Positions 1 through 64,000 of a DNA stretch of 64,000 bases are shown here, one piece after another. The stretch is from an uncultured Gammaproteobacteria bacterium (GTDB lineage: Bacteria > Patescibacteriota > Microgenomatia > Daviesbacterales > UBA10151): contig CAYOOO010000006.1 in the NCBI GenBank assembly GCA_964405655.1, forward strand, positions 3,671 through 67,670, given 5' to 3'. The notes beneath the pieces were generated by a model. The model did not search any database, had not been told where the DNA came from, and saw only the letters and a program-made list of their open reading frames with translations. Both the position numbers and the translations under genes were made by a program. Within the stretch, counting starts at the first letter, position 1. The number at the start of each line of letters is the position of its first letter.

Positions 1-30
1 GTTAGGTTTGATAATGTTAAAGTAACTACT

Positions 31-1839
31 TTGAACCCACCACCAGATCCATTTTTAGAGCTACCCTGGGACTATCAAGCTAAGGGGTTAAGCTTCAGTG
101 ATGCTGCAAATTCCATAAATTCATTTTTTGATCACGAGTATCCTCTGTTAAGTAGTGGACTAAGTGAACCACTAGAGATGAATAATTCAATTATTTTTTA
201 CAGAGATGGCGGAAGGTCATTTAATATGGATTACTCTTCTCATGATGGGTATGATTATGGATTACCAGCCAAAGTTAATCTAGAAGATCCTGTTCTAGCA
301 GCTGCTAGCGGTTGGGCAACCTACATGAACTCTTGCGGAGCTTGCGGTAATGCTATCCTAATTGATCATGGGAACGGTTATCAAACCAGGTATTATCATC
401 TTTTGAAAGATGGATTAGTGACAAATGTTTCTGGAAACAAAGTCTGGGTTAACTCAGGACAAGTAATAGGAAAAGTTGGTAGTACTGGTAGATCAACAGG
501 GGCGCATATCCATTTTATGGTGATACAAGATAAAAATAAAGATGGTAACTTTGAAGATAATATCCCTGATGGAATAACGGACCCTTTTGGCTGGCAATCA
601 GACAAGTTAGACCCGTGGCCTTTATATAGCTATAACTATACTGGTAAGAGAAGAACAGGTAATATAAGCTATTATCTTTGGAAAAATAAAATAGATGATT
701 TATCCCAAAATTTATCCAGTAATGGAGGGGTGTTTAAATTAGGAAAATATACCCTTGATTTTCCAGAAGATGCAACAGACCAGAGCTTAAATTTAGAAAT
801 AAAGTCCTCCCCTACCTCAAAACTTTCAAAGACTGTTAAGTCAATTGGAACTAATATAGTAGCTACTGTCAAAGATACTACTGGAAAAATTATCAGTAAA
901 TTTAAAAAGCTTTTTACAATTAAGTTAGATTTTAGTGGAATAAATTTATCAAAATATAAAAAGGAAACAATTTCTTTTTACTCAAGCGAAGATGGTGTGA
1001 ATTGGACCAAGGAAAATACTAATTTAGATCTAGCAAACAATTCTGCTGCTACTCAGGTAGACCATATGAGCTATTTTGCCTTAATGGCTGAGCGGATAGA
1101 TACTAGTCCTCCAACTACAATCCCTGTTTTTAAAGGCCAAATGGGAAAACAAAACTGGTTTAGGTCTGATGTGCAACTATCTTTTGAAGCTTTGGATAGC
1201 GGTTTAGGAGTAGATTATACGCTGTATAAATTAGAGGGAGGGGATTGGGAGATTTACAAAGACCCGCTTAGTTTTAGTAAAGCAGGGCATTTTAAAGTTA
1301 AGTTTTATTCAGCTGACAATGATGAAAATTTGGAAGATGTTAAATCTATTGAGTTTGATATTGATAAAAGTGCACCAGAGGCAAGAATTTTTATAGATCA
1401 AAATAGCAAAGATTTGGTTTTAGAAGGCATAGATAATAAAGAAACTGAGGTTCAAAAAACCAATAGTAAAAAAGCAAATGAGGCTAATTATCTTATCTCA
1501 GATCTGGCTGGAAATAGTCTAAAACTAGAAGTTAAAGATTTAGATAAAAGTAATTTAGATTTACTAAAAATTTATTCTTTAGACTACAATGATAATCCAA
1601 TAATTAAACTAGCTGATAATTCGCTTACTGTTAATTATATTGTGAATCCCAAGGATCCAAAAAAGACCATCATCCAGACTCAACAACTGCAAATAAATAA
1701 CAAAACAAACATAGTCATTAAGTATGACGCCTTAAAGAATCAAAGTTTAATAATAGATAAAAACTCCAAAACTTATAAAAGCGGGATGGTCTTGTTGCAA
1801 CTTAGTACTAATCAAGGTAACCTAGAATATAGATATTAA
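31..1839 (+). CDS. Peptidase M23 (LytM-type metalloendopeptidase) with long C-terminal beta-rich extension; reading frame stays open to window position 1, so likely 5'-partial or uses a non-ATG start (codon at 31 is TTG)
   Basis: M23 signature motifs in the N-terminal third: 'LIDHGNGYQTRYYHL' (HxxxD) and 'GKVGSTGRSTGAHIHFMV' (GxxGxTGxSTGpHLHF). Rest is Ser/Thr/Asn/Lys-rich, predicted extracellular. Confidence 0.75.
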   Translation: MNPPPDPFLELPWDYQAKGLSFSDAANSINSFFDHEYPLLSSGLSEPLEMNNSIIFYRDGGRSFNMDYSSHDGYDYGLPAKVNLEDPVLAAASGWATYMNSCGACGNAILIDHGNGYQTRYYHLLKDGLVTNVSGNKVWVNSGQVIGKVGSTGRSTGAHIHFMVIQDKNKDGNFEDNIPDGITDPFGWQSDKLDPWPLYSYNYTGKRRTGNISYYLWKNKIDDLSQNLSSNGGVFKLGKYTLDFPEDATDQSLNLEIKSSPTSKLSKTVKSIGTNIVATVKDTTGKIISKFKKLFTIKLDFSGINLSKYKKETISFYSSEDGVNWTKENTNLDLANNSAATQVDHMSYFALMAERIDTSPPTTIPVFKGQMGKQNWFRSDVQLSFEALDSGLGVDYTLYKLEGGDWEIYKDPLSFSKAGHFKVKFYSADNDENLEDVKSIEFDIDKSAPEARIFIDQNSKDLVLEGIDNKETEVQKTNSKKANEANYLISDLAGNSLKLEVKDLDKSNLDLLKIYSLDYNDNPIIKLADNSLTVNYIVNPKDPKKTIIQTQQLQINNKTNIVIKYDALKNQSLIIDKNSKTYKSGMVLLQLSTNQGNLEYRY

Positions 1840-1840
1840 T

Positions 1841-2374
1841 ATGAGAGTTTTAATAATTCTAACTCTACTTATTACTTTTATTATTTTAGGCTCATTCTAT
1901 CTTAGATATAATAAGCAAGCTCCTAAAATTGACAACCTTCCATCTTTACAGAGTTCTTCACCTTTTAAATCGAAAATCGATTCTGATTATTTATCGAAAA
2001 CTTTTGATTCAAAGACTATGAAATTTACTATACAAATACCTTCTAAATATACCATCCAAGATAACTCTCTTTCTGTGGATCTAGTTTTAGATAATTTAAA
2101 GATTAATATTACTAGAAATGGGACGAATTTTAGTAATCTTTCAGATTATATTAAAGATTTTAATTCTAAGAGGAGATTTGATTTAAAAGTATCTAAAAAA
2201 GAGTCGATTAATGGATACGATAGTTTATCGAGGTTAATCATATTACCAGATAATACTAATCAAAAGTCCTATTATATTTATGTGGACCATTGGGTCTATT
2301 CCCTTTCTACTTCTTCTGAGGCTCTTTATAGTGATTTAGATCAGATTGCTAAGTCTTTTAAATATAACCCCTAA
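1841..2374 (+). CDS. Hypothetical protein with N-terminal signal-anchor/TM helix
   Basis: 177-aa ORF starting immediately after previous stop; hydrophobic N-terminus 'VLIILTLLITFIILGSF'; no recognisable catalytic motif. Confidence 0.5.
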   Translation: MRVLIILTLLITFIILGSFYLRYNKQAPKIDNLPSLQSSSPFKSKIDSDYLSKTFDSKTMKFTIQIPSKYTIQDNSLSVDLVLDNLKINITRNGTNFSNLSDYIKDFNSKRRFDLKVSKKESINGYDSLSRLIILPDNTNQKSYYIYVDHWVYSLSTSSEALYSDLDQIAKSFKYNP

Positions 2375-2382
2375 TCCTTGCC

Positions 2383-2399
2383 TTTTTGCTTTGCAAAAA
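2383..2399 (+). terminator. Small AT-rich hairpin (TTTTTGC-TTT-GCAAAAA) just after the stop of 1841..2374
   Basis: Perfect 7-bp inverted repeat with 3-nt loop seen directly in sequence. No strong T-tract follows, so terminator function is uncertain. Confidence 0.25.
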
Positions 2400-2413
2400 C
2401 GTAATATATTAAT

Positions 2414-3973
2414 GTGAAGTTGATTAGAAAATATAAGTTTGAAATCCTTACCTTTTTAGTTGTCTCTATAGTCTACTTTGCTGCTAGAATCCCAAATTTG
2501 ACTTTGCAGCCTATTTTTGCAGATGAGGCAATTTATGTTAGATGGGCCCAAGTGATGAGAGCTGAACCTACTCTAAGGTTTTTACCCCTGTCTGATGGGA
2601 AAACACCCTTATTTATGTGGACTATGATCCCCCTTTTTAAAATTTTTTCTGACCCCCTCTTTGCTGGCAGGTTTTTATCTGTTATCTCAGGATATTTTAG
2701 CTTAATAGGGGTACTCTTTTTAGGCTGGAAGTTTTTTGGTGAGCAACTTACTCTATCAGGTAAAAGAGTTGGATTTTTAGCAGCAGCCTTGGTTGCTATT
2801 ACCCCCTTTATGGTCTTTTTTGACAGAATGGCTTTAGTGGATTCAATGTTGGCAGCTTTTTCTATCTGGTCTTTGAATTTAGCAATTTACCTGATTAAAT
2901 CTCCCAGATTAGATGTCTCAATGTTTTTAGGTTATGCACTGGGTGGAGGAGTCTTAACCAAACCACCTGGCTTTTTTAATGTACTCTCTCTCCCCCTTAC
3001 TCTATTCTTATTTAATTGGAAGGACAAGGAAAGACAGAAAAATATTATTAGAATTTTTGGATATTGGCTAATAGCTATTTTTATATCCCTAGTTATCTAT
3101 AATGTTTTAAGATTAGGACCAGGTTTTGTTAATTTAAACTCAAGAAATCAGGACTATGTTAGGTCTCCTGGAGAATTATTAATTAGACCTTGGGATCCGC
3201 TGCTGCCCCACTTTAGAGATTTAGTGGGTATTAGTTTAAGTTTTTTTGGGTTACCTATTTCCCTGGCTATTATTTTAGGAATTTTAATGGCTTTAATTAA
3301 AAGAAATAGCCTGTCAATTACTATTTTACTTTGGGCTCTCTTTCCTCTAATTGTTCAGATGGTCATACTCAAAACTTTTACTGCCCGCTATGTACTTTTT
3401 TCTTTGCCTCCCCTATTGACTTTGGCTGCATGGGCTATTTTGGAAATTTTTAATCTTAAATTTTTTAAGTTGATTTATTTTAGAGTAGCTTTGCTTATAA
3501 TAATTATTGCTTGGCCTGTTTACTTTTTAGGAACTCTTTTAACTAACCCTGAATCTGCACCTCTTTTTAGGAATGAGAGAAGAGGTTACTTAGAAGACTG
3601 GACTGCAGGTTATGGATTAAAAGATATTGCCCAGTTCTTAGACCAAAAGTCTAAGGAAGGTTTTGTAGTTGTGGGAACTGAGGGAAGTTTTGGAACACTA
3701 CCCGATGGACTACAAATTTATTTAGATAGAAATAGGCAGGTGGCAGTGGTGGGAGGAAGAGCAACTGTTTCAGCTCAATTGCGACAAGCCTCAACTGAGC
3801 ACCCAACTTATTTTGTTACCAATAAATCCCGTTATCAAATTTTAGATAGGGAAATTGAATTGATTAAAGAGTACAAAAAAGCTGTCCCAACAAATAGCGA
3901 ATTTATGCAGGATGCAATGTTACTTTTTCAAGTATTTCCCCTAAAAGAAGCTTCTCCCTCAGCTAAGAATTAA
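2414..3973 (+). CDS. GT-C fold membrane glycosyltransferase, PMT/ArnT-like (GT39/GT83-type), divergent member; GTG start
   Basis: Polytopic membrane protein with 'FADEAIYVRWAQ' DE motif in the first extracytoplasmic loop, as in ArnT/PMT; C-terminal soluble domain. Confidence 0.6.
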   Translation: MKLIRKYKFEILTFLVVSIVYFAARIPNLTLQPIFADEAIYVRWAQVMRAEPTLRFLPLSDGKTPLFMWTMIPLFKIFSDPLFAGRFLSVISGYFSLIGVLFLGWKFFGEQLTLSGKRVGFLAAALVAITPFMVFFDRMALVDSMLAAFSIWSLNLAIYLIKSPRLDVSMFLGYALGGGVLTKPPGFFNVLSLPLTLFLFNWKDKERQKNIIRIFGYWLIAIFISLVIYNVLRLGPGFVNLNSRNQDYVRSPGELLIRPWDPLLPHFRDLVGISLSFFGLPISLAIILGILMALIKRNSLSITILLWALFPLIVQMVILKTFTARYVLFSLPPLLTLAAWAILEIFNLKFFKLIYFRVALLIIIIAWPVYFLGTLLTNPESAPLFRNERRGYLEDWTAGYGLKDIAQFLDQKSKEGFVVVGTEGSFGTLPDGLQIYLDRNRQVAVVGGRATVSAQLRQASTEHPTYFVTNKSRYQILDREIELIKEYKKAVPTNSEFMQDAMLLFQVFPLKEASPSAKN

Positions 3974-5400
3974 TGGATTTACAAGAACTAAATAAACGAC
4001 TAATATCTGGATTTTTAACTTTAACTTTTAGAAGGGCTGCGCTTTACGCCATCAGATTTGCAACCATTAATTTAATTTTGGCTAGGATTTTGGAGCCAGG
4101 AGTTATTGGTATTTTTAATATTGCTAATTCGATCCTTGCCTTCTTTACTTTTTTTTCTGATATAGGACTGGCAGCAGCGCTGATTCAAAAAAAAGAGCTT
4201 AGTAAAGAAGATTTAAAAACAACCTTTACTATACAAGTAATTTTGGCTGGTTTGGTCAGTTTAATGGTTTGGATAATTGCTCCAATCATTGCGCCTTTTT
4301 ACTCACTAGATAGTAGTGGTATTTGGTTGGTGAGGGCTCTGAGCATTGGCTTTTTACTTACTTCATTCAAAGTTCTCCCGTCAGTTTTACTTGAACGGGA
4401 ATTAAAATTTGGACCATTAGTTTTTGTTGAAATAGTGGAAACTTTAGCTTTTTGCTCAAGCTTGATTTGGCTAAGTTTTTCTGGATTTGAGATCAACGGA
4501 TTTAGCATCTCGACTCTTTTGCAAAGTATTACTGGGGTAATATTAATCTACACCATTGCTCCTTGGAGAATCTCTTTAGGTTTCTCAAAAGCTGCTGCTA
4601 AGTCATTATTAAATTTTGGTATCCCTTTTCAACTTAATTCAATACTGGCACTTTTAAAGGATAGATTAGTGCCATTGGTAATTGCTAATATTGTTGGTCC
4701 AACAGGAGTAGGCTTTATTACTTGGGCTCAAGGAATAGCCTTTTTACCACTTGAGGTAATGAACATTATTATCAGAATTACTTTTCCAGCCTTCTCAAGA
4801 TTACAGGATGATCGGAGGTCTCTTAAGCTAACTTTAGAAAAATCGCTTTTTGTAACAGCACTTTTTTTATACCCACTTTTATTTGGACTGTTGGCAATTG
4901 CCCCCTCACTTGTTAAAGAAGTTGTCTCAAGTAAATGGCAGCCAGCTTTACCGTTAATTTATCTTTTCGCAGTTAATACTTTTTGGGCAACTCTTTCGAC
5001 TGTTTTTACAAATGTTCTAAACTCTATTGGGAAGATTAGTATCACCTTAAAATTAATGATTTTTTGGACGATCATCACTTGGTTACTGACACCACCACTA
5101 ACGCTTATCTTTGGTTTTATTGGAGTTGCCATTGCTTCGGCGATTATTTCTTTTACCTCACTTTTACCAATAATTATTATCAAAAAAATTATTAATGTTG
5201 AGATTGTCAAAAGTATCTGGCAACCAATTTTGGCCTCAGCAGTTATGGCTCTAGTAGTTTACTTGTTCTCATCAATCTATGTTAGAAACCTTCTTGAACT
5301 TTTGGTGGTAGTTTTAATGGGTGGATTTATTTATCTTCTACTAATAATTATAATTGCTCAAAAAGCCATCAAAGAAAATATCGGACAGTTTAAAATATAA
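3973..5400 (+). CDS. MOP-superfamily polysaccharide/oligosaccharide flippase (Wzx-like)
   Basis: 475 aa, about 12-14 TM segments; N-terminal 'polysaccharide biosynthesis protein' style sequence ('...IRFATINLILARILEP...GIFNIANSILAFF...'); overlaps upstream stop by 1 nt. Confidence 0.6.
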   Translation: MDLQELNKRLISGFLTLTFRRAALYAIRFATINLILARILEPGVIGIFNIANSILAFFTFFSDIGLAAALIQKKELSKEDLKTTFTIQVILAGLVSLMVWIIAPIIAPFYSLDSSGIWLVRALSIGFLLTSFKVLPSVLLERELKFGPLVFVEIVETLAFCSSLIWLSFSGFEINGFSISTLLQSITGVILIYTIAPWRISLGFSKAAAKSLLNFGIPFQLNSILALLKDRLVPLVIANIVGPTGVGFITWAQGIAFLPLEVMNIIIRITFPAFSRLQDDRRSLKLTLEKSLFVTALFLYPLLFGLLAIAPSLVKEVVSSKWQPALPLIYLFAVNTFWATLSTVFTNVLNSIGKISITLKLMIFWTIITWLLTPPLTLIFGFIGVAIASAIISFTSLLPIIIIKKIINVEIVKSIWQPILASAVMALVVYLFSSIYVRNLLELLVVVLMGGFIYLLLIIIIAQKAIKENIGQFKI

Positions 5401-5480
5401 TGAGTTTAAAGAAACTTAATTAGGCCCCTTTTGAGCCACTCTTATTGATTAATTAGGTCTATAAATTTAAGATTAATTTA

Positions 5481-6392
5481 ATGAACGGAAAGATAACAGT
5501 TATTATTAATACGCTTAATGAAGAAAAGAATATTGAAAGGGCAATTAAAAGCGTAGATTGGGCTGATGAAATTTTGGTTTGTGATATGCACTCAGATGAC
5601 CAAACTGCGGTCTTAGCTAAAAGGTTGGGAGCAACTGTTTTTTTTCATAAAAGAACCGGTTATGTTGAGCCAGCACGCAACTTTACTATCTCTAAGGCTT
5701 CGCATGAATGGATCTTGATTTTGGATGCGGATGAAGAAATACCCGAAAGTCTGGCAGGTAGACTTAAGGAAATGGTTAGGAAGCCGATAGTTTCAACCTT
5801 TGTGGAAATACCCAGAAAAAATATTATCTTCGGAAAGTGGATGAAAGCTTCAATGTGGTGGCCTGATTACAATATTAGATTTTTTAAATCTGGCTTTGTT
5901 ACTTGGGGCGACAAGATTCACCGCCCACCCAAAACAGAAGGTCAAGGGATTAAATTACCAGCTGAGGAAAGGTGGGCAATTATCCACCATCATTATCAGA
6001 CAATTAGTCAGTTTGTTGAGCGGATGAACCGCTATAGTGATATTCAAGCTAGGCAGCTGAGACAAGAGGGTGTTGAATTTAACTGGACAGATTTAATTAA
6101 TAAACCATTAAGTGAGTTTCTAGGCAGGTTTTTTGCCAATAGAGGATTTCAAGATGGACTGCATGGATTAGCACTTTCCTTATTGCAAGCCTTATCCTTT
6201 GTCTTAGTTTATCTTAAACTTTGGCAAATGGATGAGTTTAAACATCAAGAAATAAAGTTAGAAGACTTCAAAACAGAGACCAATAAGGGTGGGGAAGAGA
6301 TAGATTACTGGTTCAAATACGGCAACCTGTCTAAGAACCCAATTAAAAAATTCTTGCAAAGAGTCAAAAATAAGAACCCTTTTAGCTCGTAG
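5481..6392 (+). CDS. Glycosyltransferase family 2 (WaaE/KdtX-like)
   Basis: 'ITVIINTLNEEKNIERAIKSV' N-terminal GT2 motif, 'LVCDMHSDDQT', DxD 'ILDADEE'. Confidence 0.75.
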   Translation: MNGKITVIINTLNEEKNIERAIKSVDWADEILVCDMHSDDQTAVLAKRLGATVFFHKRTGYVEPARNFTISKASHEWILILDADEEIPESLAGRLKEMVRKPIVSTFVEIPRKNIIFGKWMKASMWWPDYNIRFFKSGFVTWGDKIHRPPKTEGQGIKLPAEERWAIIHHHYQTISQFVERMNRYSDIQARQLRQEGVEFNWTDLINKPLSEFLGRFFANRGFQDGLHGLALSLLQALSFVLVYLKLWQMDEFKHQEIKLEDFKTETNKGGEEIDYWFKYGNLSKNPIKKFLQRVKNKNPFSS

Positions 6393-6431
6393 TATAAATA
6401 ACGATACTACTCTCATAAAAGGAACCTTGCC

Positions 6432-6446
6432 TTCGCCTTTGGCGAA
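6432..6446 (+). promoter_or_regulatory. GC-rich inverted repeat TTCGCC-TTT-GGCGAA in a 65-nt intergenic gap
   Basis: Perfect 6-bp stem/3-nt loop seen in sequence between stop at 6392 and start at 6458; possible terminator or operator. Confidence 0.2.
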
Positions 6447-6457
6447 CTTAAATTCTA

Positions 6458-7309
6458 ATGAAAAAAGTTGGAGTAGTAATTCTCAACTATAAGGTAAAAG
6501 ACTATGCAGTCAGATGTCTTAAGTCAGTTATAAACAGCTCATATAAAAATCTAAAAATTTATCTTGTGGATAACAATTCTGAGGATGGGATTGAGAGTGA
6601 GTTGGATAAATATAATAAGGTTATCTTTATTCAGACAGGTGCTAACTTAGGATATACTGGTGGAAATAATATAGGTATTAAAACAGCTTTAAGTGAAAGT
6701 TGCGACTATGTTTTTATTCTTAATCCAGATACAGAAGTAGCAAAAGATACCATTGAAATCCTAATGACTAAAGCAGATGAGTATCAGGCAGGTATTGTTA
6801 CCCCAAAGATTTATTATGGTCAGACTAACATTATCTGGTATGCAGGTAAGAAACTTGATTTGGATAATGTTTTAGGAGTTCACATTGGAGTTGATCAGCA
6901 AGATCAGGGTCAATTTGATCAAGATAGGGAAACAGATGACATTACTGGTGCAGCAATGTTTATAGGTAAGGAAGTCTTTGAAAAAGTTGGTCTGTTGGAC
7001 GAGAAATATTTCCTGTATTATGAAGAGAGCGATTTTGCCTATCGGGCCAAAAAGATGGGATTTAAGCTAATGTATATTTACTCTGCTAGAGTCTATCATG
7101 ACAATGCTAAAGCTACAGGCTTAGGTTCACCTCTTCAAGATTACTTTATAACTCGCAACCGAATGCTCTTTGCTTCAAAATTCCTATCCCTTAGGACTCA
7201 GTTTGCATTATTTAGAGAAGCAATGAGAAATTTTAAAAACAAAACCAGAAGACAAGCCTTAGTAGATTTTTTAACAGGAAATTTTGGTAAAGGAAGTTTT
7301 TTGAAATGA
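6458..7309 (+). CDS. Glycosyltransferase family 2 (rhamnosyl/hexosyltransferase-like)
   Basis: 'VGVVILNYKVKDY...', 'YLVDNNSEDG', 'GYTGGNNIG', 'NPDTEV' GT2-A motifs. Confidence 0.75.
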   Translation: MKKVGVVILNYKVKDYAVRCLKSVINSSYKNLKIYLVDNNSEDGIESELDKYNKVIFIQTGANLGYTGGNNIGIKTALSESCDYVFILNPDTEVAKDTIEILMTKADEYQAGIVTPKIYYGQTNIIWYAGKKLDLDNVLGVHIGVDQQDQGQFDQDRETDDITGAAMFIGKEVFEKVGLLDEKYFLYYEESDFAYRAKKMGFKLMYIYSARVYHDNAKATGLGSPLQDYFITRNRMLFASKFLSLRTQFALFREAMRNFKNKTRRQALVDFLTGNFGKGSFLK

Positions 7310-8109
7310 TCTCAGTAGTTTTAATTACTAAAGATGAAGAAAAAATGCTAAAAGGCTGTTTGGAATCAGTCAAGTGGGCGGATGAAGTTGTGATTGTTGA
7401 CAACGGTTCAACGGATAAGACCTTAGAAATTGCCAAAAATTATACTGATAAGATTTTTAATTCAGCAGAGCTTGATTATGCTTGGCTTCGCAATTTAGGA
7501 ATGGAAAAATCTAAAGGAGATTGGGTGCTCTATGTAGATGCTGATGAAAGAATACTCTCTGAACTGAAAATGGAACTTATTGATTTGGTTAATCAGACAG
7601 ATTGCTCTGCATTTGCACTCTCTAGGAGGAATATTATTTTTGGTACTGAGGTCAGTTATGGTCCTTTTAAAAAAGATTGGATGATTAAACTTCTTAAAAG
7701 AGCAGATTTTGAGACATGGGTAGGAAAGGTCCATGAATATGCCAAGTTCAAAGGTAAAGTAGGCTATAGCCAAAATTCTTTACTTCACTTAACTCATCGT
7801 GGAATAGATCAAATAGTTGCTAAAAGTTTAATTTGGTCAAAAATTGATGCTAAGTTAAGACTTGAGGCGCATCATCCTAAGATGAGTTCTTGGCGTTTTT
7901 TTAGAATTCTCATAACAGAACTTTTTTATCAGGGGGTCATAAGGAGGGGATTTTTTGCAGGTACAATCGGGGTTATGGATTCAATACTGCAAACCTTTAG
8001 TTTATTAATAACCTATGTCAGACTATGGGAGTTGCAGCAGCCAAAGAATCTTGAGGAAATTTATCAGGAGATTGATAGAAAACTGATTGAAAATAACTTT
8101 AAATTTTAA
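7306..8109 (+). CDS. Glycosyltransferase family 2 (paralog of 5481..6392 and 33980..34840)
   Basis: 'ISVVLITKDEEKMLKGCLESVKWADEVVIVDNGSTDKT', 'YVDADE'; ATGA overlap with upstream gene. Confidence 0.75.
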   Translation: MISVVLITKDEEKMLKGCLESVKWADEVVIVDNGSTDKTLEIAKNYTDKIFNSAELDYAWLRNLGMEKSKGDWVLYVDADERILSELKMELIDLVNQTDCSAFALSRRNIIFGTEVSYGPFKKDWMIKLLKRADFETWVGKVHEYAKFKGKVGYSQNSLLHLTHRGIDQIVAKSLIWSKIDAKLRLEAHHPKMSSWRFFRILITELFYQGVIRRGFFAGTIGVMDSILQTFSLLITYVRLWELQQPKNLEEIYQEIDRKLIENNFKF

Positions 8110-8113
8110 TTTG

Positions 8114-9196
8114 ATGAGAGTTGGAATTTATACACCCTATCTTGATACTTTTGGTGGAGGCGAGCGATACATGCTAACCATCGCAGAAATTCTGTCCAAA
8201 GATCATGAGGTTGAACTGCTAGTTGGTACAAATTTCTTAAATAAAGATGTAGAAAGATTAAAGGAAGATTTATCCATTCATCTAAATATAGACTTATCAA
8301 GAATAAAGATTGTTTCAGCTCCGATTGGAGAAGGAAGCAGTTTTTTATTAAGACTTCTTTTTTTGAAAAAATACAATTTACTTTTTTGTTTAACAGACGG
8401 AAGTATCTTTTATTCAACTGCTGGTAAGAATATTTTACATATTCAAACACCCATCTTTAATGATCAGCTAGATGCAGTTTGGAATAGGATTAAGTTATCA
8501 AGTTGGGATTTAGTAATCTTCAATTCGGAATTTACCAAAAATAATATCTTTGGATATCAAAAGATAAAAAGTAAAGTTATATATCCACCTGTTAATACGG
8601 AAGTTATCAGGCCTTTTGATAAAAAGAAACAAATTTTATCAGTCGGTAGGTTTTTTGGATTTCTAAGGGAAAAAAAGCATGAAATCATGATCAAAGTGTT
8701 CAAAGATTTGTTGGGAGAAAGAAAGGCTAAAGGTTGGAGTTTGCACTTAGTTGGGTCTGCCTCTTTGGGAGATAAAATCTATATTGATGAACTGAAAAAT
8801 TTAACTACAAATTTACCGATATTTTTTTATCCTAATTTAAAGTTTAGTAACCTCATTAAGCTATACGGAGAATCGAGTATTTATTGGCACGCTGCAGGTT
8901 TCGGGGAAGAAGACCCATCTAAAATGGAACATTTTGGGATAACAGTGGTTGAAGCGATGGCAGCAGGATGTGTACCAGTGGTCATAAATAAAGGTGGACT
9001 AAAAGAAATTATTGAGGATAAAAAATCAGGATATTTTTGGAATGAGGTAAATGAGTTAAAAGAAATAACGCTTAATCTTATTGCCAATCCTAAAAAAATG
9101 AGATCTCTTTCTAAACAAGCCGAAAAGCGTGGTCAAAATTTTTCCAAAGCAGAATTTACCAAGAAGCTGTTATCAACCATCAATGAAGTTGTTTAG
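8114..9196 (+). CDS. Glycosyltransferase family 4 (GT-B, retaining); start placed at ATG 8114 (track gives 8087, which overlaps upstream gene)
   Basis: C-terminal GT4 signature 'EHFGITVVEAMAAGCVPVV' (EX7E-type). Confidence 0.7.
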   Translation: MRVGIYTPYLDTFGGGERYMLTIAEILSKDHEVELLVGTNFLNKDVERLKEDLSIHLNIDLSRIKIVSAPIGEGSSFLLRLLFLKKYNLLFCLTDGSIFYSTAGKNILHIQTPIFNDQLDAVWNRIKLSSWDLVIFNSEFTKNNIFGYQKIKSKVIYPPVNTEVIRPFDKKKQILSVGRFFGFLREKKHEIMIKVFKDLLGERKAKGWSLHLVGSASLGDKIYIDELKNLTTNLPIFFYPNLKFSNLIKLYGESSIYWHAAGFGEEDPSKMEHFGITVVEAMAAGCVPVVINKGGLKEIIEDKKSGYFWNEVNELKEITLNLIANPKKMRSLSKQAEKRGQNFSKAEFTKKLLSTINEVV

Positions 9197-10466
9197 ATTA
9201 AAATCTGAATCTTTCCTACTCTGTTTAGTGTTAACGATCTCACTTATTTTTTATCTTTTTGTTAGTCTGCCTTACTACTCAGGGGATGTCAAAAATCATC
9301 TGGTTTGGGCAAATAGTATTTTAGAAGATGGCCCAGAGGGTTTATATGACAGAAATTTTCATGATTTTGCATATCCTAATTATCCGCCAGTAGCTATGCT
9401 TCTTTTTGCTTTTTTTCAGCAGCTTTATAAATTGACAGATCAATTTGTTTGGTTTTTAAATACCCTAATTCCCCAATTTCCATCAAACTGGGTCTATTTT
9501 GTCAGATGGGAAAATGTCAATATAACCTTTTTAAAGCTGCCTGCAATTTTAGCTAATATTTTTATTGGATTTGGAATATATCTGTTTTACAAATTGCTAA
9601 AACCAAATGCAAAATTTAAAGAAAAAATTACGATTGTATTATTATTTCTATTAAACCCTGCCTCTGTTTACATATCAGCAATTTGGGGTCAAATTGACAC
9701 CTTACCTTTAGCTTTTGTTCTACTGGCTTTTTATTTTGCAGTTAGGAAAAAAACATTATTAGCTTTTTTTCTGTCAACGCTGGCTCTTCTGAGTAAACAA
9801 ACAATTATAATTTTTTGGATAATTTTTTTAATCTACTGTTTAAAGTCAATGCCAATTAAATCGGTTATAAAAGGATTAGTACTAACAGTAGTGGTTTTTT
9901 ATTTGTCTTATTTACCTTTTCATCAACCTTCTCTAATTTGGCCGATTAATCTATATCAGACTAATTTTTCTCTTGTTTCCTACTCTACTGGTCCAAGTGT
10001 GATTAACCTCTGGGGAATCTTATCTGATTTTAAAGGAGTAAGTGATTTAGATAAATTTTTAGGGGTTAGCTATCACAGCTTAAGCATAATTTTATTTTCA
10101 ATCGTCTTTTTACCTTTACTATTTGTCTTCATAAAAAGAAAAGTGAAAAACTTTGAGCTTATCCACTTTCTCTTTTTAACAACTGCTCTATACTTTTTGC
10201 TTTTAACTAGAATGCATGAGCGGTATTTAATTCCAATAGTGGTTTTCAGTGCACTTGCCTTCTATCAAAGAAGAATAGGCACTTTTAATTATCTGTTTTT
10301 TGGGATACTTCACTTTATTAACCTTTATAGAAATCTTCTTCAGCCTGATATTCCTCTTTTGGTTTTTTTAGCAGACAGTGTTATAGTTCTTCAAGCTCTA
10401 ACAGTAATTTATTTTGTGACAACATTTTATAATTACCTAATATTTTTAAAAACCAGGAATGATTAG
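9183..10466 (+). CDS. Polytopic integral membrane protein, possible GT-C-type glycosyltransferase; start placed at internal ATG 9183 (track 9129 overlaps upstream gene by 68 nt)
   Basis: At least 10 predicted TM helices; 'YPNYPPVAMLLFAFF' loop motif; no soluble catalytic domain. Confidence 0.45.
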   Translation: MKLFRLKSESFLLCLVLTISLIFYLFVSLPYYSGDVKNHLVWANSILEDGPEGLYDRNFHDFAYPNYPPVAMLLFAFFQQLYKLTDQFVWFLNTLIPQFPSNWVYFVRWENVNITFLKLPAILANIFIGFGIYLFYKLLKPNAKFKEKITIVLLFLLNPASVYISAIWGQIDTLPLAFVLLAFYFAVRKKTLLAFFLSTLALLSKQTIIIFWIIFLIYCLKSMPIKSVIKGLVLTVVVFYLSYLPFHQPSLIWPINLYQTNFSLVSYSTGPSVINLWGILSDFKGVSDLDKFLGVSYHSLSIILFSIVFLPLLFVFIKRKVKNFELIHFLFLTTALYFLLLTRMHERYLIPIVVFSALAFYQRRIGTFNYLFFGILHFINLYRNLLQPDIPLLVFLADSVIVLQALTVIYFVTTFYNYLIFLKTRND

Positions 10467-11253
10467 AGCATCTATTGTTATAGTAACATACAATTGCCAG
10501 GACTTTATCAAAGATACTCTTGCATCAGTTATCAAGAATTCGCCAGAGAGTTGCGAAATAATTGTTTTAGATAATGACTCAAACGACTTGACTGTTAAGC
10601 TGCTAAGAGAATTTAAAGAAAAGATTAATTTGATTGAGTCAAGCCAGAATTTAGGATTCTCTAAAGGTAACAATTTAGCTGCAAAAAGTGCCAAAGGAAA
10701 ATTTTTATTTTTCTTAAACCCGGATATCTACATGGACGATCCAATCTTAGATGAACTCATCGATTTTTTAAATGATAAGGATAATGTAGCAATTGTGGGG
10801 CCTAAGCTGGTTATGATTAATGGCACTACTCAAGCATCTGTTAAAAGATTACCAACAATTAGTGGGGCCTTTAGAGAGTTTGTCTTAGGTGTAAAAAATG
10901 CATATTCAGAATATATCCCGCAGTCTGATCAACCGCTAGAAGTTGAGTGTGTTTATGGAGCAGCTATTTTAATAAAAAAAGATTTCTTTGAGAATCTTGG
11001 AGGGTTTAATGAAAAGTACTTTCTTTATTATGAAGATATTGATCTTTGTAAAAGAGTTAAAAAGTTAGGTAAAAAGATTTATTATTATCCTGGAGTGACT
11101 TTGAGACATATTATTGGGGGTACAAAAACTAATTTAGATAAACAAAGATTAAATTACCAGGCCTCTATAATTTATCATGGTTTAATAGGAGCTTGGATAT
11201 TAAGGTTTATATTTAATATTTACAGATTGCGAAGACTCTTTAAGCTGGTTTAG
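10459..11253 (+). CDS. Glycosyltransferase family 2
   Basis: 'ASIVIVTYNCQDFIKDTLASV', 'IIVLDNDSND', 'GFSKGNNLA', 'NPDIYM'. Confidence 0.75.
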   Translation: MIRASIVIVTYNCQDFIKDTLASVIKNSPESCEIIVLDNDSNDLTVKLLREFKEKINLIESSQNLGFSKGNNLAAKSAKGKFLFFLNPDIYMDDPILDELIDFLNDKDNVAIVGPKLVMINGTTQASVKRLPTISGAFREFVLGVKNAYSEYIPQSDQPLEVECVYGAAILIKKDFFENLGGFNEKYFLYYEDIDLCKRVKKLGKKIYYYPGVTLRHIIGGTKTNLDKQRLNYQASIIYHGLIGAWILRFIFNIYRLRRLFKLV

Positions 11254-11264
11254 AATTTAAGAAT

Positions 11265-12227
11265 ATGAGCAAATCAGATTTATCAGTGATAGTACCATTT
11301 TATAATGAAAATAAAAATCTGGGACAGCTGCATCAAGAACTAATAGAGGCTTTGAATAAGCTAGATATCAAAAATGAAATAATCTATGTTAATGATGGAA
11401 GCAGCGATGATTCTATCAAAACTCTTAATCAAGCGATTTCAGATACTAAATCTTTAAATGATGTGAATATAAGCTTAATATCTTTCAGGAGAAATTTCGG
11501 TCAAACAGCTGCAACTTCTGCGGGAATAGATTATGCTAGAGGTAACTTAGTTGCTTTTCTAGATGCTGATTTACAAAATGACCCTAAAGATCTAGTTAAA
11601 TTCTATGGTGAAATTCAACAAGGTTACGATGCAGTCTTTGGTTGGAGAAAAGAAAGAGAGGATTTTTTCTTAAGAAACTTTGCATCTAAAATAGCTAACT
11701 TTATTATTAGGAAAATTTTTCAAATCCCGCTGCATGATGTAGGTTGCTCTCTAAAAATTGTCAAAAAAGAAATCTTAGATGATATCCATCTTTATGGAGA
11801 GTCTCATCGAATTATGCCAGTTTTAATTTACTGGAAGGGAGTTAAAATAAAAGAATTAGTTACAAATCATAGAAAACGACTTTTTGAGAAATCAAAATAT
11901 GGTTACTCAAGGATATTAAAGTTAGTCATAGATCTGATTACTCTTAAATTTTTAAATTCTTATGGAACTAAACCCGCTTATGTTTTTGGTGCGGCTGGAA
12001 TACTAAGTAATGTATTAGGATTTATTACTCTTGTCTGGGTAGGCTACCAAAAAATATTTTTGCAAATTTATGTTCACAGAAACCCACTGTTTCTAATCTC
12101 AATTTTTTTTGTATTACTTGGAGTCCAATTTGTATTAATGGGGCTTTTGGCAGAACTTTTGGTCAGGACTTATTTTGAGTCCCAGAAAAAAACAACCTAT
12201 GAGATTAAAGAGGTAAAAACTTTTTAA
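11265..12227 (+). CDS. Polyprenol-phosphate sugar synthase (GT2, Dpm1/GtrB/ArnC-like) with two C-terminal TM helices
   Basis: 'LSVIVPFYNENKNL', 'YVNDGSSDDS', 'DADLQNDP'; C-terminal hydrophobic helices, the typical GtrB/ArnC architecture. Confidence 0.7.
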   Translation: MSKSDLSVIVPFYNENKNLGQLHQELIEALNKLDIKNEIIYVNDGSSDDSIKTLNQAISDTKSLNDVNISLISFRRNFGQTAATSAGIDYARGNLVAFLDADLQNDPKDLVKFYGEIQQGYDAVFGWRKEREDFFLRNFASKIANFIIRKIFQIPLHDVGCSLKIVKKEILDDIHLYGESHRIMPVLIYWKGVKIKELVTNHRKRLFEKSKYGYSRILKLVIDLITLKFLNSYGTKPAYVFGAAGILSNVLGFITLVWVGYQKIFLQIYVHRNPLFLISIFFVLLGVQFVLMGLLAELLVRTYFESQKKTTYEIKEVKTF

Positions 12228-14050
12228 TGTGTGGTATTACAGGAATTGTTGACTTCTCCTCCCAACCTAAGAAAACTGCTTTGATTAAGAGTCTTAACAA
12301 GATAACTCATCGTGGTCCTGATTCCTCAGGTTGTTACATTGATAAAAATGTTGCCTTAGGAGTTAGAAGACTAAGTATCATCGACCTTAAGACTGGAGAT
12401 CAACCAATCAGTAACGAGGATAACTTAATAACTATTGTCTTCAATGGCGAGATCTATAATTTTAAGTCACTCCGACAGATGCTTGTTGAAAAGGGTCATA
12501 AATTCAAAACTAAGACTGATACAGAGGTGTTGGTTCATCTTTATGAGGTTTATGGAGATTCTATGATGAAATTTCTTAATGGAATGTTTGCCTTTGCAAT
12601 TTGGGATAAGAAAAAAAATAAACTGTTCATCGGCCGGGATCATGCAGGTATTAAGCCTTTATATTATCTAAAGCAAGGCAGTAAGATTTTTTTTGGCTCT
12701 GAGGTTAAAACAATTTTAAGCTTTTTAAATGGTTCTCCTTCTGTAAATAACGAGTCATTAGCACTGTACACTTTCTTAGGATATATCCCTGGGGATAATT
12801 CTATCTTTGAGGGAATCAAGAAACTTCCCCCAGGACATTATCTGACTTTTGATAAGAATGGTTTAAAATTAGTTAAATATTATCAAGTAAAAATTAATCA
12901 GAAAGCAAAAATAGAGAAGCTGGATGATCTATTGAAAGATGCAGTCAGTCTTCAATCCGTCGCTGATGTACCACTGGGGGTTTTTTTAAGTGGTGGATTA
13001 GATTCATCAATTGTTACCTATTATTTGACTATGCTGAAGCATAATGTTAAGACTTTTTCTATTACTTTTGAAGAAGGTAGTTTTGACGAAAGTGAGTATG
13101 CACTACTTGTTGCTAAAAGGTTGCAAACTAAACACTACCAGGATAGTTTTTCAGTTAACGAAATTCCTAATCTATTTGACAAAATAACCGATCAACTTGA
13201 CGAGCCTTTATCTGATCCTTCACTATTTCCAACATTTAAAGTATCAGCTCTTGCCAAAAAAAACGTTAAAGTTGCCTTAAGTGGAGATGGGGGAGATGAG
13301 CTTTTTGGAGGATATCCAACATATCAAGGACATATTTTGGCAGAAAGATTTAAGTGGATCCCAAAAGCTTTTTTAGATAATTTAACAAAAAGCTTGAAAA
13401 TTCTTCCGAGAACCTTCGAAAACTTTCCTACAAAGGAAGTTTTAACTAGTTTTTTGTTAGGTATATCAAAACCAGCCGCCCAAAGACACATTTTTTGGAT
13501 GAGTCTGTTCTCTCAAGGCCAAAAAGAGCTTTTAGATATCTCTAAAACAAATTGGTATAAAAAAGAAATCTTATCCTTAAAGGGGGAGCAAGAAGATCTC
13601 CTGAAAAAAATGCAGCTTTTAGACTTTAATACTTATTTAGCTGATGATCTTTTAACCAAAGTTGACCGAGCATCAATGATAAACTCACTAGAAGTCAGAG
13701 TCCCTTTTTTAGATCCCAGAATTATTGAATTTGCTTATGGAAGCTCTAAAAATCATGTAGATTTACTTGTAACTAAGAAACATTTGAGAAATCTTTTAAA
13801 GGATCTTTTTCCTAAAAGTATTACCAAAAGGAAGAAAAAAGGCTTTGGCATCCCACTCTCAAAATGGCTTTGTTTTGAGCTAAAAGATTTAGCATATGAT
13901 CATCTAAAAAGCAAAAAATTGAACAACTTTTTTAAACCTACAGTAATTGAACGAGTTTGGAAAAATCATCAGGAAGGTAAAGAAAATAATGCCAAGATTA
14001 TTTGGATGTTGGTGATGTTTAGCAGTTGGTTAAGTAAGTGGAGTAACTAG
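12227..14050 (+). CDS. asnB: Asparagine synthetase (glutamine-hydrolysing) family amidotransferase
   Basis: N-terminal 'MCGITGIV' Ntn amidotransferase nucleophile; 'SGGLDSS' PP-loop ATP pyrophosphatase motif; 607 aa. Confidence 0.85.
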   Translation: MCGITGIVDFSSQPKKTALIKSLNKITHRGPDSSGCYIDKNVALGVRRLSIIDLKTGDQPISNEDNLITIVFNGEIYNFKSLRQMLVEKGHKFKTKTDTEVLVHLYEVYGDSMMKFLNGMFAFAIWDKKKNKLFIGRDHAGIKPLYYLKQGSKIFFGSEVKTILSFLNGSPSVNNESLALYTFLGYIPGDNSIFEGIKKLPPGHYLTFDKNGLKLVKYYQVKINQKAKIEKLDDLLKDAVSLQSVADVPLGVFLSGGLDSSIVTYYLTMLKHNVKTFSITFEEGSFDESEYALLVAKRLQTKHYQDSFSVNEIPNLFDKITDQLDEPLSDPSLFPTFKVSALAKKNVKVALSGDGGDELFGGYPTYQGHILAERFKWIPKAFLDNLTKSLKILPRTFENFPTKEVLTSFLLGISKPAAQRHIFWMSLFSQGQKELLDISKTNWYKKEILSLKGEQEDLLKKMQLLDFNTYLADDLLTKVDRASMINSLEVRVPFLDPRIIEFAYGSSKNHVDLLVTKKHLRNLLKDLFPKSITKRKKKGFGIPLSKWLCFELKDLAYDHLKSKKLNNFFKPTVIERVWKNHQEGKENNAKIIWMLVMFSSWLSKWSN

Positions 14051-14814
14051 CGCTTCTTTGATAAAATTGCCCAGGATATTGAGTTAACTGGAGATATTTT
14101 TAGTATTTCTAATTTATCACTTGTAAAAAGCTTTTTGACCTCTTCTTTTTTCCAGTAATTAGCGATTTTGGGAAGGAGTTGATCTAGGACAATTGTATGG
14201 ATATGCCAAAACCAAAACTGTTTTAACTGAGCCAAATACTCATTTTTTTGGGGAAAGAGCTTAAGATAAAGATAGAATGGAACAGAAAAGAAGTAGGCAA
14301 TCAGATTAGTTATACTTGGAGGAATATGAGAAGTGAAGGCCCTAATAGGGTTAATAAACTTAATTTTCAATTTATTACCCTCATATCCATAAACCCAGCA
14401 AATTAACTTTCCGCCTTTCTTAGTTGCCTTGATTAAATTTTCTATAGCCTTCTTTGGGTTTTCCAGATGGTGTAATACTCCTATACAGATAGTAAGGTCA
14501 AACTCCTCTTTATAGTCGATATCATATATTGATACCCAATCAACCCTGGCATTCTTGAAATTAGCTAAATTTTCTCTTGCCACCTCAACAGTGTGTTTAT
14601 CAACATCAAAGGCAACAACAGATTTTGCCCCGTAATAAAGTGGCCAATAACTATTCCTGCCAGTGCCACAACCAGCATCCAAGACCTTTTTATTTTTGAT
14701 ATTAAGTTTTCTTAAAGGAGTAATCCACTTTAAGAATTGTTGTTCGTAAGCTGGGATTATTTTTGGATAATTGACCCATTCAAAACTAAATCTATCGGCA
14801 GAGCCCATAAACAA
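14047..14814 (-). CDS. Class I SAM-dependent methyltransferase
   Basis: Motif I 'VLDAGCGTGRNS'; sole minus-strand gene inside the long plus-strand array. Confidence 0.7.
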   Translation of the reverse strand: MFMGSADRFSFEWVNYPKIIPAYEQQFLKWITPLRKLNIKNKKVLDAGCGTGRNSYWPLYYGAKSVVAFDVDKHTVEVARENLANFKNARVDWVSIYDIDYKEEFDLTICIGVLHHLENPKKAIENLIKATKKGGKLICWVYGYEGNKLKIKFINPIRAFTSHIPPSITNLIAYFFSVPFYLYLKLFPQKNEYLAQLKQFWFWHIHTIVLDQLLPKIANYWKKEEVKKLFTSDKLEILKISPVNSISWAILSKKR

Positions 14815-14963
14815 GATTTTAACATAATATACTCGTCTAACTCGAGTTTGCAGCTCTCATTAGCTGATTATGTACCAAAAATATTGGTTATAAGTTACAA
14901 ATTAGAGTATTTTGGGTATAAGCCTTCGCATTTTAAATATCAGTTTAGTACAATCAATTTAAG

Positions 14964-16661
14964 TTGACCAGGAAACATTTTTTAGTTCTAGGTTTAATTT
15001 TACTACTGGCTCTTTTTCTACGTGTTTATCAGCTAAACAAAGTACCGATTGAGCTTTTTGGTGATGAGATAGATGTTGGTATTCAAGCTTACTCTATTTT
15101 AAAAACTGGCAAAGATTATTTAGGTAACTCCTTTCCTGTCATGTTTCAGTCTTTTGATGAGAGTAGATTACCCCTTTTAATTTATTCAGCTGTACCTAGT
15201 GTTGCCCTTTTTGGTTTAAATGAATGGGGAGTCAGACTACCTGCCTCAATCTTTGGAGTTCTCTCAGTTGTTGGAATATTTTTAGTTGCAAGGAAGCTTT
15301 TCAATTTTAAAGTAGCTATTATCTCTGCTGTTTTACTTACCATCTCTCCTTGGAATTTACATTATTCAAGATGGTCTAATGATGCCATAAGTTTATTAGG
15401 ACTAGTTTCTTTTGGGACCTATTTCTTTTTACTCGGTTTAAGAAGATTTAGCATCCTTGTTATCTCAGCAATATTTTTCTCCTTAACATTATATGCTTAT
15501 TCAATCTCGGCTGTTTTTCTGCCCCTATTTCTATTACTACTTTTATTTTTATATTGGAAAGATCTAGAGAAAATCTCAAAAACTAAATTAATCTCTTTAG
15601 CTTTTATCTTGATAGTTCTAGTGCTTCCCTACATATATTATTCGATTAATGGTCCAGCTTCTGAAAGATTTTCTAAAATATCCATTTTTGCTGATCAGAA
15701 AATATTGGATAAAGCTACAGAAAGTCAGGCCCAAGATAGCTCTATCTCGACTAAGCTATTTCGAAATAAATTCACCCTTATGTTTAATAAAATTTCAGAA
15801 AATTATATAGAATCTTTCTCTTCTCAGTTTCTTTTCACCAGGGGAGATCCTAACTTTAGACATGCTATTGCAGAGATGGGACAGATGTATTTATTTGAAG
15901 CTCTTTTTCTGATTCTTGGTCTGTCTATCTTTGCTAAAAATATTTATCAAAAAAAAGTATTGGAAAATAAAGAGATAATGTTAATCTTAGGATGGATACT
16001 GATTGCCCCTGTAGCTGCTGCTTTAACTAAAGAAGGTGGAAATCATAATGCCAGGGTGATCTTAATGCTACCTCCACTGGTAATAACTACAGCACTGGGG
16101 ATTCAGTTATTGTTAAGTTTTAGATCTCAACTCAAGTTTAAATTAATATTTGTTTTTATCTCATTTTTGGCCGTTTATAACATCTTTAGTTATTTTTATA
16201 GATACTATAATGAATGGTCTTGGCAAAGTTGGCGTTTCTGGCAATTAGGATATAAAGAAGCAATAACTTATATAAAAGAAAATGAATCCAGTTACAACCG
16301 GATATTTTTCAACAGTACTTATGAACCTGCCTTACCTAGATTTTTATTCTGGTACCAATTTGACCCAAAAGAATTTCAAAAACTTTTTACTGGTAAAGAT
16401 AGAAAGGAGCAATTAGTAAAGGGTTTTAATGGGTTTTCCTTAGGAGATAAATACTATTTTGGGATAGTTTCTAAACTTATCTCAGATCAAGGATTTGTTG
16501 AGCTTTTGGGAAAAGAAGATGTGTACATGGTTAGTCAGAGAGATGAAGTAGGAACAATAGATTGGACTAAAGATCCTCCCAAAGGACTTAATATCTTAAA
16601 AGTGATTTATAATCCCAAACAAGAACCAATCTTTTATATAGTTACTAAAAAGGAGAGTTAA
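14964..16661 (+). CDS. GT-C fold glycosyltransferase, PMT/ArnT-like, tandem paralog family member 1 (TTG start)
   Basis: 'ELFGDEIDVGIQAYSILKTGKDYLGN' DE-loop motif; about 11 TM helices; conserved C-terminal soluble domain 'WSWQSWRFWQLGYKEA'. Confidence 0.7.
   Translation: MTRKHFLVLGLILLLALFLRVYQLNKVPIELFGDEIDVGIQAYSILKTGKDYLGNSFPVMFQSFDESRLPLLIYSAVPSVALFGLNEWGVRLPASIFGVLSVVGIFLVARKLFNFKVAIISAVLLTISPWNLHYSRWSNDAISLLGLVSFGTYFFLLGLRRFSILVISAIFFSLTLYAYSISAVFLPLFLLLLLFLYWKDLEKISKTKLISLAFILIVLVLPYIYYSINGPASERFSKISIFADQKILDKATESQAQDSSISTKLFRNKFTLMFNKISENYIESFSSQFLFTRGDPNFRHAIAEMGQMYLFEALFLILGLSIFAKNIYQKKVLENKEIMLILGWILIAPVAAALTKEGGNHNARVILMLPPLVITTALGIQLLLSFRSQLKFKLIFVFISFLAVYNIFSYFYRYYNEWSWQSWRFWQLGYKEAITYIKENESSYNRIFFNSTYEPALPRFLFWYQFDPKEFQKLFTGKDRKEQLVKGFNGFSLGDKYYFGIVSKLISDQGFVELLGKEDVYMVSQRDEVGTIDWTKDPPKGLNILKVIYNPKQEPIFYIVTKKES
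15024..15241 (+). repeat. 218-bp segment 100% identical to 16719..16936 (copy A, inside paralog 14964..16661)
   Basis: Direct base-by-base comparison of the two regions; flanking bases differ on both sides. Confidence 0.9.
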
Positions 16662-18350
16662 GTGAAGTTTAAACTTTTTTCTTTAGGATTAATACTTTTA
16701 ATAGCTTTAATACTCAGAGTTTATCAGCTAAACAAAGTACCGATTGAGCTTTTTGGTGATGAGATAGATGTTGGTATTCAAGCTTACTCTATTTTAAAAA
16801 CTGGCAAAGATTATTTAGGTAACTCCTTTCCTGTCATGTTTCAGTCTTTTGATGAGAGTAGATTACCCCTTTTAATTTATTCAGCTGTACCTAGTGTTGC
16901 CCTTTTTGGTTTAAATGAATGGGGAGTCAGACTACCAAGCGTCTTCTTTGGGATGCTATCACTGATTGGAATCTATTTATTAACAAGACAGCTTTTTAAC
17001 AGTAAAACTGCCTTATTTGCACTAATACTTCTGGCTATTTCTCCCTGGCATTTACAAATCAGTAGGCAAGCAAATGATGCAACCGTTATCTTACCAGTAA
17101 TGTTATTTGCTATTTGGTTTTTTTTGTTGGGTCTTAAAAGATACTTATTGTTAATAATTTCTGCAATCCTATTTGCCTTAACTTTTTATACTTATGCAAT
17201 TGCTGCAATATTTACTCCTTTAATAGTTATTTGTTTGTCAATACTTTTTTATAGACAGTTTTTAAAGTTAGGTTTGTTAAAAATAACAATGGTTCTGTTA
17301 GTAGGATTTATTATATTACTACCTTATTTAAGTTTATATGTGAGTGGAAAAGCCTCAACTAGATTCTCAACTATTTCAGTCTCCTCGGATAAAGGTATTA
17401 ACGATAAAATATTCACATACCGTAGAAGAGCCGACTCATCCTTTACTCCGCTAATTTACAACAAACCATCTGTTTACTCGGACGAGATTATTAAAAATTA
17501 CCTTAAAGCTTTTTCATCAGAATTTCTATTTGTGATTGGAGATCCTAACTTACGGCATTCAGTCGGAGGATTAGGTGAATTCTACTTATTTACCTTAGCT
17601 GGGTTAATACTAGGGATATTTTTTATTGTCAACAACTTTAATGGAAAGTACAAAACTTCTTTTAAAATTTTGGCTGTCTGCTTAATTTTAGCACCAGTTC
17701 CTGCATCGCTTACTAGAGATGGTGGTTACCATGCTCCCAGATTGTTTTTGTTATTACCATTTCTGGTAATAATTATATCACTTGGTATTAATTATTTAAC
17801 AGGGCTTAAAAGAAATATTTTTATCAAAGGATTATATTTATTAACCGGGTTTCTAATAGTAGTAAATCTAATAGGATATTTTTACAGATATTATATTGAG
17901 TGGTCAAAAGACAGCTGGAGATTCTGGCAGCTAGGATATAAAGAAGCATTGACCTATTTAAAAGAGAATGATTTAAAATATTCAAAGATTTACATTAACA
18001 ATACTTACGAGACTGCCTTGCCCCGATTTCTATTTTGGTATAACTATGATCCTGTTAGGTTTCAGCAAGTTTATCAAGGTAATAAAACAAAGGCTGATAT
18101 AGTTGATGGATTTGAGGGTTTTAAGTTTGATGATAAATATTATTTTGGTACCAAAACTGACAAGAGGATTGAAGATTTAATAGGTGAGAATGAAGTTTAT
18201 CTGGTAAGTTACAGAGATGAAACGGGACTCACAGATTGGAGAAAACAGCCACCTAATGGTTTAAAAGTTTTAAAGACAATTACCAATCCGTTTGACCAAC
18301 CGATATTTTTCATAGTAACCAAAGGAACAACACCGGATAAAAATGAATAA
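16662..18350 (+). CDS. GT-C fold glycosyltransferase, PMT/ArnT-like, tandem paralog family member 2 (GTG start)
   Basis: N-terminal 73 aa identical to the previous gene and then diverging; same TM architecture and C-terminal 'WSKDSWRFWQLGYKEA' domain. Confidence 0.7.
   Translation: MKFKLFSLGLILLIALILRVYQLNKVPIELFGDEIDVGIQAYSILKTGKDYLGNSFPVMFQSFDESRLPLLIYSAVPSVALFGLNEWGVRLPSVFFGMLSLIGIYLLTRQLFNSKTALFALILLAISPWHLQISRQANDATVILPVMLFAIWFFLLGLKRYLLLIISAILFALTFYTYAIAAIFTPLIVICLSILFYRQFLKLGLLKITMVLLVGFIILLPYLSLYVSGKASTRFSTISVSSDKGINDKIFTYRRRADSSFTPLIYNKPSVYSDEIIKNYLKAFSSEFLFVIGDPNLRHSVGGLGEFYLFTLAGLILGIFFIVNNFNGKYKTSFKILAVCLILAPVPASLTRDGGYHAPRLFLLLPFLVIIISLGINYLTGLKRNIFIKGLYLLTGFLIVVNLIGYFYRYYIEWSKDSWRFWQLGYKEALTYLKENDLKYSKIYINNTYETALPRFLFWYNYDPVRFQQVYQGNKTKADIVDGFEGFKFDDKYYFGTKTDKRIEDLIGENEVYLVSYRDETGLTDWRKQPPNGLKVLKTITNPFDQPIFFIVTKGTTPDKNE
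16719..16936 (+). repeat. 218-bp segment 100% identical to 15024..15241 (copy B, inside paralog 16662..18350)
   Basis: Direct comparison. Confidence 0.9.
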
Positions 18351-27430: not shown

Positions 27431-29109
27431 TGGGTATTCCTAAACTCCTCAAATCCCACCTTTTTTTGCTTATATTTCTAATAATTTTAGTTATACCGAC
27501 TTTCAATAGAATGTTTAAGCCTGGTATATTCACCATGCATGATTTTCATGTTTACAGGCTCTATGAATATGATAAATGTATTGCTGATGTTAAATTACCT
27601 TGTAGATGGGCTCCGGATAGCGCTTTTGAGTATGGTGAGCCAGTTTTTAACTACTACGCCCAACTTCCTTATTTATTTGGTGAAGTATTTAGATTTTTGG
27701 GTTTATCAGTTTTAGGCTCAATCAAGGCTTTATTTGTATCCTCTTTAGTATTTTCTGCTCTAGCCATGTTTTTTTTAGCTAGGCAGCTTTGGGGAAATAA
27801 TCTGGCTGCTCTTACTTCTGCTTTGGTTTATACGTATGCTCCTTATAGAGCTGTGGATGTTTGGGTTAGAGGTGCGCTGCCTGAATCTTTAGCATTTATC
27901 TTTTTCCCACTAATAACTTACTTTTTTAATGACTTTGTTTTAAAAAAGAAAACTATCTCACTTTTGCTGTTTGGACTGTCATTTTCAGCTTTGGTTCTAA
28001 CACATAACTTATCGGTATTTATGTTTCTGATTTTCTTTTCAATATGGGCAGTTTACTTTTTAACAAAACATCAAAGCTGGAAATTAGTTCCACAGTTTAT
28101 TGGTGTGGGTATTATAAGTTTTGGGCTGTCTGCTTTCTATATTTTACCAGTGATCTTTGAAAACAAATTAGTTACTTTAACGGAGACAACTGGAGGATAT
28201 TATGATTTTAAAAACCATTATGTCACACTAAATCAGTTGTTAATTTCCAGATATTGGGGTTATGGAGCATCTCTCTGGGGAGAGGATGATAGATTAAGTT
28301 TATCTGTGGGTCATGTCCAATGGGTAATCCCAATATTAATTGCTGTACTAGTTATCTTCAGAAGAAAAATTAAAAACTACTTCAGCTTCTTTGTTCTTTT
28401 TGGTTTAGGTTGGTTTATGTTGTTTTTAACTCATAACAAATCAACACCACTCTGGGACATTTTTGCTCCATTAAGATTTGTCCAATTTCCTTGGAGATTT
28501 TTAGGTTCAGCAGTTTTTATCTTTGCACTTTCGACTGGGGCACTTCTGACTTTGTTTAAAAAACCACTTCTTAATATTTTAATATCATTGATAGTTATCG
28601 GAATAGTTATTGGTTTAAATACTCCTTTTTATTTTGAGGATATTTGGCAGTCATTTGATGATAAACAGTTTTTCTCAGGCAAAAATTACGAAATGCAAGT
28701 GGGCTCAGCAATCTACGATTTTTGGCCCAAAACTGCTGGAAAAGAAGTGCCTTCAACCTTTGCACCCAAAGATCCAATTTTTAAAGAAGGGAGTGGATCA
28801 GGAAAACTGATTGAGAAAAAAAGTCACAGTGCCAAGTACGAGTTAGAGATTAAGAGCAATCAAGCAGAGATTTCTTTCCCCATTGTTTACTTTTCTGGTT
28901 GGGTTGCTTATTCAAATGACCAAAAGTTAGAAATCTATCCAAAAGATAAATATGGACTTATTACTACTAGACTGATTCCTAAGGATAAGATAATAACCTT
29001 AGAATTTAAAGATACCTTAGTTAGACAGATTGGTAATACTCTAACCTTAATTTCACTCTTTACATTTATATCAGTTTTTACTCTTCTTAGAAGAAAAGAA
29101 AAAAAATGA
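27430..29109 (+). CDS. Polytopic membrane protein, stand-alone paralog of the C-terminal domain of 19977..22445 (YfhO-like GT-C candidate)
   Basis: 'MHDFHVYRLYEYDKCIADVKLPCRWAPDSAFEYGEPVFNYYAQLPYLFGE' aligns with 'MHDDLQAMRQLVIDKCFKDGQIPCRWSVDLGYGYGYPLFNFYPPLPYYFGQ'; at least 12 TM helices. Confidence 0.6.
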   Translation: MGIPKLLKSHLFLLIFLIILVIPTFNRMFKPGIFTMHDFHVYRLYEYDKCIADVKLPCRWAPDSAFEYGEPVFNYYAQLPYLFGEVFRFLGLSVLGSIKALFVSSLVFSALAMFFLARQLWGNNLAALTSALVYTYAPYRAVDVWVRGALPESLAFIFFPLITYFFNDFVLKKKTISLLLFGLSFSALVLTHNLSVFMFLIFFSIWAVYFLTKHQSWKLVPQFIGVGIISFGLSAFYILPVIFENKLVTLTETTGGYYDFKNHYVTLNQLLISRYWGYGASLWGEDDRLSLSVGHVQWVIPILIAVLVIFRRKIKNYFSFFVLFGLGWFMLFLTHNKSTPLWDIFAPLRFVQFPWRFLGSAVFIFALSTGALLTLFKKPLLNILISLIVIGIVIGLNTPFYFEDIWQSFDDKQFFSGKNYEMQVGSAIYDFWPKTAGKEVPSTFAPKDPIFKEGSGSGKLIEKKSHSAKYELEIKSNQAEISFPIVYFSGWVAYSNDQKLEIYPKDKYGLITTRLIPKDKIITLEFKDTLVRQIGNTLTLISLFTFISVFTLLRRKEKK

Positions 29110-30716
29110 AAAAATTATTAATTTTTCTAATCATATTATTCATCAGTGTTTTTTTTAGATTTTATAAACTAAATGATTTTCCTCCAAGTTTAAATTGGGA
29201 TGAGGTTTCTTTAGGTTACAACGCCTACTCAATTTTAAAGACTGGCAAAGATGAATGGGGACAGTTTTTACCATTAACCTTTAGAGCTTATGGAGATTAT
29301 AAATTGCCTATTTATATTTATGCAGACGTTCCTTTTGTTGCCCTGTTTGGTTTAAACGAGTGGGGAGTTAGACTCCCTTCTGCTTTAGCAGGATTAGGGA
29401 TTGTGTGTTTAGTTTTTCTAATAATTAAAAAAATAACAGGAAAAAATGATTTAGCACTTTTGGGGATGTTTTTTTCAGCGACATTACCTTGGCTGGTAAT
29501 CTTTTCTAGAATTGCCCTTGAGGCAAATCTAGCACTTCTGTTATTTGTTGCCTCATTTTATTTTTTTATTTTAAGCGAAGAGAAAAAGTACCATCTTATA
29601 ACTTCAGCAGTGCTACTAGGATTATCTTTATTTACTTATAATAGTGCCAGAGTATTGGTTTTACCATTCATAATACTTGTGAGTATACTTTTTTGGAAAT
29701 CGTTTAAAGAAAAATTTAAGTTTTCCTTATTGTCTCTTTTTATCATTATTGCCTTTTTTATTATCGCTTTTCCTCTGGCTATTTTGCAGGACTCGTCTGC
29801 TAGATACAGATGGACCACAATTTTAGATGAAGGAGCTATACAAAGAATCAATGAATTAAGAGGGTCTTCAGCACTACCGCCAATTGCTTCTAAGCTGGCA
29901 TTTAATAAATTGACTTATTTTATTCCTGAGGCTTTTAAAAACTATTTGACTCACTTTAATGCTGATTTTTTATTCCTTAATGGTGGATCGAATTATCAAT
30001 ACTCAGTTCCAGGTAGTGGTTTAGCTCCAATCGTCTTACTCCCCTTGCTAATTTTAGGAATTTTTCAAGTTTTTAGGAAAAAAACAAAATGGCAATATTT
30101 AGTTTTGGGTTGGTTGCTTCTGGCGCCAACACCAGCTGCTATTACTAGAGATGCACCTCACGCATTGAGAACTATTTTTATGAGTGTACCGCTGATAATA
30201 ATTTCCTCCTTAGGTGTTCTATTTATAATTGAGAATTTAAAAATAAAAAAAGTTTTTGTTTATTCCTTTCTTCTAGCAGCAGTACTTATTACTACAACTA
30301 GTTTCTGGATTAACTATACAAAAGTTTATACCAAAAAATATTCCTGGTCATGGCAGTATGGATATAAGCAAGTAATAAATTTTATAAATAAGCAAGGTAA
30401 TAACTATGACAAGATCTACCTTAGTAAAAAGTATGGTGAACCACATGAATTCTTATTGTTTTACTTAAAATATGATCCAAATAAGTATAGGAACGATTCT
30501 AAATTAATTAGATATAAGCGTTCAGATTGGTATTGGGTAGATCAATTTGATAGGTTTGAATTTATAAATGACTGGGAAGTAACTGAAAAAGTTAAAATTA
30601 AAACTGGCAAAGACTTGTTAATAACCAGCCCCGGAAATTACCCAGTTAAAGCTAAGCTAATTAACAGAATCAAATTTCTGGATGGGCAAGATGCTTTTGA
30701 TATTGTTGAACTATGA
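29106..30716 (+). CDS. GT-C fold glycosyltransferase, PMT/ArnT-like, paralog family member 4
   Basis: 'SLNWDEVSLGYNAYSILKTGKDEWGQFLPL...FGLNEWGVRLPSALAG'. Confidence 0.7.
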   Translation: MKKLLIFLIILFISVFFRFYKLNDFPPSLNWDEVSLGYNAYSILKTGKDEWGQFLPLTFRAYGDYKLPIYIYADVPFVALFGLNEWGVRLPSALAGLGIVCLVFLIIKKITGKNDLALLGMFFSATLPWLVIFSRIALEANLALLLFVASFYFFILSEEKKYHLITSAVLLGLSLFTYNSARVLVLPFIILVSILFWKSFKEKFKFSLLSLFIIIAFFIIAFPLAILQDSSARYRWTTILDEGAIQRINELRGSSALPPIASKLAFNKLTYFIPEAFKNYLTHFNADFLFLNGGSNYQYSVPGSGLAPIVLLPLLILGIFQVFRKKTKWQYLVLGWLLLAPTPAAITRDAPHALRTIFMSVPLIIISSLGVLFIIENLKIKKVFVYSFLLAAVLITTTSFWINYTKVYTKKYSWSWQYGYKQVINFINKQGNNYDKIYLSKKYGEPHEFLLFYLKYDPNKYRNDSKLIRYKRSDWYWVDQFDRFEFINDWEVTEKVKIKTGKDLLITSPGNYPVKAKLINRIKFLDGQDAFDIVEL

Positions 30717-32368
30717 ATTGGATTAGAAAAAACTATCTAATTTTAGTAATTCTGATAATTGCTGCAGTTTTAAGACTTTGGAATATATCAAAAGTTCCTC
30801 CTGGTTTAACTTGGGATGAAGCAGCCTTAGGATATAACTCCTATTCGTTGCTTCTTACAGCTAAAGATGAATATGGGAATTTTTTACCACTAAACCTGAA
30901 GTCCTTTGGTGATTATAAACCCGCTTTTTATTCTTATATCGATATTCCATTTGTTGCCCTACTGGGACTTAATGAACTGGCAGTAAGGCTTCCTTCAGTA
31001 CTTGCTGGTGTTGGCCTTGTATTGGTGGTCTATCTTTTAATCATAGAACTTTTTGGAAATCTTAGGCTTGCTCAACTGGTAGCCTTTATGTTAACAATCT
31101 CACCTCTAGCTATCCAGTTTTCCAGAGTGGCAATTGAATCAAATCTGGCTCTGTTTCTAAATGCACTTGCAACTTATTTCTTTATCAAAGCTAGAAAGAG
31201 TGGATATCTTTATCTGATCTCAGTCTTGCTATTTAGTTTTTCTCTATTTACTTATCAGGCTTCTAGACTGTTTGTACCCATGCTAATACTGGGACTTTTA
31301 TTAGTTTTTAGAAAACAGATAAAGTTAGGTAAGTGGTTAATTGGAGCAGGAACTACCTTAGTGATATTCTTATTTATTTTAGTTTACTCAACTTTTACTC
31401 TAAAACAGTCTGACAGACTGGTTGCAATGAACTTTTTTGCTTATCGTCGTTCTAGTGAGGAAATAAACTTAGTTAGCAAAGAGGATAGTTTAAACAAAGA
31501 TTCTCTAACATTTCAAATTTTGCATGGCGAGTGGTTTACTTATCTTCGGGGACTGACTGAAAGGTATCTGATTTATTTCTCACCAAGAATGCTTTTTATT
31601 GACGGTGATTATAATCCACGTCATCGGGTTCCTGATTTAGGTGTTTTATATTACTTTTCTGCAGTTTTAATCCCCCTAGGAATTATTTGCCTTTTTAAAT
31701 TAAAAAATACAGGCAGTCAACTAGTTTTACTTTGGTTGTTAATTGCTCCACTTCCCGCTGTACTATCTAGAGATTTAATTACATTTTTAAGAGCTTTTAA
31801 TTTAACCCTGCCTTACAGCGTCCTAGAAGGAGCAGGTCTCTATTATCTACTCACCTTAATCTTAAGTAAAAAAAGATCGCTCTTTTTACCTACTCTGGGA
31901 ATAGTCGGGTTTGTAATTCTTGTAAACCTATTTGTCTATTTAGATAGATTTTATGTGCATATGCCAAAACAATATTCACAGGGTTGGTTATATGGTTATC
32001 GTGAAGTTTTCAATGACCTTAAAACAAGAACTGACCTTAATAAATATAATAAGGTAGTTATGACTGATAAATACGGTCAACCCTATATTTATTACCTTTT
32101 CTATACTAAGTACCTCCCCCAAAATTTTCAGAAGCAGGCTAAACTAGATCAACCAACAGTTGATGTTGGGACAGTCAGAAGTATCGATAATATTGAATTT
32201 AGACATGTATATTGGCCAAAGGATCGCGGAGAAACAAACAGCTTATTTATAGGAAGCCTAGAAGAATTACCTGATCAAGATACCAAACCCTTCTCTGAGT
32301 ATAAGATTTTAAATGATTATTATTTTCTTGATGGACAGCATGCTTTTAGAGTTCTTGAATCAAAATGA
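30713..32368 (+). CDS. GT-C fold glycosyltransferase, PMT/ArnT-like, paralog family member 5
   Basis: 'GLTWDEAALGYNSYSLLLTAKDEYGNFLPL...LGLNELAVRLPSVLAG'. Confidence 0.7.
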   Translation: MNWIRKNYLILVILIIAAVLRLWNISKVPPGLTWDEAALGYNSYSLLLTAKDEYGNFLPLNLKSFGDYKPAFYSYIDIPFVALLGLNELAVRLPSVLAGVGLVLVVYLLIIELFGNLRLAQLVAFMLTISPLAIQFSRVAIESNLALFLNALATYFFIKARKSGYLYLISVLLFSFSLFTYQASRLFVPMLILGLLLVFRKQIKLGKWLIGAGTTLVIFLFILVYSTFTLKQSDRLVAMNFFAYRRSSEEINLVSKEDSLNKDSLTFQILHGEWFTYLRGLTERYLIYFSPRMLFIDGDYNPRHRVPDLGVLYYFSAVLIPLGIICLFKLKNTGSQLVLLWLLIAPLPAVLSRDLITFLRAFNLTLPYSVLEGAGLYYLLTLILSKKRSLFLPTLGIVGFVILVNLFVYLDRFYVHMPKQYSQGWLYGYREVFNDLKTRTDLNKYNKVVMTDKYGQPYIYYLFYTKYLPQNFQKQAKLDQPTVDVGTVRSIDNIEFRHVYWPKDRGETNSLFIGSLEELPDQDTKPFSEYKILNDYYFLDGQHAFRVLESK

Positions 32369-33975
32369 AAATTAAGGCTTTCCTAATTTTAGTAATTATC
32401 TTGGCAGCAATTTTAAGACTTTGGGACTTAACAAACTATCCAGCTGGCTTTAATGCGGATGAGGCAAGTATCGGTTACAATGCTTATTCTATTTTAAAAA
32501 CAGGTAGGGATGAATACGGACAGTTCTTACCTCTTAACTTCAAGTCTTTTGGAGACTATAAACCAGGTTTGTATTTCTATTTTGTCATCCCATTTATTTG
32601 GCTCCTGGGTTTAGCTGAATTTGCAGTCAGACTACCCTCAGCAATCTTAGGAATTGCAACAGTTTATTTAATTTATTTTTTATCAAAACAGATATTTAAC
32701 AATAAAAATATCGCTCTGTTATCAGCTTTTCTTTTAGCTATTACACCTTGGCATATTCATTTTTCCAGAGGTGGTTGGGAATCTAATGCTGCTACATTTT
32801 TTATAACACTTGGTTTCCTACTATTTCTCAAAGGTTTAGAAAAAGCCAATTTTTTATTTTGGAGTTTACTTAGTTTTCTGATTTCAATTTATTTATATCA
32901 AAGTCCAAGATTATTAGTCCCCCTCTTTTTAATTAGCTTAATATTTCTTTACAATAGACATCTTTTAAAGAAACTAAAAAATTTAACCATCTTTATTCCA
33001 ATTTTATTTATACTTTCTCTACCGCTTTTTGGTGAATTTTTAACTGGTCAAGGAGCTGCTAGATTCTCAGGCTTATCTTTTTTATCTGATCCGGGTCCAG
33101 GATCAAGAACAAATGAGTTACGTGGCCAACATTTAAATCCAAGTTCCCTATATTCAATTATTTTACATAACAAATTTACTTCATACGGTCCAAGTTTCTT
33201 AGGTCATTACTTAGACCATTTCTCATCTCAGTTCCTATTTATTAGGGGGGAGGACGTTATTAGAAATAAAGTTCCCGAAACAGGCCAATTTTATCTAGTC
33301 CAGGCAATGTTTCTAATATTGGGGATAATGTATCTTACAAGATCTAAATTAGAACATAAAAAACTTTTACTTGCTTGGTTAATTATTTCTCCGACTGCTT
33401 CAGCAATGACTTTTCAAACACCGAATGCTTTAAGGTCACTAAACATGGTAATACCTTTTAGTTTGATTATGGGAGTAGGTTTATACTATCTTATTACGAT
33501 CACTAAAAAAAAGCTTCGGTTTTTGATTGCTTTTATAATATTTTTCATACTTGGATTTGAGGTTATCCACTATTTAGAGTCATATTATATGCACTATCCT
33601 AAAAGATATCCTTTAGCTTGGGAATATGGATTTAAACAAATGGTTAGCAAATTATCTATCAAGCAACCGCTATATAATAATGTAGTTATTACAGATCGTT
33701 ACGATCAACCCTACATACTCCTGCTCTTTTATCAAAAGTTTGATCCTGTCAAATATCAACCTCAAGCCAGGCTCTCTATAAGAGACAAGTTTAATTTTGG
33801 GACTATTAGATCTTTTGATAAATACCAGTTTAGACAAATTGACCCTAAGGAGATCAAAAATGCTAAAGATACCTTGTTTATAGGTAGCGAAAAAGAGATC
33901 CCAAAAGATGCTAATATTATCGATAGAGTTGACTTTCCGAATGGTCAACCAGCCTTTTTATTTGTCGGAACATAA
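32365..33975 (+). CDS. GT-C fold glycosyltransferase, PMT/ArnT-like, paralog family member 6
   Basis: 'GFNADEASIGYNAYSILKTGRDEYGQFLPL...LGLAEFAVRLPSAILG'. Confidence 0.7.
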   Translation: MKIKAFLILVIILAAILRLWDLTNYPAGFNADEASIGYNAYSILKTGRDEYGQFLPLNFKSFGDYKPGLYFYFVIPFIWLLGLAEFAVRLPSAILGIATVYLIYFLSKQIFNNKNIALLSAFLLAITPWHIHFSRGGWESNAATFFITLGFLLFLKGLEKANFLFWSLLSFLISIYLYQSPRLLVPLFLISLIFLYNRHLLKKLKNLTIFIPILFILSLPLFGEFLTGQGAARFSGLSFLSDPGPGSRTNELRGQHLNPSSLYSIILHNKFTSYGPSFLGHYLDHFSSQFLFIRGEDVIRNKVPETGQFYLVQAMFLILGIMYLTRSKLEHKKLLLAWLIISPTASAMTFQTPNALRSLNMVIPFSLIMGVGLYYLITITKKKLRFLIAFIIFFILGFEVIHYLESYYMHYPKRYPLAWEYGFKQMVSKLSIKQPLYNNVVITDRYDQPYILLLFYQKFDPVKYQPQARLSIRDKFNFGTIRSFDKYQFRQIDPKEIKNAKDTLFIGSEKEIPKDANIIDRVDFPNGQPAFLFVGT

Positions 33976-33979
33976 ATAA

Positions 33980-34840
33980 ATGACTAAATTGTCTGTCACT
34001 ATAGCTACTTTTAATGAAGAAGAAAACATAAAGAGTTGTTTAAAAACTGTTAAAGATATTGCCGATGAAATTGTGGTAGTTGATGGGGGATCGGTTGATC
34101 GCACAGTAGAGATCGCTAAAGAATTTAATGCAAAAGTTACAGTTACGGATAATCCCCCCAACTTTCATATTAATAAACAAAAAGCTAATGATTTGGCAGA
34201 AAACGATTGGATCTTACAACTTGATGCAGATGAACGGGTTACTGCTACACTTGATAGAGAGATAAAAAATGTCATTAGAATGGGGGTAGAGGAATTAGAA
34301 GATTACCAAGCATCTTTAAAGAATAAAAAACTTTTTTTAAGGCACCAAAAACTGCTTGAGGAAAGAGATGGAAAAATAGGAATAGATCAAGGAGAATTTG
34401 TGGCTTTTTTTGTTCCAAGGGCAAATTACTTCTTGGGAAAATACTTAAGATATGGGGGAGTTTATCCTGATGGAGTGATCCGTCTATTTAAGAAGGATAA
34501 GGCGTTTTTACCCTGTAAAAGTGTCCATGAACAGTACCAAGTTGATGGTAGAGTTGGTTGGTTGCAAAATAACCTACTTCATATCGATTCACCGACATTC
34601 AAACGTTATTTACAAAGAAACAACCGATATATTAGCTTGATTGTTAGAGATTTGGCTAGAGAACGAGTGAAAAAAAATATTTGGCAACTTTTAAATTATT
34701 GTTTAATCAAACCAGTTTGGTGGTTTATAAAAACTCAACTAATTCACAAAGGAATATTGGATGGGATACCGGGGGTAATTTTCTCTTTTTTCTCTGCCTT
34801 GAGATTCCCAAGGGCTTACATTAAATATTTATTAACATGA
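33980..34840 (+). CDS. Glycosyltransferase family 2 (WaaE-like paralog)
   Basis: 'LSVTIATFNEEENIKSCLKTVKDIADEIVVVDGGSVDRT', 'LDADE'. Confidence 0.75.
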   Translation: MTKLSVTIATFNEEENIKSCLKTVKDIADEIVVVDGGSVDRTVEIAKEFNAKVTVTDNPPNFHINKQKANDLAENDWILQLDADERVTATLDREIKNVIRMGVEELEDYQASLKNKKLFLRHQKLLEERDGKIGIDQGEFVAFFVPRANYFLGKYLRYGGVYPDGVIRLFKKDKAFLPCKSVHEQYQVDGRVGWLQNNLLHIDSPTFKRYLQRNNRYISLIVRDLARERVKKNIWQLLNYCLIKPVWWFIKTQLIHKGILDGIPGVIFSFFSALRFPRAYIKYLLT

Positions 34841-35889
34841 GTAAGATCAAAGTTGGTTTAGATATTAGTAGAATGAATCCTTTAAGTCTTAATAGAGGAA
34901 TTGGCTACTATACTAGGAATCTTTTTGAATCTCTCAAAAACATAAGTAACCTTGAGGTTTTATTGATAGAGGATCAAAATCAGATTAGGGAAGATTTAGA
35001 TCTAATTCACTACCCATTTTTTGATTTTTTTTCATCTACCTTACCACTCAAAAAAAGTTCACCAACAATAGTTACTATCCATGATGTTACTCCTTTAGTT
35101 TTTCCTAAACATTACCCCGCAGGCATTAAGGGTAGGATTAATTTAGAGAGACAAAAATTATCACTTAGATCAGTTAAAGCTGTAATTACTGATTCTCTTT
35201 CTTCTAAGTTTGATATTAAAAAAACTTTAAAAGTTGCAGAAGATAAGATTTTTCCAATTTATCTTGCGCCGGCTAAGAAATTTAAATCAATAGATGATCA
35301 ACAAAGATTAAAACTGGTCAAAATCAAATATGACCTTCCGGAATCTTTTGCATTATTTGTTGGCAATATTAACTGGAATAAGAATTTGTTGAATTTAACG
35401 GAGGGTTGTTTGGACAGCGGAACTGATCTCGTTTTGGTAGGTAGCGCATTCGGAACCAGAAATAGCCTTTCTCATCCAGAACTTGCCAGTTTCAAATTAT
35501 GGCTAGAAAAATATTCAACTAATCCGAAAGTGCATATACTGGACAACTATCCAGAGGATGAAATTGTGGAAATTTATAATATTGCCAATGTTTTGCTCCT
35601 TCTGTCTTTTTATGAAGGATTCGGGTTGACAATTCTTGAGGCACAAGCTTGTGGTACACCTGTAATTACAAGTAACACATCTTCTATGCCAGAAGTTGCA
35701 GGTGAAGGTGCGGCTTTGGTTGACCCTGAAAATGTTAATGAAATAAGTAGCGCTATTGAAAGCATTATTTCAAATAAATCCCTAAAAGAAAATTTTATGA
35801 AAAGAGGATTTAAAAACATCAAAAGATTTTCTTGGGATAAAACTGCTCTTTTAACTGCAGAAGTTTATGAAAGAGTTCTTAATAGTTAA
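34837..35889 (+). CDS. Glycosyltransferase family 4
   Basis: 'EGFGLTILEAQACGTPVITS' GT4 signature. Confidence 0.7.
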   Translation: MSKIKVGLDISRMNPLSLNRGIGYYTRNLFESLKNISNLEVLLIEDQNQIREDLDLIHYPFFDFFSSTLPLKKSSPTIVTIHDVTPLVFPKHYPAGIKGRINLERQKLSLRSVKAVITDSLSSKFDIKKTLKVAEDKIFPIYLAPAKKFKSIDDQQRLKLVKIKYDLPESFALFVGNINWNKNLLNLTEGCLDSGTDLVLVGSAFGTRNSLSHPELASFKLWLEKYSTNPKVHILDNYPEDEIVEIYNIANVLLLLSFYEGFGLTILEAQACGTPVITSNTSSMPEVAGEGAALVDPENVNEISSAIESIISNKSLKENFMKRGFKNIKRFSWDKTALLTAEVYERVLNS

Positions 35890-37015
35890 AACGCTGGTTG
35901 TTTTTTTCTTCACCTGGAGAGTTAGTTTATTCATAGTTAGCCTTGTGGCTACTTTAGTCATAGTAAAATTTGGTGCCAGATTTCCTTATTATAACGAGAT
36001 TTTGGTAAGCACAGGACTTCCCTCATGGATTTGGGGATTTGGTAATTTTGATGGCGTCCATTATTTAAATATCGCAAAATCAGGATACTCCGCCCAATTT
36101 ACTCAAGTTTTTTTCCCTTTATTTCCAATGTTGATAAATTTTTTTAATTTCTTTCAAAATTACTTCCTAACAGGATTGCTTATTGCAAATCTATTCTTTC
36201 TTCTCTCCATTATTTCTCTATATAAATTATTTAGGTTAGATTTCGATAAAGATATTAGTTTAAAAGCTGTAATTCTTTTGTTAACATTTCCAACTGCCTT
36301 TTATTTTGGTGCTATCTATTCGGAATCATTATTTTTGTTGTTATCAGTTCTGGCTTTTTATCTGCTTCGGAAGAAAGAATTCTTTCTTTCTGGGGTATTT
36401 ATTGCCCTAGCTACAGCTACCAGAATATTTGGGATTCTTTTGGTGATTGCTTATATTATAGAATTTTATTATGCAGTTAAAGAAAGACAGATTAAATTTA
36501 TAACATTACAGGCAGTTAAACCTCTACTCGGTTTACTGATTTCTCCATTAGGTCTAATTACCTATATGGCCTATCTCAAAATAAATTTTAATGATCCCTT
36601 ATATTTTTTAAATGCTCAACCTATTTTTGGAGCTGAAAGAACCAATCTCCCTTTTGTCTTATTGCCACAGGTAATTTTTAGATATATAAAAATTCTTCTA
36701 AGTATAAACGTCTTATCTTTACCTTTTTTAAATGCCCTACTTGAACTTATATTTACTCTTATTCCTTTATTTTCATTAATTTTTATCTTTAAAAAAATCA
36801 GATTTAGTTACTGGGTATTTTCCTTTAGTTGTCTGATATTACCTACACTAACAGGAACTCTTTCATCGATGCCCCGGTACTCATTGATGATGTTCTTATC
36901 ACTCCCACTTATTGCTATTCTAGTTAAAAGAAATATATGGATTTTATATTTAACCTTCACACTTATCCAAGCTGTATTATTAACTTTATTTATTAGAGGC
37001 TACTGGGTGGCTTAG
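35867..37015 (+). CDS. Polytopic integral membrane protein (possible mannosyltransferase-like GT-C/DUF2029-type)
   Basis: 382 aa, about 10 TM helices, no soluble domain; assignment by architecture only. Confidence 0.4.
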   Translation: MKEFLIVKTLVVFFFTWRVSLFIVSLVATLVIVKFGARFPYYNEILVSTGLPSWIWGFGNFDGVHYLNIAKSGYSAQFTQVFFPLFPMLINFFNFFQNYFLTGLLIANLFFLLSIISLYKLFRLDFDKDISLKAVILLLTFPTAFYFGAIYSESLFLLLSVLAFYLLRKKEFFLSGVFIALATATRIFGILLVIAYIIEFYYAVKERQIKFITLQAVKPLLGLLISPLGLITYMAYLKINFNDPLYFLNAQPIFGAERTNLPFVLLPQVIFRYIKILLSINVLSLPFLNALLELIFTLIPLFSLIFIFKKIRFSYWVFSFSCLILPTLTGTLSSMPRYSLMMFLSLPLIAILVKRNIWILYLTFTLIQAVLLTLFIRGYWVA

Positions 37016-37058
37016 GTAATTGAAATGTGGATTATTAAGAAGTATATTTTCAAGATAG

Positions 37059-37736
37059 ATGAAGAAAGGACTTATTCTAATTCCTGCATTTAATGAGGAA
37101 AAAACAATTGGTCAGGTTTTAAAAAAGATACCGAGAAGAGTACTTGGTCTACCTGTTGAAGTATTAGTTGTTGACGATGGTTCTTCAGACCAAACCGAAC
37201 TCGAAGCCATAAAATATAATTCCCATGTTTTATCCCATCCGATCAACCGAGGTTTAGGTGCAGCTTTAGGAACAGGTTTCGTTTATGCAAAGGAATCAGA
37301 TTATGATTTTCTGGTAACTTTAGATGCTGATGGGCAGCATGATCCAACAGAGATCCCAAAACTAGTTAAACCAATTCTATTAAACCAAGCTGATTTTGTA
37401 GTAGGAACCAGGGTGCTTAAGAAAGGAATGCCAATTTATCGGAAAGTTCTAACATTCTTTGCCTCCATGATTACTTTGTTGTTTACAGGAATTTGGACAA
37501 CTGACTCTCAATCAGGATTTAGAGCTTTCTCAAAAGAGGCTATAGAAAAAATTAATATTGAAGTAGATAGAATGGAGGTATCGTCTGATCTTTTTAATCA
37601 ATCACGCGAGAAAAGATTGAAGATTATTGAAGTTCCAATTAAACCAATCTACACTCAGTATTCTAATACAAAGGGGCAGAATTTTTTGAATTCTTTTAAT
37701 ATAATAGGGAAGTTAATATTACAGAAGGTCAGATGA
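37059..37736 (+). CDS. Polyprenol-phosphate sugar synthase-like GT2 (Dpm1-like, soluble catalytic domain only)
   Basis: 'GLILIPAFNEEKTIGQVLKKIP', 'VVDDGSSDQT', 'LDADGQHDP'. Confidence 0.7.
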   Translation: MKKGLILIPAFNEEKTIGQVLKKIPRRVLGLPVEVLVVDDGSSDQTELEAIKYNSHVLSHPINRGLGAALGTGFVYAKESDYDFLVTLDADGQHDPTEIPKLVKPILLNQADFVVGTRVLKKGMPIYRKVLTFFASMITLLFTGIWTTDSQSGFRAFSKEAIEKINIEVDRMEVSSDLFNQSREKRLKIIEVPIKPIYTQYSNTKGQNFLNSFNIIGKLILQKVR

Positions 37737-38104
37737 GTATAAATATGTACCAAATCTTATTACAAATTCTGGCAGCAATTTTTACACTGTTTGCCTTAAG
37801 TAGAGCATATTTGCGCTTTAAGGAAAGAAAGTTATCGTCATTTGCTTTTATTTTCTGGTTTATCGTCTGGATAGCTGGGGTACTGGCAATTCTTTTTCCA
37901 GAGACAACAACTCAATTATCAAGATTAGTAGGAATAGGTAGAGGAGCCGACGCCATTCTTTATGCCTCAATTGTTGTCATCTTTTATATGATATTTAGAA
38001 TTTATATTCGTATTGAAGATACTCAAAAGCAAATAACGGAAGTTTCTAGAAAAGTTGCTCTCCTTAATGCCTCCAGGAAGAAGAAAAAAACAGCTAAGGG
38101 ATGA
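37733..38104 (+). CDS. Small two/three-TM membrane protein (DUF2304-like partner of Dpm1-like GT2)
   Basis: 123 aa, hydrophobic; ATGA-coupled to preceding GT2, a recurrent gene pair in bacteria. Confidence 0.5.
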   Translation: MSINMYQILLQILAAIFTLFALSRAYLRFKERKLSSFAFIFWFIVWIAGVLAILFPETTTQLSRLVGIGRGADAILYASIVVIFYMIFRIYIRIEDTQKQITEVSRKVALLNASRKKKKTAKG

Positions 38105-40332
38105 AAATTTTATTTATCGCAGAATTTTTTCCTGCTAGTTTGGATTTAATATTTAGTGGTGGAGTAGAATCTTACAATTACTACTTAATAAAAGAACTTT
38201 CAAAAAAACATCAAATTATTGTTATTACTAGAAATAGTAGCTTAAGTCCTAAGCAAGAAATTAAGATCAAAAATGTTAAAATTGTTCGCCTTGGGAAGAA
38301 GACCTCAAAAATTGATACCAGCCTCTCAACTATCCCCGCTAGACTGGGTTTCTTCTTTTATGCTTTGGTAAGGGGCTTAAAAGAGGAGTTCGATATTGTT
38401 CAAGGAAATAATTTTATAACACACCCCATAGCTTTTATGATTGGAATGATAAAAAAAAAGCCCACGGTAGCATGGTATCCTGATGTTTTTATAGGAAAAT
38501 GGATCGATCTATTTGGATTTACTTCAGGACTTATTGGCGAGTTGTCAGAAAGAATAACATTAAGTTTACCATGGTCAAAAGTTATTGCTCTTAGCGAATC
38601 CACTAAGAGTAAATTGATAGGTAAAGGTGTAAATCAAGATAAGATCTCTACCATTTATGCAGGTATTGATTTAAATGATTTTTCGAAGATAAGAAGTAAA
38701 AAAAATAAAAAGTTTACTATTATTTGTATCTCGAGACTGGTTAGTTATAAAGGGGTAGATGTTTTGATAAATGCTGCTAAAATTCTTAAAGAAAAGAATC
38801 TTGATTTTTCTGTTCAGATTATTGGACAAGGCCCCCAGCAAAAAAAATTAGAAAGAGTAGTCGATGAGTTTAATCTTACGAATGAATTCTCCTTTGAATC
38901 TCAACTTACCAGAAAGGAGTTAATTAAAAGATTAAAGTCTTCCTCATTGCTTTGCTTACCTTCTTATGAGGAAGGTTTTGGTTTGGTATTGCTGGAGGCT
39001 GCAGCAGCAGGAATTCCTTATGTAGCTTCCAACTTAACAGTTCTGAAAGAAGTCACCAAAAATGGTTTAGGAGGACTCTTTTTTAAGACAGGAAACTCTG
39101 ATGATTTAGCTTCTAAAATAACTCTGCTAGTAAAAGACAAAAAATTGCTAATTGATAAAATTCGGGAGACTAAATTTTTGTCTAAACTGTACTCTTGGTC
39201 ACAAATCACCAATCAGTTTGAAAAAGAATACGAAAAATTATTCAAAGAAAAAATAAAGATATTAATGCTTAACGATGCTTGGTTCCCGCATGTGGGTGGA
39301 GGACAGGTTCATACATGGGAGCTCTCAAAAAAACTTGCTGACCTAAGTTGTGAGATAACTATAATAACCAGGAACTTGGGGGAATGGTCTTATTCTTATC
39401 CAACTGTTCGAGTTCGAAGAGTTGGCTTCATTAAAACATTTTCCAATTTTTTTGGTCGTTTAGAATATCTTATTTTGGCACTTTTCTACTGCCTAACTGA
39501 AGATTATCAGATCCTTCATGCTCACGCTTTTTCTCCTGGACTAATAACACCAATCGTAAAGTTTTTTAGAAATAAATTAATAGTTTTTACTGTTCATGGT
39601 CAGGGAGTGAAAATTGCCGGTCTGGGAATTGGATCAAAATTTTTAGAAGATCTAATCTTTTACAAAATTGGCTATGACCTAGAAATCACAGTAGCTAGGA
39701 GTACGTTAAAACAAAAACCTATGGCTAAAAAAGTGGTGGTTATTCCTAATGGTGTTGATATCAATAAATTTTCTAAATTCAAAAGATTTCGAAAAAAAAT
39801 ACACAATTTAGCCTATGTGGGTAGAATCTCTTATGAAAAAGGTGTTGATTTATTAATTAAGGCTTATAAAAATCTTTTAAGAAATAGAAGATTTAACCTT
39901 CTGATAGTAGGAGAGGGACCTGAAAAAGATAAAATAGTAAAAATGTCTAAAGGACTTCCAATAAGATTCTACGAAACAGTTACGGGAGATAAATTGCTCA
40001 GTATACTTAGTAAGGTAGATCTACTGGTTATTCCATCAAGAAGCGAAGGCTTACCCTTGATATTATTTGAGTCTTGGGCAATGGGCTTACCTGTTTTAGC
40101 AACTAGAGTCGGAGATTTACATTATTACATCAAAGATGGTAGAAATGGTTTCTTGGCAAATGTAGATTCTGATTCGTTAAAAGAAAATATTAATAAAGCT
40201 ACAAAAATAAGATCTTTAGAGAGTATTTCTAGAAGAGGTTTGAAAGATGTCCAAAATTACAACTGGGAAAGAGTTGGGAAATTAACTTATCAAAATTACC
40301 AAAAATTATTAAGAAGTTATGAAAAATCCTAA
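38101..40332 (+). CDS. Tandem double GT4 glycosyltransferase (two complete GT-B domains in one 743-aa polypeptide)
   Basis: Two EX7E signatures: 'EEGFGLVLLEAAAAGIPYVAS' (about aa 290) and 'SEGLPLILFESWAMGLPVLAT' (about aa 650). Confidence 0.75.
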   Translation: MKILFIAEFFPASLDLIFSGGVESYNYYLIKELSKKHQIIVITRNSSLSPKQEIKIKNVKIVRLGKKTSKIDTSLSTIPARLGFFFYALVRGLKEEFDIVQGNNFITHPIAFMIGMIKKKPTVAWYPDVFIGKWIDLFGFTSGLIGELSERITLSLPWSKVIALSESTKSKLIGKGVNQDKISTIYAGIDLNDFSKIRSKKNKKFTIICISRLVSYKGVDVLINAAKILKEKNLDFSVQIIGQGPQQKKLERVVDEFNLTNEFSFESQLTRKELIKRLKSSSLLCLPSYEEGFGLVLLEAAAAGIPYVASNLTVLKEVTKNGLGGLFFKTGNSDDLASKITLLVKDKKLLIDKIRETKFLSKLYSWSQITNQFEKEYEKLFKEKIKILMLNDAWFPHVGGGQVHTWELSKKLADLSCEITIITRNLGEWSYSYPTVRVRRVGFIKTFSNFFGRLEYLILALFYCLTEDYQILHAHAFSPGLITPIVKFFRNKLIVFTVHGQGVKIAGLGIGSKFLEDLIFYKIGYDLEITVARSTLKQKPMAKKVVVIPNGVDINKFSKFKRFRKKIHNLAYVGRISYEKGVDLLIKAYKNLLRNRRFNLLIVGEGPEKDKIVKMSKGLPIRFYETVTGDKLLSILSKVDLLVIPSRSEGLPLILFESWAMGLPVLATRVGDLHYYIKDGRNGFLANVDSDSLKENINKATKIRSLESISRRGLKDVQNYNWERVGKLTYQNYQKLLRSYEKS

Positions 40333-41038
40333 AATTACTGTCTTAATGCCAGTTTATAATTGTTCAAGATATATTGGAGAATCTATAAATAGCATTTTAA
40401 ACCAATCTTTTAAAGATTTTGAATTAATCATTATTGATGATGGTTCAACTGATGAAACGTTTAAAGTTATAAAAAAAATTCGAAGTAAAAAAATTAAATT
40501 ATTTAAGAATAAACATAACTTGGGGATTGCTAAATGTTTAAATATTGGTTTGAAAAAAGCTAGGGGAGAATTTATTGCCAGATGTGATGGAGATGATATT
40601 AATTTTTCAGAAAGATTTAAAATTCAAAAAGATTTTCTTGAAAGTCGTCCAGACTATGTCTTAGTCTCAAGTAATGCGTTCTTAATTAACGAGCAGGGCA
40701 AAAACATCGGTAAATTGATATTTCCTAGTTCTGATAAGGCCGTAAGGAGAATAATTTTTTTAAAAAATCCGATAATTCATTCTGCAGTTATGTATAGAAA
40801 AAAAACAATTAAAAAGATAAACGGTTATCGTGAACTTTTCAATTTAGGAGGTGAAGATTATGATCTTTGGTTCAGATTGATGAAGCAAGGAAAATTTCGG
40901 ACATTACCAAAGTTCCTGATTAAAAGACGAATCACCGAAAATGTTTTTACTAAAAAATTTCATTTTCGGATCGAAGTACTGGCTTTATTGGTTAGAGTCA
41001 TTAATCTACCATTATTACTTAAATTTTTATCAAAATGA
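40319..41038 (+). CDS. Glycosyltransferase family 2
   Basis: 'ITVLMPVYNCSRYIGESINSILNQSFKDFELIIIDDGSTDET'. Confidence 0.75.
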   Translation: MKNPKITVLMPVYNCSRYIGESINSILNQSFKDFELIIIDDGSTDETFKVIKKIRSKKIKLFKNKHNLGIAKCLNIGLKKARGEFIARCDGDDINFSERFKIQKDFLESRPDYVLVSSNAFLINEQGKNIGKLIFPSSDKAVRRIIFLKNPIIHSAVMYRKKTIKKINGYRELFNLGGEDYDLWFRLMKQGKFRTLPKFLIKRRITENVFTKKFHFRIEVLALLVRVINLPLLLKFLSK

Positions 41039-42153
41039 TTAACTTGAAAATATGTTCTCCTCAACTTGGAATTTCACCAAAATCCTATCTTGGAGGTGAA
41101 ATCTGTGATCGAGAGATACTTAAAGGTGTTGCTAAAAAGTATGTAAAAGTAGAAATTATTCTGCCTAAAGGAAAACAATTTGACAAAAATGTAAAAAACT
41201 GGAATATAACACCGGTAGCCATTTCTCGTGCCCCAGCCATCCTTTATAATTTTATTTTTCTGCCATACTTGTTTAAAATTTATAAAAAATCAAGGTTTGA
41301 TGTATTGAGGATTCACTCTCCGCGTTATATAGGACTAGGAGCTTTGATTTTTAAATTTTTTCATCCAGAGATTAAATTACTAGCCTCGTATCATAATTTC
41401 TGGGAGACAAATTTTAATTACTTATCAAAATGGATTAATAATCAGTGGGACCATATTTTCTGTGACTCAAGATATGTGAGTCAAAAGATGCATTTTGTTT
41501 ACAAAATACCATTGTCAAAAATATCTTATGGCTATAATGGAGTTTCAGAGAAGCTTAAACCAAGAACCAAAAATAGAAAACTTTTAAAAAAATTAAAAAT
41601 TGAAAATAAGACAATTCTTTTATTTGTAGGAACATTTACCAAAAGGAAAAACCCCCTATTTCTACTGGATGTTTTGGACATTTTAGTAAAAAGAAATCTA
41701 GAGGTCATTTTGTTTTATCTTGGGAAAGGCGCTCTTAAGAAAAAAATTCTTAAAAAGGCAGCAGATCTTAATTTATTAGAAAACATTAGAATAATTGATC
41801 CAGTCTATGGTCAAGAAAAAAACCAAATATTTAATCTTGCCGATATTTTTGTTCATCCATCAATGGAAGAAGGGTTTTCTCTAGTTGTAGTAGAAGCAAT
41901 GGCCTGTTCAAAACCAGTGATCATTACAAATGACTATTCAGCTCCTGAACAAGTAATTAATGGCGTGAATGGGTTCTTATGTAAGGTAAATAACCTCAAA
42001 GAATGGGCTAGTAAGATAGAAATCCTAATTAAAGATGACCAATTAAGGAAAAAAATGGGAAAGCATGGAGAAGATTTGGTCAGAAAAAAATTTCAATGGA
42101 AGTACGCTGTAGAAGAACATATAAAGATTTTTAATAAGCTGAAAAATGAGTAG
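41035..42153 (+). CDS. Glycosyltransferase family 4
   Basis: 'EEGFSLVVVEAMACSKPVIIT'. Confidence 0.7.
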   Translation: MINLKICSPQLGISPKSYLGGEICDREILKGVAKKYVKVEIILPKGKQFDKNVKNWNITPVAISRAPAILYNFIFLPYLFKIYKKSRFDVLRIHSPRYIGLGALIFKFFHPEIKLLASYHNFWETNFNYLSKWINNQWDHIFCDSRYVSQKMHFVYKIPLSKISYGYNGVSEKLKPRTKNRKLLKKLKIENKTILLFVGTFTKRKNPLFLLDVLDILVKRNLEVILFYLGKGALKKKILKKAADLNLLENIRIIDPVYGQEKNQIFNLADIFVHPSMEEGFSLVVVEAMACSKPVIITNDYSAPEQVINGVNGFLCKVNNLKEWASKIEILIKDDQLRKKMGKHGEDLVRKKFQWKYAVEEHIKIFNKLKNE

Positions 42154-42925
42154 TCTTAAAAAAATATTAGTCATAATCCTAAAAAAAATAAGTATTGGAA
42201 GCGCTCTTGCAATAAGATTGACAAAACTGACGGGGAAGTCAAAACTACCGATCCATCCAAAACATTTTTTAACTGATCAACCGTGGTATTTAAAATATAT
42301 CAACAAGACTGATAAAATTTTAGATCTAGGCTGTGGTAATGGTCAAAATTCAATAAAGGCAGCCAAAATTGCCAAACAGGTTATTGGTTTAGAAATTGAT
42401 CAGACGCTACTTGCTATTGCCAAAAAATCTGCCCAATTAAAAAGACTTAAAAACATTGTTTTTAAAAAAGGAGACCTAGAAAAAAAATTAATACTTAAAG
42501 ATAACTCTTTTAATGGAATAATTTTTTTGGACGTACTTGAACATTTAAGAAATCGAGATCAAATCTTAAGAGAACTAAAAAGAGTTCTAAAACCATCTGG
42601 CTACCTATTCTTAGGAGTACCCAGTAGTGAAACATCCTGGAAAAATGTACAAAGAGAAGCAGGTATCTGCTCATTTTCAGACCCTGATCATAAAATAGAA
42701 TTTTCAGAGCCTCAGATTATTAGATTACTAAAAAAACATCAGTTCGAAATCATAAATATTGGCTATAGCAAATATGACACTCCACTCATTGGTTTAATTG
42801 ATATCATAGGTGGATTTTCATTGTCATTATATAAATTTATAAATTATTATCGTCAAATAAAAGCAAATCAGAATCCCAAAGAAGCAAGCGGTTTTGAAAT
42901 TGTAGCTAAAAAGTTAAAAGAATAA
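42146..42925 (+). CDS. Class I SAM-dependent methyltransferase
   Basis: 'LDLGCGNGQNS' motif I; 'IIFLDVLEHL' motif. Confidence 0.7.
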   Translation: MSSLKKILVIILKKISIGSALAIRLTKLTGKSKLPIHPKHFLTDQPWYLKYINKTDKILDLGCGNGQNSIKAAKIAKQVIGLEIDQTLLAIAKKSAQLKRLKNIVFKKGDLEKKLILKDNSFNGIIFLDVLEHLRNRDQILRELKRVLKPSGYLFLGVPSSETSWKNVQREAGICSFSDPDHKIEFSEPQIIRLLKKHQFEIINIGYSKYDTPLIGLIDIIGGFSLSLYKFINYYRQIKANQNPKEASGFEIVAKKLKE

Positions 42926-42934
42926 TGTAAAGAT

Positions 42935-44179
42935 ATGAGAATCCTATTTTTGAGCGAATATTTTCCTCCGTTTGATTTTGGAGGATCAGAATGGAGTACT
43001 TATTATCTAGCTAATCAGTTAGCCAAGAAAGACTTTGATGTAACTATTTTTACACCCAAATTTATCCAGGCTAAATCGAGAGAAACAATCAATGGTTTTA
43101 GTGTGGTTAGATTTCCTCTTTTTATAAAATTCAAGGGGCAACCGAGCCCTACTCTGCAAAACAGTTTAATTTGGTTTTTCTGGACAACTTATCATTTAAT
43201 AAAATACTGCCTATCTGAATCAGTAGATATAATACATATCCAAGGGAAATCTTTTCTCCCAGCAGCAGCAATATGCAAGTTAATTCTGAGAAAACCTTTG
43301 GTAGTTACTTTTCGGGATTATCTTATTCTTTGTCCTCTTGGGATGTGCTTTCTAAGAGGAGAGAGAAAGTGCGATTTTAGAAGCTTTCTTTTTAGAGATA
43401 TTCCAGAATATCTAGAATATTATCAAAAGAATAAAGGTTTCTTTTGGAAGATATTAGTTGTTTTTTCTGCCTTAAGATTAAGATTTTACAATTATTTCAT
43501 AAGAGGTTTGGTAAATTTATCAGATGTGAGGATAGCTAATAGTTATGTGACTAGATCGGTTTATCAATCTTGGGGTTTTAAAAAAATAACTGTCATACCA
43601 AATCCGCATCAGTTTAGTAAATTTTCTAATAATCTCAAAAAAAAATCCCAAATTATTTACGCTGGTCGATTATCACCAGGTAAAGGTCCAGATCTACTAC
43701 TAAATTCAATACCAAAAATTTTGAATAAATTTCCTAAACTAAAGTTCCTTTTCTTTGGAGAAGGTCCCCTTAAACAATTTTTGATAAAAAAGTCAATCGA
43801 TTTAAAAATACGAGATAGAGTAGAGTTTAAAGGTTATATTGATCATCAAATTTTGCAAAATGAAATAGGAAACTCTTTGATAACAGTGACACCTTCAAAA
43901 TGGCTTGAGCCATTCGGCAGAGTACCATTAGAGTCAATTTCTAGGAGAACACCGGTGGTAATCAGTGAGAATATGGGTATTGCTGATTTTATTAACAAAA
44001 GATGGGGAGTTAAAGTAAAGCCACGATCAAAAGATATAGCAGAGGCTGTTATTAGGATAGTTCAAAAAAAGGATTGGTATTTGAATAATTTGCGTCTAGA
44101 TTCTGACATGTTTTTTAAGGATTGGAACGAGAAAATAACTAATGCTCACAACAAGATTTACAAAAGGCTATCAAGATGA
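42935..44179 (+). CDS. Glycosyltransferase family 4
   Basis: N-terminal 'ILFLSEYFPPFDFGGSEWSTYYLANQLAKK' GT4 N-domain; C-terminal 'LEPFGRVPLESISRRTPVVIS'. Confidence 0.65.
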   Translation: MRILFLSEYFPPFDFGGSEWSTYYLANQLAKKDFDVTIFTPKFIQAKSRETINGFSVVRFPLFIKFKGQPSPTLQNSLIWFFWTTYHLIKYCLSESVDIIHIQGKSFLPAAAICKLILRKPLVVTFRDYLILCPLGMCFLRGERKCDFRSFLFRDIPEYLEYYQKNKGFFWKILVVFSALRLRFYNYFIRGLVNLSDVRIANSYVTRSVYQSWGFKKITVIPNPHQFSKFSNNLKKKSQIIYAGRLSPGKGPDLLLNSIPKILNKFPKLKFLFFGEGPLKQFLIKKSIDLKIRDRVEFKGYIDHQILQNEIGNSLITVTPSKWLEPFGRVPLESISRRTPVVISENMGIADFINKRWGVKVKPRSKDIAEAVIRIVQKKDWYLNNLRLDSDMFFKDWNEKITNAHNKIYKRLSR

Positions 44180-45249
44180 CCTTGGGAATTTTATTATCAC
44201 TTGGTGATAGTTTTTCATCACTGGGAAAGACCGGGCAAAGTTCTAAGTTTTTACAATTTTATATTAAACAATTTGCTCAAAATTTTGAAGAGATCTACAT
44301 CTTTTCCTATGAAAATGAGAATGTTAAAGGTTTACCAAAAAATGTCCATCTTATTCCAAATAAATACATGTTAAATAGATTTGTATATGGATTTGTAATG
44401 CCATTTCAAAATTTTTTGGTTATAAGAGAGTGTGATGTATTTAGGGCTTACCATTTATCCGGAACAATTCCTGCTATAGTGATAAAGATCCTTTGGGATA
44501 AACCGTTTATATTTAATTGGGCTTATGATTATTTTAGATTCGCGATAATAGAAAGGAAATATCTACAAGCTTTTTTATTTAAACTTCTTGGCCCCATTGC
44601 AACTTTTTTTGCAACTAAAATATTTACTGCCAATAAGAAAATATTTTCCAAGTTCAATAAGTCTAAAAGAATTTATTTACCCAATGGAGTAGATGTTGAC
44701 TTCTTTAAACCAACATCAACTTCTAAAAAGACTAGCTTACCTGTTGTTCTGTCAGTAGGTAGACTTGAGTCACAAAAGAACTTTTTAAATTTGGTTAGAG
44801 CAATGCAAAACGTAAAAGCGAAACTGCTGATTGTTGGGAAAGGTAGTTTAAGAAGTGAACTGATAAAAGAGGCTAAGAGGTTAAAAATAAATTTTGAAAT
44901 TATAGAAAGAGTAGATAATAAATTTATGCCAAAAATTTATCAATCATCTACTCTTTTTGTACTACCCTCTCTGCTTGAAGGTCATCCAAAGGCAATGCTT
45001 GAGGCAATGGCTTGTGGAAGAGCTTGTTTAGGTAGCGACGTCGAAGGCATTGCGGAGATTTTAAACAATCAAGATATACTTACTGGAACTGAATCGAATG
45101 AGATTGGGGAAAAGATTAAATATCTACTTTCCAGCAGAGTTAATTTGAAACGCATTGGAAGTAAACTTAGGAAAAGAGTGGTTAAAGATTATAATTTAAA
45201 GAAGTTATTGGTTAAGGAGATAGATTCTTTAAAATCTTTAAAAGTATGA
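44176..45249 (+). CDS. Glycosyltransferase family 4
   Basis: 'LEGHPKAMLEAMACGRACLGS'. Confidence 0.65.
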   Translation: MTLGILLSLGDSFSSLGKTGQSSKFLQFYIKQFAQNFEEIYIFSYENENVKGLPKNVHLIPNKYMLNRFVYGFVMPFQNFLVIRECDVFRAYHLSGTIPAIVIKILWDKPFIFNWAYDYFRFAIIERKYLQAFLFKLLGPIATFFATKIFTANKKIFSKFNKSKRIYLPNGVDVDFFKPTSTSKKTSLPVVLSVGRLESQKNFLNLVRAMQNVKAKLLIVGKGSLRSELIKEAKRLKINFEIIERVDNKFMPKIYQSSTLFVLPSLLEGHPKAMLEAMACGRACLGSDVEGIAEILNNQDILTGTESNEIGEKIKYLLSSRVNLKRIGSKLRKRVVKDYNLKKLLVKEIDSLKSLKV

Positions 45250-45250
45250 T

Positions 45251-46321
45251 ATGAGTAAAAAGATCTGTTTTTTTGGTTCTTTCCTCCCAGAGTATAATAG
45301 GAACCAAGTTTTGTTAACTGGTTTAAAGTCTCACGATATGGAAGTAATATATTGCAATGACCGTTCTCAAAATTTACTGAATCATTACCTATCTTTAATA
45401 AAAAAATTTATTATTAAATGCTTAAAATGTGAAGTTATCTTTGTTGCTGCGGTTTCAACTCATGATGTTTTAGTAGCCTGGATTTTATCAAAGGTTTTTA
45501 GAAAAAAATTAATTTATGATGCTTTTATTTCTTTATATGATACATATGTATTTGATAGACAATATTACAAACCGAAAAGTTTTGCTGCCATAAAATACTA
45601 TTTTTGGGACTACTTAGCCTGTCATTTGTCAGACATGATCTTAACTGATAGTTTACAACATGCTAAATATTTTTCAAAAACTTTCAAAATAAACAGAAAA
45701 AGGATAATGACTATTTACATTGGTGCTGATGAGTCATTTTTTGTTCCTCAATCTACAAATAGAAAATCTAAAAAAAAATTCATTGTGGAATATCACGGCA
45801 GTTTTCAACCTTTACATGGACTAGATTATGTTCTGAAGGCTGCATCTTTACTTGATGATAATAAAGATATACTCTTTAAGTTTGCAGGAAAAGGGCAACT
45901 TAAAAAAAATATAATAGCTCAGGCTAGAAAACTTAAACTTCAAAATGTAAAATTTCTACCCAACTTGGATAAATTCGGCGTTAAACAATTGATTGCATCT
46001 GCAGATGTATGTCTTGGTACTTTTGGTAAAACATTAAAGGCTAATAACACTATCCCCAATAAAGCTTATGAAGTTATTGCGATGGAAAAACCGTTTATTA
46101 ATATGGATTCTGATGCTGCTAGGGAAGTATTTGAAAATAATAAAAATGCGCTACTAGTTTCTAATGATGATCCCAGCAGTTTATCAAACTCTATACTCAG
46201 ATTGAAAAATACTCCAAACCTAGCTCAAAGAATAGCTAAAGAGGCATACCGATTATTTTTACAAAAGTACACATCTATTAGAATTGGTTCACAGCTTATT
46301 AAATATTTTGATAGAATCTAA
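45251..46321 (+). CDS. GT-B fold glycosyltransferase (GT4-like, divergent)
   Basis: Overall GT-B two-domain layout, 'EYHGSFQPLHGLDYVLKAA', 'IPNKAYEVIAMEKPFI'. Confidence 0.5.
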   Translation: MSKKICFFGSFLPEYNRNQVLLTGLKSHDMEVIYCNDRSQNLLNHYLSLIKKFIIKCLKCEVIFVAAVSTHDVLVAWILSKVFRKKLIYDAFISLYDTYVFDRQYYKPKSFAAIKYYFWDYLACHLSDMILTDSLQHAKYFSKTFKINRKRIMTIYIGADESFFVPQSTNRKSKKKFIVEYHGSFQPLHGLDYVLKAASLLDDNKDILFKFAGKGQLKKNIIAQARKLKLQNVKFLPNLDKFGVKQLIASADVCLGTFGKTLKANNTIPNKAYEVIAMEKPFINMDSDAAREVFENNKNALLVSNDDPSSLSNSILRLKNTPNLAQRIAKEAYRLFLQKYTSIRIGSQLIKYFDRI

Positions 46322-46322
46322 A

Positions 46323-47798
46323 ATGAGATACAAGGTAATTAGACTCTTAGGAAATAAATATTTAGGATATGCAATACTTCTTATTTCAGCTCACCTTTTT
46401 TGGTTGAGTATAATCAAGAAACAATACTTCTCAGAACTTTTAATAAATGCCTGGTTTTTATCTTTAAGTAAAGGATTTGTGTCTGAAGCATACTTAAATC
46501 ATCCAGCCATATTAGAAACCTTTTCTGGCTATCTATCCTCTCTGTTAGGGAGTGTTTTTTTAGCCTTGGATATAATTAATCGCTTTTCAGTAGTAATAAT
46601 CGATTTATTACTATTCTTTTATATCTTTAAAAGAAATGGTATCAAAATAGCAACAATAGGATTGTTATTTTTTATCCCATGGCAAATTTTTTTTAAAGGG
46701 GGAGCTGTTTGGTTTGATTTGCTAATTGTTCCATTCTTATTTTTGTCTTACATTACTTTTTCAAATTTTGTTAATTCAAAAAAAAGACAGTATTTATTTC
46801 TAACTGGGTTGGTACTTGCCGCAGGATATTTTTTTAAACAGATAGTTATCAGTTTTTCCCTCTTTTTTTCGATTTGGATTATTGTCGACGGCCTAGTAAA
46901 AAGGAAATTTTCAAAACTTTTTGCTGATTTAGTTATTTTGAATGTTCCAGTTTTAATAGCAATCGTTTTAAACACATTATATTTTTCGACTAAAACCACA
47001 ATAGGGTATGCATTCGAATGGTCCTTTATAATGCCTTTTTTTGTCTATCCACGAATGGAGGTTTATTCAAAAGTTATTAGACCAGAATATCAAATAGTAG
47101 TAACCTCCCTTTTAGTATTTCTATTTTTTTGTCTAATTGTAATTCAAAGATTGCAATTCAAAATGTCTCTACAAAATTTACTCCTCTACTGTGTTACTCT
47201 ACTTTCTTTTTACAACACATTCCCAAGATGGGGTGACTTTAGGATGCAATCTTTTGTTTTCTTTCTTACAATCGTTTTTATCCAAGCCTTACTAAATCTT
47301 AAAGAGTATAAAAACGAATTCCTAAAGCGTTTTTTGATATTTATTTTTTTAGGATTTCTTGCTTTGATACCAAGTTACTATTTTTTTAGAATAAAGGCAG
47401 AGAAAATAACAGGCAACATACATCTGATAACTCTTTATAATGAATTTACCCCGTATAGTAAAGCTTCATTATTTACTGGCAAGAGTGTTTACATTATGGA
47501 TGAGATGACCAATTACGATTATATACCCGAGCCATTTGTTGAGTTAAATCTTTTCCAAAAAGCTCGACTTGTCTATACGAAGCCGGATGAATATATCAAA
47601 ATATTTAGTCCGGCTACAGCTTATGAACATATCCTTGCTAAAAAACCTGATTTTTTGTTAATTCCTCCCTATATTTCAGATGCTATTCAAACAAAAACTT
47701 TAGAAACAAGTAGCAAAGATTTTGGGCATTTAGTCAGTAGTAACTATAAAATAGTAGAACAATTTGATAGCGAGTATATTACCTACCAAAAAATATAA
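46323..47798 (+). CDS. Polytopic membrane protein, Wzy/O-antigen-polymerase-like candidate with C-terminal soluble domain (start moved to ATG 46323 to remove overlap)
   Basis: About 10 TM helices then about 130-aa hydrophilic tail; no sequence motif recognised. Confidence 0.35.
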   Translation: MRYKVIRLLGNKYLGYAILLISAHLFWLSIIKKQYFSELLINAWFLSLSKGFVSEAYLNHPAILETFSGYLSSLLGSVFLALDIINRFSVVIIDLLLFFYIFKRNGIKIATIGLLFFIPWQIFFKGGAVWFDLLIVPFLFLSYITFSNFVNSKKRQYLFLTGLVLAAGYFFKQIVISFSLFFSIWIIVDGLVKRKFSKLFADLVILNVPVLIAIVLNTLYFSTKTTIGYAFEWSFIMPFFVYPRMEVYSKVIRPEYQIVVTSLLVFLFFCLIVIQRLQFKMSLQNLLLYCVTLLSFYNTFPRWGDFRMQSFVFFLTIVFIQALLNLKEYKNEFLKRFLIFIFLGFLALIPSYYFFRIKAEKITGNIHLITLYNEFTPYSKASLFTGKSVYIMDEMTNYDYIPEPFVELNLFQKARLVYTKPDEYIKIFSPATAYEHILAKKPDFLLIPPYISDAIQTKTLETSSKDFGHLVSSNYKIVEQFDSEYITYQKI

Positions 47799-47804
47799 TT
47801 TTTT

Positions 47805-48791
47805 ATGAAAAAGACTTTGTTGTTTCTTGTGCCTAACGATTCTTCATACCTTTACCCGATTAAAAAAGCTTTTGAGGACTTAGGTTGGAGAGTTAAGAAT
47901 TATGATTACAGAAGAGGTAGTATGGTTATTAGGATTTTAAGATTTATACCGATAATCGGAGGATTCAATAAAGCCAAAACTCTAATTGAAAATGAAATCT
48001 TAAGTTTAAATTCTAAATTACAACCAGGTCTAATACTAGTTATTAAAGGTGAAACTTTAACGAGCAAACTAATAAATGGACTTAAAAGTAAAAACAATAA
48101 AGTTATCAATTGGTTTCCAGATCCGATGGCCTACTGGGATGTTATGGCCAAAATTGTTTCTGATTATGATATCTTTTTCCATTTTGATAAATTTATCATT
48201 AAAAAATTAATAAAAATCTCAAAGAACAAAATACTATATTTACCTTTTGCAGCTGAGATATCTAACGAAAATGTTAATAAGAAAAAATATGACATATCTT
48301 TTGTTGGAACTTATTTACCTTATAGAAAGAAGATTCTATCGTCATTAAAAAAGTTTAAGTTAAATATTTGGGGAGATTCAAGGTGGTTTAAATCATCTCT
48401 TAAGCAATTTGTCAGAGGTGGTAGAATTCATCAGAACAAAATGAAACAAATAATTAGATTGAGTAAAATAAATTTGAACGTATATTATGATTTTTATGCC
48501 GAAGGTTCTAACCTAAGAACTTTTGAAGTAACAGGTACTGGCGGTTTCTTATTGTCAGAATATATCAAAGATTTAAAGAATCTTTTTAAGATTGGTAAAG
48601 AGATTGTTTGTTTCTCTTCTACCAAAGAACTAATTCAAAAAGTCAAATTTTATCTAGAAAGAGACAGATTAAGAGAAGCAATTGCATCAGCAGGTTTTAA
48701 AAGAGCCCAACAGGAACATGATTATTATCTTAGAATTAAACAGATGTTGAGACTTATTATAGTAAGCAATTTTATAAAAGATGAAAATTAA
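47805..48791 (+). CDS. CgeB/DUF3880-like glycosyltransferase-family protein
   Basis: C-terminal 'KELIQKVKFYLERDRLREAIASAGFKRAQQEHDYYLRIKQML' resembles the conserved C-terminus of CgeB-type GT1-like proteins. Confidence 0.45.
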   Translation: MKKTLLFLVPNDSSYLYPIKKAFEDLGWRVKNYDYRRGSMVIRILRFIPIIGGFNKAKTLIENEILSLNSKLQPGLILVIKGETLTSKLINGLKSKNNKVINWFPDPMAYWDVMAKIVSDYDIFFHFDKFIIKKLIKISKNKILYLPFAAEISNENVNKKKYDISFVGTYLPYRKKILSSLKKFKLNIWGDSRWFKSSLKQFVRGGRIHQNKMKQIIRLSKINLNVYYDFYAEGSNLRTFEVTGTGGFLLSEYIKDLKNLFKIGKEIVCFSSTKELIQKVKFYLERDRLREAIASAGFKRAQQEHDYYLRIKQMLRLIIVSNFIKDEN

Positions 48792-49623
48792 TAACCCTTC
48801 TAAGTTTGAGCTTTCTGGGTTGGTCGATTTACATAAAAGACTATCTATTCTAACCGATAAGAATGGACCAATTGGACAGATTAAAAAAATATGGATTGAT
48901 CTGTTTGGATTTACTTTTAAGAAAGGACTAGGGAAGGGGAAAGCGGAAGTCTCCTTTTCTAGAATTCTTCCTACATCGATAAAGGAAAACTTCCTGCTGG
49001 TCAATTTACTAGATAAACAAAGAGAATCAGGGTTAAAAAGGGAATTGGTTAATTTTATCTTCAAATTTAAAGAAATAGCTTTCAACTTTGAGGAATACTC
49101 AAGTTTACTTAAAAAAGATTTAGCTGTTTACGTTGATCAGATACATCCTGAGGCTTTAGTTCTTTATCTAATATGCAAAGGAAAAGGAATTGACGTAGGG
49201 TGTGGCTATAGAAAAACTCATCCAGATGCAATAGGGATAGATTGGATTAAAAAAGGTGCAAAAGGAAAAGTTGGGAACGTTAAGGGGAAGATATCTGTGG
49301 CTGATGTTTGGGCCAGAGGAGATAAACTTAATATGTTTAAATCAAATTCATTGGATTATGTAATATCTCGTCATAATCTTGAACATTATCAGAATCCTCA
49401 AAAAACATTAAAGGAATGGATTAGAGTTTTGAAAAGAGAAGGGTTTTTAGGAGTGGTTGTCCCTAATAGTTATAATCCACAGACATTTGAAAAAACCCAC
49501 TACTTTGATTTTGATTTGAATAATTTAGTTGATATGTTTAAAGAAACTAACCAACTAAAAATCCTTAAATATGGAGAGTGTATTCCTAAATGGAGTTTTT
49601 ATTGCATAGCTAGGAAGATTTAA
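48781..49623 (+). CDS. Protein with C-terminal class I SAM-methyltransferase-like domain
   Basis: 'IDVGCGYRKTHPDAIGIDW' (motif I-like), 'YVISRHNLEHYQNP', 'LKREGFLGVVVP'. Confidence 0.5.
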   Translation: MKINNPSKFELSGLVDLHKRLSILTDKNGPIGQIKKIWIDLFGFTFKKGLGKGKAEVSFSRILPTSIKENFLLVNLLDKQRESGLKRELVNFIFKFKEIAFNFEEYSSLLKKDLAVYVDQIHPEALVLYLICKGKGIDVGCGYRKTHPDAIGIDWIKKGAKGKVGNVKGKISVADVWARGDKLNMFKSNSLDYVISRHNLEHYQNPQKTLKEWIRVLKREGFLGVVVPNSYNPQTFEKTHYFDFDLNNLVDMFKETNQLKILKYGECIPKWSFYCIARKI

Positions 49624-51007
49624 TCTTATTAATTAAGGAAATCAGTTCGTTTAATCTATCTGAATAGAACTTATTATCATAATAAAGATAATTTTTGATT
49701 GCAGCTGAACTAATACCCTTAAGTTTTCGTCTATTAAAATTGTCATTTGCATACTCGTTGAGCATTTTCTTAAATTTTGCTTTTAAGTCTTTTAAATTAT
49801 CAACAAAATACCAACCTGGTACTTGTCTTGCACCTTCAAAATGAGTCCAAAGAGAATGATCTTTTGGTGACATCGGATTGACATCTTCTGAGTTTGCTAA
49901 AATTAGTGAAGGGACGTCATAAATAGCTGCCTCTATTATTAAAGAAGATAGCGGAGAGATTATAAATAAAGCATGATTTAAAAGTCCTGGTAAATAATCG
50001 AGTTCCGGCAGATTCTTGCTGGTGGCAACTTCTTTACCAGCTTCTTTGTTAAAATAATAATCCTTTTCAACTTGTGGATCTAAAATCACATTTTTAAAGT
50101 CAGATTTATTAAAGAAATCATTTCCTTCTCTTTTTTGACGATTTGGGTGGGGACGGTAAATAATTTTGATCTTTAGTTCTGATTCTTCAATAGACTTATC
50201 TAGAATCTTAAGCGGACTGATTTCATCATGAGCTGTTTGAGAACCAGCAAAGACAATGTATTTAAAGGGAAAATGTTTTTGATTAGCTTTTTTAAGGATA
50301 AAATAATCTTCATAGCGAGGACATCCCAATAGAAAGCAATTTTCTGCTTTCATGCCTTGAATGTTTACAGCATGTACTAGACTTTGTGATCCCCAAACAC
50401 CCATAAAGTCAGGTAACTTTAGAAAAACTCCTTTACTGGACAGATTGTCCCAACCATGAATTAAAAAAAGAGATTGAAAGTCAAATTTTTTTGAAAGTAA
50501 TATTAGATCAATTGCAGTTCCTTCGTAACCTGCATAGGGAAAAATAACTAACTCTGGTTTGAATCTTTTAATTATTTTTTCAAGCGAGTTATTTTTTTCA
50601 AATCTTTTAAGTGTAATTGTTTTTATTAAATTAAAAAGAATAGGTTTTGAGAAAAGTGAATAGATAAGTCTTTCTTTGAAGGTATATCTTCCTGATTTAA
50701 TTTTTATATCAAATGTTTTAACAAACTTTCTTTTTGCCCACATTGAAATTTGATTAAAAACAGCAACTAAATTTTTGTTTTTAACACTTCTTTGGTAAAG
50801 AGAGTAAATTTTATCTTTGGAAACTCTTGAGATAAATTGAGTAGCGTTTTCTTCAACGCAGATTTTAAAATCTGGCAATTTAAGTAGACTATTAAAAGCT
50901 CCAGAATTTATGTAGTTTCTGAAAAAATGGTCATCATCAATAAGGCTTAAAATGCGCATAGGTTTTGCGGATTTAACTATAGCAGATTTTGTATAAACAC
51001 AAAACAA
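49610..51007 (-). CDS. Hypothetical protein with GT-B-like two-Rossmann-domain layout; likely true start at internal Met ('MRILSLIDDD', about 50959)
   Basis: Long ORF with alternating beta-alpha pattern; no named motif recognised. Confidence 0.3.
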   Translation of the reverse strand: MFCVYTKSAIVKSAKPMRILSLIDDDHFFRNYINSGAFNSLLKLPDFKICVEENATQFISRVSKDKIYSLYQRSVKNKNLVAVFNQISMWAKRKFVKTFDIKIKSGRYTFKERLIYSLFSKPILFNLIKTITLKRFEKNNSLEKIIKRFKPELVIFPYAGYEGTAIDLILLSKKFDFQSLFLIHGWDNLSSKGVFLKLPDFMGVWGSQSLVHAVNIQGMKAENCFLLGCPRYEDYFILKKANQKHFPFKYIVFAGSQTAHDEISPLKILDKSIEESELKIKIIYRPHPNRQKREGNDFFNKSDFKNVILDPQVEKDYYFNKEAGKEVATSKNLPELDYLPGLLNHALFIISPLSSLIIEAAIYDVPSLILANSEDVNPMSPKDHSLWTHFEGARQVPGWYFVDNLKDLKAKFKKMLNEYANDNFNRRKLKGISSAAIKNYLYYDNKFYSDRLNELISLINKIKSS

Positions 51008-51027
51008 TTAGCTCATATTAAAAACTA

Positions 51028-51055
51028 TTGACAAACATAAAATTTTATATATACT
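51028..51055 (+). promoter_or_regulatory. Near-consensus sigma70-type promoter TTGACA-16 nt-TATACT, -10 ending 11 nt before the ATG at 51067 (near-leaderless transcript)
   Basis: TTGACA at 51028..51033 and TATACT at 51050..51055, read directly from sequence. Confidence 0.4.
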
Positions 51056-51066
51056 GATCAAGACTT

Positions 51067-52284
51067 ATGCCTTTAGCAGAGCAGCTTGTAGTTCATAGAA
51101 GAAACCTCGTAGATTCAAAACCAGATTTATACGTTCCAATTAATCTTTTTGATCCATTCGGTGAAATTTTAGGAGCCAGAGAAGGTAGGAAAAGATTGCT
51201 TTGGGGTTTTAGAGATGCTGGGGCTGCAGCCGCAGGTCTTCCAGTAATACGAGCCTTGCAGCAAGAAGCAGTTGATGTTTTTATCTTAGCAGATGGTCCT
51301 GCTCGTGATGCTTTAGAGAAAGACCCGCTTTATACAGAGACAAGATTGGTAAAGAATTTAGGTTGGACAATAACTGGACTCGGCCAAGATATAAGCATAT
51401 TAGGCCATGCAGTCAAACCTGATGTAGAACAAATTTTAACTGCTCATGCTAAGTATATAGGGATACCTACAGTTTGGTATGAAGATATGCCACCTTTCTT
51501 AGGCTTTTACAAAAGAGGCTTAGCTGCTGAAGGAAATTTATTTATCCCAGAAAGAATCTTTTGTTTCTCAGAAACTTCAGCTCAGCAAGAAATTGGATAC
51601 ATCCCACAGTTTGTTAGAAGAACAGTAGTAGTGGGAAACCCTGCTTTTGACAGATTTGCAGATATTGATGTAACAGGGATTAGACAGCGGACAAGAACTG
51701 GACTAGGGGTTGAGAGTGATGAGACCTGGTTTGTTTGGATGGCGACAAAAACTAGGGCTACTTTTGAATCATGTAGAGATTTTGTTGAAGGCATAAAAGC
51801 TTTGGATTTAGAACACTACCGTTTTAGTGCCAGAATACATCCAGCTGAAGCTAAAGATCCATTAGTCAAGGCAGAATATGATCAACTTCTTAAAACATTA
51901 GGTCGACATGCACTTGAAACAACTGGCTACTCAACAGATGATGTAGGAACTGCAGCAGATATAGTTGGAGGTGATACATCCACTGCTATTTTTGAGGCAA
52001 CACTAAATGATGTTAGAACTGTCACGCTCCTTATTCCTGAGAATATGGTCTTAAGGGATGAATGGGTAGAAGAACTTCCTCCTGATCCAGCAATTGTTTT
52101 AGATGGTACCAGTCCTGTGGTCAGAAGAAGAGATGATGTTAAAGATGTGTTACTTAAAGTGACTTCGGATAGTGAAACACAAGAAATGTTAAGGCAAAAA
52201 AGACAAGTTTGGAGAAAAGTTGTTGGTGGAGCGACTGAAAGATTCAAAGACAGATTGTTAGAAATTGCTTCTTCTAATAGTTAG
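51067..52284 (+). CDS. Hypothetical GT-B-like protein, candidate divergent UDP-GlcNAc 2-epimerase (NeuC/WecB-like); noticeably higher GC than neighbours
   Basis: 405 aa; 'VVVGNPAFDRF' placed like the WecB/NeuC 'GN-x-x-DA' segment; Ala/Arg-rich composition unlike the rest of the window. Confidence 0.3.
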   Translation: MPLAEQLVVHRRNLVDSKPDLYVPINLFDPFGEILGAREGRKRLLWGFRDAGAAAAGLPVIRALQQEAVDVFILADGPARDALEKDPLYTETRLVKNLGWTITGLGQDISILGHAVKPDVEQILTAHAKYIGIPTVWYEDMPPFLGFYKRGLAAEGNLFIPERIFCFSETSAQQEIGYIPQFVRRTVVVGNPAFDRFADIDVTGIRQRTRTGLGVESDETWFVWMATKTRATFESCRDFVEGIKALDLEHYRFSARIHPAEAKDPLVKAEYDQLLKTLGRHALETTGYSTDDVGTAADIVGGDTSTAIFEATLNDVRTVTLLIPENMVLRDEWVEELPPDPAIVLDGTSPVVRRRDDVKDVLLKVTSDSETQEMLRQKRQVWRKVVGGATERFKDRLLEIASSNS

Positions 52285-53057
52285 ATTTTGATTAGTTTCT
52301 TCTGCAGTAGTAATTCTGCCAGTAAAATATCATTAAGATTATCTATATCTAGCGCATCATCCTTATCCAGCATGACGTATCTGACCCTTTTGCCTGTTAG
52401 CAATCCCTCTTTCATCAAAACATTATATTTGACTGCTATTACATCAACATGGGCAAAAGCTGGAGGAAAAGATTGTCTGGGTGCATTTGAAGGCTCTTTT
52501 AACCCCGTCACTTCTTTGGGAATAAAAGGTTTTAGCTCGTTCCCATCTATCCTCCAAAGCTTATAAGGATGTTTAGGCGCACTTTTAATAGTTCTTGAGG
52601 AGGTTGCAATTGGGTCATCAATCAGCAGTTGAATGCAAGCATCAATTGATTCAGTTTTACAAAAAGGAGTTGTTGGGGGAAGTCTTAAAATAATATCTGC
52701 TTTCCATCCCTCATTTTCCTCAAGCCATTTGGTCGCATGCTGCAGATATGAGATATCATCAGCACTATCGTCTGAAATTTCCTTGGGTCGTAAAAAAGGC
52801 GCTTCAGCTCCATAAAGTTTGGCTATTTTGGCAAATTCTTCTGAATCAGTAGAAACTATGAGACGGCTGACCAATTTAGATCTTTTAGCAGATTCAATAA
52901 TCCAGGCCATCAAAGGTTTACCAGCTAAAGGATAAATATTTTTATAGGGAATGCTTTTTGAACCAGACCTTGCTCCAACTACACCCAAAACTTTCAACTG
53001 CTTATCTGAAAGAAAACTTTGCTTATCTGAATTAGATTTCATAAAGAAGAATTTCAA
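52281..53057 (-). CDS. CMP-nonulosonic acid synthetase family cytidylyltransferase (NeuA/PseF/KdsB-like)
   Basis: 'LGVVGARSGSKSIPYKNIYPLAGKPLMAW' matches the NeuA-family N-terminal motif. Confidence 0.7.
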   Translation of the reverse strand: MKFFFMKSNSDKQSFLSDKQLKVLGVVGARSGSKSIPYKNIYPLAGKPLMAWIIESAKRSKLVSRLIVSTDSEEFAKIAKLYGAEAPFLRPKEISDDSADDISYLQHATKWLEENEGWKADIILRLPPTTPFCKTESIDACIQLLIDDPIATSSRTIKSAPKHPYKLWRIDGNELKPFIPKEVTGLKEPSNAPRQSFPPAFAHVDVIAVKYNVLMKEGLLTGKRVRYVMLDKDDALDIDNLNDILLAELLLQKKLIKI

Positions 53058-53122
53058 GCCCGATAATACTTAAATAATTATCCTTGTGTCAATAGCTATG
53101 AGATTATATAATTCCCCCAGTT

Positions 53123-54214
53123 ATGAGTTCAGCAGAGTTATTTGGGCCAAACTCACATAGTCAATATAAAGTAGGTTGGGTGGAAATTGATAATTCTGTT
53201 AAAGATGAGGTAACAGCCGTTTTGTTGAATTGTTATCTATTTTCAAATGTTTCTCTAGCTAGTATTAAAGAGGTTGATGCTTGGGAAGTCATAAGCAAAA
53301 ATTATCGAGCACAAGTTATTGATGAAAGTGGTGACCGTAGAGATGTTGTACTGCACAAATTTTTAAGATTAAAAGATCCACAAACGATCAGGATATCCGG
53401 AGAGATAATAACTTTTCTACATAGAGAAGGAATAAAAGTACCGGAAATTGTGCGGACTGAAGGGAAAACGGATAGCTTTACTCAATACCAAGAAAATTGT
53501 TATCGAGTTTTTGAGTTTGTTGAAGGCGATCATTTTCGTGGAACCAAATCGGAACTTAAAGATTTTGCAGGCAACCTAGCTGCTTTTCATAAAACCCTGG
53601 AACATGCACCTTATCAGTCAGAACTTGCCTTAAGGCCAGCAGTTTCAGCAGCATGGGATATAGAAGGTTGGAGAGAATTGTTCGGTAGGGCAAGATCTGG
53701 TGAGAGTCCAATAGCTGGTCTGGTTTTATCGAGTAAAGATTTGATATTGGAGCAAGCCCAATTTATTAGTCAAGGTTTATGTCAACCATTTAATTTTAGA
53801 ACCCAAATAATCAGGGGCGATCTTCACCCTCATGACACAATTTATCAGAAAGGGAAACTTAGAGCTTTAGTGGATTTTGATGATATGAGAGTTGGCGAGT
53901 TAATGAGAGATGTTACTACAGCCTGTCATAGATTTGTTAGACAATTTATAGTTTATCAAGGTAGAGATTGGGAGGAGACTCTGGCTTTGGGTTTGGATCT
54001 TTTTGTCAATGAATATCTAAAAGTTAATTTGATATCAGACGCTGAGATTAGTGCAGGAGCTATCTTTATTGCTGATGAGTTATTAAGGAAGATTTATCGG
54101 GATCTTAATAAATATTATTTAGCAGGACAGACTCAATACTTAAGCGGAGGAGAGTTGGAAAAAAGACTTACGTTGCTTCAAGAATCAAAGATTATTAGTC
54201 AATATTTAAGATAA
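53123..54214 (+). CDS. APH-fold (aminoglycoside phosphotransferase/choline-kinase-like) small-molecule kinase, paralog 1
   Basis: 'IIRGDLHPHDTIY' (HxD catalytic loop) and 'VDFDDMRVGELMRDV' (Mg-binding D). Confidence 0.65.
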   Translation: MSSAELFGPNSHSQYKVGWVEIDNSVKDEVTAVLLNCYLFSNVSLASIKEVDAWEVISKNYRAQVIDESGDRRDVVLHKFLRLKDPQTIRISGEIITFLHREGIKVPEIVRTEGKTDSFTQYQENCYRVFEFVEGDHFRGTKSELKDFAGNLAAFHKTLEHAPYQSELALRPAVSAAWDIEGWRELFGRARSGESPIAGLVLSSKDLILEQAQFISQGLCQPFNFRTQIIRGDLHPHDTIYQKGKLRALVDFDDMRVGELMRDVTTACHRFVRQFIVYQGRDWEETLALGLDLFVNEYLKVNLISDAEISAGAIFIADELLRKIYRDLNKYYLAGQTQYLSGGELEKRLTLLQESKIISQYLR

Positions 54215-54244
54215 TTTTTAAAAATTACTTTAAGTTGCAGAAAT

Positions 54245-55327
54245 TCATTTACTGGTTTTTGCTCTGGTGATATCTTTTACTTCCATGTAATCAATCCTAC
54301 CTTCTCTTATAGCCTTTAATGCTAACTCTTTAAATCTGTTTGACCAACTATCCCTCAAACCATCAACAACACCGTAATATAAGGTAGCATTTCCAACTAC
54401 ATAATCAATCAGCAATACCTGTTCTAACCTTTGAGTTACTGAATCTTCCGGATCATAGATACCGCCAGCTTCATGATAGCCCATGAGAAAAGCTTGCTCA
54501 GCTTGTGAAGCTGCGTCACTATGCTGATAAAATAAGCTTCTTCTTAAATAATAAATGTCCAAAGAGGGTAGCCCTGCCTGACAATGTTCCAAGTCAAAAT
54601 AACCACTAGGCTTACCTGTCTCATCAACAAAAAAGTTCATTGAGTGTAAATCTGTTAATATCAACGAAGCTCTAGTCCTATCTCTTAAATCTCTTGCTAA
54701 AGTTGCTAATTCTCCTCTGATATATCTTTGTAAGTCTTCGGCTTCGGAGTTTTCTAAAACTCCTGTTTGATAAGCTCTTTGTAGTTTTACCTGAGATATC
54801 ATCTGAACTCTGTCTGCAAAATTGGAAATATTGTCGGGATGAACTAAATCAGCAGCCAATACATCTCCAAAACTATCAAAACTTACACCGTGAGCTTTGG
54901 CTAAATCCTTACCTAAAAATCCGAATGATCTTAGGAAACCATCTGTTAAGGGACCATTTTGTTTTAGATAGTCACTAAAGTAACCCCCTGGTAACTGCTC
55001 AACCAGCAAAACTGGATGAGGAGTATCTTCATATAAACCATAAACTCTGGGTGTAGGTAAGCCAGCTTTATTTCTAACTAGCTCCATTAAGTCCTTTTCC
55101 CGCCTTAAAGATAATGGTCCGTTAAACTGAAAATCCCTCCTTAGCCCATCTGCAGAAGAGACTAATTGGGGTTTTTCAAATCTGGCAATCATACTTAATT
55201 CTTGGGGGACTGATGTAGTGACACGAAAGATATTGTGAGATCTCCCTTCAGGAATGAAGGTAGCGGTTGATATTTCATATCCGATAGCATTAAGAGCTTG
55301 GATTGCTTGCTGTTCTGAAAGAGACAT
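54245..55327 (-). CDS. APH-fold phosphotransferase-family kinase (divergent)
   Basis: 'LILTDLHSMNFFVDETGKPSGYFDLEHCQAG' catalytic-loop/DFG-like region. Confidence 0.6.
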   Translation of the reverse strand: MSLSEQQAIQALNAIGYEISTATFIPEGRSHNIFRVTTSVPQELSMIARFEKPQLVSSADGLRRDFQFNGPLSLRREKDLMELVRNKAGLPTPRVYGLYEDTPHPVLLVEQLPGGYFSDYLKQNGPLTDGFLRSFGFLGKDLAKAHGVSFDSFGDVLAADLVHPDNISNFADRVQMISQVKLQRAYQTGVLENSEAEDLQRYIRGELATLARDLRDRTRASLILTDLHSMNFFVDETGKPSGYFDLEHCQAGLPSLDIYYLRRSLFYQHSDAASQAEQAFLMGYHEAGGIYDPEDSVTQRLEQVLLIDYVVGNATLYYGVVDGLRDSWSNRFKELALKAIREGRIDYMEVKDITRAKTSK

Positions 55328-55427
55328 ACGGCACCAATTATATACGTAGGTTGCAAATTAAACAATGAAAGCATGAGCCTTTACAACCTCCAGTCATTCC
55401 AATAAAATACCCTAGAATTGTTGTAAT

Positions 55428-56258
55428 ATGCCAGAGAATTATCTTAGGAAGATATTTAACTTGGAAAAAAGGGTAGCAGTTATAACTGGTGGTTTGGGAA
55501 AATTAGGTAGTCAATATGCCGAGGCTTTGGTTAAAACAGGTGCCAGGGTTGCAGTCTTTGATATTATTGATACTCCAAATGATACTTTGAAAAAACTATC
55601 TAAAAAGTTCCCTATTTTGTTTTTAAAAGTTGATATTACTAAGGAGGAAGAAGTTAAAGAAGCTGTTGATCGAGTTGTTAAAAAGTGGGATGTACCAACA
55701 ATTTTAATAAATAATGCTGGTTGGAAAGCCTCACCTAATGAAAATCAAAAAGCTAGTGTTCCTTTTGAAGATTACCCGATTGATACCTGGGATGAGGTTT
55801 TTAAAATCAACACTACAGCTGCGGTAATTTGCAGCAAGATTATTGGAGGTTTGATGATCAAAAGAAAAAAGAAGGGCTCGATTATTAACATCGCCTCCCA
55901 TTATGCTTTAGTTTCTCCTGACCAAAGAGTCTATCAATATAAAGAGAAACAAGGCAAAGGAAAATTTGTTAAAGATGCTTCTTACTCATCATCAAAAGCA
56001 GCCTTAATTTCCTTAACCAGAGACTTAGCTACTCAATGGGCATCTTTTGGTATCCGGGTTAACTCTTTTTCTCCAGGAGGAGTGTTCAACCCAAAAAGCG
56101 ATAAAGAGTTTTTAAAAGAATATACTTTCAGAACACCACTTGGCAGAATGGCCAGTGTAGATGAATATAACGGAGCAATTATTTTCCTGGCTTCTGATGC
56201 TTCCTCTTATATGACAGGGGCAAATTTGGTAATGGATGGGGGTTGGACTGCATGGTAA
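55428..56258 (+). CDS. Short-chain dehydrogenase/reductase (classical SDR)
   Basis: 'VAVITGGLGKLGSQYA' TGxxxGxG; 'YSSSKAA' YxxxK. Confidence 0.8.
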   Translation: MPENYLRKIFNLEKRVAVITGGLGKLGSQYAEALVKTGARVAVFDIIDTPNDTLKKLSKKFPILFLKVDITKEEEVKEAVDRVVKKWDVPTILINNAGWKASPNENQKASVPFEDYPIDTWDEVFKINTTAAVICSKIIGGLMIKRKKKGSIINIASHYALVSPDQRVYQYKEKQGKGKFVKDASYSSSKAALISLTRDLATQWASFGIRVNSFSPGGVFNPKSDKEFLKEYTFRTPLGRMASVDEYNGAIIFLASDASSYMTGANLVMDGGWTAW

Positions 56259-57733
56259 ACAGTAAAAATAATCCCTACCCTAAAAAAATTCCTCACTGGA
56301 TTTCCAACAAGGAAGTTTTTTCAGAAAATAAAAAATTTATTCCAAAATTTAGTCCTGTAACAGGTAAGAAAATAGCAGAAATAACCAGCGGATCCAAAAA
56401 AGATGTCAAAGAAGCAATTACTTTAGCTCAGCTAACTTACAAATCCTGGATGAATAGTTCAATTATGTTCAGAGCTGAGATAATCAAGAAAGCGACCTTT
56501 TATATAGAAGCAAATAAAGAAGAAATTGCCCAAATTCTCTCATTGGAAACTGGCCGTTCTAAAAAGGATGCATTAGGAGAAGTTAGATCTGCAGTTGAAT
56601 ATGGTCTTTACTGGAGTAGTGAGGCAAAGAGATTTTTCGGCGTAACAACTACCAGTTCTAACCCTAATAGGTCAGCCTATATGGTCCGCTCTCCAGTTGG
56701 AGTTTGTGCATTAATTACTCCTTTTAATGGTCCTTTCTCAGGGATGGTTAAAAAAATTTATCCTGCTTTGCTTTGTGGAAATACTGTAATTTTAAAATCT
56801 CATGAGCTAACCCCTTTTACCGCTATCTGGCTGGCAAAAGTTTTAAAGGAGGTGGGGCTAGAAGAAAATATCTTCCAAGTTATCCAAGGGTTAGGTAGTG
56901 AAGCAGGGGCAGCAATTATTGAAGATGACAGAATTGGTCTTATTAGTTTTACTGGGTCAGTAAACACAGGTAGGTACTTACTCAAAGTCGCTGCAGATCG
57001 GATAGGTAAGGTCTGTTTGGAGCTTGGGGGAAAAAACCCACTGGTAGTTTGCGATGATGCAGATTTGGAACATGCAGCTAAGACGACAGTGGCTTCTGCT
57101 TTTATTGAGGCAGGTCAAAGATGCGCTGCAGCCAGCAGAGTTATTATTTTTGATTCTGTATATGAACAGTTTAAAAAACTCTTAATAGAGGAAACATCAA
57201 AACTCAAGATAGGTTCTACAGATGAAGATAAAATTTGTCCTTTAATAAGTCAAAAGAGACTTGACGAGGTACTCGCTATCACTAATCGGGCGGTCAGACA
57301 AGGAGCTAAGGTTTTAATTGGAGGAAAAAGACTTACTGACCCAATTCATAAAGCTGGATATTACATGGAACCAACTATTTTAGAAAGTGTTTCTGCCAAA
57401 GATGAAATCTCTCGGAAAGAAGTTTTTGGCCCGGTTGTTTGTTTATATCAGGTTAAAGATTTTGATCAAGCTGTTGAACTGGCTAATGATTGCGATTTTG
57501 GTTTAACTAGCGCAATTCACACGCAAAGTTTAGATAGAGCCCATGTTTTTACAAAACTTTCTGAAGCTGGAGTGGTTAGGGTTAATGGACCAACTCACGG
57601 CAGTGAAAATCATATGCCTTTTGGCGGAGTCAAACTTTCTGGAAATGGTTTCAGAGAGCCTGGTACAAATGCACTAGATATTTATTCAGAATGGAAGTTT
57701 ATTACTATTGACTACAATCCGAATAAACTGTAG
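56243..57733 (+). CDS. NAD(P)-dependent aldehyde dehydrogenase
   Basis: 'LELGGKNP' Glu active-site motif; 'FTGSVNTG'; catalytic Cys in 'GQRCAAASR'. Confidence 0.8.
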   Translation: MDCMVNSKNNPYPKKIPHWISNKEVFSENKKFIPKFSPVTGKKIAEITSGSKKDVKEAITLAQLTYKSWMNSSIMFRAEIIKKATFYIEANKEEIAQILSLETGRSKKDALGEVRSAVEYGLYWSSEAKRFFGVTTTSSNPNRSAYMVRSPVGVCALITPFNGPFSGMVKKIYPALLCGNTVILKSHELTPFTAIWLAKVLKEVGLEENIFQVIQGLGSEAGAAIIEDDRIGLISFTGSVNTGRYLLKVAADRIGKVCLELGGKNPLVVCDDADLEHAAKTTVASAFIEAGQRCAAASRVIIFDSVYEQFKKLLIEETSKLKIGSTDEDKICPLISQKRLDEVLAITNRAVRQGAKVLIGGKRLTDPIHKAGYYMEPTILESVSAKDEISRKEVFGPVVCLYQVKDFDQAVELANDCDFGLTSAIHTQSLDRAHVFTKLSEAGVVRVNGPTHGSENHMPFGGVKLSGNGFREPGTNALDIYSEWKFITIDYNPNKL

Positions 57734-57751
57734 TATCTAAAAATTGTAACT

Positions 57752-59668
57752 ATGGCAGAAAACGAAAAGGTCTTAACTTATGTTCCTCTGCCTGAGATAA
57801 AAAGAATAAAGATCGGGGTTAAAAACCCAATCAAGCAAGCTGAATTACTCTCAGATATCTTCAGGATCAATACTCTTTATATGATAGAAAAAGCTGGGTC
57901 TGGACACCTGGGAACCAGTTTTAGCTCAATAGATATTGTTACTTGGTTAATGTTGAATGAGCTAAGAAACCCCAATAATCCTGGTAAAAATCCTTCTGAT
58001 ACTTATTTTTCATCAAAGGGTCATGATGTACCAGCTCTCTATTCTATTTTAATGGGGTTGGGACAACTGGACTTTGAAAATATCCATCGATTAAGGAGAC
58101 TAAACGGTTTACCAGGACACCCAGATGTTTCAATACCATCTCTTGTGACCAATACTGGGTCTTTGGGCATGGGTATCTCAACTGCTAGAGGAATAGCTTT
58201 TGTTGATCATTTAAATAAACATCAAGGAAGATTATATGTTTTAACAGGTGATGGTGAGTTGCAGGAAGGGCAAATTTGGGAAAGTTTACAGCCTACTGCA
58301 AATGGTAAATATGATGATATTACTGTGATTGTTGATCATAATAAGATTCAGTCTGATACTTGGGTAGAAAGAGTCAGTTCGTTGGGAAATCTTGAAAAAA
58401 GATTTGCTGCTCATGGTTGGGAAGTAACCAGATGTAATGGACATGATTTTGCGGCTTTGCAAAAAACACTGGCCAGATTAAGAAAAGTTAAAGGGCGTCC
58501 TCAAGTTTTGATAGCAGATACCATCAAGGGCAAAGGAGTCTCATTTATGGAAAGGGTAGAAAGTGATGGTTTATATAAGTTTCATGCTGGTGCGCCAAGT
58601 TACGAACAGTACCAGGCAGCTTTTCAGGAGCTATCAAGTCGGGTTAATGAACGACTAGAATCCCTAAAGCTTAGACCCCTGGAGTTAGAAGAAGTAAGAC
58701 TACCAGCCACTCCTTCAACAGTTAAGAAGTTAGTCCGACTGACCAATGATTATGGTGAGGAAGTGATCGAAATCGGTAAGGATAGGAAAGATTTAATAGT
58801 TTTAGATGCAGATCTGATTAAAAGTTGTGGCTTGATTGGTTTTGCCAAACAGTTTCCTGAAAGATTTATTGAGTGCGGCATAGCTGAACAGGATATGATC
58901 TCAGAGGCAGGAGGAATAGCCTTAAGAGGTGGTCTACCCATTGCTCATTCACTTGCCTGTTTCTTATCAACTAGACCTAATGAACAGATCTATAAACAAG
59001 CCACCGAACAAACAAAAATTATTTATGTAGGTTCTCAAGCAGGGTTACTGCCGGCAGGACCAGGACACTCTCATCAATCGGTTAGAGATATTGCTTGTTT
59101 AGGAGCAGTACCGGGCTTAATTCTTCTAGAACCCTCAAACGGAAAAGAGACTAGAATGGGGCTTCGCTGGGCAGTTTATAGAAACAATCGCAGCACATAT
59201 CTTCGTCTGGTAAGTAACGCAACTGATATTCCCTTTGAACTTCCTAAGAACTATCAATTAAAGGTTGGTAAGGGTGTATTACTTAAAGGAGGTAAAGATG
59301 CCGCAATCCTTTCTTATGGACCAACTATGTTAACAGAGGCTTGGAAGGCAGCGCAGATACTTGCTGAAGATGAAATAAGCTTAGCAGTCATTAATCTACC
59401 TTGGTTAAATAGATTAGATGATAGTTGGTTGAAAAGTGTTGTACGTAAATATCGAACAATTTTTACTCTAGATGATCATTACTTGGAACAGGGTCAAGGA
59501 GCTATGATCGCTACCCACTTAGCCAAACTTGGACTTGTAACCAGTCTAGTTATGTTTGGAGTAGAAGAAATTCCTGCTTGCGGAAGTAATCAGGAAGTGC
59601 TTGAATATCATGGTTTAGATGCTAAATCACTTGCAAAAAAGATTCAAAAAAACCTCAAAAGAAGTTAA
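57752..59668 (+). CDS. Transketolase-family ThDP enzyme (N-terminal TPP/PP domain fused to Pyr and C-terminal domains in one 638-aa chain)
   Basis: 'GSGHLGTSFSSIDIV' ThDP-binding N-terminal motif; 'GDGELQEGQIWES'; C-terminal 'LACFLSTR...YVGSQAGL...GPGHSHQS'. Confidence 0.7.
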   Translation: MAENEKVLTYVPLPEIKRIKIGVKNPIKQAELLSDIFRINTLYMIEKAGSGHLGTSFSSIDIVTWLMLNELRNPNNPGKNPSDTYFSSKGHDVPALYSILMGLGQLDFENIHRLRRLNGLPGHPDVSIPSLVTNTGSLGMGISTARGIAFVDHLNKHQGRLYVLTGDGELQEGQIWESLQPTANGKYDDITVIVDHNKIQSDTWVERVSSLGNLEKRFAAHGWEVTRCNGHDFAALQKTLARLRKVKGRPQVLIADTIKGKGVSFMERVESDGLYKFHAGAPSYEQYQAAFQELSSRVNERLESLKLRPLELEEVRLPATPSTVKKLVRLTNDYGEEVIEIGKDRKDLIVLDADLIKSCGLIGFAKQFPERFIECGIAEQDMISEAGGIALRGGLPIAHSLACFLSTRPNEQIYKQATEQTKIIYVGSQAGLLPAGPGHSHQSVRDIACLGAVPGLILLEPSNGKETRMGLRWAVYRNNRSTYLRLVSNATDIPFELPKNYQLKVGKGVLLKGGKDAAILSYGPTMLTEAWKAAQILAEDEISLAVINLPWLNRLDDSWLKSVVRKYRTIFTLDDHYLEQGQGAMIATHLAKLGLVTSLVMFGVEEIPACGSNQEVLEYHGLDAKSLAKKIQKNLKRS

Positions 59669-60308
59669 AGCAATTGTTTTTGATTTTGATGGAGTATTGG
59701 TTGACTCCCTCGAATTTAAGAGAGAAGCTTACTTTAAGTTATTTCCTACAAAGTACTCTCAAGTTGTAACAAAAACTCTTAAAGAAATGGATGGACGCAT
59801 AAGATCGGAAATAATTTCTACGATTCTTATAAAAACTGGCTTACCGAAAAAAGATCTTAAAGACAAACTAGATAAGTATATTAAAAAATATAACTATCTT
59901 GTTGAAGAGCAGATAATCAAAAAGGGTCTTATTGAAGGAGTTAAAAAGACTTTAAAAGATCTTTCAAAGACTGGTAATATTTATCTCAATTCATCAACCC
60001 CACAAGATTCTTTAGAAAGATGCATTAATGGATTAAAAATCAGGAACTTATTTAAAGAAATTTACGGAAAAACTAATAATAGAGGGAAAAAAGACAATTT
60101 GTCACGAATACTTGAGAATTCTAACTACTCGCTAAATGAGGTTGTGGTTGTAGGTGATAGTATAGATGACTTCTTAATTGCTAAAGAATTAAGCTGTCTG
60201 TTTATTGGTATTTCTAATCAATTTAGTAAATGGGAAGAAATTTCTTTTCCAATATTAAACAATATTTCAAAAATCCAAAGTTTTCTTAAAAATCCAGATG
60301 GCGATTAA
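59619..60308 (+). CDS. HAD-superfamily hydrolase/phosphatase
   Basis: Motif I 'AIVFDFDGVLVDS'; motif IV 'VVVGDSIDD'. Overlaps transketolase 3' end by 50 nt, so start uncertain. Confidence 0.65.
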   Translation: MLNHLQKRFKKTSKEVKAIVFDFDGVLVDSLEFKREAYFKLFPTKYSQVVTKTLKEMDGRIRSEIISTILIKTGLPKKDLKDKLDKYIKKYNYLVEEQIIKKGLIEGVKKTLKDLSKTGNIYLNSSTPQDSLERCINGLKIRNLFKEIYGKTNNRGKKDNLSRILENSNYSLNEVVVVGDSIDDFLIAKELSCLFIGISNQFSKWEEISFPILNNISKIQSFLKNPDGD

Positions 60309-61371
60309 AGTTTTTGCACCTAATATTCACAGCAAATATAAGATTAATTGGAAAAAAATACTACCTCAAGCGGAAGAGGAGATCAGCAACTTATTTCTCA
60401 AAAATTATAACTTTGACCGGGTTTTAATGATTGAAGAAGTAGATGAATGGGAACGGCTTAGTAATAACTTCAAAATTTTGGCTACTAAAAACAATCATCA
60501 GGTCACTGTTCTTCTAAGAAAACACATCCAACTTAAAGATTTAAAGAGCATTAAAGCATTAGACAAAATATTGCTATATCTACAAAGTCGGGGATTAAAT
60601 GTACCAAAAGTTATTCCTATTAAAAAGAATAAATTATTTTTCAAAAACCAGGGCTACTATTTTCAGCTTTATGAATTCATTCAAGGTGCTCATTTTAAAG
60701 GAACAACAAAACAACTGATAAAGATTGCAGGCTTCATTGCTAAATTACATAAGATTTTTGAAAAAGTTCCTTTTACAAAGGAGATTTCTAAGAAGCCATC
60801 TGTTCTACCACCATGGGATTTTAAAATATGGCAATCTCTTTTACAGATTTCCAAAAATAGAAAAGAAAAACTTGATAAAGTTATTCAAAGTAATGAATTT
60901 TTTATTTTGAGAGAGTGCCAAGTTGTTAAGGATAAAATTAGTTCAATGTCTCAACCCAAAGTTCAAGTAATCAGAGGAGATCTCCACCCACATGATACTA
61001 TCTTTGTAGGCAATGATCTTAATGCCCTTATTGATTTTGAAGGAGTGAGAGTAGGGGAGTTAATTAGAGATGTTGGCAATGCTTGCCACAGATTTGTTAG
61101 ACAATATGTTGTCTATCAAAAAAATGATTGGAGGTTAACCTTACCAAAAGGAATAAAAATTTTTTTATCTAACTACGTTAAGTTTAATCCAATTTCACCA
61201 GAAGAAATTAAGTTGATACCTATTTTTATAAAAGATGAAATATTAAGGAAATTACATAAGGATATTAGCCTATACTACTATAACGATTACCCAGCAAATT
61301 TAGAAGGAGGAGAACTTGAGAAAAAACTAACTCTTCTTAAAGAAGCCTCGTTAATAGAAAAATATATTTAA
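60298..61371 (+). CDS. APH-fold small-molecule kinase, paralog 2 (close relative of 53123..54214, low-GC version)
   Basis: 'VIRGDLHPHDTIF', 'IDFEGVRVGELIRDVGNACHRFVRQYVVYQ' near-identical motifs to paralog 1. Confidence 0.65.
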   Translation: MAIKVFAPNIHSKYKINWKKILPQAEEEISNLFLKNYNFDRVLMIEEVDEWERLSNNFKILATKNNHQVTVLLRKHIQLKDLKSIKALDKILLYLQSRGLNVPKVIPIKKNKLFFKNQGYYFQLYEFIQGAHFKGTTKQLIKIAGFIAKLHKIFEKVPFTKEISKKPSVLPPWDFKIWQSLLQISKNRKEKLDKVIQSNEFFILRECQVVKDKISSMSQPKVQVIRGDLHPHDTIFVGNDLNALIDFEGVRVGELIRDVGNACHRFVRQYVVYQKNDWRLTLPKGIKIFLSNYVKFNPISPEEIKLIPIFIKDEILRKLHKDISLYYYNDYPANLEGGELEKKLTLLKEASLIEKYI

Positions 61372-61388
61372 CTTCTTTCATAACAAAG

Positions 61389-62354
61389 TTAGAGCTTTCG
61401 CTCATACTCATCAGGGTATTTACCAAGCTGAACTAAAAAGATTAAATCTAAGAGTTTTCTTATAACATGTTCTCCTCTCTTAGCAGGAACAACTAGACCT
61501 ACTTCTTTAAGTACTTGTGGTTGAGCATCTGAAGGGCAAGCTGACAACCCAACCACTCTCATCAAAGGTAGGTCGTTAACATCATCACCAATGTAACAAA
61601 CCTCCTCTAAATCTAACCCCCAATCTTTTGCCATCTGCTTAGCTGCAGCTACCTTATCTAAAATCCCATGAACATAAGTTAATTTAAGTTTTTCAGCTCG
61701 ATGAGCTATTATAGGTACGGTTTCTCTGCTAATAATTCCTACATGGCGACCTAAGCCCTGCCAAGGTAGAAGAGCTAGGCTATCAATCCTTGAAAATGCG
61801 ACTGATTCAACTCCTTCTTGGTTGACCCAAACTTTTCCATCAGTCATTGTTCCATCTACATCCATAATCAATCCTTTGATTCTTTTAATTTTTTCATTTA
61901 ACTCTTCAGGTAACCTCTCCTCATCCCAGTAGTCTGCTAAGTACCTCTTTGTTGTTAGATAAATTAGTGGTTCTCCTCTTCTCGGAATGGTTTGGTGAGC
62001 CATACCAGCGGGGATAGTCAAAAAATCTCCAGTCCCAACCCGCTGTTTTTGAGAGTTGTTAATCTCTGTACCCCTCCATTCAAATAGTGATCTAAAAGTC
62101 CGATCAACTACATCACTGCCAGTCTCAATAGTCCCTATCCCTCTAACAACATAAACAATATCAGCAGCCATCTCGTGAATTTCAACTTTAGTAGGTTGAG
62201 TAGCTCTGTTTAGTGACACCAAAGGTCTTGAAAAGCTATCCCTTTGTAGAACGAGAGTTTTTCCTCCAGAGGCCTCTAAACTCTTAACTAAATCAGATAT
62301 AAACTCGACTGTAGCCATTCCTTCGAGCAGATTTTGCGATTTCGATATGTTCAA
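61389..62354 (-). CDS. Two-domain protein: N-terminal cupin-like domain + C-terminal KdsC-type HAD-IIIA phosphatase (nonulosonate/KDO-type sugar-phosphate phosphatase)
   Basis: 'IKGLIMDVDGTMTDGKVWV...' (KdsC 'DVDGVLTDG' motif), 'YIGDDVNDLPLM'. Start overlaps neuB-like 3' end by 62 nt (internal Met available). Confidence 0.65.
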   Translation of the reverse strand: MNISKSQNLLEGMATVEFISDLVKSLEASGGKTLVLQRDSFSRPLVSLNRATQPTKVEIHEMAADIVYVVRGIGTIETGSDVVDRTFRSLFEWRGTEINNSQKQRVGTGDFLTIPAGMAHQTIPRRGEPLIYLTTKRYLADYWDEERLPEELNEKIKRIKGLIMDVDGTMTDGKVWVNQEGVESVAFSRIDSLALLPWQGLGRHVGIISRETVPIIAHRAEKLKLTYVHGILDKVAAAKQMAKDWGLDLEEVCYIGDDVNDLPLMRVVGLSACPSDAQPQVLKEVGLVVPAKRGEHVIRKLLDLIFLVQLGKYPDEYERKL

Positions 62355-63393
62355 GAGTAATTGCCTGATCTACCTTAACTTCTTTAATCAATCTTTTACC
62401 CAATACTTTATCTATCATATGTGGTGGTAATCCCTCACAAGGTGATTTTATAGCCAAGTCATTTCTAGTCAAGATATGACCGGCATTTAATTTCTTAGTA
62501 GCAACAATACATTTACCCATCTTATACTTCATTGCAGATTCGCCTTCGTAAAACTTCTTAGTTCCATTACCTAAAGCTAGTCTAATCCTCCTTAGATCTC
62601 TGATGACTTTTCTTAAGCCTTCAAACTCTAAAGAGAAAGCATGATCAGAACCTTTCATGGCCCTGTTTAAAGTAAAATGTTTTTCAATAATTCTGGCGCC
62701 TAAGGCATAGGCGACAGGATCAACAGATATTCCATTATAGTGGTTTGAGAAACCAATTACTGTATCGGGAAAGATCCTTCTGTAAGTTTCAATAACTCTT
62801 AAATCAAGATGCTCGGCCATACAAGGATACATAGAAGTGCACTGCAAAAGGGCGATATTTTTATTAATTTTGTAAACTGCGTCAAATGCTCTTTTGACGT
62901 CGTCTAAGGTAGCAGTTCCAGTCGAAACTATCATTGGTTTTTTAAATCTTGCAATATAGGTAAGCAGGGGAATACTGTGAATATCAGAAGAGGCTGTTTT
63001 AAAACAACTTACTCCAATTTCATTTAAGAAATCAGCGCTTTTGTAATCCCAAGCAGTAGCAAAGAAGATCATGCCCAGCTTTTTAGCATATCTTTTAAGT
63101 TGCAGATATTCTCTTTTATTAAATTCTAAAGCTTGTCGATGTAGGCCATAAGTAGGCGCAAATGCATGCTCGGAATTATAGGTCGAGTTAAAAAAAGAGC
63201 GGGTAAACAGGATTCGATTGTGGCGTTTTTGTATTTTGACTGAGTCTGCTCCGCAAAAGCTTGCTAAATCGAATAATCTCTTACAGGTTTCTATATCACC
63301 CTGATGGTTTTGTCCGATCTCAGCTATAAAGAAACAGTCGCTTTCGTCGTTGATTACCTTGCTTTCGATTATTAGTTGTCTTTTTTTGGCCAT
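62293..63393 (-). CDS. neuB: N-acylneuraminate (nonulosonic acid) synthase family, PEP-condensing, with C-terminal SAF/antifreeze-like domain
   Basis: 'FFIAEIGQNHQGDIETCKRLFDLASFCGADSVKIQKRH' NeuB N-terminus; C-terminal 'KCIVATKKLNAGHILTRNDLAIKSP' SAF domain. Confidence 0.75.
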   Translation of the reverse strand: MAKKRQLIIESKVINDESDCFFIAEIGQNHQGDIETCKRLFDLASFCGADSVKIQKRHNRILFTRSFFNSTYNSEHAFAPTYGLHRQALEFNKREYLQLKRYAKKLGMIFFATAWDYKSADFLNEIGVSCFKTASSDIHSIPLLTYIARFKKPMIVSTGTATLDDVKRAFDAVYKINKNIALLQCTSMYPCMAEHLDLRVIETYRRIFPDTVIGFSNHYNGISVDPVAYALGARIIEKHFTLNRAMKGSDHAFSLEFEGLRKVIRDLRRIRLALGNGTKKFYEGESAMKYKMGKCIVATKKLNAGHILTRNDLAIKSPCEGLPPHMIDKVLGKRLIKEVKVDQAITLEHIEIAKSARRNGYSRVYI

Positions 63394-63437
63394 TTTGACG
63401 GTTAAAAAGGATAATTATTGTTGTCTTTAATCACCAT

Positions 63438-63474
63438 ATTATATCTGCAAAAAAAATGCAATATTGCATTTTTT
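63438..63474 (-). promoter_or_regulatory. Candidate neuB-operon promoter/operator: perfect TATAAT (-10, minus strand, 63438..63443) immediately downstream of a 24-bp perfect palindrome AAAAAATGCAATATTGCATTTTTT (63451..63474)
   Basis: Both elements read directly; palindrome lies over the expected -35 region and could equally act as bidirectional terminator for the gene ending at 63559. Confidence 0.35.
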
Positions 63475-63558
63475 ATTTTCTCTATGAATCAACGAAAAAT
63501 CAAAAAAAGGCAAAAAAGTAATCTTTTCTAAATTTTAAAAAATGTTAAATATCCTAAC

Positions 63559-63942
63559 TTAGACATTTTTAATTCTACCAAGAAAATGCCTATAATTAAA
63601 AATGCTCTTTTGCAAACCACGCAGCTTCTTAAGTAATTTCCTAATCACACCTAAATGATTACTTTCTTCCAAGGTTGGCAACTGTGAATAGTCCAAGTCT
63701 AAAAGTCTTAGTTCTGATAATTCATAATATTTTCTGAGTATGGAACTAACAGTGGTAAGTTGGTTGTTATGCGGAGATCTTTCTCTATTAAGACTGTAGA
63801 TTAGGGGGATTTTCAGATCCTTAGTTTTTTTGATATATTGATCAACTTGTTGGCTTGTCATTTCTTGGAAAGAAACCATATTAATTAATAATTTGATAGG
63901 GTTGGTTTTTAATTTATCCCAGAGGAAGTTTGGTATAAACAC
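63559..63942 (-). CDS. Hypothetical protein (possibly 5'-extended beyond the track's first Met toward the window end)
   Basis: 127-aa ORF; no motif recognised. Confidence 0.4.
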   Translation of the reverse strand: MFIPNFLWDKLKTNPIKLLINMVSFQEMTSQQVDQYIKKTKDLKIPLIYSLNRERSPHNNQLTTVSSILRKYYELSELRLLDLDYSQLPTLEESNHLGVIRKLLKKLRGLQKSIFNYRHFLGRIKNV

Positions 63943-64000
63943 AAAATCATATTTAGCAGTATCCTTTAAATTGTCTAGTTGTTTTTGACTAGTGATAATC

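Follow-up and report, generated by a model that had tools for sequence, protein, structure and literature searches.

Glycosyltransferase genes of the locus

The DNA analysed here (the window) is a stretch of 64,000 nucleotides from an uncultured, ultra-small, Daviesbacteria-like bacterium of the Candidate Phyla Radiation. A family scan covered 50 of its 54 open reading frames (ORFs) of at least 150 aa, and the remaining four (55428-56258, 56243-57733, 57752-59668 and 60298-61371) were judged by reading to be SDR, aldehyde dehydrogenase, transketolase-like and kinase-like, respectively. Eleven GT-C proteins lie within about 35 kb, a system larger than a sequence-only reading of this DNA had described. 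The features are:

2414-3973, + strand: C7, a distant PMT_2/PMT-type GT-C adjoining the flippase, outside the conserved array
3973-5400, + strand: MOP (Wzx-type) flippase (PF13440, 196.5 bits; NF007773, 172 bits)
9129-10466, + strand: GT87/ALG6-like polytopic protein (PF09594, 23.7 bits; PF03155, 22.1 bits; both just below threshold)
10459-11253, + strand: GT2d, a conserved cytoplasmic GT2 that heads the array (Pfam; 26 of 42 long related loci)
11265-12227, + strand: ArnC/GtrB-type polyprenyl-phosphate sugar synthase with C-terminal membrane helices
14964-16661, + strand: A1, 565 aa, PMT_2-type GT-C of orthogroup A1 (PF13231, 48.6 bits)
16662-18350, + strand: A2, 562 aa, lineage-specific duplicate of A1 (PF13231, 60.3 bits)
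18343-19968, + strand: A3, 541 aa, orthogroup A3/o1, second slot of the array (PF13231, 42.3 bits; PF02366, 27.9 bits)
19977-22445, + strand: fusion of a GT2 synthase (residues 1-245) with a YfhO/PTPS_related-type GT-C (residues 258-822) (Pfam)
22442-27386, no single strand: GDP-heptose cassette, splitting the array and flanked by two YfhO-type genes
27430-29109, + strand: YfhO-like GT-C (PF09586, 32.4 bits), directly upstream of B1 with a 4-nt overlap
29106-30716, + strand: B1, 536 aa, PMT_2-type GT-C (PF02366, 41.1 bits)
30713-32368, + strand: B2, 551 aa, orthogroup B2 (PF13231, 36.2 bits; PF02366, 33.6 bits)
32365-33975, + strand: B3, 536 aa, orthogroup B3 (PF13231, 41.4 bits; PF02366, 35.4 bits)
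33980-34840, + strand: GT2e, a conserved cytoplasmic partner (Pfam)
34837-35889, + strand: GT4b, a conserved cytoplasmic partner (Pfam)
35867-37015, + strand: PIG-V/PMT_2-like GT-C (PF04188, 36 bits; PF13231, 32 bits)
37059-37736, + strand: PpgS/DPMS-like GT2
37733-38104, + strand: DUF2304 membrane partner of the preceding GT2

The six GT-C ORFs A1 to B3 proposed in the sequence-only reading were all found in place on the + strand as full-length paralogs, and the profile search it had suggested puts them inside GT-C families. All six exceed the Pfam gathering threshold of PMT_2 (PF13231; 36.2-60.3 bits, threshold 26.1 bits), and A3, B1, B2 and B3 also exceed that of PMT (PF02366; threshold 22.7 bits), for which A1 and A2 gave no match in the same scan. 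Paralog pairs share 28-38% identity over nearly their full length in BLASTP (E values 1e-46 to 1e-110), and A1 and A2, which fall in the same cluster, share 53%; such identities and E values indicate similarity far beyond chance. Positions 15024-15241 of A1 and 16719-16936 of A2 (both +) form a 218-nt tract that is 100% identical and spans the catalytic loop 1, the two genes being about 55% identical outside it. B1, B2 and B3 are arranged head-to-tail, with B2 overlapping each neighbour by 4 nt, and overlapping genes are the norm all along this compact window. The seventh, divergent copy claimed at 2414, C7, passes both Pfam thresholds (PF13231, 39.1 bits; PF02366, 30.2 bits), aligns with the family profile over 328 columns (hhalign probability 93.9%) and keeps the loop-1 D-E pair, although its BLASTP similarity to the six paralogs is only marginal.

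Four further GT-C proteins had been overlooked: one GT87-like, one PIG-V-like and two YfhO-like. The GT87-like protein, a probable GT-C from its sequence, is encoded in 30 of the 42 long related loci, and the PIG-V-like protein in 29. The YfhO-like protein at 27430-29109 shares 33% identity (BLASTP) with the C-terminal part of the fusion protein at 19977-22445, and its slot upstream of B1 is filled in 21 of 82 related loci. The fusion of GT2 synthase and YfhO-type GT-C, modelled by AlphaFold2 with a pLDDT of 86.5, occurs in 36 or more protein clusters. Moreover, P0236 and P0225 each show a YfhO-type protein joined in frame to one of the B1 type; these latter fusions may be products of frameshifts or of gene calling.

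The three Dpm1/GtrB-type synthases noted earlier (11265, the N-terminal domain of 19977, and 37059) indeed have ArnC, GtrB and DPMS as their best solved relatives. The protein at 11265-12227 matches ArnC (9hwj, 149 bits) and GtrB (5ekp, 130 bits) over its full length and scores 179 bits, below cutoff, with the NCBIfam ArnC model; the N-terminal domain of the fusion protein has ArnC, DPMS and GtrB as best structural matches. The protein at 37059-37736 scores 143 bits with the PpgS model NF058614, below cutoff, and 75.9 bits with DPMS (5mlz), and its partner scores 90 bits with PF10066. Every NCBIfam match of the donor synthases lies below the equivalog cutoff. The Wzx-type flippase claimed for this region is the MOP protein at 3973-5400; in related loci a MOP flippase comes after the PIG-V-like gene. 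GT2e directly follows B3 in 42 of 42 long loci, with GT4b in 37 of them, and the best solved relatives of GT2e are GmaR and SunS, over its N-terminal half only.

The description of the system as lacking a phosphoglycosyltransferase (PGT) holds within the 64-kb window, where none of the Bac_transf or MraY/WecA type was found among the 50 scanned ORFs; a PGT may be encoded elsewhere in the genome, outside the window. No polymerase or ligase (Wzy, WaaL, LCP) was recognised in the window, and no small GtrA, SMR or MATE flippase among the scanned ORFs of at least 150 aa.

Conservation of the array and of the catalytic core

The co-occurrence analysis covered 82 related loci of Microgenomates-group genomes, 42 of them long, and the paralogs recur in these as orthogroups. 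The six genes had been regarded as an expanded array, in the sense of a local amplification; instead they fall into five ancient orthogroups, which keep the same order, usually A1, A3, B1, B2, B3, in most of the 82 loci. B1 is the most conserved (82 of 82 loci), followed by B3 (68) and B2 (63), while the A1 orthogroup has 56 members in 51 loci and the A3 slot is likewise conserved. Only A2 is recent, a lineage-specific duplicate of A1. The two triplets described earlier exist at their coordinates, but they belong to one ancestral array that is split here by the heptose cassette. This cassette comprises an HddA-like kinase, a GmhA-like SIS isomerase, one reverse ORF, an HddC-like nucleotidyltransferase, a GmhB-like phosphatase and an epimerase/dehydratase, and it is missing from all 42 long related loci, as is C7 (0 of 42). 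Besides as many as eight GT-C genes, the core locus in Microgenomates-group genomes carries a PpgS-like synthase, a MOP flippase and conserved genes for GT2 and GT4 enzymes.

The AlphaFold2 model of one paralog (pLDDT 92) shows a GT-C fold of the GT-C_A class, the polytopic membrane core matching solved GT-C enzymes. In structure comparison, ALG12, ArnT, AglB/STT3 and Pmt are about equally good matches, the scores of ALG12, ArnT and AglB being equal to or above those of the PMTs, and Emb and PMT complex structures are also among the matches of the model. The conserved C-terminal soluble domain noted before is seen in this single model as an alpha/beta domain that follows the last membrane helix, at about residues 412-536. 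The loop-1 motif read from the sequences is exact in A3, B1 and B3, but differs a little in B2 (SLLLTAKDEYG) and to a greater degree in A1 and A2 (GDEIDVGIQAYSILKTGKDYLG); all six paralogs retain the D-E pair, in their first outer loop as expected for the catalytic pair, and a segment resembling FGLNEWGVRLP. Among 363 members of all orthogroups, D32 is present in 99% and E33 in 100%, and D32, E33, D49, R89, R135, Y178, R233 and R355 are each present in at least 97%. Since the full set of catalytic residues is retained in every orthogroup, no paralog looks like a dead enzyme. Divergence between orthogroups peaks in the outer EL4 loop (0.77 bits) and in the C-terminal domain (0.67 bits), against 0.23-0.48 bits in the membrane segments, and loop 1, where within-group entropy is lowest, is the most conserved region. 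This pattern, with the discriminating positions concentrated in EL4 and the C-terminal domain, fits the earlier idea of acceptor-specific paralogs.

Proposed function and alternative explanations

Most likely, the locus uses polyprenyl-phosphate sugars to assemble an envelope glycoconjugate step by step on the outer side of the membrane. We assign a probability of roughly 0.6 to the reading that the paralogs, five ancient orthogroups plus A2, are active ArnT/PMT-type GT-Cs that carry out this assembly with their partners. On the cytoplasmic face, GT2 synthases would charge polyprenyl phosphate with single sugars, for which 11265, the N-terminal domain of 19977, and 37059 with its DUF2304 partner are candidates, and the lipid-linked sugars would then be flipped to the outer face. 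There, as residue conservation suggests, each GT-C may bind the lipid-phosphate sugar through R89, R135, Y178, R233 and R355, and Asp32-Glu33 of loop 1 may direct inverting transfer onto a specific acceptor hydroxyl. The use of such donors by the GT-Cs is suggested by a locus with three ArnC/GtrB/DPMS-type synthases, one of them GT-C-fused, and donor synthesis may be coupled to use, given this fusion and the YfhO-type/B1-type fusions. The orthogroups would share a common donor and catalytic core and differ in EL4 and the C-terminal domain, so that the linkage formed or the acceptor position used probably differs from one orthogroup to the next. Which sugars are carried, and in which order the enzymes act on which acceptor towards which product, is what we infer from these observed families, folds, conserved residues, gene orders and synthase types.

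The array, the GT87-, YfhO- and PIG-V-like GT-Cs, the cytoplasmic GT2 and GT4 enzymes and the MOP flippase would constitute one conserved operon. Where members of the GT87, PIG-V and YfhO families have been characterised, they modify glycolipids or teichoic acids. Because of these roles, the flippase and GT2/GT4 enzymes of the same operon, and the lack of a PGT in the window, a glycan or lipid acceptor is favoured: presumably a lipid-anchored glycan or wall polymer, begun by GT4/GT2 enzymes on a membrane lipid with no PGT, by analogy with the steps of mycobacterial LM/LAM or of the lumenal ALG pathway.

Alternatively, the locus could be a battery for protein O-glycosylation, each orthogroup taking a sugar from a polyprenyl-phosphate donor to Ser/Thr residues in its own class of secreted or surface proteins (pilins, S-layer, sortase substrates, linker regions of secreted hydrolases), in parallel with eukaryotic PMT1/2/4, TMTC1-4 and TMEM260 and with the single GT39 of Actinobacteria and Caldicellulosiruptor. 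We consider this possible, if clearly less probable than glycoconjugate assembly. PF02366 scores above threshold in four of the six paralogs, as well as in C7, and together with the invariant loop-1 Asp-Glu pair, a hallmark of PMTs, this makes a protein acceptor equally compatible at the level of the enzymes. This route requires no PGT either, and the nearest solved relatives of GT2e, the top conserved partner, modify proteins or peptides (GmaR and SunS, matched over its N-terminal half alone). Nearly all Microgenomates carry sortase and pili (PMC6744442), and the 556-aa bacterial GT39 Cbes_1864 is needed for glycosylation of secreted cellulases (PMC6151902), both of which count in favour. However, O-glycosylation leaves unexplained the MOP flippase, the cytoplasmic GT4/GT2 enzymes and the GT87-, PIG-V- and YfhO-type GT-Cs of the same operon, and the fold scores of ALG12, ArnT and AglB are no lower than those of the PMTs. 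The characterised bacterial Pmt systems have, to our knowledge, a single enzyme, against five colinear orthogroups here. Neither the window nor the examined flanks encode a candidate acceptor protein, the inspected neighbours without known function being more polytopic membrane proteins.

It is also conceivable, though doubtful, that neighbouring paralogs form hetero-oligomeric complexes, gene number then reflecting complex composition and not reaction number, an arrangement that would fit either acceptor. Pmt1-Pmt2 and EmbA-EmbB are hetero-oligomeric GT-C complexes, so that PMT heterodimers and the embCAB operon offer precedents, both with structures among the fold matches. B1, B2 and B3 lie head-to-tail here with 4-nt overlaps, their order is near-universal, and the in-frame YfhO-type/B1-type fusions point the same way. 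Against this, every orthogroup keeps its full set of catalytic residues, the fusions could be artefactual as mentioned above, and overlaps are so common all over the window that they do not discriminate.

Two other explanations are very improbable. ArnT-like charge modification, an aminosugar being placed on a membrane lipid or teichoic acid against cationic antimicrobial peptides, would agree with the ArnC-like synthase at 11265 and with ArnT being both the sole solved protein among the sequence-profile matches (C. metallidurans, E 2.9e-5) and the best Foldseek match, but the profile matches E. coli ArnT very weakly (hhalign probability 9%, 64 columns), ArnA-, ArnB- and ArnD-type families are missing among the scanned ORFs, and five colinear orthogroups kept in such small genomes are not expected of a resistance add-on. 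That one or more paralogs act as oligosaccharyltransferases, moving a finished, lipid-linked glycan en bloc in the manner of STT3, PglB or AglB, is suggested by the MOP flippase and by a W-x-Y-G-Y/F-K motif (WQYGYK, WLYGYR, WEYGFK) that immediately follows the last membrane helix and is superficially like the OST WWDYG, but A3 lacks this motif, Pfam STT3 gives no match, the C-terminal-region profile matches no solved structure (PDB, E <= 10), the whole-protein profile reaches only ArnT among solved structures, and the loop-1 D-E signature is of PMT/ArnT style.

Comparison with known systems

The donor of ArnT (GT83, PDB 5EZM/5F15), the lipid A Ara4N transferase, is a polyprenyl-phosphate monosaccharide made by an ArnC-type GT2, a type of enzyme also present here. 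The paralogs resemble ArnT in size (about 540 aa), in a polytopic N-terminal part followed by an outer C-terminal soluble domain, and in an FG-x-N-x-(W/F)-GVR segment after loop 1. Unlike the single arnT gene they form five colinear orthogroups, and identity in structural alignment is only 10-12%. The paralogs were not assigned to GT83, full-length similarity being lacking (the match to C. metallidurans ArnT covers chain residues 88-248 only). Only the ArnC-like GT2 of the Ara4N pathway was found among the scanned ORFs, with no ArnA, ArnB or ArnD (formyltransferase/decarboxylase, aminotransferase, deformylase). The envelope of the host group is Gram-positive-like (PMC6744442), so that presumably there is no lipid A acceptor.

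With GT39 enzymes (yeast Pmt1/2/4, actinobacterial Pmt, Cbes_1864) the paralogs share the PF02366 match in four of six, the loop-1 Asp-Glu pair and, for Cbes_1864, a similar length. They differ in having no MIR domain, in the sub-threshold PF02366 of A1 and A2, and in sharing their operon with a flippase, GT4/GT2 enzymes and other GT-C families. Membership of GT66 (STT3/PglB/AglB) was rejected, there being no STT3 match and only a loose W-x-Y-G-Y.

In three-component systems (GtrA/GtrB/Gtr*, CsbB/GtcA/YfhO, Citrobacter ORF15/14/12, PMC11127046), a GT2 synthase supplies a lipid-phosphate sugar to an outer GT-C. The present locus likewise has GtrB/ArnC/DPMS-type synthases and YfhO-type GT-Cs, but where one GT-C adds one side-chain sugar in those systems, eleven GT-Cs are present here, and 8-11 GT-Cs are accompanied by at most three recognisable synthases. 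One synthase is moreover fused to its presumed GT-C partner, and a DUF2304 protein and a MOP flippase are present.

In the ER lumen, ALG3/9/12 and ALG6/8/10 form a paralogous GT-C series that extends a flipped lipid-linked oligosaccharide from Dol-P-sugars. The ALG pathway is eukaryotic, however, sequence identity is 7-10% and no OST was identified here; the apparent resemblance is one of logic rather than of shown descent.

The cast of mycobacterial PIM/LM/LAM and arabinogalactan synthesis consists of the GT4 PimA/B, the GT2 Ppm1, the GT87 PimE/MptC, MptA/B, embCAB, AftA-D and PpgS-Rv3632-Rv3779. By analogy, the present locus combines cytoplasmic GT4/GT2 enzymes, polyprenyl-phosphate sugar synthases and many GT-Cs that would act serially outside the membrane; tandem GT-C paralogs (embCAB in mycobacteria) and a PpgS-like GT2 with its DUF2304 partner are further common traits, and initiation on a lipid as in mycobacteria would need no PGT. 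The GT-Cs are nevertheless PMT_2-type here and Emb, Aft and Mpt there, and the host belongs to a Candidate Phyla Radiation lineage rather than to Actinobacteria; the resemblance is one of enzyme types rather than of shown orthology. The conservation of the array across the sampled related genomes points to a so far undescribed pathway by which a sugar coat of the cell surface would be made outside the membrane.

The six paralogs and their fold

Six open reading frames lie exactly at the positions at which the sequence-only reading had placed tandem PMT/ArnT-like GT-C glycosyltransferases, and they form two triplets.

Paralogs of the PMT_2-type family
14964-16661, plus strand: A1, first triplet
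16662-18350, plus strand: A2, first triplet
18343-19968, plus strand: A3, first triplet
29106-30716, plus strand: B1, second triplet
30713-32368, plus strand: B2, second triplet
32365-33975, plus strand: B3, second triplet

The window is AT-rich (GC 0.30-0.38), and its co-directional genes are closely packed, with frequent overlaps of 4-8 nt. The nearest named relatives of B1 share 54-62% identity with it and carry the annotation Candidatus Daviesbacteria or Microgenomates group; therefore the organism is an uncultured member of the Microgenomates group, within the Candidate Phyla Radiation. B1 is also 100% identical to one public protein. Bacteria of this radiation have minimal genomes (about 1 Mb in the Microgenomates group) and presumably live on the surface of hosts, and to our knowledge almost nothing is known of their envelope chemistry.

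In profile searches all six proteins score above the Pfam PMT_2 gathering threshold and four also pass that of PMT, in agreement with the family proposed earlier. Their paralogy is evident from near full-length alignments at 28-38% identity (53% for A1 and A2), and the loop-1 motif previously noticed is present with minor variation, the Asp-Glu pair being kept in every copy. The protein at 2414-3973, which had been counted as a seventh divergent copy, passes the Pfam thresholds as well and matches the family profile with an hhalign probability of 93.9%, as a much more distant relative than the six are to each other. Public annotation already labels family members as 'glycosyltransferase family 39' or 'phospholipid carrier-dependent glycosyltransferase', and therefore the call at the protein level is not new. 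The family comprises 6,904 cluster representatives (50% identity, E <= 1e-30), or 38,440 at E <= 1e-3. Within the first triplet, A1 and A2 share a 218-nt tract that is 100% identical (15024-15241 and 16719-16936), the rest of their DNA being about 55% identical; the tract spans the entire catalytic loop 1, from the Asp-Glu pair through GLNEWGVRLP, and was either homogenised recently by gene conversion or is a chimera of the assembly.

B1 was modelled with AlphaFold2 from an alignment of B1, the five other paralogs and 37 orthologs (pLDDT 92.1, pTM 0.91). The model displays a helical polytopic core up to about residue 411 and an alpha/beta domain beyond it; a crude hydropathy count of membrane helices, with overlapping segments, served solely to confirm a polytopic N-terminal and a hydrophilic C-terminal part. 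The fold is GT-C, as anticipated, and in a Foldseek search of the PDB the best match is ArnT (E 4.5e-8, TM 0.56), followed in order by STT3, AglB, PglB, Pmt4, ALG9 and Emb. Among solved sequences the family profile reaches ArnT only (E 2.9e-5, chain residues 88-248). These fold matches and weak sequence links therefore indicate that the paralogs are GT-C_A enzymes of the PMT_2 clan and stand about equally far from each characterised family; on sequence and model comparison, membership in GT83 or GT66 could not be demonstrated. Direct kinship with ArnT was rejected, since hhalign against E. coli ArnT gave a probability of only 9%, and the family is therefore not placed in GT83. An oligosaccharyltransferase (OST)-like reading, suggested by the likeness of WxYGY to WWDYG, finds no support: a profile built from 25 diverse members, covering their last membrane helices and C-terminal domain, matched no PDB sequence at E <= 10.

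Conservation of the array among relatives

A search restricted to one genome per species returned at least 569 relatives, of which the best 80 loci were examined. Closed genomes with the locus include CP066688.1, CP011214.1, CP066693.1, OZ246397.1 and OZ246419.1. Those with specific names belong mostly to Daviesbacteria, Woesebacteria, Shapirobacteria, Amesbacteria, Blackburnbacteria and the Microgenomates group; other labels are Parcubacteria (1), Saccharibacteria (2) and Clostridia (1). Many records of these 80 loci are titled 'uncultured Gammaproteobacteria bacterium', and one 'Clostridia bacterium'. Such titles of bulk-deposited genomes are probably placeholders or wrong taxonomy, because the 'Gammaproteobacteria' loci agree with the named ones in sequence (40-62% identity) and in gene order.

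A scan with the family HMM covered 83 sequences, namely the window, locus L001, its near-duplicate L002 and the 80 loci. Nearly every locus carries 3-7 family copies within 10 kb of the B1 ortholog, most often five (24/83), then six (17/83), four (16/83) and seven (9/83). Clustering of 363 full-length members from 82 loci (L002 left out) yielded five large orthogroups: B1 (82 members), B3 (68), B2 (63), A1/A2 (56), and A3 plus a sister cluster that occupies its slot (10+46). Most often the paralogs are ordered A1, A3-slot, B1, B2, B3. In the 42 loci of at least 20 kb the consensus runs GT2d (10459-11253 in the window), A1, a GT87-like gene, A3, an optional YfhO-like gene, B1, B2, B3, GT2e (33980-34840), GT4b (34837-35889), a PIG-V-like gene, a MOP flippase, a PpgS-like gene and DUF2304. 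The best-conserved partner is GT2e, found directly after B3 in all 42 loci at 55% identity.

The array had been described as expanded. The recurrence of five orthogroups, usually in fixed order, across the 82 loci shows that it is ancestral and conserved in the lineage rather than a local expansion; in the window it has one extra copy (A2) and is split by a heptose cassette situated between two YfhO-type genes. A promoter and terminator scan of 14001-34000 gave counts not above shuffled expectation and was uninformative on operon boundaries.

Eight residues (D32, E33, D49, R89, R135, Y178, R233 and R355, B1 numbering) are each present in at least 97% of the 363 members, and within-group entropy is lowest in loop 1. 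Between groups, divergence is greatest over residues 231-310, which form the outer EL4 loop, and 412-536, the C-terminal domain. A strict search for orthogroup-specific residues yielded three sites only, and an entropy-based regional analysis was used instead. Judged from the alignments, this distribution of conserved and divergent regions is what would be expected of a common donor and catalytic site with diverged acceptor recognition. A natural paralog series with one catalytic core and differing outer domains offers a way to study acceptor choice by GT-C enzymes.

Further GT-C proteins, donor synthases and neighbouring genes

Four GT-C proteins beyond those first noticed lie in the same block, which brings the total to eleven in about 35 kb.

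Additional GT-C proteins
9129-10466: GT87/ALG6-like protein, probable GT-C (Pfam scores just below threshold)
35867-37015: PIG-V/PMT_2-like protein (Pfam)
27430-29109: YfhO-like protein (Pfam)
within 19977-22445: YfhO-type C-terminal part of a fusion, 33% identical to the protein at 27430

Several unassigned neighbours in related loci are further PMT_2- or YfhO-type proteins or an unassigned polytopic protein. Another conserved polytopic membrane protein, of about 680 aa with a soluble C-terminal part and no Pfam match, is encoded upstream of the A1-type gene in Daviesbacteria loci (765-2810 in L004, similar ORFs in L001 and L005). Related loci may thus hold still further unrecognised GT-C-like enzymes.

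Three synthases of polyprenol-linked donors had been proposed, and their matches to ArnC, GtrB and DPMS support this. The protein at 11265-12227 matches ArnC (149 bits) and GtrB (130 bits) over its full length. That at 37059-37736 is closest to archaeal DPMS (76 bits), scores 143 bits, below cutoff, against the NCBIfam PpgS model, and is directly followed by a DUF2304 protein; the mycobacterial counterpart of such a pair is PpgS/Rv3632. The third forms the N-domain of 19977-22445 and matches ArnC, GtrB and DPMS in both sequence and structure, so that one polypeptide joins a GT2 polyprenyl-phosphate sugar synthase to a YfhO-type GT-C. In its model (pLDDT 86.5) a flexible linker connects a GT-A domain to a membrane core, after which come a beta-sandwich and a last membrane helix. 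At least 36 protein clusters have the fused form, at about 800-840 aa, and there are also orthologs of the C-terminal part that stand alone. Two invariant cysteines (C301 and C309) lie in the first loop past the first membrane helix, which points to an outer-face disulfide.

Two related proteins, P0236 (1060 aa) and P0225 (766 aa), fuse a YfhO-like GT-C in-frame to a B1-type GT-C; their window counterparts, 27430-29109 and 29106-30716, are separate genes overlapping by 4 nt. Such fusions may be a Rosetta-stone sign that the two are coupled, or may result artificially from a frameshift. Taken together, the synthase/GT-C and GT-C/GT-C fusions suggest physical coupling of donor synthesis with donor use. 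The A3-type protein P0215 carries a C-terminal extension that resembles, by eye, a staphylococcal-nuclease domain.

The heptose cassette (22442-27386) consists of HddA-, GmhA-, HddC- and GmhB-like genes for GDP-D-glycero-D-manno-heptose and an epimerase/dehydratase; it sits exactly between the two YfhO-type genes and is found in 0/42 long related loci. It is a speculation that GDP-heptose, GDP-activated and manno-configured, might feed the Dpm1-like domain of 19977. The synthase at 11265 is followed by an AsnB-type amidotransferase (11265-14050 for the pair), which may point to an amidated sugar donor; the same pair lies directly upstream of an A1-type gene in L071, and an AsnB-type gene is found there in L076. 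The GT2 paralogs at 5481-6392, 7306-8109 and 33980-34840 (GT2e) share 28-32% mutual identity, and the best solved sequence relatives of GT2e, over its N-terminal half only, are the protein- and peptide-modifying GmaR and SunS.

Outside the array, 46284-47798 lies in a run of GT4 genes and encodes a polytopic membrane protein of 504 aa whose C-terminal part is soluble. This protein is an orphan, with no Pfam or NCBIfam match and no relationship to the family profile, and a search of 5.8 billion proteins returned nothing but a fragment of the protein itself; it may be a polymerase or one more GT-C. The region 50000-63400, with GC up to 0.34-0.38, appears to encode a pathway of its own, for a nonulosonic acid or another unusual sugar, and may have been acquired. 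It also contains two APH-type kinases, HAD phosphatases and further ORFs that read by eye as transketolase-like, aldehyde dehydrogenase and SDR.

Candidate sugar-pathway genes of 50000-63400
62293-63393, minus strand: NeuB-family synthase
52281-53057, minus strand: CMP-sugar-type cytidylyltransferase
60298-61371: kinase-like ORF, a third kinase (read by eye)

Proposed pathway and acceptor

The analysis establishes family and fold, the conserved residues, the types of synthase, synteny and the fusions. The pathway itself is inferred: polyprenyl phosphate would be loaded with sugar by GT2 synthases on the cytoplasmic face, the lipid-linked sugars would be flipped across the membrane, and each GT-C would then carry out an inverting transfer of its sugar to one particular acceptor outside the membrane. 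From the make-up of the locus, this acceptor would probably be a lipid-anchored glycan or wall polymer, because the conserved operon holds cytoplasmic GT4 and GT2 enzymes and a MOP flippase, and because its GT-C families act elsewhere on glycolipids or teichoic acids. As the sequence-only reading had stated, no priming phosphoglycosyltransferase was found within the 64-kb window, which fits initiation on a membrane lipid.

The main rival is protein O-glycosylation by the paralogs, for which speak the PMT profile matches, the Asp-Glu motif, the weak affinity of GT2e to GmaR/SunS and the precedent of Caldicellulosiruptor GT39 (PMC6151902); against it stands the operon content that favours a glycan or polymer. 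It is possible that the paralogs act as hetero-oligomers, as hinted by their overlapping genes, the constancy of their order and the fusion of YfhO- and B1-type proteins in P0236 and P0225, and this would be compatible with either acceptor. An ArnT-like resistance function is unlikely given the hhalign result against E. coli ArnT, as is OST-like transfer, given the C-terminal-region profile with no PDB match.

Our literature search found no publication on a conserved five-orthogroup array or on an operon with up to eight GT-C genes. One study remarks in passing on 29 glycosyltransferase genes in one Microgenomates genome (PMC7143001), and another gives Microgenomates-enriched membrane families as hypothetical (PMC6744442). 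Extracytoplasmic glycosylation dependent on polyprenyl-phosphate sugars is of a known kind, of which the conserved multi-GT-C array and operon would be a variant. A block of about 35 kb that is largely GT-C, with five paralog types in fixed order across the sampled related lineages, implies a complex surface glycoconjugate under strong selection, and the concrete gene set defined here is open to heterologous expression, structural work and glycomics or metaproteomics of enrichment cultures. Returning to the lipid-anchored glycan, we tentatively propose, with a probability of roughly one in four, that the operon (about 20 kb and kept by all Microgenomates-group bacteria, with up to eight GT-C enzymes: five PMT_2 orthogroups in fixed order and the GT87-, YfhO- and PIG-V-like proteins) is an undescribed assembly line in which a complex glycan would be made wholly outside the membrane from polyprenyl-phosphate sugars, perhaps on a scavenged host lipid, its product serving as the main surface determinant of these presumed episymbionts. 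Such an assembly line would be analogous to the ER-lumenal steps of the ALG and GPI pathways or to mycobacterial LAM.

Follow-up and report, generated by a model that had tools for sequence, protein, structure and literature searches.

A probable recent gene conversion between two anciently diverged, tandem GT-C glycosyltransferase paralogs of a Microgenomates-type genome

Two adjacent genes for predicted GT-C glycosyltransferases, here called A and B, share a block of 218 identical nucleotides, while their synonymous sites are saturated everywhere else. The best explanation, to which we assign a probability of roughly 0.8, is one ectopic gene conversion of a short tract, recent on the evolutionary scale, between these tandem, anciently diverged paralogs, in which about 218 nucleotides of gene B would have replaced, non-reciprocally, the corresponding part of gene A, with both reading frames left intact. 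The genes belong to the glycosylation island of a genome of the Microgenomates type (Patescibacteria/CPR), within the 64-kb stretch of DNA that was analysed (the window). Such a conversion tract is an ordinary, known kind of bacterial gene evolution and does not amount to a new kind of system.

The identical block

The first copy of the block (15024..15241, forward strand) covers codons 21–93 of gene A, the probable recipient, and the second copy (16719..16936, forward strand) covers codons 20–92 of gene B, the probable donor. Direct comparison of the two copies gives 218 identities in 218 positions, and the match cannot be extended by a single nucleotide in either direction. The base-for-base identity described in an earlier, sequence-only reading of this DNA is therefore exact, the next base differs on both sides as it had said, and the peptide it quoted for the block agrees with the translation. 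Both copies are in frame within their genes and have the same (direct) orientation, with a start-to-start spacing of 1695 nt. They are separated by a unique segment of 1477 nt (15242..16718, forward strand), made up of the 3' part of gene A and the first 19 codons of gene B. In a repeat search and in self-blastn, the pair is by far the strongest repeat of the window.

In a codon-aligned profile of the two genes, nucleotide identity and third-position identity are both 1.00 inside the block. Outside it they are about 0.55 and 0.35, respectively, with an amino-acid identity of 45%. The genes are thus homologous over their full length, and the earlier description of their flanks as completely diverged was too strong; comparable identity along the whole gene pair, which that reading had named as evidence against conversion, is absent. 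The profile of synonymous divergence that it had proposed as a check comes out in favour of conversion. Inside the block, the NG86 method gives dN = dS = 0 (72 codons, 48 synonymous sites); outside the block dN is about 0.49, while dS is not computable or is larger than 1.3, indicative of saturation.

When the codon columns of the A/B alignment are permuted, the 99th percentile of the longest identical run is 26 nt, and 0 of 2000 permutations reach the 218 nt observed. Given identical amino acids and the codon usage of the window, the probability that all 72 codons are the same is 9e-29. Six genes of the family (A, B and four from other genomes) were compared over the same region, where they show nucleotide identities of 58–76%, use the same codon at 35–53% of the positions and have longest exact runs of no more than 14 nt. 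With this probability and these short runs, chance and constraint at the protein level are both excluded as the cause of the identity of the block.

Family and fold of the paralogs

Gene A (14964..16661, forward strand; database protein P0001) encodes 565 amino acids, gene B (16662..18350, forward strand; P0002) encodes 562 and gene C (18343..19968, forward strand), a third tandem GT-C paralog that is about 30% identical to A and B, encodes 541. The GTG start codon of gene B abuts the stop codon of gene A and is preceded, 7 nt upstream, by an AAGGAG motif. All three products match the Pfam family PMT_2 (A with an E-value of 1.3e-12 and 48.6 bits, B with 3.5e-16 and 60.3 bits, C with 42.3 bits) above the curated cut-off of 26.1 bits; gene C also matches PMT.

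The AF2 model of the gene A product has a pLDDT of 95.7 and a pTM of 0.93. Its best Foldseek matches are AglB, STT3, ArnT, PglB and PMT, and all 29 PDB matches with an E-value of at most 0.001 are GT-C enzymes (AglB, STT3, ArnT, PglB, Pmt and ALG9), with query-normalised TM-scores of 0.30–0.54. A and B are thus predicted to be glycosyltransferases of the GT-C fold, belonging to the PMT_2 family and resembling ArnT and PMT. They share PMT_2 membership with the ArnT, PMT and oligosaccharyltransferase structures (PDB entries 5ezm/5f15, 7e9s, 6gxc and 6p25), with which the predicted fold of gene A agrees at a Foldseek probability of 1.00, and they also have the invariant acidic pair in the first external loop (D34/E35, in 121 homologues). 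However, the solved structures are only 10–16% identical in sequence to the paralogs described here, and the soluble carboxy-terminal domain (residues ~440–565) is specific to this Microgenomates family.

In gene A the block corresponds to residues 21–93, which are predicted to form the end of the first transmembrane helix, the first extracytoplasmic loop with its catalytic-type Asp-Glu pair, the second transmembrane helix and the start of the next helix. Among the 121 homologues, G33, D34 and E35 are invariant and D37 is nearly so; in the model these residues are located at the start of a helix (residues 33–48) that follows the first transmembrane helix. The assignment of the block to a catalytic "DE loop", made in the sequence-only reading, is thus borne out.

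Phylogeny, gene order and probable direction of transfer

Inside the block, A and B are sisters in 100% of the neighbour-joining bootstraps; outside the block they are sisters in 0%, and A groups with P0003, P0005, P0008 and P0047. The excess of identity is thus bounded, includes the synonymous sites and is accompanied by tree incongruence, as in a gene-conversion tract. With a dS of 0 against saturation, opposite tree topologies, two intact genes and no alternative element, the earlier proposal of a recent gene conversion or segmental recombination holds up.

At the protein level, the identity of the block is 83% to P0009 and P0011, which are B-type orthologues, and 68% and 60% to the A-type proteins P0003 and P0047, respectively; the block does not contain the states V29, R50, H55 and T76 of the A-type clade. 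Gene order separates the two types as well: the gene for the A-type P0047 is preceded by genes for a GT2 protein and AsnB, the same as gene A, while the gene for the B-type P0009 is followed by an orthologue of gene C (57% identity) and an orthologue of an 822-residue GT2-PTPS protein (68% identity), in the same order as after gene B. As the block is nearer to the B-type than to the A-type orthologues, B probably overwrote A. Support for this direction is moderate, because the A-type clade has a bootstrap support of 55% and its members are on long branches. The GC content of the block (0.358) is typical of the homologous region in other paralogs (0.367–0.385), which rules out a foreign origin.

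Short identity with gene C

Gene C shares an exact run of 31 nt (18456..18486, forward strand) with both copies of the block (15086–15116 in A and 16781–16811 in B), encoding AYSILKTGKD. An identity of 30 nt with a third paralog had been pointed out before; it exists, located at 18457–18486 and not at 18461–18490, and the full run is one nucleotide longer. The 99th percentile of permuted alignments of A and B with C is 18 nt (P < 1/2000), and from codon usage the run has a P of 1.4e-4. Constraint on the AYSILKTGKD motif at the nucleotide level was considered and rejected, because its codons differ among the paralogs of other genomes. The run is possibly a second, short conversion patch. A further run of 20 nt is shared by gene C and the paralog at 29106 (P = 0.0015). 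The block itself is common to two of the seven aligned PMT_2 paralogs of the window, A and B, and the four paralogs outside the A-B-C trio resemble these two no more than background.

Mechanism and alternative explanations

The conversion may have occurred by RecA-type heteroduplex repair or by template switching, and the exchange was probably anchored in two nucleotide-conserved islands of the most conserved part of the gene. As the exchanged module is the conserved catalytic core of the family, the swap would have been near-neutral. Before the event the exact identity between the genes would have been at most about 14 nt, which is too little for canonical RecA exchange and counts against the explanation.

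The earlier warning of an assembly hazard is reasonable, but an artefact of assembly or consensus is improbable. In such an artefact, copies that are merely similar, or that come from different strains, would have become identical when bubbles were collapsed, when multi-mapped reads were used for polishing or through a chimeric join at a shared repeat. The source is a single contig of a metagenome-assembled genome from one assembly, and its relatives in the same database carry the "NODE_" names of SPAdes-type co-assemblies, which come from assemblers that collapse small variants; a repeat of 218 bp exceeds common k-mer sizes and creates a loop in a de Bruijn graph, which is resolved heuristically. 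A and B each occur as a singleton protein, both from one NCBI contig, and the next homologue is 49–52% identical; an exact 41-mer has 0 matches in metagenome contigs, and an exact-protein look-up of B and P0001 revealed no identical copy. With singleton proteins and a 41-mer that the metagenome collection does not contain, both the exact identity and the tandem layout rest on one assembly. However, only sequences that already share long k-mers can be merged by collapse, and exact runs between native family members do not exceed 14 nt here; each gene must therefore really have a block of very high similarity. The assembled path is also the only one that uses all four unique flanks, both reading frames are full-length, in frame and colinear with their homologues throughout, and the junction of A and B has a normal arrangement of stop codon, Shine-Dalgarno sequence and start codon; at most, an artefact would lower "100%" to "nearly 100%". 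It is very improbable that the identity is due to selection at the nucleotide level (for a promoter, a binding site or an RNA embedded in both genes) or was produced by a diversity-generating retroelement (DGR) or another mobile element. Sigma-70-like hexamers are present on the minus strand within both copies, but promoter-like sites are not enriched (21 found, 25.5 expected) and a promoter and terminator scan gave nothing above background. The block matches no Rfam family, its RNA fold is no more stable than that of shuffled sequences (z = +0.59), and elsewhere the paralogs and orthologues differ freely in their synonymous codons over this region. CPR genomes commonly contain DGRs. However, their template and variable repeats differ at adenines, while the block copies are identical at all 218 positions, and no reverse transcriptase, recombinase, integrase or transposase was found by Pfam in the 55 window reading frames of at least 120 amino acids that were scanned, nearly all of that size in the window (8 of the 55 gave no match of any kind). 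The repeats are direct and the window has no recombinase domain, unlike a site-specific inversion system or shufflon. A very recent duplication of A and B, followed by extremely fast divergence of everything outside the block, would fit the adjacency and common orientation of the genes, but it is scarcely credible: the synonymous sites outside the block are saturated, and in other genomes the A and B types form separate orthologue groups, each with its own conserved neighbours. The saturation and the trees rule out a recent whole-gene duplication.

It is also unlikely, to about the same degree as an artefact, that the block is a maintained recombination module or hinge, at which repeated conversion and unequal crossing-over delete, duplicate and re-pair parts of GT-C genes. 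If it were, RecA-mediated unequal exchange would re-pair the large, specificity-determining remainder of these genes, providing heritable variation of surface glycans for tiny, episymbiotic-type bacteria, and the array would be a glycosyltransferase counterpart of the lpl cluster of Staphylococcus aureus. In that cluster, all paralogs contain a central conserved region of 132 nt with an average identity of 88% (Tsuru & Kobayashi 2008, PMC2568036), and rearrangements have been documented in many strains (PMC2568036). The layouts are alike: both consist of tandem same-strand paralogs of a surface-related family, with a conserved stretch inside the reading frame, between variable regions (132 nt in lpl, 218 nt here; PMC2568036), that is usable for homologous recombination, and in both the natural unit reaches from the 3' part of one gene into the 5' part of its neighbour. 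The runs of 31 and 20 nt that involve gene C are consistent with repeated exchange, as are weak similarities of 48–58 nt (85–92% identity) that three relatives (L001, L022 and L051) have between their tandem paralogs, and the scarcity of identity for a first-time RecA exchange. However, where lpl has its conserved region in all members, the block described here is confined, at 100% identity, to two of the seven aligned paralogs, the four outside the trio being at background similarity, and it is located 20 codons from the amino-terminus and not centrally. An exchange would only re-pair the 20 amino-terminal residues with the remainder, with little combinatorial gain, and as no part of the protein is more conserved or more interchangeable than the swapped piece, little diversity would result. 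Self-blastn of each of 54 related loci (401 kb) revealed no repeat comparable to the 218-nt block, the best direct repeat within a locus being 58 nt long at 91% identity. A degenerate motif never matched twice in the same locus among 49 loci; a scan of genome contigs with the degenerate motif covered 17 loci, with the source genome not among them. The ongoing cassette shuffling suggested in the sequence-only reading thus finds no support: the window has one tract and one 31-nt patch, the four other PMT_2 paralogs do not have the block, neither recombinase, reverse transcriptase nor silent cassette was found, and the block neither occurs in most members of the array nor recurs in the 54 related loci.

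Comparison with known systems and implications

Ectopic gene conversion is known in bacteria from tufA and tufB of Salmonella and from rRNA operons. The conversion proposed for A and B is like these cases in being a non-reciprocal, short-tract copy between paralogs of one genome, with a tract that is identical at synonymous sites, diverged flanks and a tract tree in conflict with the rest. It differs in that the partners diverged very long ago (45% protein identity, saturated dS) and are not near-identical duplicates, and in that there is a single short island and not the homogenisation of a whole gene. Variable segments of Neisseria pilE and Borrelia vlsE are transferred from silent, promoterless cassettes (pilS in the case of pilE) into an expression site between conserved flanks. 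These systems have in common with the A/B conversion a segmental, non-reciprocal transfer within a genome that affects a cell-surface function; however, here a conserved core would have been moved and both partners are complete, expressed-type genes. No silent cassettes were found in the 64-kb window by repeat search or self-blastn. Cassette-based antigenic variation by gene conversion has been the subject of a mini-review (PMC4534519), conversion between paralogs has been described for the PE/PPE genes of Mycobacterium tuberculosis (PMC13061034, PMC12046097) and concerted evolution has been described in prokaryotes (PMC6053082). A literature search revealed no report of such a conversion for an uncultured genome of the Patescibacteria type.

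If the conversion is accepted, it is a clean, well-bounded ectopic event between very old paralogs in a genome of the candidate-phyla-radiation type. It would imply active recombination, homologous or by template switching, in genomes as reduced as this, and it would show the conserved catalytic module of these GT-C enzymes to be exchangeable from one paralog to another. Trees and orthologue groups of the family call for caution, because the 93 amino-terminal residues of A would carry the history of B. With a spacing of 1695 bp, the perfect direct repeats of 218 bp would be a substrate for deletion or duplication of a 1695-nt unit, composed of the 1477-nt unique segment and one copy of the block (that is, of the 3' part of A and the 5' end of B). 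Assemblies, and possibly the population, may therefore vary by a deletion or duplication of 1.7 kb.

Three tandem glycosyltransferase genes

Three tandem paralogs encode glycosyltransferases of the GT-C type: gene A (565 residues; 14964–16661), gene B (562 residues; 16662–18350, on the same strand as A) and gene C (18343–19968), which shares its first 8 nucleotides with the end of B. From its sequence, the A-B-C array looks translationally coupled and co-transcribed. All three proteins score above the curated cut-off of the Pfam family PMT_2. The structure of A predicted by AlphaFold2, with 121 homologues, has a pLDDT of 95.7 and a pTM of 0.93. At E ≤ 0.001 the model matches 29 PDB entries, all of which are GT-C enzymes (AglB, STT3, ArnT, PglB, Pmt and ALG9); a sequence-based PDB search returned ArnT as the sole match. 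Family homologues derive from metagenome-assembled genomes (MAGs) of Woese-, Davies-, Ames- and Shapirobacteria, which places the source of the window among Patescibacteria of the Microgenomates type. The GTG start codon of B adjoins the TAA stop codon of A, with an AAGGAG sequence 7 nucleotides upstream, inside A (16630–16680).

The identical block

Positions 15024–15241 in A and 16719–16936 in B are identical at 218 of 218 positions, with a mismatch at the first flanking base on each side, so that the 218-nucleotide identity described in the sequence-only reading is borne out and both its edges are sharp. In a repeat search and in a self-blastn comparison, the pair is by far the top-scoring repeat of the 64-kb window. 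The block encodes residues 21–93 of A, in the same frame in both genes, and runs from the last part of TM1 through the first external loop, which has a helix at residues 33–48, and TM2 (residues 70–83) into the beginning of the helix that follows. The loop helix contains the invariant residues G33-D34-E35 (121-homologue alignment and AlphaFold2 model of A), and family-wide conservation is highest in the block region. The 30-mer previously noticed in the third paralog does occur three times (15087, 16782 and 18457), its position in C having been placed four bases off; at full length, the exact run common to A, B and C is 31 nucleotides (18456–18486). Both copies of the block also contain an antisense sigma-70-like hexamer pair, ATGACA-16-AATAAT (10/12; 15142–15115 and 16837–16810), which is a consensus match only.

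This identity does not extend along the gene pair. In the remainder of the two genes, protein identity between A and B is 45%, nucleotide identity about 55% and identity at third codon positions about 35%. The Nei-Gojobori dN is 0.49 there and dS is saturated, while inside the block dN and dS are both zero (72 codons, 48 synonymous sites), with a rough 95% upper bound on dS of about 0.06 by our own arithmetic. In a comparison of six genes, namely A, B and four family members from other genomes, over the 73-codon region of the block, nucleotide identity is 58–76%, the same codon is used for the same amino acid in 35–53% of cases and exact runs do not exceed 14 nucleotides. With the codon usage of the window, 72 identical amino acids would agree in every codon with a probability of 9e-29, and codon-column permutation gives a 99th-percentile run of 26 nucleotides, against 218 observed. 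The identity of the block exceeds both chance and protein-level constraint.

History and probable direction of the proposed exchange

Neighbour-joining bootstrap trees were calculated for the block alone and for the alignment downstream of it (456 columns). In the downstream trees A and B are never sisters, and A joins the A-type homologues P0003, P0005, P0008 and P0047 at 55% support; in the block trees every bootstrap (100%) pairs A with B. In related locus L019, A-type P0047 follows a GT2 gene and an asparagine synthase gene, the same order as for A in the window. In L021, B-type P0009 is followed, as is B, by orthologues of C (57% identity) and of an 822-residue GT2-PTPS fusion (68%). These neighbourhoods agree with A and B being old paralogs. 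A recent whole-gene duplication is excluded by the saturated dS and the trees.

Outside the block, the nearest homologue of A is P0003 (46.6%) and that of B is P0009 (47.9%). The block protein sequence is 83% identical to the B-type homologues P0009 and P0011, 68% to P0003 and 60% to P0047, and lacks the A-type marker residues V29, R50, H55 and T76. Because it is B-like and without A-type residues, the block is probably B's native sequence pasted into A. Sequence comparison thus lends moderate support to a direction from B to A, in which the native B segment would have been copied over the corresponding stretch of A. Recent gene conversion between A and B, the main proposal of the sequence-only reading, is supported by the dS contrast, the conflicting trees and the perfect identity, and we assign it a probability of about 0.8.

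Other explanations

An embedded functional nucleic acid could also keep two copies identical, but this is unlikely: the block has no match in Rfam, its predicted RNA fold is no better than that of shuffled sequences (z = +0.59), the region shows no enrichment of promoter-like sites and its synonymous sites vary freely in other genomes. An assembly artefact, of which the sequence-only reading had warned, is to be kept in mind as a caveat, as A and B, both singletons, come from a single NCBI contig and an exact scan of a metagenome collection did not find the 41-mer of the block. However, graph collapse and polishing merge only nearly identical sequences, and native family members share no identity of k-mer length here; at worst, the true identity would be slightly below 100%. 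A diversity-generating retroelement is excluded, as Pfam searches of nearly all window reading frames of at least 120 residues gave no reverse transcriptase and the copies lack the adenine-specific differences expected of such a pair.

The proposed extension to programmed cassette shuffling, by which the loop would be swapped among paralogs, finds little support and was not borne out. The block is common to A and B only, and the other four PMT_2 paralogs that were compared with them are similar to both at background level. Within any one of 54 related loci, which total 401 kb and in several cases contain tandem GT-C genes, the strongest direct repeat is 58 nucleotides at 91% identity. None of 49 public loci contains the ELFGDEIDVG-encoding pattern more than once.

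Possible short-patch traces and initiation

The 31-nucleotide identity of A and B with C is improbable by permutation (P < 1/2000) and from codon usage (1.4e-4), and C shares an exact run of 20 nucleotides with the paralog at 29106–30716 (18475–18494 and 29241–29260; permutation P = 0.0015). Such runs hint at additional short-patch events around the AYSILKTGKD motif. Stretches of 48–58 nucleotides at 85–92% identity were observed within three related loci: L001 (11788–11841 and 13423–13475, adjacent tandem GT-C paralogs), L022 (15166–15213 and 16769–16816, adjacent tandem GT-C paralogs, same motif region) and L051 (905–962 and 1961–2017). Far weaker than the block, they may stem from exchanges that have since decayed or were very short. 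Judged from family members, uninterrupted identity at the start of the A/B exchange would have been at most about 14 nucleotides; either prior rounds of conversion may have kept the region similar, or a microhomology-based template switch may have copied the block.

Comparison with known systems

Ectopic gene conversion between paralogs is a well-documented bacterial process (PMC6053082), to which the A/B tract corresponds mechanistically. Its closest structural analogue is the lpl tandem paralog cluster of S. aureus, where every paralog carries a 132-nucleotide central conserved region at which recombination takes place, and where the unit of evolution extends over two neighbouring genes (PMC2568036). 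In contrast, the A/B case involves only two genes, with perfect identity and a site near the amino-terminus. No report of gene conversion in glycosyltransferase arrays of Patescibacteria was found in a literature search of incomplete coverage; the tract is a new instance of an event type already known. Its practical value is as a caution for phylogeny and assembly, and it marks a place where variation by deletion or duplication of 1.7 kb may occur.

The surrounding glycosylation island

The window is one large glycosylation island. It contains at least eight GT-C-type genes (PMT_2 at 2414, 14964, 16662, 18343, 29106, 30713, 32365 and 35867), YfhO/PTPS_related genes (27430 and 19977), about 12 GT2 and about eight GT4 genes, AsnB, SAM methyltransferases, sugar-nucleotide and nonulosonic-acid enzymes and a Wzx-like flippase (3973–5400). 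A CTP_transf_3 cytidylyltransferase (52281–53057) and a NeuB-family synthase (62293–63393), both on the minus strand, suggest a nonulosonic (sialic-like) acid pathway. Pfam searches of nearly all window reading frames of at least 120 residues gave no transposase, integrase, recombinase or reverse transcriptase.

Two neighbourhoods that lie apart in relatives are joined in region 11265–22445: GT2-AsnB-[A-type GT-C], found in L019 (7209–11641), and [B-type]-...-[C-type]-[822-residue GT2+PTPS_related fusion], found in L021 (10001–16383). A methyltransferase gene (14047–14814, minus strand) lies between AsnB and A. Among three APH-family phosphotransferase paralogs (53123–54214; 54245–55327, minus strand; 60298–61371), 53804–53959 and 60964–61119 match over 159 nucleotides at 74%, an ordinary paralog similarity. 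In seven related loci (L002, L005, L007, L010, L011, L013 and L018), which come from NCBI co-assembly MAG records with the title 'uncultured Gammaproteobacteria bacterium', the pattern encoding the family motif is present in exact form. The named homologues of the motif family are Microgenomates, a full homologue is confirmed in L007 (the P0011 contig), and the Gammaproteobacteria label on these seven records looks like a placeholder or an error.

Follow-up and report, generated by a model that had tools for sequence, protein, structure and literature searches.

A widely conserved six-enzyme cassette in a CPR bacterium and a tentative route to a CMP-activated seven-carbon ulosaric acid

Which activated sugar is made by a locus of a CPR/Patescibacteria bacterium that holds a nonulosonic acid synthase, a phosphatase and a CMP-transferase? 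The original prediction for the window (the whole stretch of 64,000 nucleotides analysed here) was a sialic acid- or Kdn-like module working through a 9-phosphate. We found that the genes on which it was based are part of a larger six-enzyme cassette, which is conserved widely and apparently uncharacterised so far. We tentatively propose, at somewhat less than even confidence, that the locus encodes a route to a CMP-activated 3-deoxy-2-ulosonic acid via a terminally phosphorylated intermediate, followed by chain shortening. A Kdn-like acid would be oxidised to its 8-keto form, a transketolase (TK) would take off C8-C9, and an aldehyde dehydrogenase (ALDH) would complete a CMP-activated 3-deoxy-heptulosaric acid. 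If true, this would be a route to a double acid of seven carbons for which no biosynthetic pathway has been described. The features of the locus are collected in Table 1.

Table 1. Features of the cassette and its neighbours (window positions).
Coordinates	Strand	Feature	Basis or remark
49610..51007	-	Soluble 465-aa protein with H-x-WDNL-x2-KG motif, second candidate transferase	Motif, orthologues
51067..52284	+	GT-B-fold TagF-like protein	Candidate transferase for the CMP-activated sugar
52281..53057	-	Predicted CMP-ulosonic acid synthetase, NeuA/PseF type	CTP_transf_3, E 5.5e-19
53123..54214	+	APH-fold kinase APH1	Accessory
54245..55327	-	APH-fold kinase APH2	Accessory; orthologue in locus L004
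55428..56258	+	Classical SDR with long Ser-Tyr loop	adh_short_C2, 160 bits
56243..57733	+	Aldehyde dehydrogenase	Aldedh, 486 bits
57752..59668	+	Single-chain transketolase variant	Three TK domains
59619..60308	+	HAD-IA (HAD_2) phosphatase, overlaps TK gene end	Accessory; window and L004 only
60298..61371	+	APH-fold kinase APH3	Accessory; APH1 paralogue, 38% identity
61389..62318	-	Cupin (N-terminal, ~61869-62318) and KdsC-type C0 HAD phosphatase (C-terminal, ~61389-61868)	
62293..63393	-	NANS-like NeuB-family synthase with SAF domain	Pfam NeuB, SAF
63559..64000	-	C-terminal part of a gene of a ~350-aa family, runs off window end	

Synthase, phosphatase and CMP-transferase

The four open reading frames first singled out (synthase, cupin-phosphatase fusion, CMP-transferase and GT-B-like protein) all exist where they had been placed, and the central parts of the module are borne out: a NeuB-family synthase, a KdsC-type phosphatase translationally coupled to it, and a NeuA-type CMP-transferase. 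The synthase matched Pfam NeuB with 244.5 bits (E 1.4e-72) and SAF with 32 bits, which places it in the NeuB family and not with KdsA. It scored 279 bits against the NCBIfam equivalog NeuB (cut-off 400) and 226 bits against PseI (cut-off 340); the phosphatase, the CMP-transferase and the TK likewise stayed under their equivalog cut-offs. Comparison with what we take to be the sequence of human NANS gave 279 bits and 39% identity over ~345 aa with one gap. The same method gave 149 bits for SpsE and 124 bits for PseI, and N. meningitidis NeuB reached 125 bits (phmmer). By sequence, the animal enzyme NANS is thus a nearer relative of the synthase than NeuB, PseI and SpsE are. Its relatives at 51-70% identity number in the thousands and are spread over many phyla; across phyla, it is 51-57% identical to the synthases of the 79 other loci retrieved.

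The open reading frame of the cupin-HAD fusion spans 61389-62354 on the minus strand. Starting from the ATG at 62318, it encodes a 309-aa product identical to a database protein (P0011), which marks this ATG as the real start; the gene shares 26 nt with that of the synthase. The HAD half scored 108 bits (E 4e-31) against the NCBIfam KDN-9-P phosphatase, below the cut-off of 180, and 101 bits against the KdsC subfamily; its best PDB match was BT1713 (3E81, 96 bits). Alignment with BT1713 showed that the KDN-9-P phosphatase specificity residues E56, R64 and K67 are present, and they are kept in 40 of 40 cassette phosphatases, while a Legionella KdsC-like protein carries A, R and Q at these positions. 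Together with the closeness of the synthase to NANS, these residues support the phosphorylated-intermediate route that had been predicted. The fusion is indeed uncommon: a search of 5.8 billion proteins brought up only 13 full-length relatives (44-61% identity), and their named sources are Candidatus Daviesbacteria. The cupin is a lineage-specific accessory, for which precursor isomerisation or ring-opening/anomerisation are candidate roles.

Translation of the CMP-transferase probably starts at the ATG at 53042. The protein matched PseF with 122 bits, below cut-off, and its PDB matches were of the NeuA/PseF type (68-88 bits vs at most 28 bits for KdsB); with its CTP_transf_3 domain, they confirm it as a NeuA-family cytidylyltransferase. 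We also scanned the window against Pfam, covering open reading frames of at least 100 aa minus three members of two paralog arrays (18343-19968 and 30713-33975). As predicted, no Leg/Pse aminotransferase or N-acetyltransferase was found among them.

The GT-B-like gene beside the CMP-transferase had been proposed as a divergent UDP-GlcNAc 2-epimerase, which did not hold: it gave no Epimerase_2 signal at E<=1, and its relatives match PF04464 (TagF-like), so that judged by these relatives a transferase is the likelier reading. The adjoining 465-aa protein, which has no Pfam match, has orthologues in loci L005 and L008 (449-464 bits) and its motif recurs in a protein cluster (c17) of 14 non-CPR loci.

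SDR, ALDH and transketolase linked to the synthase

The interval 53123-61371 had been passed over as a gap. While the genes of the predicted module are real, this interval holds an SDR, an ALDH and a TK that are conserved partners of the synthase across phyla. Synthase, cupin-HAD, SDR, TK and CMP-transferase occur together in 7 of 7 CPR loci, and ALDH in 4 of 7. For the other phyla, we counted genes in the 59 non-CPR loci, representing about a dozen phyla, in which 8 kb or more of sequence followed the synthase. The SDR was present in 54 of them, ALDH in 46, the CMP-transferase in 41, TK in 34 and the KdsC-HAD in 26; 33 of the 34 loci bearing TK also bear ALDH. The genes are co-oriented, with the modal order synthase, HAD, SDR, ALDH, CMP-transferase, TK. 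Isolates that carry the cassette include Rhodocista pekingensis, Tistlia consotensis, Henriciella marina and Moorena bouillonii. TK is absent within 10 kb in ~40% of loci (e.g. Moorena), and ALDH is absent from three CPR loci and from a Streptomyces linear plasmid with synthase, SDR and TK; the three enzymes therefore form no obligate unit. Their conservation with the synthase nevertheless makes plain Kdn or Neu5Ac an unlikely product. The next conserved gene downstream of TK, in 22 non-CPR loci, is KpsC/KpsS-like (PF05159; cluster c14), from a family of CMP-Kdo-dependent transferases.

The three APH-fold kinases, of which APH2 shows no sequence relationship to the other two, and the HAD-IA phosphatase are lineage-specific accessories. 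The truncated gene at the window end has no Pfam match. Its phmmer matches (L005 6140-7201 and L007 5357-6421; L069, L050, L028 and L078 outside the CPR) show that this family adjoins the cassette at other loci too.

The SDR best matched gluconate 5-dehydrogenase in NCBIfam (171 bits, below cut-off) and 6UH2 in the PDB (132 bits). Its family keeps the S157/Y186/K190 triad, and the Ser-Tyr spacing is 23-34 residues in 81 of 81 members, an unusually long loop that ElaC has as well. Structure 6UH2 was the search model for solving ElaC, an SDR that reduces CMP-8-keto-Leg5,7Ac2 at C8 (PMC13656337). Gluconate 5-dehydrogenase, the nearest curated model, itself makes a terminal ketol. In NCBIfam, the ALDH came nearest to the models for alpha-ketoglutaric semialdehyde dehydrogenase and 2,5-dioxovalerate dehydrogenase (380-384 bits, under the cut-offs), enzymes that work on the aldehyde end of 2-keto-3-deoxy acids. 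The Glu of the ELGG motif and the catalytic Cys are kept in 60 of 60 ALDHs.

The best PDB match of the TK was human TKT (225 bits). In human numbering, H37, H77, H110, H258, D155, N185 and E366 are kept in 45 of 45 cassette TKs, D424 is replaced by Pro in all 45, and S345 by Asp in 43. R318 has become V, I, A, S or T, H416 L, Y, Q or F, and R474 S, I or T. Catalytic and cofactor residues are thus intact, and the phosphate-binding residues and Asp424 are gone. The residue that aligns with human R471, three places ahead of R474, is an invariant Arg, and binding of an anionic group could still be possible through it. We take R358, H461 and R520 of the E. coli enzyme to be equivalent to human R318, H416 and R474, by the residue correspondences between human, yeast and E. 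coli TKs. The naturally non-basic positions are those mutated in the engineered E. coli TktA R358I/H461S/R520Q, which gains cleavage of 5-keto-gluconate to tartaric semialdehyde (PMC12016104).

A proposed pathway and its alternatives

The base pathway (synthase, phosphatase, CMP ester, transfer to the glycan) can be read from the protein families and the residues they conserve, while for the trimming steps we infer from the linkage of the genes, the substitutions in active sites, and known precedents. The synthase would condense PEP with an aldose phosphate to a 3-deoxy-2-ulosonate phosphate; the simplest substrate would be mannose-6-P, giving Kdn-9-P. The HAD domain would strip the phosphate from this product, and the NeuA/PseF-type enzyme would form the CMP ester. 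Acting on the ulosonic acid or on its CMP ester, an ElaC-like SDR would turn the penultimate hydroxyl, at C8, into a ketone and so leave a terminal hydroxyacetyl (ketol) group; ElaC itself, however, works as a reductase while oxidation falls to a separate enzyme, ElaA, and the cassette has none such. The variant TK would take the 8-keto sugar acid as ketol donor, cutting C7-C8 and removing the terminal two-carbon ketol. The C7 aldehyde left behind would be turned by the ALDH into a carboxylate (alternatively, the ALDH could scavenge glycolaldehyde). The end product would be a 3-deoxy-hept-2-ulosaric acid (C7H10O8), of the sugar class of Dha. One or both adjoining GT-B-like proteins would pass it to a glycan from the upstream 50-kb glycosyltransferase locus.

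The reading of the original prediction, plain CMP-Kdn (or CMP-Neu5Ac) made via the 9-phosphate with SDR, ALDH, TK, kinases and HAD-IA as unrelated neighbours, is unlikely. Synthase, phosphatase and CMP-transferase would suffice, as in the known BT1713/BT1714-type pathway, and in 8 of the 59 loci the SDR alone adjoins the synthase. This leaves aside the co-oriented SDR, ALDH and TK genes of many phyla, the SDR and TK of every CPR locus, and the family-wide substitutions in the substrate site of the TK, which are not expected for a housekeeping enzyme. We also hold it improbable that the SDR merely tailors a nine-carbon acid by an ElaC-like epimerisation or reduction, at C8 or elsewhere, the chain staying uncut and TK and ALDH serving carbon supply or detoxification. 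The ElaC precedent with its common long loop, the SDR being the tightest-linked partner, and the loci devoid of TK are all consistent with such tailoring, but the oxidase partner is missing, and neither the TK-ALDH pairing nor the TK's loss of phosphosugar-binding residues and Asp424 is explained.

It is quite improbable that TK, SDR and ALDH precede the synthase and supply an unusual aldose phosphate, or that TK extends the oxidised sugar by two carbons to a C10-C11 acid. Transketolases usually interconvert sugar phosphates, CPR bacteria often send carbon through the pentose phosphate pathway, and the TK gene of the window is translationally coupled with those of a kinase and a phosphatase. 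Against this, the TK carries other residues at the phosphate-binding positions and Asp at position 345 in 43 of 45 cases, neither scheme offers an evident task for the ALDH, and the conservation of the synthase across phyla and its identity to NANS argue for an ordinary hexose-6-P as substrate. A mammalian-type Neu5Ac-9-P pathway, in which the TagF-like protein would be a hydrolysing UDP-GlcNAc 2-epimerase of divergent sequence and one of the APH-fold kinases a ManNAc 6-kinase, is very improbable in view of the missing Epimerase_2 signal and the PF04464 relatives; in other phyla a KpsC/S-like transferase follows TK, and most CPR loci with the remaining genes do not have the kinases.

Comparison with known systems

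Like the cassette, the Kdo pathway (KdsA, KdsC, KdsB) condenses PEP with a sugar phosphate, uses a phosphatase of the KdsC family and activates its product with CMP. However, the cassette synthase is of the NeuB family, the Glu and Lys of its HAD are of the Kdn type and not the KdsC type, and its CMP-transferase matches KdsB weakly. The vertebrate NANS/NANP/CMAS pathway is alike in its NANS-like synthase, phosphorylated intermediate and CMP-transferase, but the cassette lacks a GNE-type epimerase/kinase, its phosphatase is KdsC-type and not NANP-type, and it has additional redox and TPP enzymes. In the Kdn pathway of B. thetaiotaomicron (BT1714 synthase, BT1713 phosphatase, CMP-Kdn synthetase), a NeuB-family synthase likewise adjoins a KdsC-type C0 HAD and CMP activation follows. 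D10, D12, E56, R64 and K67 of BT1713 are all conserved in the cassette HAD. That pathway has no cupin fused to its phosphatase and needs no SDR, ALDH or variant TK, which the cassette conserves.

ElaABC of Acinetobacter baumannii KL49, which epimerises CMP-Leg5,7Ac2 at C8 (PMC13656337), also has an SDR and a CMP-transferase beside a nonulosonate synthase, and ElaC resembles the cassette SDR through 6UH2 and the extended Ser-Tyr loop. The cassette differs in having neither a Gfo/Idh/MocA oxidase (ElaA) nor N-acetyl groups to recognise; moreover, its 8-keto group would bear CH2OH and so be a ketol, with TK and ALDH following. A route to tartrate by TK and a semialdehyde dehydrogenase has been proposed (PMC12016104; see also PMC7970118). 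Although this conversion of 5-keto-D-gluconate via tartaric semialdehyde to L-tartrate is catabolic or engineered, starts from a C6 acid and has no link to CMP activation or glycan assembly, it follows the same logic: a dehydrogenase makes the ketol, TK removes two carbons and an ALDH makes the diacid.

Synthase, phosphatase and cytidylyltransferase

The synthase combines a NeuB TIM-barrel (PF03102, 244.5 bits against a gathering cut-off of 22.1) with a C-terminal SAF/antifreeze-like domain (PF08666, 32.1 bits against 21). Its H218 and H239, located in the S-x-H and E-K-H motifs, are invariant in the 31 family members aligned, and we take this pair to be the metal site as in N. meningitidis NeuB. 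The protein scored under the NCBIfam equivalog cut-offs of NeuB_NnaB (279.5 vs 399.65) and PseI (226.4 vs 340.25). BLASTP gave 279 bits (39% identity, one gap) with human NANS, against 149 with SpsE and 124 with PseI, a comparison which is indicative and not decisive. The CMP-transferase matches PF02348 (CTP_transf_3) at 69.3 bits (gathering cut-off 22.6); NeuA and PseF structures of the PDB were found at 68–88 bits, against at most 28 bits for KdsB, and the score was under the PseF equivalog cut-off (122 vs 205.7). These data uphold the original prediction of a NeuB-family synthase with a SAF domain and of a NeuA-family cytidylyltransferase. A KdsA-type synthase and a Kdo assignment were rejected since the synthase belongs to the NeuB family and the CMP-transferase does not resemble KdsB. 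A Leg/Pse pathway was also rejected: aminotransferase, acetyltransferase and PseB/LegB-type dehydratase were all absent among the ORFs of the window that were scanned.

The HAD domain shows motif I DVDGTMTDG (DxDGT) and motif IV GDDVNDL (GDDxND) and has no cap domain. Its closest solved relative in the PDB is BT1713, the KDN-9-P phosphatase of B. thetaiotaomicron, and the E56A mutant structure of this enzyme (4HGQ) is among the matches. The equivalents of BT1713 D10, D12, E56, R64 and K67 are kept in all 40 cassette HADs aligned. Work by Lu and colleagues in 2009 is said to have identified Glu56 and Lys67 as Kdn-specific, along with Arg64. At the positions of E56, R64 and K67, the cassette proteins have E, R and K, whereas A, R and Q stand there in 3N1U, a KdsC-like protein of Legionella, and R, R and T in E. 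coli KdsC. The HAD scored under the NCBIfam cut-offs for KDN-9-PPhBT (108.2 vs 180) and for the KdsC subfamily (101.2 vs 106.95), probably as a result of the fusion and of divergence. Furthermore, the translational coupling of synthase and phosphatase is conserved in the CPR loci. The specificity residues of the HAD, the likeness of the synthase to NANS and this coupling support a route through a phosphorylated intermediate, so that the 9-phosphate idea of the original prediction is retained. The two outcomes named there as contrary to it, a synthase grouping with KdsA and a HAD devoid of the family's specificity features, are both ruled out. The coupled phosphatase likewise supports a 6-phosphorylated hexose as the predicted substrate of the synthase. 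Taken as a whole, a base pathway in which a ulosonic acid is formed through a phosphorylated intermediate and activated with CMP is highly probable.

The fusion of this phosphatase to a cupin had been called uncommon, and indeed only 13 full-length relatives occur in 5.8 billion proteins; we rate it as new. In the cupin, H108 is invariant and E46, H48 and D53 are near-invariant, and these four residues plausibly form a metal site. HMMER, run exhaustively, recovered 24 relatives at E≤1e-10, for the most part single cupins or bicupins without a name, and NCBIfam models run on ten of them returned nothing useful. A sugar-phosphate isomerase or an ulosonate ring-opening/anomerase enzyme are guesses only.

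Conservation of the cassette

The genes named in the original prediction were found as described, but the interval 53123–61371 had been passed over. It encodes three APH-fold kinases, a classical SDR, an ALDH, a fused transketolase (TK) and a HAD-IA phosphatase. The cupin-HAD fusion was found in six further loci, and SDR and TK adjoin it in all six. A CMP-transferase is annotated in each of them except L005, a CPR comparison locus, and the synthase is present wherever the contig permits. ALDH occurs in four of the seven CPR loci, the window included.

A scan restricted to a single genome per species says more. It gave 80 loci with 51–73% identity to the synthase of the window, distributed over Chloroflexota, Acidobacteriota, Gemmatimonadota, Alphaproteobacteria, Vampirovibrionales, Cyanobacteria (Moorena), Actinomycetota, Verrucomicrobiota, Planctomycetia and others. 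Partners were counted in the 59 loci having at least 8 kb downstream of the synthase: SDR was present in 54, ALDH in 46, the CMP-transferase in 41, TK in 34 and a KdsC-type HAD in 26. The genes are almost always co-oriented, most often in the order synthase, HAD, SDR, ALDH, CMP-transferase, TK, and ALDH accompanies TK in 33 of the 34 TK-bearing loci. A Streptomyces linear plasmid, the record of which is unannotated, carries synthase, SDR and TK. Since the partners recur across phyla, the window holds the CPR version of a widespread cassette. The cupin fusion is special to the CPR lineage, and the kinases and HAD-IA are, among the loci compared, restricted to the window and to L004, the locus most closely related to it. 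About 40% of the loci have no TK within 10 kb; in Moorena, for example, only the synthase, the SDR, a 298-aa protein without known role and the ALDH are found. Three CPR loci and the Streptomyces locus lack ALDH. No earlier account of the cassette was found in a literature search which left most subscription journals outside its coverage, so that prior work is possible.

The three APH-fold kinases and HAD-IA lie within the cassette (53123–55327 and 59619–61371). APH1 and APH3 are paralogous (38% identity) and APH2 is unrelated to them. The overlap of HAD-IA and of APH3 with the gene in front of each suggests that they are translationally coupled to TK.

Variable inserts were seen in the CPR cassettes L005, L007 and L008 (see the table), all of them related to 2-keto-3-deoxy sugar-acid chemistry. 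L008 and L009 come from an assembly (GCA_964567705.1) whose title reads 'uncultured Gammaproteobacteria bacterium'. It has a synthase sharing 73% identity with that of the window and carries the CPR-specific cupin-HAD fusion; its taxonomic label or bin is probably wrong. The gene leaving the end of the window is one of a family with proteins of about 350 aa and no Pfam match, members of which also lie near the cassette in L005 and L007 and, outside CPR, in L069, L050, L028 and L078.

Several proteins next to the cassette were considered for the transfer step. The GT-B-like protein encoded next to the CMP-transferase gene had been proposed as a divergent UDP-GlcNAc 2-epimerase. It gave no Pfam match at E≤1, hence no Epimerase_2 signature (PF02350), and a homologue matches PF04464; the protein is therefore more likely a TagF-like transferase than an epimerase, the fold search itself not separating the two. 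In 22 of the non-CPR loci (L010–L088), the gene after TK, at about +7 kb from the synthase, encodes a 569-aa KpsC/KpsS-like protein (PF05159, 23.6 bits). This family comprises CMP-Kdo-dependent transferases, and the protein is likely to be the dedicated transferase for the CMP-sugar of the cassette. The window also encodes a soluble protein of unknown family with an H-x-WDNL-x2-KG motif; in L005 and L008 an orthologue adjoins the cassette, and relatives sharing the motif occur in 14 non-CPR loci.

Features of the window and inserts of the CPR comparison loci
Feature	Locus	Position	Strand
AsnB-like glutamine amidotransferase	window	12227-14050	
Membrane-protein array, 3 copies	window	14964-19968	
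GHMP kinase (NDP-heptose module)	window	22442-23419	
SIS/GmhA-like isomerase (NDP-heptose module)	window	23454-24056	
Nucleotidyltransferase (NDP-heptose module)	window	25032-25775	
GmhB-like HAD (NDP-heptose module)	window	25772-26275	
NAD-dependent epimerase/dehydratase (NDP-heptose module)	window	26268-27386	
Membrane-protein array, 4 copies	window	27430-33975	
Tandem GT4 protein	window	38101-40332	
Soluble protein, H-x-WDNL-x2-KG motif	window	49610-51007	
TagF-like candidate transferase	window	51067-52284	+
CMP-transferase	window	52281-53057	-
APH1	window	53123-54214	+
APH2	window	54245-55327	-
SDR	window	55428-56258	+
ALDH	window	56243-57733	+
TK	window	57752-59668	+
HAD-IA	window	59619-60308	+
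APH3	window	60298-61371	+
Cupin-HAD fusion	window	61389-62318	-
Synthase	window	62293-63393	-
Gene leaving the window	window	63559-64000	-
KDPG-type aldolase	L005	13927-14619	
DHDPS/NanA-family aldolase, P-loop kinase	L007	11790-13415	
MR/MLE-type dehydratase, ApbA-type reductase, stand-alone cupin	L008	2623-5122	

SDR, transketolase and ALDH in a putative trimming branch

The nearest curated model of the SDR is gluconate 5-dehydrogenase, which yields a terminal HOCH2-CO- group by oxidising a sugar acid at its penultimate carbon. The Ser-Tyr-Lys triad is present in all 81 cassette SDRs, with 23–34 residues from Ser to Tyr, and ordinary SDRs have roughly 12–13. The top PDB relative is 6UH2 (132 bits vs at most 104 for the others), the molecular-replacement model for ElaC, which reduces the 8-keto group of CMP-8-keto-Leg5,7Ac2 (PMC13656337). 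In ElaC, S145 and Y168 are separated by a long V150-P165 loop proposed to hold the CMP moiety (PMC13656337). The cassette SDRs share the elongated Ser-Tyr loop with ElaC, the tie between the sequences being their common nearest solved relative 6UH2. ElaC, however, is a reductase that works with a separate oxidase.

The TK protein matches all three TK domains of Pfam and contains the TPP/Mg motif GDG...N, with scores under the equivalog cut-offs (387 vs 488). In 45 of 45 cassette TKs all cofactor and catalytic residues are kept, the cofactor-activating Glu and the catalytic His residues included; they are the equivalents of human H37, H77, H110, H258, D155, N185 and E366. At the position of human Q428 these proteins have His, like the TKs of bacteria. 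The substrate channel, by contrast, is changed systematically at the Arg, Ser, His and Arg that bind the phosphosugar and at the Asp that contacts the acceptor C2-OH: R318 of human TKT is replaced by V/I/A/S/T, S345 by D (43/45), H416 by L/Y/Q/F, R474 by S/I/T and D424 by P (45/45). We take human R318, H416 and R474 to correspond to the phosphate-binding R358, H461 and R520 of E. coli, and D424 to yeast D477, the residue by which the acceptor C2-hydroxyl is read. Three residues before R474, an Arg remains invariant and might bind a carboxylate. The triple substitution R358I/H461S/R520Q in E. coli TktA enhances the cleavage of 5-keto-gluconate to tartaric semialdehyde (PMC12016104); this engineered enzyme is changed at the same positions that are replaced naturally in the cassette TKs.

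The catalytic Glu and Cys of ALDH are intact in all 60 proteins aligned. It comes closest to the models of alpha-ketoglutaric semialdehyde and 2,5-dioxovalerate dehydrogenases, enzymes that act on the terminal aldehyde of a 2-keto-3-deoxy acid; a PDB search at E≤1e-90 gave zero matches.

According to the proposed route, the synthase would condense PEP with a hexose-6-P to a nonulosonate-9-P, the HAD would remove the phosphate to give the free acid, and the SDR would convert this into an 8-keto acid. TK would then move the C9-C8 ketol to some acceptor, leaving a C7 aldehyde that ALDH would turn into a 3-deoxy-hept-2-ulosaric acid. CMP activation would take place at some point of the route, and the adjacent TagF-like or KpsC/S-like proteins would then transfer the sugar. 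Family membership is the basis for the predicted synthase, HAD and CMP-activation/transfer steps. The three steps of trimming we infer from gene linkage, from the patterns seen in the active sites and from the precedents of ElaC and of the tartrate route. By our own stereochemical reasoning, 8-keto-Kdn seen from its C9 end would present the D-threo arrangement needed by TK donors, and its C6 oxygen would be tied in the pyranose ring, making Asp424 redundant. D-lyxo Dha as the exact product was rejected because, by the same bookkeeping, trimmed Kdn would be the L-arabino isomer.

Several observations weigh on the trimming branch. The ALDH could instead serve to remove glycolaldehyde. Given this possible role, the loci devoid of TK, the gaps in the occurrence of ALDH and the reductive direction of ElaC, we place the full model with SDR, TK and ALDH trimming slightly below an even chance. 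We regard the cassette as a nonulosonate module that carries a putative tailoring branch built on transketolase, for which no earlier description was found.

The glycan locus and relation to known sugars

The window is almost wholly one glycan-assembly locus of a low-GC (30–38%) organism, with a Wzx-like flippase, more than 15 GT2/GT4 genes, arrays of GT-C-like membrane proteins, methyltransferases, an AsnB-like amidotransferase and an NDP-heptose module. Where the source gives names, the homologues closest to the cassette proteins are from Candidatus Daviesbacteria, Curtissbacteria and Yanofskybacteria, all CPR/Patescibacteria. An exact-sequence look-up found identical proteins in one 75-kb NCBI/Logan metagenomic contig only, and the proteins are singletons at 90% identity. 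The NDP-heptose module (22442–27386) looks complete, so that at least two unusual sugars are expected from the locus. The two tandem arrays consist of paralogous membrane proteins of about 540–565 aa. Two copies were scanned in each: both were PMT_2 in the first array, and they were YfhO/PTPS_related and PMT_2/PMT in the second. Every copy scanned is GT-C-like; for a CPR bacterium with a small genome, so many lipid-linked-donor glycosyltransferases in one place are unusual. The AsnB-like protein may amidate the carboxylate of a uronic or ulosonic acid. In addition, one protein of 743 aa is composed of two complete GT4 modules in tandem.

Nonulosonic acids shape the recognition of microbes by hosts, phages and neighbours, and thousands of proteins now named 'N-acetylneuraminate synthase' probably make something other than Neu5Ac. 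If the product is the shortened dicarboxylic acid, it would be a common, unrecognised surface sugar in many uncultured, soil or aquatic phyla, including the ultra-small, cell-attached bacteria of the CPR. The LPS cores of Rhizobiaceae are reported to contain Dha (Russa 1991, cited in PMC5713287). For the Dha class, which is found in these cores, in prasinophyte thecae and in plant rhamnogalacturonan-II, reviews of 2012 and 2025 count the biosynthesis and the activated form among the unknowns (PMC3355719, PMC12168206). A tentative and on balance unlikely proposal is that the cassette supplies the route still missing for the synthesis of CMP-activated 3-deoxy-heptulosaric acids across CPR, Alphaproteobacteria, Chloroflexota, Acidobacteriota, Cyanobacteria and Streptomyces, with a new use of transketolase in trimming a glycan building block. 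Should it be true, it would provide a concrete enzyme set for heptulosaric acids and natural transketolases pre-adapted to non-phosphorylated sugar acids, a property for which engineers have needed mutation (PMC12016104).

What the first reader, a model, noticed from the sequence alone, without database searches (positions are those of the whole stretch)
53123..61371. Three APH-fold kinase paralogs flanking the sugar-activation genes
53123..54214 and 60298..61371 share near-identical catalytic motifs (IRGDLHPHDTI…, DF(D/E)…RVGEL(M/I)RDV…CHRFVRQ). 54245..55327 is a divergent third copy on the opposite strand. APH-fold enzymes include sugar kinases (N-acetylhexosamine 1-kinase NahK), choline/ethanolamine kinases (LicA), and antibiotic phosphotransferases. 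Their embedding among nucleotidyltransferase, NeuB, SDR, ALDH, transketolase and HAD genes argues for a substrate-activation role (anomeric or 6-kinase for a salvage or 9-phosphate pathway, or phosphocholine-type decoration) rather than resistance.
Basis: inference. Interest (0 to 1): 0.5.

Follow-up and report, generated by a model that had tools for sequence, protein, structure and literature searches.

The report
Kinases inside a sialic-acid-like sugar pathway
Three antibiotic-kinase-fold genes sit in a gene cassette that builds a sialic-acid-like sugar in a probable candidate-phyla bacterium. They appear to be dedicated pathway kinases, not resistance genes, and they point to a still unknown sugar-tailoring route.

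Summary
All three ORFs are real and match Pfam APH (PF01636). K1 (53123-54214) and K3 (60298-61371) are true paralogs at 38% identity and share the quoted motifs. K2 (54245-55327, minus strand) belongs to a separate APH-fold family, not a recent copy.

None is orthologous to a characterised kinase:
- K1/K3 are nearest to type II homoserine kinase and CotS/YtaA (about 18% identity).
- K2 resembles macrolide and aminoglycoside kinases only at fold level (about 15% identity).

The K1/K3 family is rare: 221 cluster representatives among 1.84 billion. It lies beside NeuB in 14 of 15 usable loci, mostly Patescibacteria. It nearly always accompanies a KduD/gluconate-5-dehydrogenase-like SDR and a HAD phosphatase, and in two relatives it is fused to the HAD domain.

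Variable partners are either an aminotransferase or a transketolase plus aldehyde dehydrogenase. The transketolase lacks the usual sugar-phosphate clamp.

K2-like and K1/K3-like genes are neighbours in five loci.

Best reading: these are pathway kinases that add a transient phosphate during synthesis or tailoring of a nonulosonic acid. The substrate is unresolved. An anomeric-kinase role, a phosphocholine role and antibiotic resistance are not supported.

The parts
53123..54214 (+). K1: APH-fold small-molecule kinase and divergent paralog of K3. It stands alone, divergent from the cytidylyltransferase gene and convergent with K2.
   Evidence: Pfam APH 61.8 bits. 38% identical to K3. The best non-self relative is only 43% identical. 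All family-invariant residues are kept. In sister locus L024 only a 63-residue C-terminal relic remains.
54245..55327 (-). K2: APH-fold kinase of a second, unrelated family, transcribed divergently from the SDR operon.
   Evidence: Pfam APH 54.8 bits. No BLASTP similarity to K1. The family keeps D226, N231, D245 and E77 in all 37 aligned sequences. The AF2 model has pLDDT 93.7. Best folds are Mph(2')/APH(2'') at 12-16% identity. An 82% identical ortholog occupies the same position in L024.
60298..61371 (+). K3: APH-fold kinase and last gene of the SDR-ALDH-TK-HAD-kinase operon. Its start overlaps the HAD gene by 11 nt.
   Evidence: Pfam APH 47.5 bits. AF2 model pLDDT 92.8. Nearest folds are HSK-II 2ppq, YtaA, AmiN, APH(9) and NahK. 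Relatives P0003 and P0008 are single HAD_2-APH polypeptides.
59619..60308 (+). HAD_2 (subfamily IA) phosphatase-type enzyme, the partner of K3.
   Evidence: Pfam HAD_2 73.9 bits. The DFDG motif is visible in the translation. It is fused to the kinase in P0003 and P0008.
55428..56258 (+). SDR oxidoreductase of the sugar-acid type, the most constant partner of the kinase.
   Evidence: Pfam adh_short_C2 160 bits. Best NCBIfam hits are gluconate 5-dehydrogenase, GolD/DthD and KduD types. PDB hits include gluconate 5-DH and 2-deoxy-D-gluconate 3-DH. It is 45-90% identical across 14 kinase loci. In L029 it is fused to CTP_transf_3.
56243..57733 (+). Aldehyde dehydrogenase, which always accompanies the transketolase.
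   Evidence: Pfam Aldedh 486 bits. Best NCBIfam hits are alpha-ketoglutaric semialdehyde and 2,5-dioxovalerate dehydrogenases, below their cut-offs. It co-occurs with the TK in 7 loci.
57752..59668 (+). Full-length transketolase of a subfamily that lacks the canonical sugar-phosphate clamp.
   Evidence: All three TK Pfam domains are present. The best PDB match is human TK. Catalytic and ThDP residues are kept. Human H416 becomes Q, D424 becomes P and R474 becomes S, and R318 falls in a gap. The pattern holds in all 7 cassette TKs.
61389..62354 (-). Fusion of a small metal-type cupin (N-terminal) with a KdsC/KDN-9-phosphate-phosphatase-like HAD-IIIA domain (C-terminal).
   Evidence: NCBIfam KDN-9-P phosphatase 108 bits, KdsC family 101 bits. 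The cupin keeps the E-x-H...H motif across homologs. It has weak DUF386/YhcH-like hits. The cupin is a separate gene in L005, L008, L009 and L015.
62293..63393 (-). NeuB-family ulosonic acid synthase.
   Evidence: NCBIfam NeuB_NnaB 279.5 bits (below the 399.65 cut-off) and PseI 226 bits. Precomputed Pfam NeuB+SAF. PDB hits are SpsE, PseI and NeuB.
52281..53057 (-). CTP_transf_3 cytidylyltransferase, the presumed CMP-ulosonate synthetase.
   Evidence: Pfam CTP_transf_3 69.3 bits. NCBIfam PseF 122.5 bits, below the 205.7 cut-off. 94% identical in L024.
51067..52284 (+). Unknown 405-aa protein, a candidate nonulosonic acid transferase (weak evidence).
   Evidence: No Pfam hit. Weak NCBIfam hit to the BFO_1060 glycosyltransferase family: E 6e-6, 25.6 bits against a cut-off of 200. 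BFO_1060 is one of the Tannerella candidate NulO transferases (PMC5420450).
49610..51007 (-). Unknown 465-aa protein that travels with the cassette, a candidate glycosyltransferase.
   Evidence: No Pfam or NCBIfam hit. Homologs occur in L009 (three copies), L017, L018, L023 and L024.

Best explanation
K1 and K3 are paralogous members of a rare, uncharacterised clade of type-II-homoserine-kinase/CotS-like small-molecule kinases. This clade is a fixed part of a NeuB-centred cassette for making a modified nonulosonic (sialic-acid-like) sugar, found mainly in Patescibacteria. K2 belongs to a second, unrelated APH-fold kinase family that has repeatedly been recruited next to it.

Mechanism I commit to: the kinases use ATP to place a transient phosphate on a free small-molecule intermediate of this pathway. 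The phosphorylated form is processed by the ever-present KduD/gluconate-5-dehydrogenase-like SDR. In different cassettes the next steps use either an aminotransferase or the transketolase plus aldehyde dehydrogenase pair. A HAD phosphatase then removes the phosphate before or around CMP activation. Here that phosphatase is HAD_2 (59619-60308), and in other loci it is a KdsC-like enzyme.

Most likely substrate (about 0.35): the free ulosonic acid made by NeuB, or its oxidised derivative. That would make this a second phosphorylation cycle, distinct from the NeuB/KdsC cycle.

Next most likely (about 0.25): the hexose precursor, phosphorylated at O-6 to feed a 9-phosphate-forming NeuB, as in animals.

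What is shown: fold, intact catalytic residues, family rarity, synteny and gene fusions. What is inferred: the substrate, the position phosphorylated and the order of steps.
For: Fold and likely activity:
- All three match Pfam APH.
- Both AF2 models are confident, with pLDDT 92.8 and 93.7.
- Family alignments conserve the catalytic Asp, the metal-binding DF(D/E) Asp and the beta-3 Lys.

Pathway link for K1/K3:
- Only 221 cluster representatives score E<=1e-30 among 1.84 billion proteins.
- Named genomes carrying the family are Saccharibacteria, Niyogibacteria, Yanofskybacteria and Uhrbacteria MAGs, plus two 'Gammaproteobacteria' MAGs.
- NeuB lies within the locus in 14 of 15 loci with usable flanks. 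The SDR is present in 14 of 15 and usually adjacent. A HAD phosphatase is present in at least 12.

A phosphate that is added and later removed:
- P0003 and P0008 are HAD_2-kinase fusions in the same SDR-ALDH-TK-[HAD-kinase]-cupin-NeuB order.
- In L009, L013, L014 and L016 the kinase is followed directly by a KdsC-like phosphatase.

Action after NeuB:
- The SDR family is fused to the CTP_transf_3 cytidylyltransferase in L029. A DegT aminotransferase is fused to it in L032. Both fusions lie just downstream of a K2-like kinase.
- Five loci carry two HAD phosphatases, one by NeuB and one by the kinase: the window, L024, L009, L014 and L018.
- The SDR resembles KduD and gluconate-5-dehydrogenase. 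The ALDH resembles alpha-ketoglutarate-semialdehyde dehydrogenase. Both are sugar-acid enzymes.
- The cassette transketolases lack the sugar-phosphate-binding residues.

K2 as a partner:
- An 82% ortholog sits at the same position in L024.
- K2-like genes lie next to NeuB-type loci in 9 of 55 long metagenome loci, mostly among the closer relatives.
- They are direct neighbours of K1/K3-family genes in L031, L068 and L033.

Operon structure: SDR/ALDH, TK/HAD and HAD/K3 overlap by 16, 50 and 11 nt.
Against: - No substrate was tested, and none can be read from the sequence. Every family-specific score is far below its curated cut-off.
- The closest solved structures share only 12-18% identity.
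- The catalytic loop of K1/K3 reads RGDLHPHD, not the usual HxDxxxxN. The wider family mostly has IHxDLHPHN. The effect on activity is unknown.
- K1 has decayed to a relic in the sister locus L024, so at least one kinase is dispensable.
- Distant K2 relatives sit in unrelated contexts: a DPANN-type archaeal contig, and a lyase/ABC-transporter module. K2's role here rests on fewer loci.
- KdsC-type phosphatases next to NeuB fit the simpler animal-like scheme equally well.
- The transketolase residue roles come from my memory of the human, yeast and E. coli enzyme literature, not from a tool. The R318 position falls in an alignment gap.
- Nearly all loci are metagenome contigs from uncultured organisms, so no glycan chemistry is available.
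Confidence: 0.6

Rival explanations
1. Animal-like 9-phosphate route. K3 (and K1) phosphorylate a free hexose or hexosamine such as mannose or ManNAc at O-6. NeuB condenses the 6-phosphate with PEP to give a nonulosonate 9-phosphate. The KdsC-like or HAD_2 phosphatase removes the phosphate, and the cytidylyltransferase activates the sugar. SDR, TK and ALDH tailor it separately.
For: - NeuB, kinase and KdsC-like phosphatase are contiguous in L009, L016 and L013.
- The phosphatase domain beside NeuB scores best against KDN-9-P phosphatase and KdsC.
- A HAD-kinase fusion could bracket the synthase step.
- HAD_2 is the subfamily type of the animal Neu5Ac-9-P phosphatase (my own knowledge), though the CTE7 hit is weak.
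Against: - The kinase's tightest partner is the SDR, not NeuB. That SDR is fused to the CMP-transferase in L029.
- Five loci carry two phosphatases, which this scheme leaves redundant.
- Mannose 6-phosphate is a central metabolite, so a Kdn-type route needs no dedicated kinase (established knowledge of the Bacteroides Kdn pathway).
- No hydrolysing 2-epimerase (NeuC) that would supply free ManNAc is present in the window.
Confidence: 0.25
2. Stable decoration. One or more of the kinases phosphorylate the finished nonulosonic acid or another sugar of the glycan, as Kdo kinase KdkA and heptose kinase WaaP do in LPS. The phosphate stays on the polymer.
For: - KdkA and WaaP belong to the same protein-kinase-like superfamily (established knowledge).
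- The window is a very large glycan assembly locus.
- K1 and K2 lie outside the SDR-to-K3 operon.
Against: - The family is constantly coupled to small-molecule HAD phosphatases, including covalent fusions.
- No similarity to the Kdo or WaaY kinase families was reported by Pfam or NCBIfam.
- No membrane association is evident in the models.
Confidence: 0.08
3. Side-chain supply. The kinases, SDR, TK, ALDH and HAD act on a small hydroxy acid or polyol (glycerate, glycolate or tetrose type). The product becomes an acyl or phospho substituent of the nonulosonic acid, comparable to the N-glyceroyl or N-glycolyl groups of Tannerella Pse/Leg.
For: - The closest characterised relative, type II homoserine kinase, acts on a small hydroxy amino acid.
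- In L025 a K2-like kinase lies between an SDR and a phosphoglycerate-dehydrogenase-like enzyme.
- Transketolases carry a glycolaldehyde unit (established knowledge).
- The origin of N-glyceroyl groups on NulOs is unknown (PMC5378307).
Against: - The window has no aminotransferase or amino-sugar genes that would give an N-acylation site, and no acyl-activating enzyme or acyltransferase.
- The SDR-cytidylyltransferase fusion points to the sugar itself.
Confidence: 0.1
4. The kinases are antibiotic-resistance or housekeeping kinases (APH, Mph or homoserine kinase) that merely happen to lie in the locus.
For: - All three match Pfam APH.
- K2's top fold matches are macrolide 2'-phosphotransferases.
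- K3's top match is a homoserine kinase.
Against: - Identities are 12-18% and scores lie far below the equivalog cut-offs, for example HSK 50 bits against 271.
- Synteny with NeuB, SDR and HAD is conserved across phyla, and there are gene fusions.
- No threonine-pathway or resistance context is present.
Confidence: 0.03

Closest known systems
Type II homoserine kinase (ThrB2; PDB 2ppq) and the CotS/YtaA spore-coat kinase group
   Same: This is the best sequence-profile and fold match for K1/K3, with the same APH-type bilobal fold, catalytic Asp and DFx metal site.
   Different: - Only about 18% identity, and 50 bits against a 271-bit equivalog cut-off.
- Family-specific N-terminal PNNHS...W motif and C-terminal ACHRFVRQ motif.
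- The catalytic loop is RGDLHPHD in K1/K3.
- The genomic context is NeuB, SDR and HAD, not threonine synthesis or sporulation.
Animal sialic acid route: ManNAc kinase (GNE), Neu5Ac-9-P synthase and Neu5Ac-9-P phosphatase; and the Bacteroides KDN-9-P synthase/phosphatase pair
   Same: The logic of kinase, then PEP-condensing synthase, then HAD phosphatase, then CMP activation. A KdsC/KDN-9-P-phosphatase-like domain lies beside NeuB.
   Different: - The animal kinase has a ROK/hexokinase-type fold, not APH (established knowledge).
- Known bacterial de novo routes to Neu5Ac, Leg, Pse and Kdn use no dedicated kinase (my own knowledge).
- This cassette adds an SDR, a TK, an ALDH and a second phosphatase.
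Kdo8N pathway of Shewanella (KdnB dehydrogenase plus KdnA aminotransferase acting on free Kdo)
   Same: A free ulosonic acid is tailored by oxidation and then transamination before CMP activation. This matches the SDR plus aminotransferase versions of the cassette.
   Different: - KdnB is a metal-dependent alcohol dehydrogenase, not an SDR.
- That pathway has no kinase, phosphatase, transketolase or ALDH.
- The comparison rests on my own knowledge, not on a tool result.
KduD/KdgK logic of 2-keto-3-deoxygluconate metabolism, and the apiose pathway (dehydrogenase, kinase, transketolase)
   Same: An SDR oxidises the carbon next to the terminal CH2OH of a sugar acid, a kinase acts on the same molecule, and in the apiose route a specialised transketolase cleaves the resulting ketol (established knowledge). 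The SDR here is KduD/gluconate-5-DH-like.
   Different: - Those are catabolic pathways using PfkB-type or other kinases.
- This setting is biosynthetic, with NeuB, a CMP-transferase and glycosyltransferases.
- The kinase is APH-fold.
NahK/AmgK anomeric sugar kinases and LicA choline kinase (APH-fold activation kinases)
   Same: The same fold. NahK appears among the K3 fold matches at TM about 0.65 and 12-13% identity.
   Different: - The profile E-value to NahK is only 0.11.
- No sugar-1-phosphate nucleotidyltransferase, LicC or LicD partner is in the cassette or the window.
Macrolide 2'-phosphotransferases and APH(2'')/APH(3')
   Same: These are the top fold matches for K2, with a weak partial sequence-profile match to APH(3').
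   Different: - 12-16% identity and TM 0.5-0.58.
- K2's close relatives sit in NulO loci, and distant ones in a lyase/ABC-transporter module.
- There is no resistance context.

Membership tests
APH / protein-kinase-like phosphotransferase superfamily (Pfam PF01636) | Significant match to the family model above the gathering score | tested here: met
   K1 61.8, K2 54.8 and K3 47.5 bits against a 23.2 cut-off.
APH / protein-kinase-like phosphotransferase superfamily (Pfam PF01636) | Bilobal kinase fold | tested here: met
   AF2 models have pLDDT 92.8 (K3) and 93.7 (K2). Hundreds of APH-fold PDB matches have probability 1.00.
APH / protein-kinase-like phosphotransferase superfamily (Pfam PF01636) | Catalytic loop HxDxxxxN, a metal-binding Asp (DFG-like) and a beta-3 Lys | tested here: inconclusive
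   The catalytic Asp and the DF(D/E) Asp are present in all three. In K1/K3 the loop is RGDLHPHD (His to Arg, Asn to Asp), whereas the wider family consensus is IHxDLHPHN. K2 has LTDLHSMN, with D226, N231 and D245 invariant, and the beta-3 position is K or R across its family. Activity is plausible but untested.
Type II homoserine kinase (NCBIfam PRK05231 / TIGR00938 equivalogs) | Score above the equivalog cut-off | tested here: not met
   K3 50.2 bits and K1 29.1 bits against 271. TIGR00938 gives 35.6 against 255.9.
CotS/YtaA spore coat kinases (TIGR02906) | Score above the subfamily cut-off | tested here: not met
   K3 44.8 and K1 25.4 bits against 172.7.
Anomeric sugar 1-kinases (NahK/AmgK type) | Sequence relatedness, plus a partner sugar-1-phosphate nucleotidyltransferase | tested here: not met
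   Family profile to NahK gives E 0.11-0.14. The only conserved transferase partner is CTP_transf_3. The NTP_transferase at 25032-25775 belongs to a separate heptose module with its own GHMP kinase.
LicA-type choline/ethanolamine kinase system | Choline-kinase relatedness, plus LicC cytidylyltransferase and a LicD transferase nearby | tested here: not met
   No choline-kinase hit at E<=1 with the family profile. By fold, the choline kinase match ranks only 22nd. No LicB, LicC or LicD Pfam family appears among the window ORFs scanned. The rest of the genome could not be checked.
Aminoglycoside / macrolide resistance phosphotransferases | Orthology to a characterised APH or Mph with conserved antibiotic-binding residues | tested here: not met
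   K2 family profile: APH(3') E 1e-3 over 68 residues only. By fold, Mph(2') matches at 15% identity and TM 0.58. For K1/K3, APH entries score E 4e-4 or weaker. Antibiotic-binding residues were not compared one by one.
9-phosphate type sialic acid/Kdn pathway (kinase or sugar-6-P supply, synthase, phosphatase, CMP synthetase) | NeuB-family synthase and CMP-ulosonate synthetase present | tested here: met
   NeuB_NnaB 279.5 bits and precomputed Pfam NeuB+SAF. CTP_transf_3 69.3 bits, PseF-like 122.5 bits. Both NCBIfam scores are below their equivalog cut-offs, so the exact sugar is unknown.
9-phosphate type sialic acid/Kdn pathway (kinase or sugar-6-P supply, synthase, phosphatase, CMP synthetase) | Dedicated ulosonate 8-/9-phosphate phosphatase | tested here: inconclusive
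   The C-terminal domain of 61389-62354 scores 108.2 bits for KDN-9-P phosphatase (cut-off 180) and 101.2 for the KdsC subfamily (cut-off 106.95). The L009 homolog passes the KdsC subfamily cut-off at 126.7 bits.
9-phosphate type sialic acid/Kdn pathway (kinase or sugar-6-P supply, synthase, phosphatase, CMP synthetase) | The synthase uses a phosphorylated aldose and the kinase makes it | not testable with these tools
   No 9-phosphate-forming synthase appeared among the solved structures matched, so there was no reference to compare against. Enzyme assays are needed.
Canonical transketolase (pentose phosphate pathway) | ThDP-binding and catalytic His residues, plus an Arg/Arg/His/Asp clamp for the sugar phosphate | tested here: not met
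   Human H37, H77, H110, H258, D155, N185 and E366 are conserved. H416 becomes Q/L/G, D424 becomes P and R474 becomes S in all 7 cassette TKs. R318 lies in a gap. Residue roles come from my own knowledge of the TK literature.

The most novel reading that the evidence does not exclude
The SDR-ALDH-TK-HAD-kinase operon may be a side-chain-trimming machine for a NeuB-made nonulosonic acid.

Proposed steps:
1. The kinase and HAD phosphatase gate the process.
2. The KduD-like SDR oxidises C8 to a ketol.
3. A phosphate-blind transketolase clips off C8-C9 as a glycolaldehyde unit.
4. The ALDH oxidises the new C7 aldehyde.

The product would be a CMP-activatable 3-deoxy-heptulosaric (Dha-like, C7H10O8) acid. 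In cassettes where an aminotransferase replaces the TK and ALDH, the same keto intermediate would instead give an amino-nonulosonic acid.

This would be the first transketolase acting on an ulosonic acid and the first kinase in bacterial nonulosonic acid biosynthesis.
Probability: 0.12. Interest if true: 0.8.

Novelty: new variant of a known kind. Interest (0 to 1): 0.55.

Why it matters
Nonulosonic acids (sialic, legionaminic, pseudaminic acids and Kdn) cap the surfaces of many microbes and shape recognition by hosts and phages. The enzymes that diversify them are mostly unknown, as PMC5378307 notes.

As far as I know, no bacterial biosynthetic route to these sugars uses a dedicated kinase, a transketolase or an aldehyde dehydrogenase. 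Four full-text searches found no description of such a cassette.

The recurring module has four fixed parts: a kinase, an SDR, a HAD phosphatase and one variable pair. That pair is either an aminotransferase or a transketolase with an aldehyde dehydrogenase. It occurs mainly in uncultured Patescibacteria, whose surface chemistry is essentially unexplored.

If the module makes a new sugar, it gives glycobiologists a defined set of about ten genes to express. It would also add a new substrate class for two large enzyme superfamilies, and a marker for this surface chemistry in metagenomes.

If the kinases merely supply mannose or ManNAc 6-phosphate, the result is a modest one: non-orthologous replacement of the animal ManNAc kinase.

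Tried and rejected
1. Single-sequence PDB searches with K1 and K2 gave only chance hits. Family profiles and fold searches were needed.

2. The word-indexed homolog search suggested only 9-18 relatives of K1. The exhaustive profile search showed this was an underestimate: 221 at E<=1e-30. The family is rare but not tiny.

3. K2 as a recent diverged copy of K1/K3 was rejected.

4. Four literature searches combining NeuB or nonulosonic with kinase, transketolase, ALDH or Patescibacteria returned nothing. Searches on KDN-9-phosphate and heptulosaric acid gave no relevant pathway. The Bacteroides Kdn paper is not held. The 2026 sialic acid review has no bacterial NeuB content.

5. I looked for a solved 9-phosphate-forming synthase to compare with NeuB. 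None appeared among the hits.

6. I tested whether the cassettes with DegT aminotransferases make 9-deoxy sugars of the Leg/Pse type, which would exclude 6- or 9-phosphorylation. In L009 the extra genes are RmlB-, RmlC- and RfbH-like, and in L016 they are LegC-, GalE- and RmlD-like at sub-cut-off scores. They more likely serve another sugar, so there is no exclusion.

7. The promoter and terminator scan found no more sites than shuffled sequence. I use it only to note a promoter-like site in the 100-nt K2/SDR divergent spacer.

Full report
**Observation**

The three ORFs are at the stated coordinates. All match Pfam APH (PF01636) well above the 23.2-bit cut-off: K1 (53123-54214, +) 61.8 bits, K2 (54245-55327, -) 54.8 bits, K3 (60298-61371, +) 47.5 bits.

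K1 and K3 align over their full length at 38% identity (E 4e-98) and share the quoted motifs (IRGDLHPHDTI; DF(D/E)..RVGEL(M/I)RDV..ACHRFVRQ).

K2 is a different matter:
- BLASTP finds nothing between K1 and K2.
- Profile-profile comparison of the two families gives 79.5% probability at 16% identity.
- Neither family HMM detects members of the other.

So there are two paralogs plus one member of a second APH-fold family.

- CTP_transf_3 cytidylyltransferase (52281-53057, -)
- SDR (55428-56258)
- ALDH (56243-57733)
- a full-length transketolase (57752-59668)
- HAD_2 (59619-60308)
- a cupin fused to a KdsC/KDN-9-P-phosphatase-like domain (61389-62354, -)
- NeuB (62293-63393, -)

SDR, ALDH, TK, HAD and K3 form one co-directional block in which three of the four junctions overlap (SDR/ALDH, TK/HAD, HAD/K3), with an 18-nt gap at ALDH/TK. 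K2 is divergent from it across 100 nt. K1 is convergent with K2 (30-nt gap) and divergent from the cytidylyltransferase.

**Setting**

The whole 64-kb window is a glycan assembly locus. It holds many GT2 and GT4 genes, about nine PMT_2-type GT-C paralogs, a Wzx-like flippase, methyltransferases, an AsnB-like amidotransferase and a heptose-type module.

The ORFs scanned (100-120 aa or more) contain no aminotransferase, no NeuC-type epimerase and no LicB, LicC or LicD family.

The same sequence occurs in several Logan assemblies and on a 75-kb NCBI contig, without names. The named genomes holding the closest kinase loci are Patescibacteria MAGs. With 33% GC and this gene content, a candidate-phyla bacterium is the likely source. 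That is an inference.

**What the kinases are related to**

K1/K3:
- NCBIfam gives only weak, sub-threshold hits to type II homoserine kinase (50 bits against a 271 cut-off) and CotS.
- A 17-sequence family profile finds Agrobacterium homoserine kinase 2ppq (E 1.4e-11) and YtaA (2.8e-9). Antibiotic kinases score E 4e-4 or worse, NahK scores 0.11, and no choline kinase appears.
- The K3 AlphaFold model is confident (pLDDT 92.8). Its best solved neighbours are 2ppq (TM 0.66/0.75, 18% identity), YtaA, amicoumacin kinase, APH(9), YihE and NahK.

K2:
- The model has pLDDT 93.7.
- It matches macrolide 2'-phosphotransferases and APH(2'') best, but only at 12-16% identity and TM 0.5-0.58.
- Its family profile gives just a partial APH(3') match at E 1e-3.

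Catalytic residues are present in all three. K1/K3 have an unusual loop, RGDLHPHD, where the wider family mostly reads IHxDLHPHN.

**Family size and distribution**

The word-indexed search found 9-18 relatives of K1. The exhaustive profile search found 221 cluster representatives at E<=1e-30 and 1503 at E<=1e-10, among 1.84 billion. The family is rare but real.

**Conserved context of K1/K3**

I collected 15 independent loci with usable flanks: the window, L005, L008, L009, L013, L014, a 32-kb JGI contig, L016-L021, L023 and L024. I compared them using precomputed Pfam, tblastn with the window proteins, and clustering.

- NeuB is present in 14 of the 15.
- The same SDR (45-90% identical, more conserved than the kinase itself) is present in 14 of the 15 loci (one of those 15, L008, is cut off just upstream), and it usually lies next to the kinase.
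- A HAD phosphatase is present in at least 12.
- Two relatives (P0003, P0008) are single HAD_2-kinase polypeptides in the order SDR-ALDH-TK-[HAD-kinase]-cupin-NeuB.
- In L009, L013, L014 and L016 a KdsC-like phosphatase directly follows the kinase.
- The variable part is either TK plus ALDH or an aminotransferase. TK and ALDH occur together in 7 loci. The aminotransferase is DegT-type in L013 and L014, and class III in L019, L020 and the JGI contig.

The fixed core is therefore kinase, SDR, HAD phosphatase, NeuB and a CMP-transferase.

**Context of K2**

- L024 is a sister locus with the same cassette: CMP-transferase 94%, SDR 90%, TK 86%, ALDH 83%, K2 82%, K3 71%, NeuB 69%, cupin-KdsC 61%, HAD 58%.
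- In L024, K1 survives only as a 63-residue C-terminal relic in the K2/CMP-transferase spacer. K1 is therefore dispensable there.
- Among 55 long metagenome loci with K2 relatives, 9 have NeuB nearby, mostly the closer relatives.
- K2-like genes are direct neighbours of K1/K3-family genes in L031 (216 bits to the K1/K3 profile), L068 (205 bits) and L033 (71 bits).
- More distant K2 relatives lie elsewhere. One is on an archaeal-type contig. Many sit with a YheO-type regulator, a beta-elimination lyase, an RPE-like enzyme, an Opp-type ABC transporter and RidA.
- K2's family is thus broader, with one branch recruited to nonulosonic acid loci.

**Clues to where in the pathway they act**

(a) In L029 the SDR family is fused to the CTP_transf_3 cytidylyltransferase. 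In L032 a DegT aminotransferase is fused to it. Both fusions lie just after a K2-like kinase and an ApbA-type reductase. This places the SDR and aminotransferase chemistry at the ulosonic acid or CMP-sugar stage.

(b) Five loci carry two phosphatases, one by NeuB and one by the kinase: the window, L024, L009, L014 and L018. This suggests two separate phosphorylation cycles.

(c) The SDR resembles gluconate 5-dehydrogenase and KduD. The ALDH resembles alpha-ketoglutarate-semialdehyde dehydrogenase. Both are sugar-acid enzymes, although the scores are below the cut-offs.

(d) All seven cassette transketolases keep the ThDP and catalytic histidine residues. They replace human H416 with Q/L/G, D424 with P and R474 with S, and R318 falls in a gap. 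From my knowledge of the human, yeast and E. coli enzymes, these residues clamp the sugar phosphate and the acceptor hydroxyl. This transketolase probably does not use ordinary sugar phosphates.

(e) The cupin shows weak, repeated similarity to DUF386/YhcH (E 0.04-0.15). YhcH opens the ring of N-acetylneuraminate (PMC8141875). This is only a hint.

**Explanation**

I conclude with about 0.6 confidence that these are dedicated pathway kinases. They install a transient phosphate on a small-molecule intermediate of nonulosonic acid synthesis or tailoring, and a HAD phosphatase removes it.

Within that reading:
- I favour a kinase acting after NeuB on the free ulosonic acid or its oxidised form (about 0.35).
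- The animal-like scheme ranks second (about 0.25). In it, a hexose 6-kinase feeds a 9-phosphate-forming NeuB.
- Stable phosphate decoration (0.08), supply of a small hydroxy-acid substituent (0.10) and resistance or housekeeping roles (0.03) are less likely.
- An anomeric-kinase role and a phosphocholine role are not supported. The only conserved nucleotidyltransferase is of the CMP-ulosonate type, and no Lic genes are present.

The most novel reading not excluded is oxidative trimming of the sugar's side chain by the SDR, then the transketolase, then the ALDH. This would give a Dha-like heptulosaric acid (probability about 0.12).

**Novelty**

The fold and the general chemistry are known. 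New to my knowledge are two things: the recurrent use of one or two APH-fold kinase families, and a phosphate-blind transketolase plus ALDH, inside NeuB cassettes. Four full-text searches found no description of this.

I rate it a new variant of a known kind. It is a good lead for enzymology, but no substrate is established.

Noticed in passing
window 57752-59668 (also L005, L008, L017, L018, L023, L024): The cassette transketolases form a subfamily. They keep the ThDP and catalytic His residues but lose the canonical sugar-phosphate clamp: human H416 becomes Q/L/G, D424 becomes P, R474 becomes S, and R318 falls in a gap. They share the motif AGLLPAGPGHSHQSV and always travel with the ALDH.
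   Followed up: partly
L024 11142-11327 (spacer between the K2 ortholog and the cytidylyltransferase): A 63-residue relic matches the C-terminus of K1 at 56% identity. This shows that K1 was lost in the sister locus while K2 and K3 were kept.
   Followed up: yes
window 59619-61371 versus 51067-59668 and 61389-63393: HAD_2 and K3 have 29-30% GC. Flanking cassette genes have 36-40%. HAD_2, K3, cupin-KdsC and NeuB are 58-71% identical to L024. The cytidylyltransferase, K2, SDR, ALDH and TK are 82-94% identical. This looks like a mosaic history or unequal constraint.
   Followed up: partly
L029 10124-11689 and L032 10119-12110: Single polypeptides fuse a CTP_transf_3 cytidylyltransferase to the cassette-type SDR (L029) or to a DegT aminotransferase (L032). 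Each lies downstream of a K2-like kinase and an ApbA-type reductase.
   Followed up: partly
L013 11738-13669, L019 11972-13867, L020 11926-13827; JGI contig: NeuB is fused to a xylose-isomerase-like TIM barrel (AP_endonuc_2) in three loci. It is fused to the cytidylyltransferase in a fourth.
   Followed up: no
window 49610-51007 (-) and 51067-52284 (+): Two proteins have no Pfam match. The 465-aa one has homologs in five other cassette loci (three copies in L009, and part of a 925-aa ORF in L017). The 405-aa one weakly resembles the BFO_1060 family of candidate nonulosonic acid transferases from Tannerella.
   Followed up: partly
window 2414-3973, 14964-19968, 27430-33975, 35867-37015: About nine PMT_2/YfhO-type GT-C membrane glycosyltransferase paralogs, several in tandem arrays. 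That is an unusually large number for one locus.
   Followed up: no
window 22442-27386: A heptose-type nucleotide-sugar module: GHMP kinase, SIS isomerase, an unknown minus-strand gene, NTP_transferase, a small HAD phosphatase and an epimerase. A similar small SIS isomerase lies directly beside NeuB in L005 and L018.
   Followed up: no
window 61905-62354 (cupin part) and homologs in L005, L008, L009, L015, L024: A small cupin with a conserved E-x-H...H metal motif is fused to the KdsC-like phosphatase here and in L024, and is free-standing elsewhere. It has weak hits to DUF386/YhcH, the sialic acid ring-opening anomerase family. L014 carries a true DUF386 gene beside its cytidylyltransferase.
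   Followed up: partly
L034, L040, L042, L012 and about 25 other metagenome loci: Distant K2 relatives (32-36% identity), several from human-gut assemblies, sit in a different conserved module. It has a YheO-type regulator, a beta-elimination lyase, an RPE-like enzyme, an Opp-type ABC transporter and RidA. That looks like a kinase-plus-lyase catabolic system.
   Followed up: partly
L014 10117-14075: The kinase cassette in L014 is followed by ATP sulfurylase (fused to pyruvate-kinase-like and PUA domains), APS kinase and a sulfotransferase. This suggests a sulfated glycan.
   Followed up: no
window 12227-14050: An asparagine-synthase-type glutamine amidotransferase lies inside the glycan locus. 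It could amidate a sugar carboxylate or make an acetamidino group.
   Followed up: no
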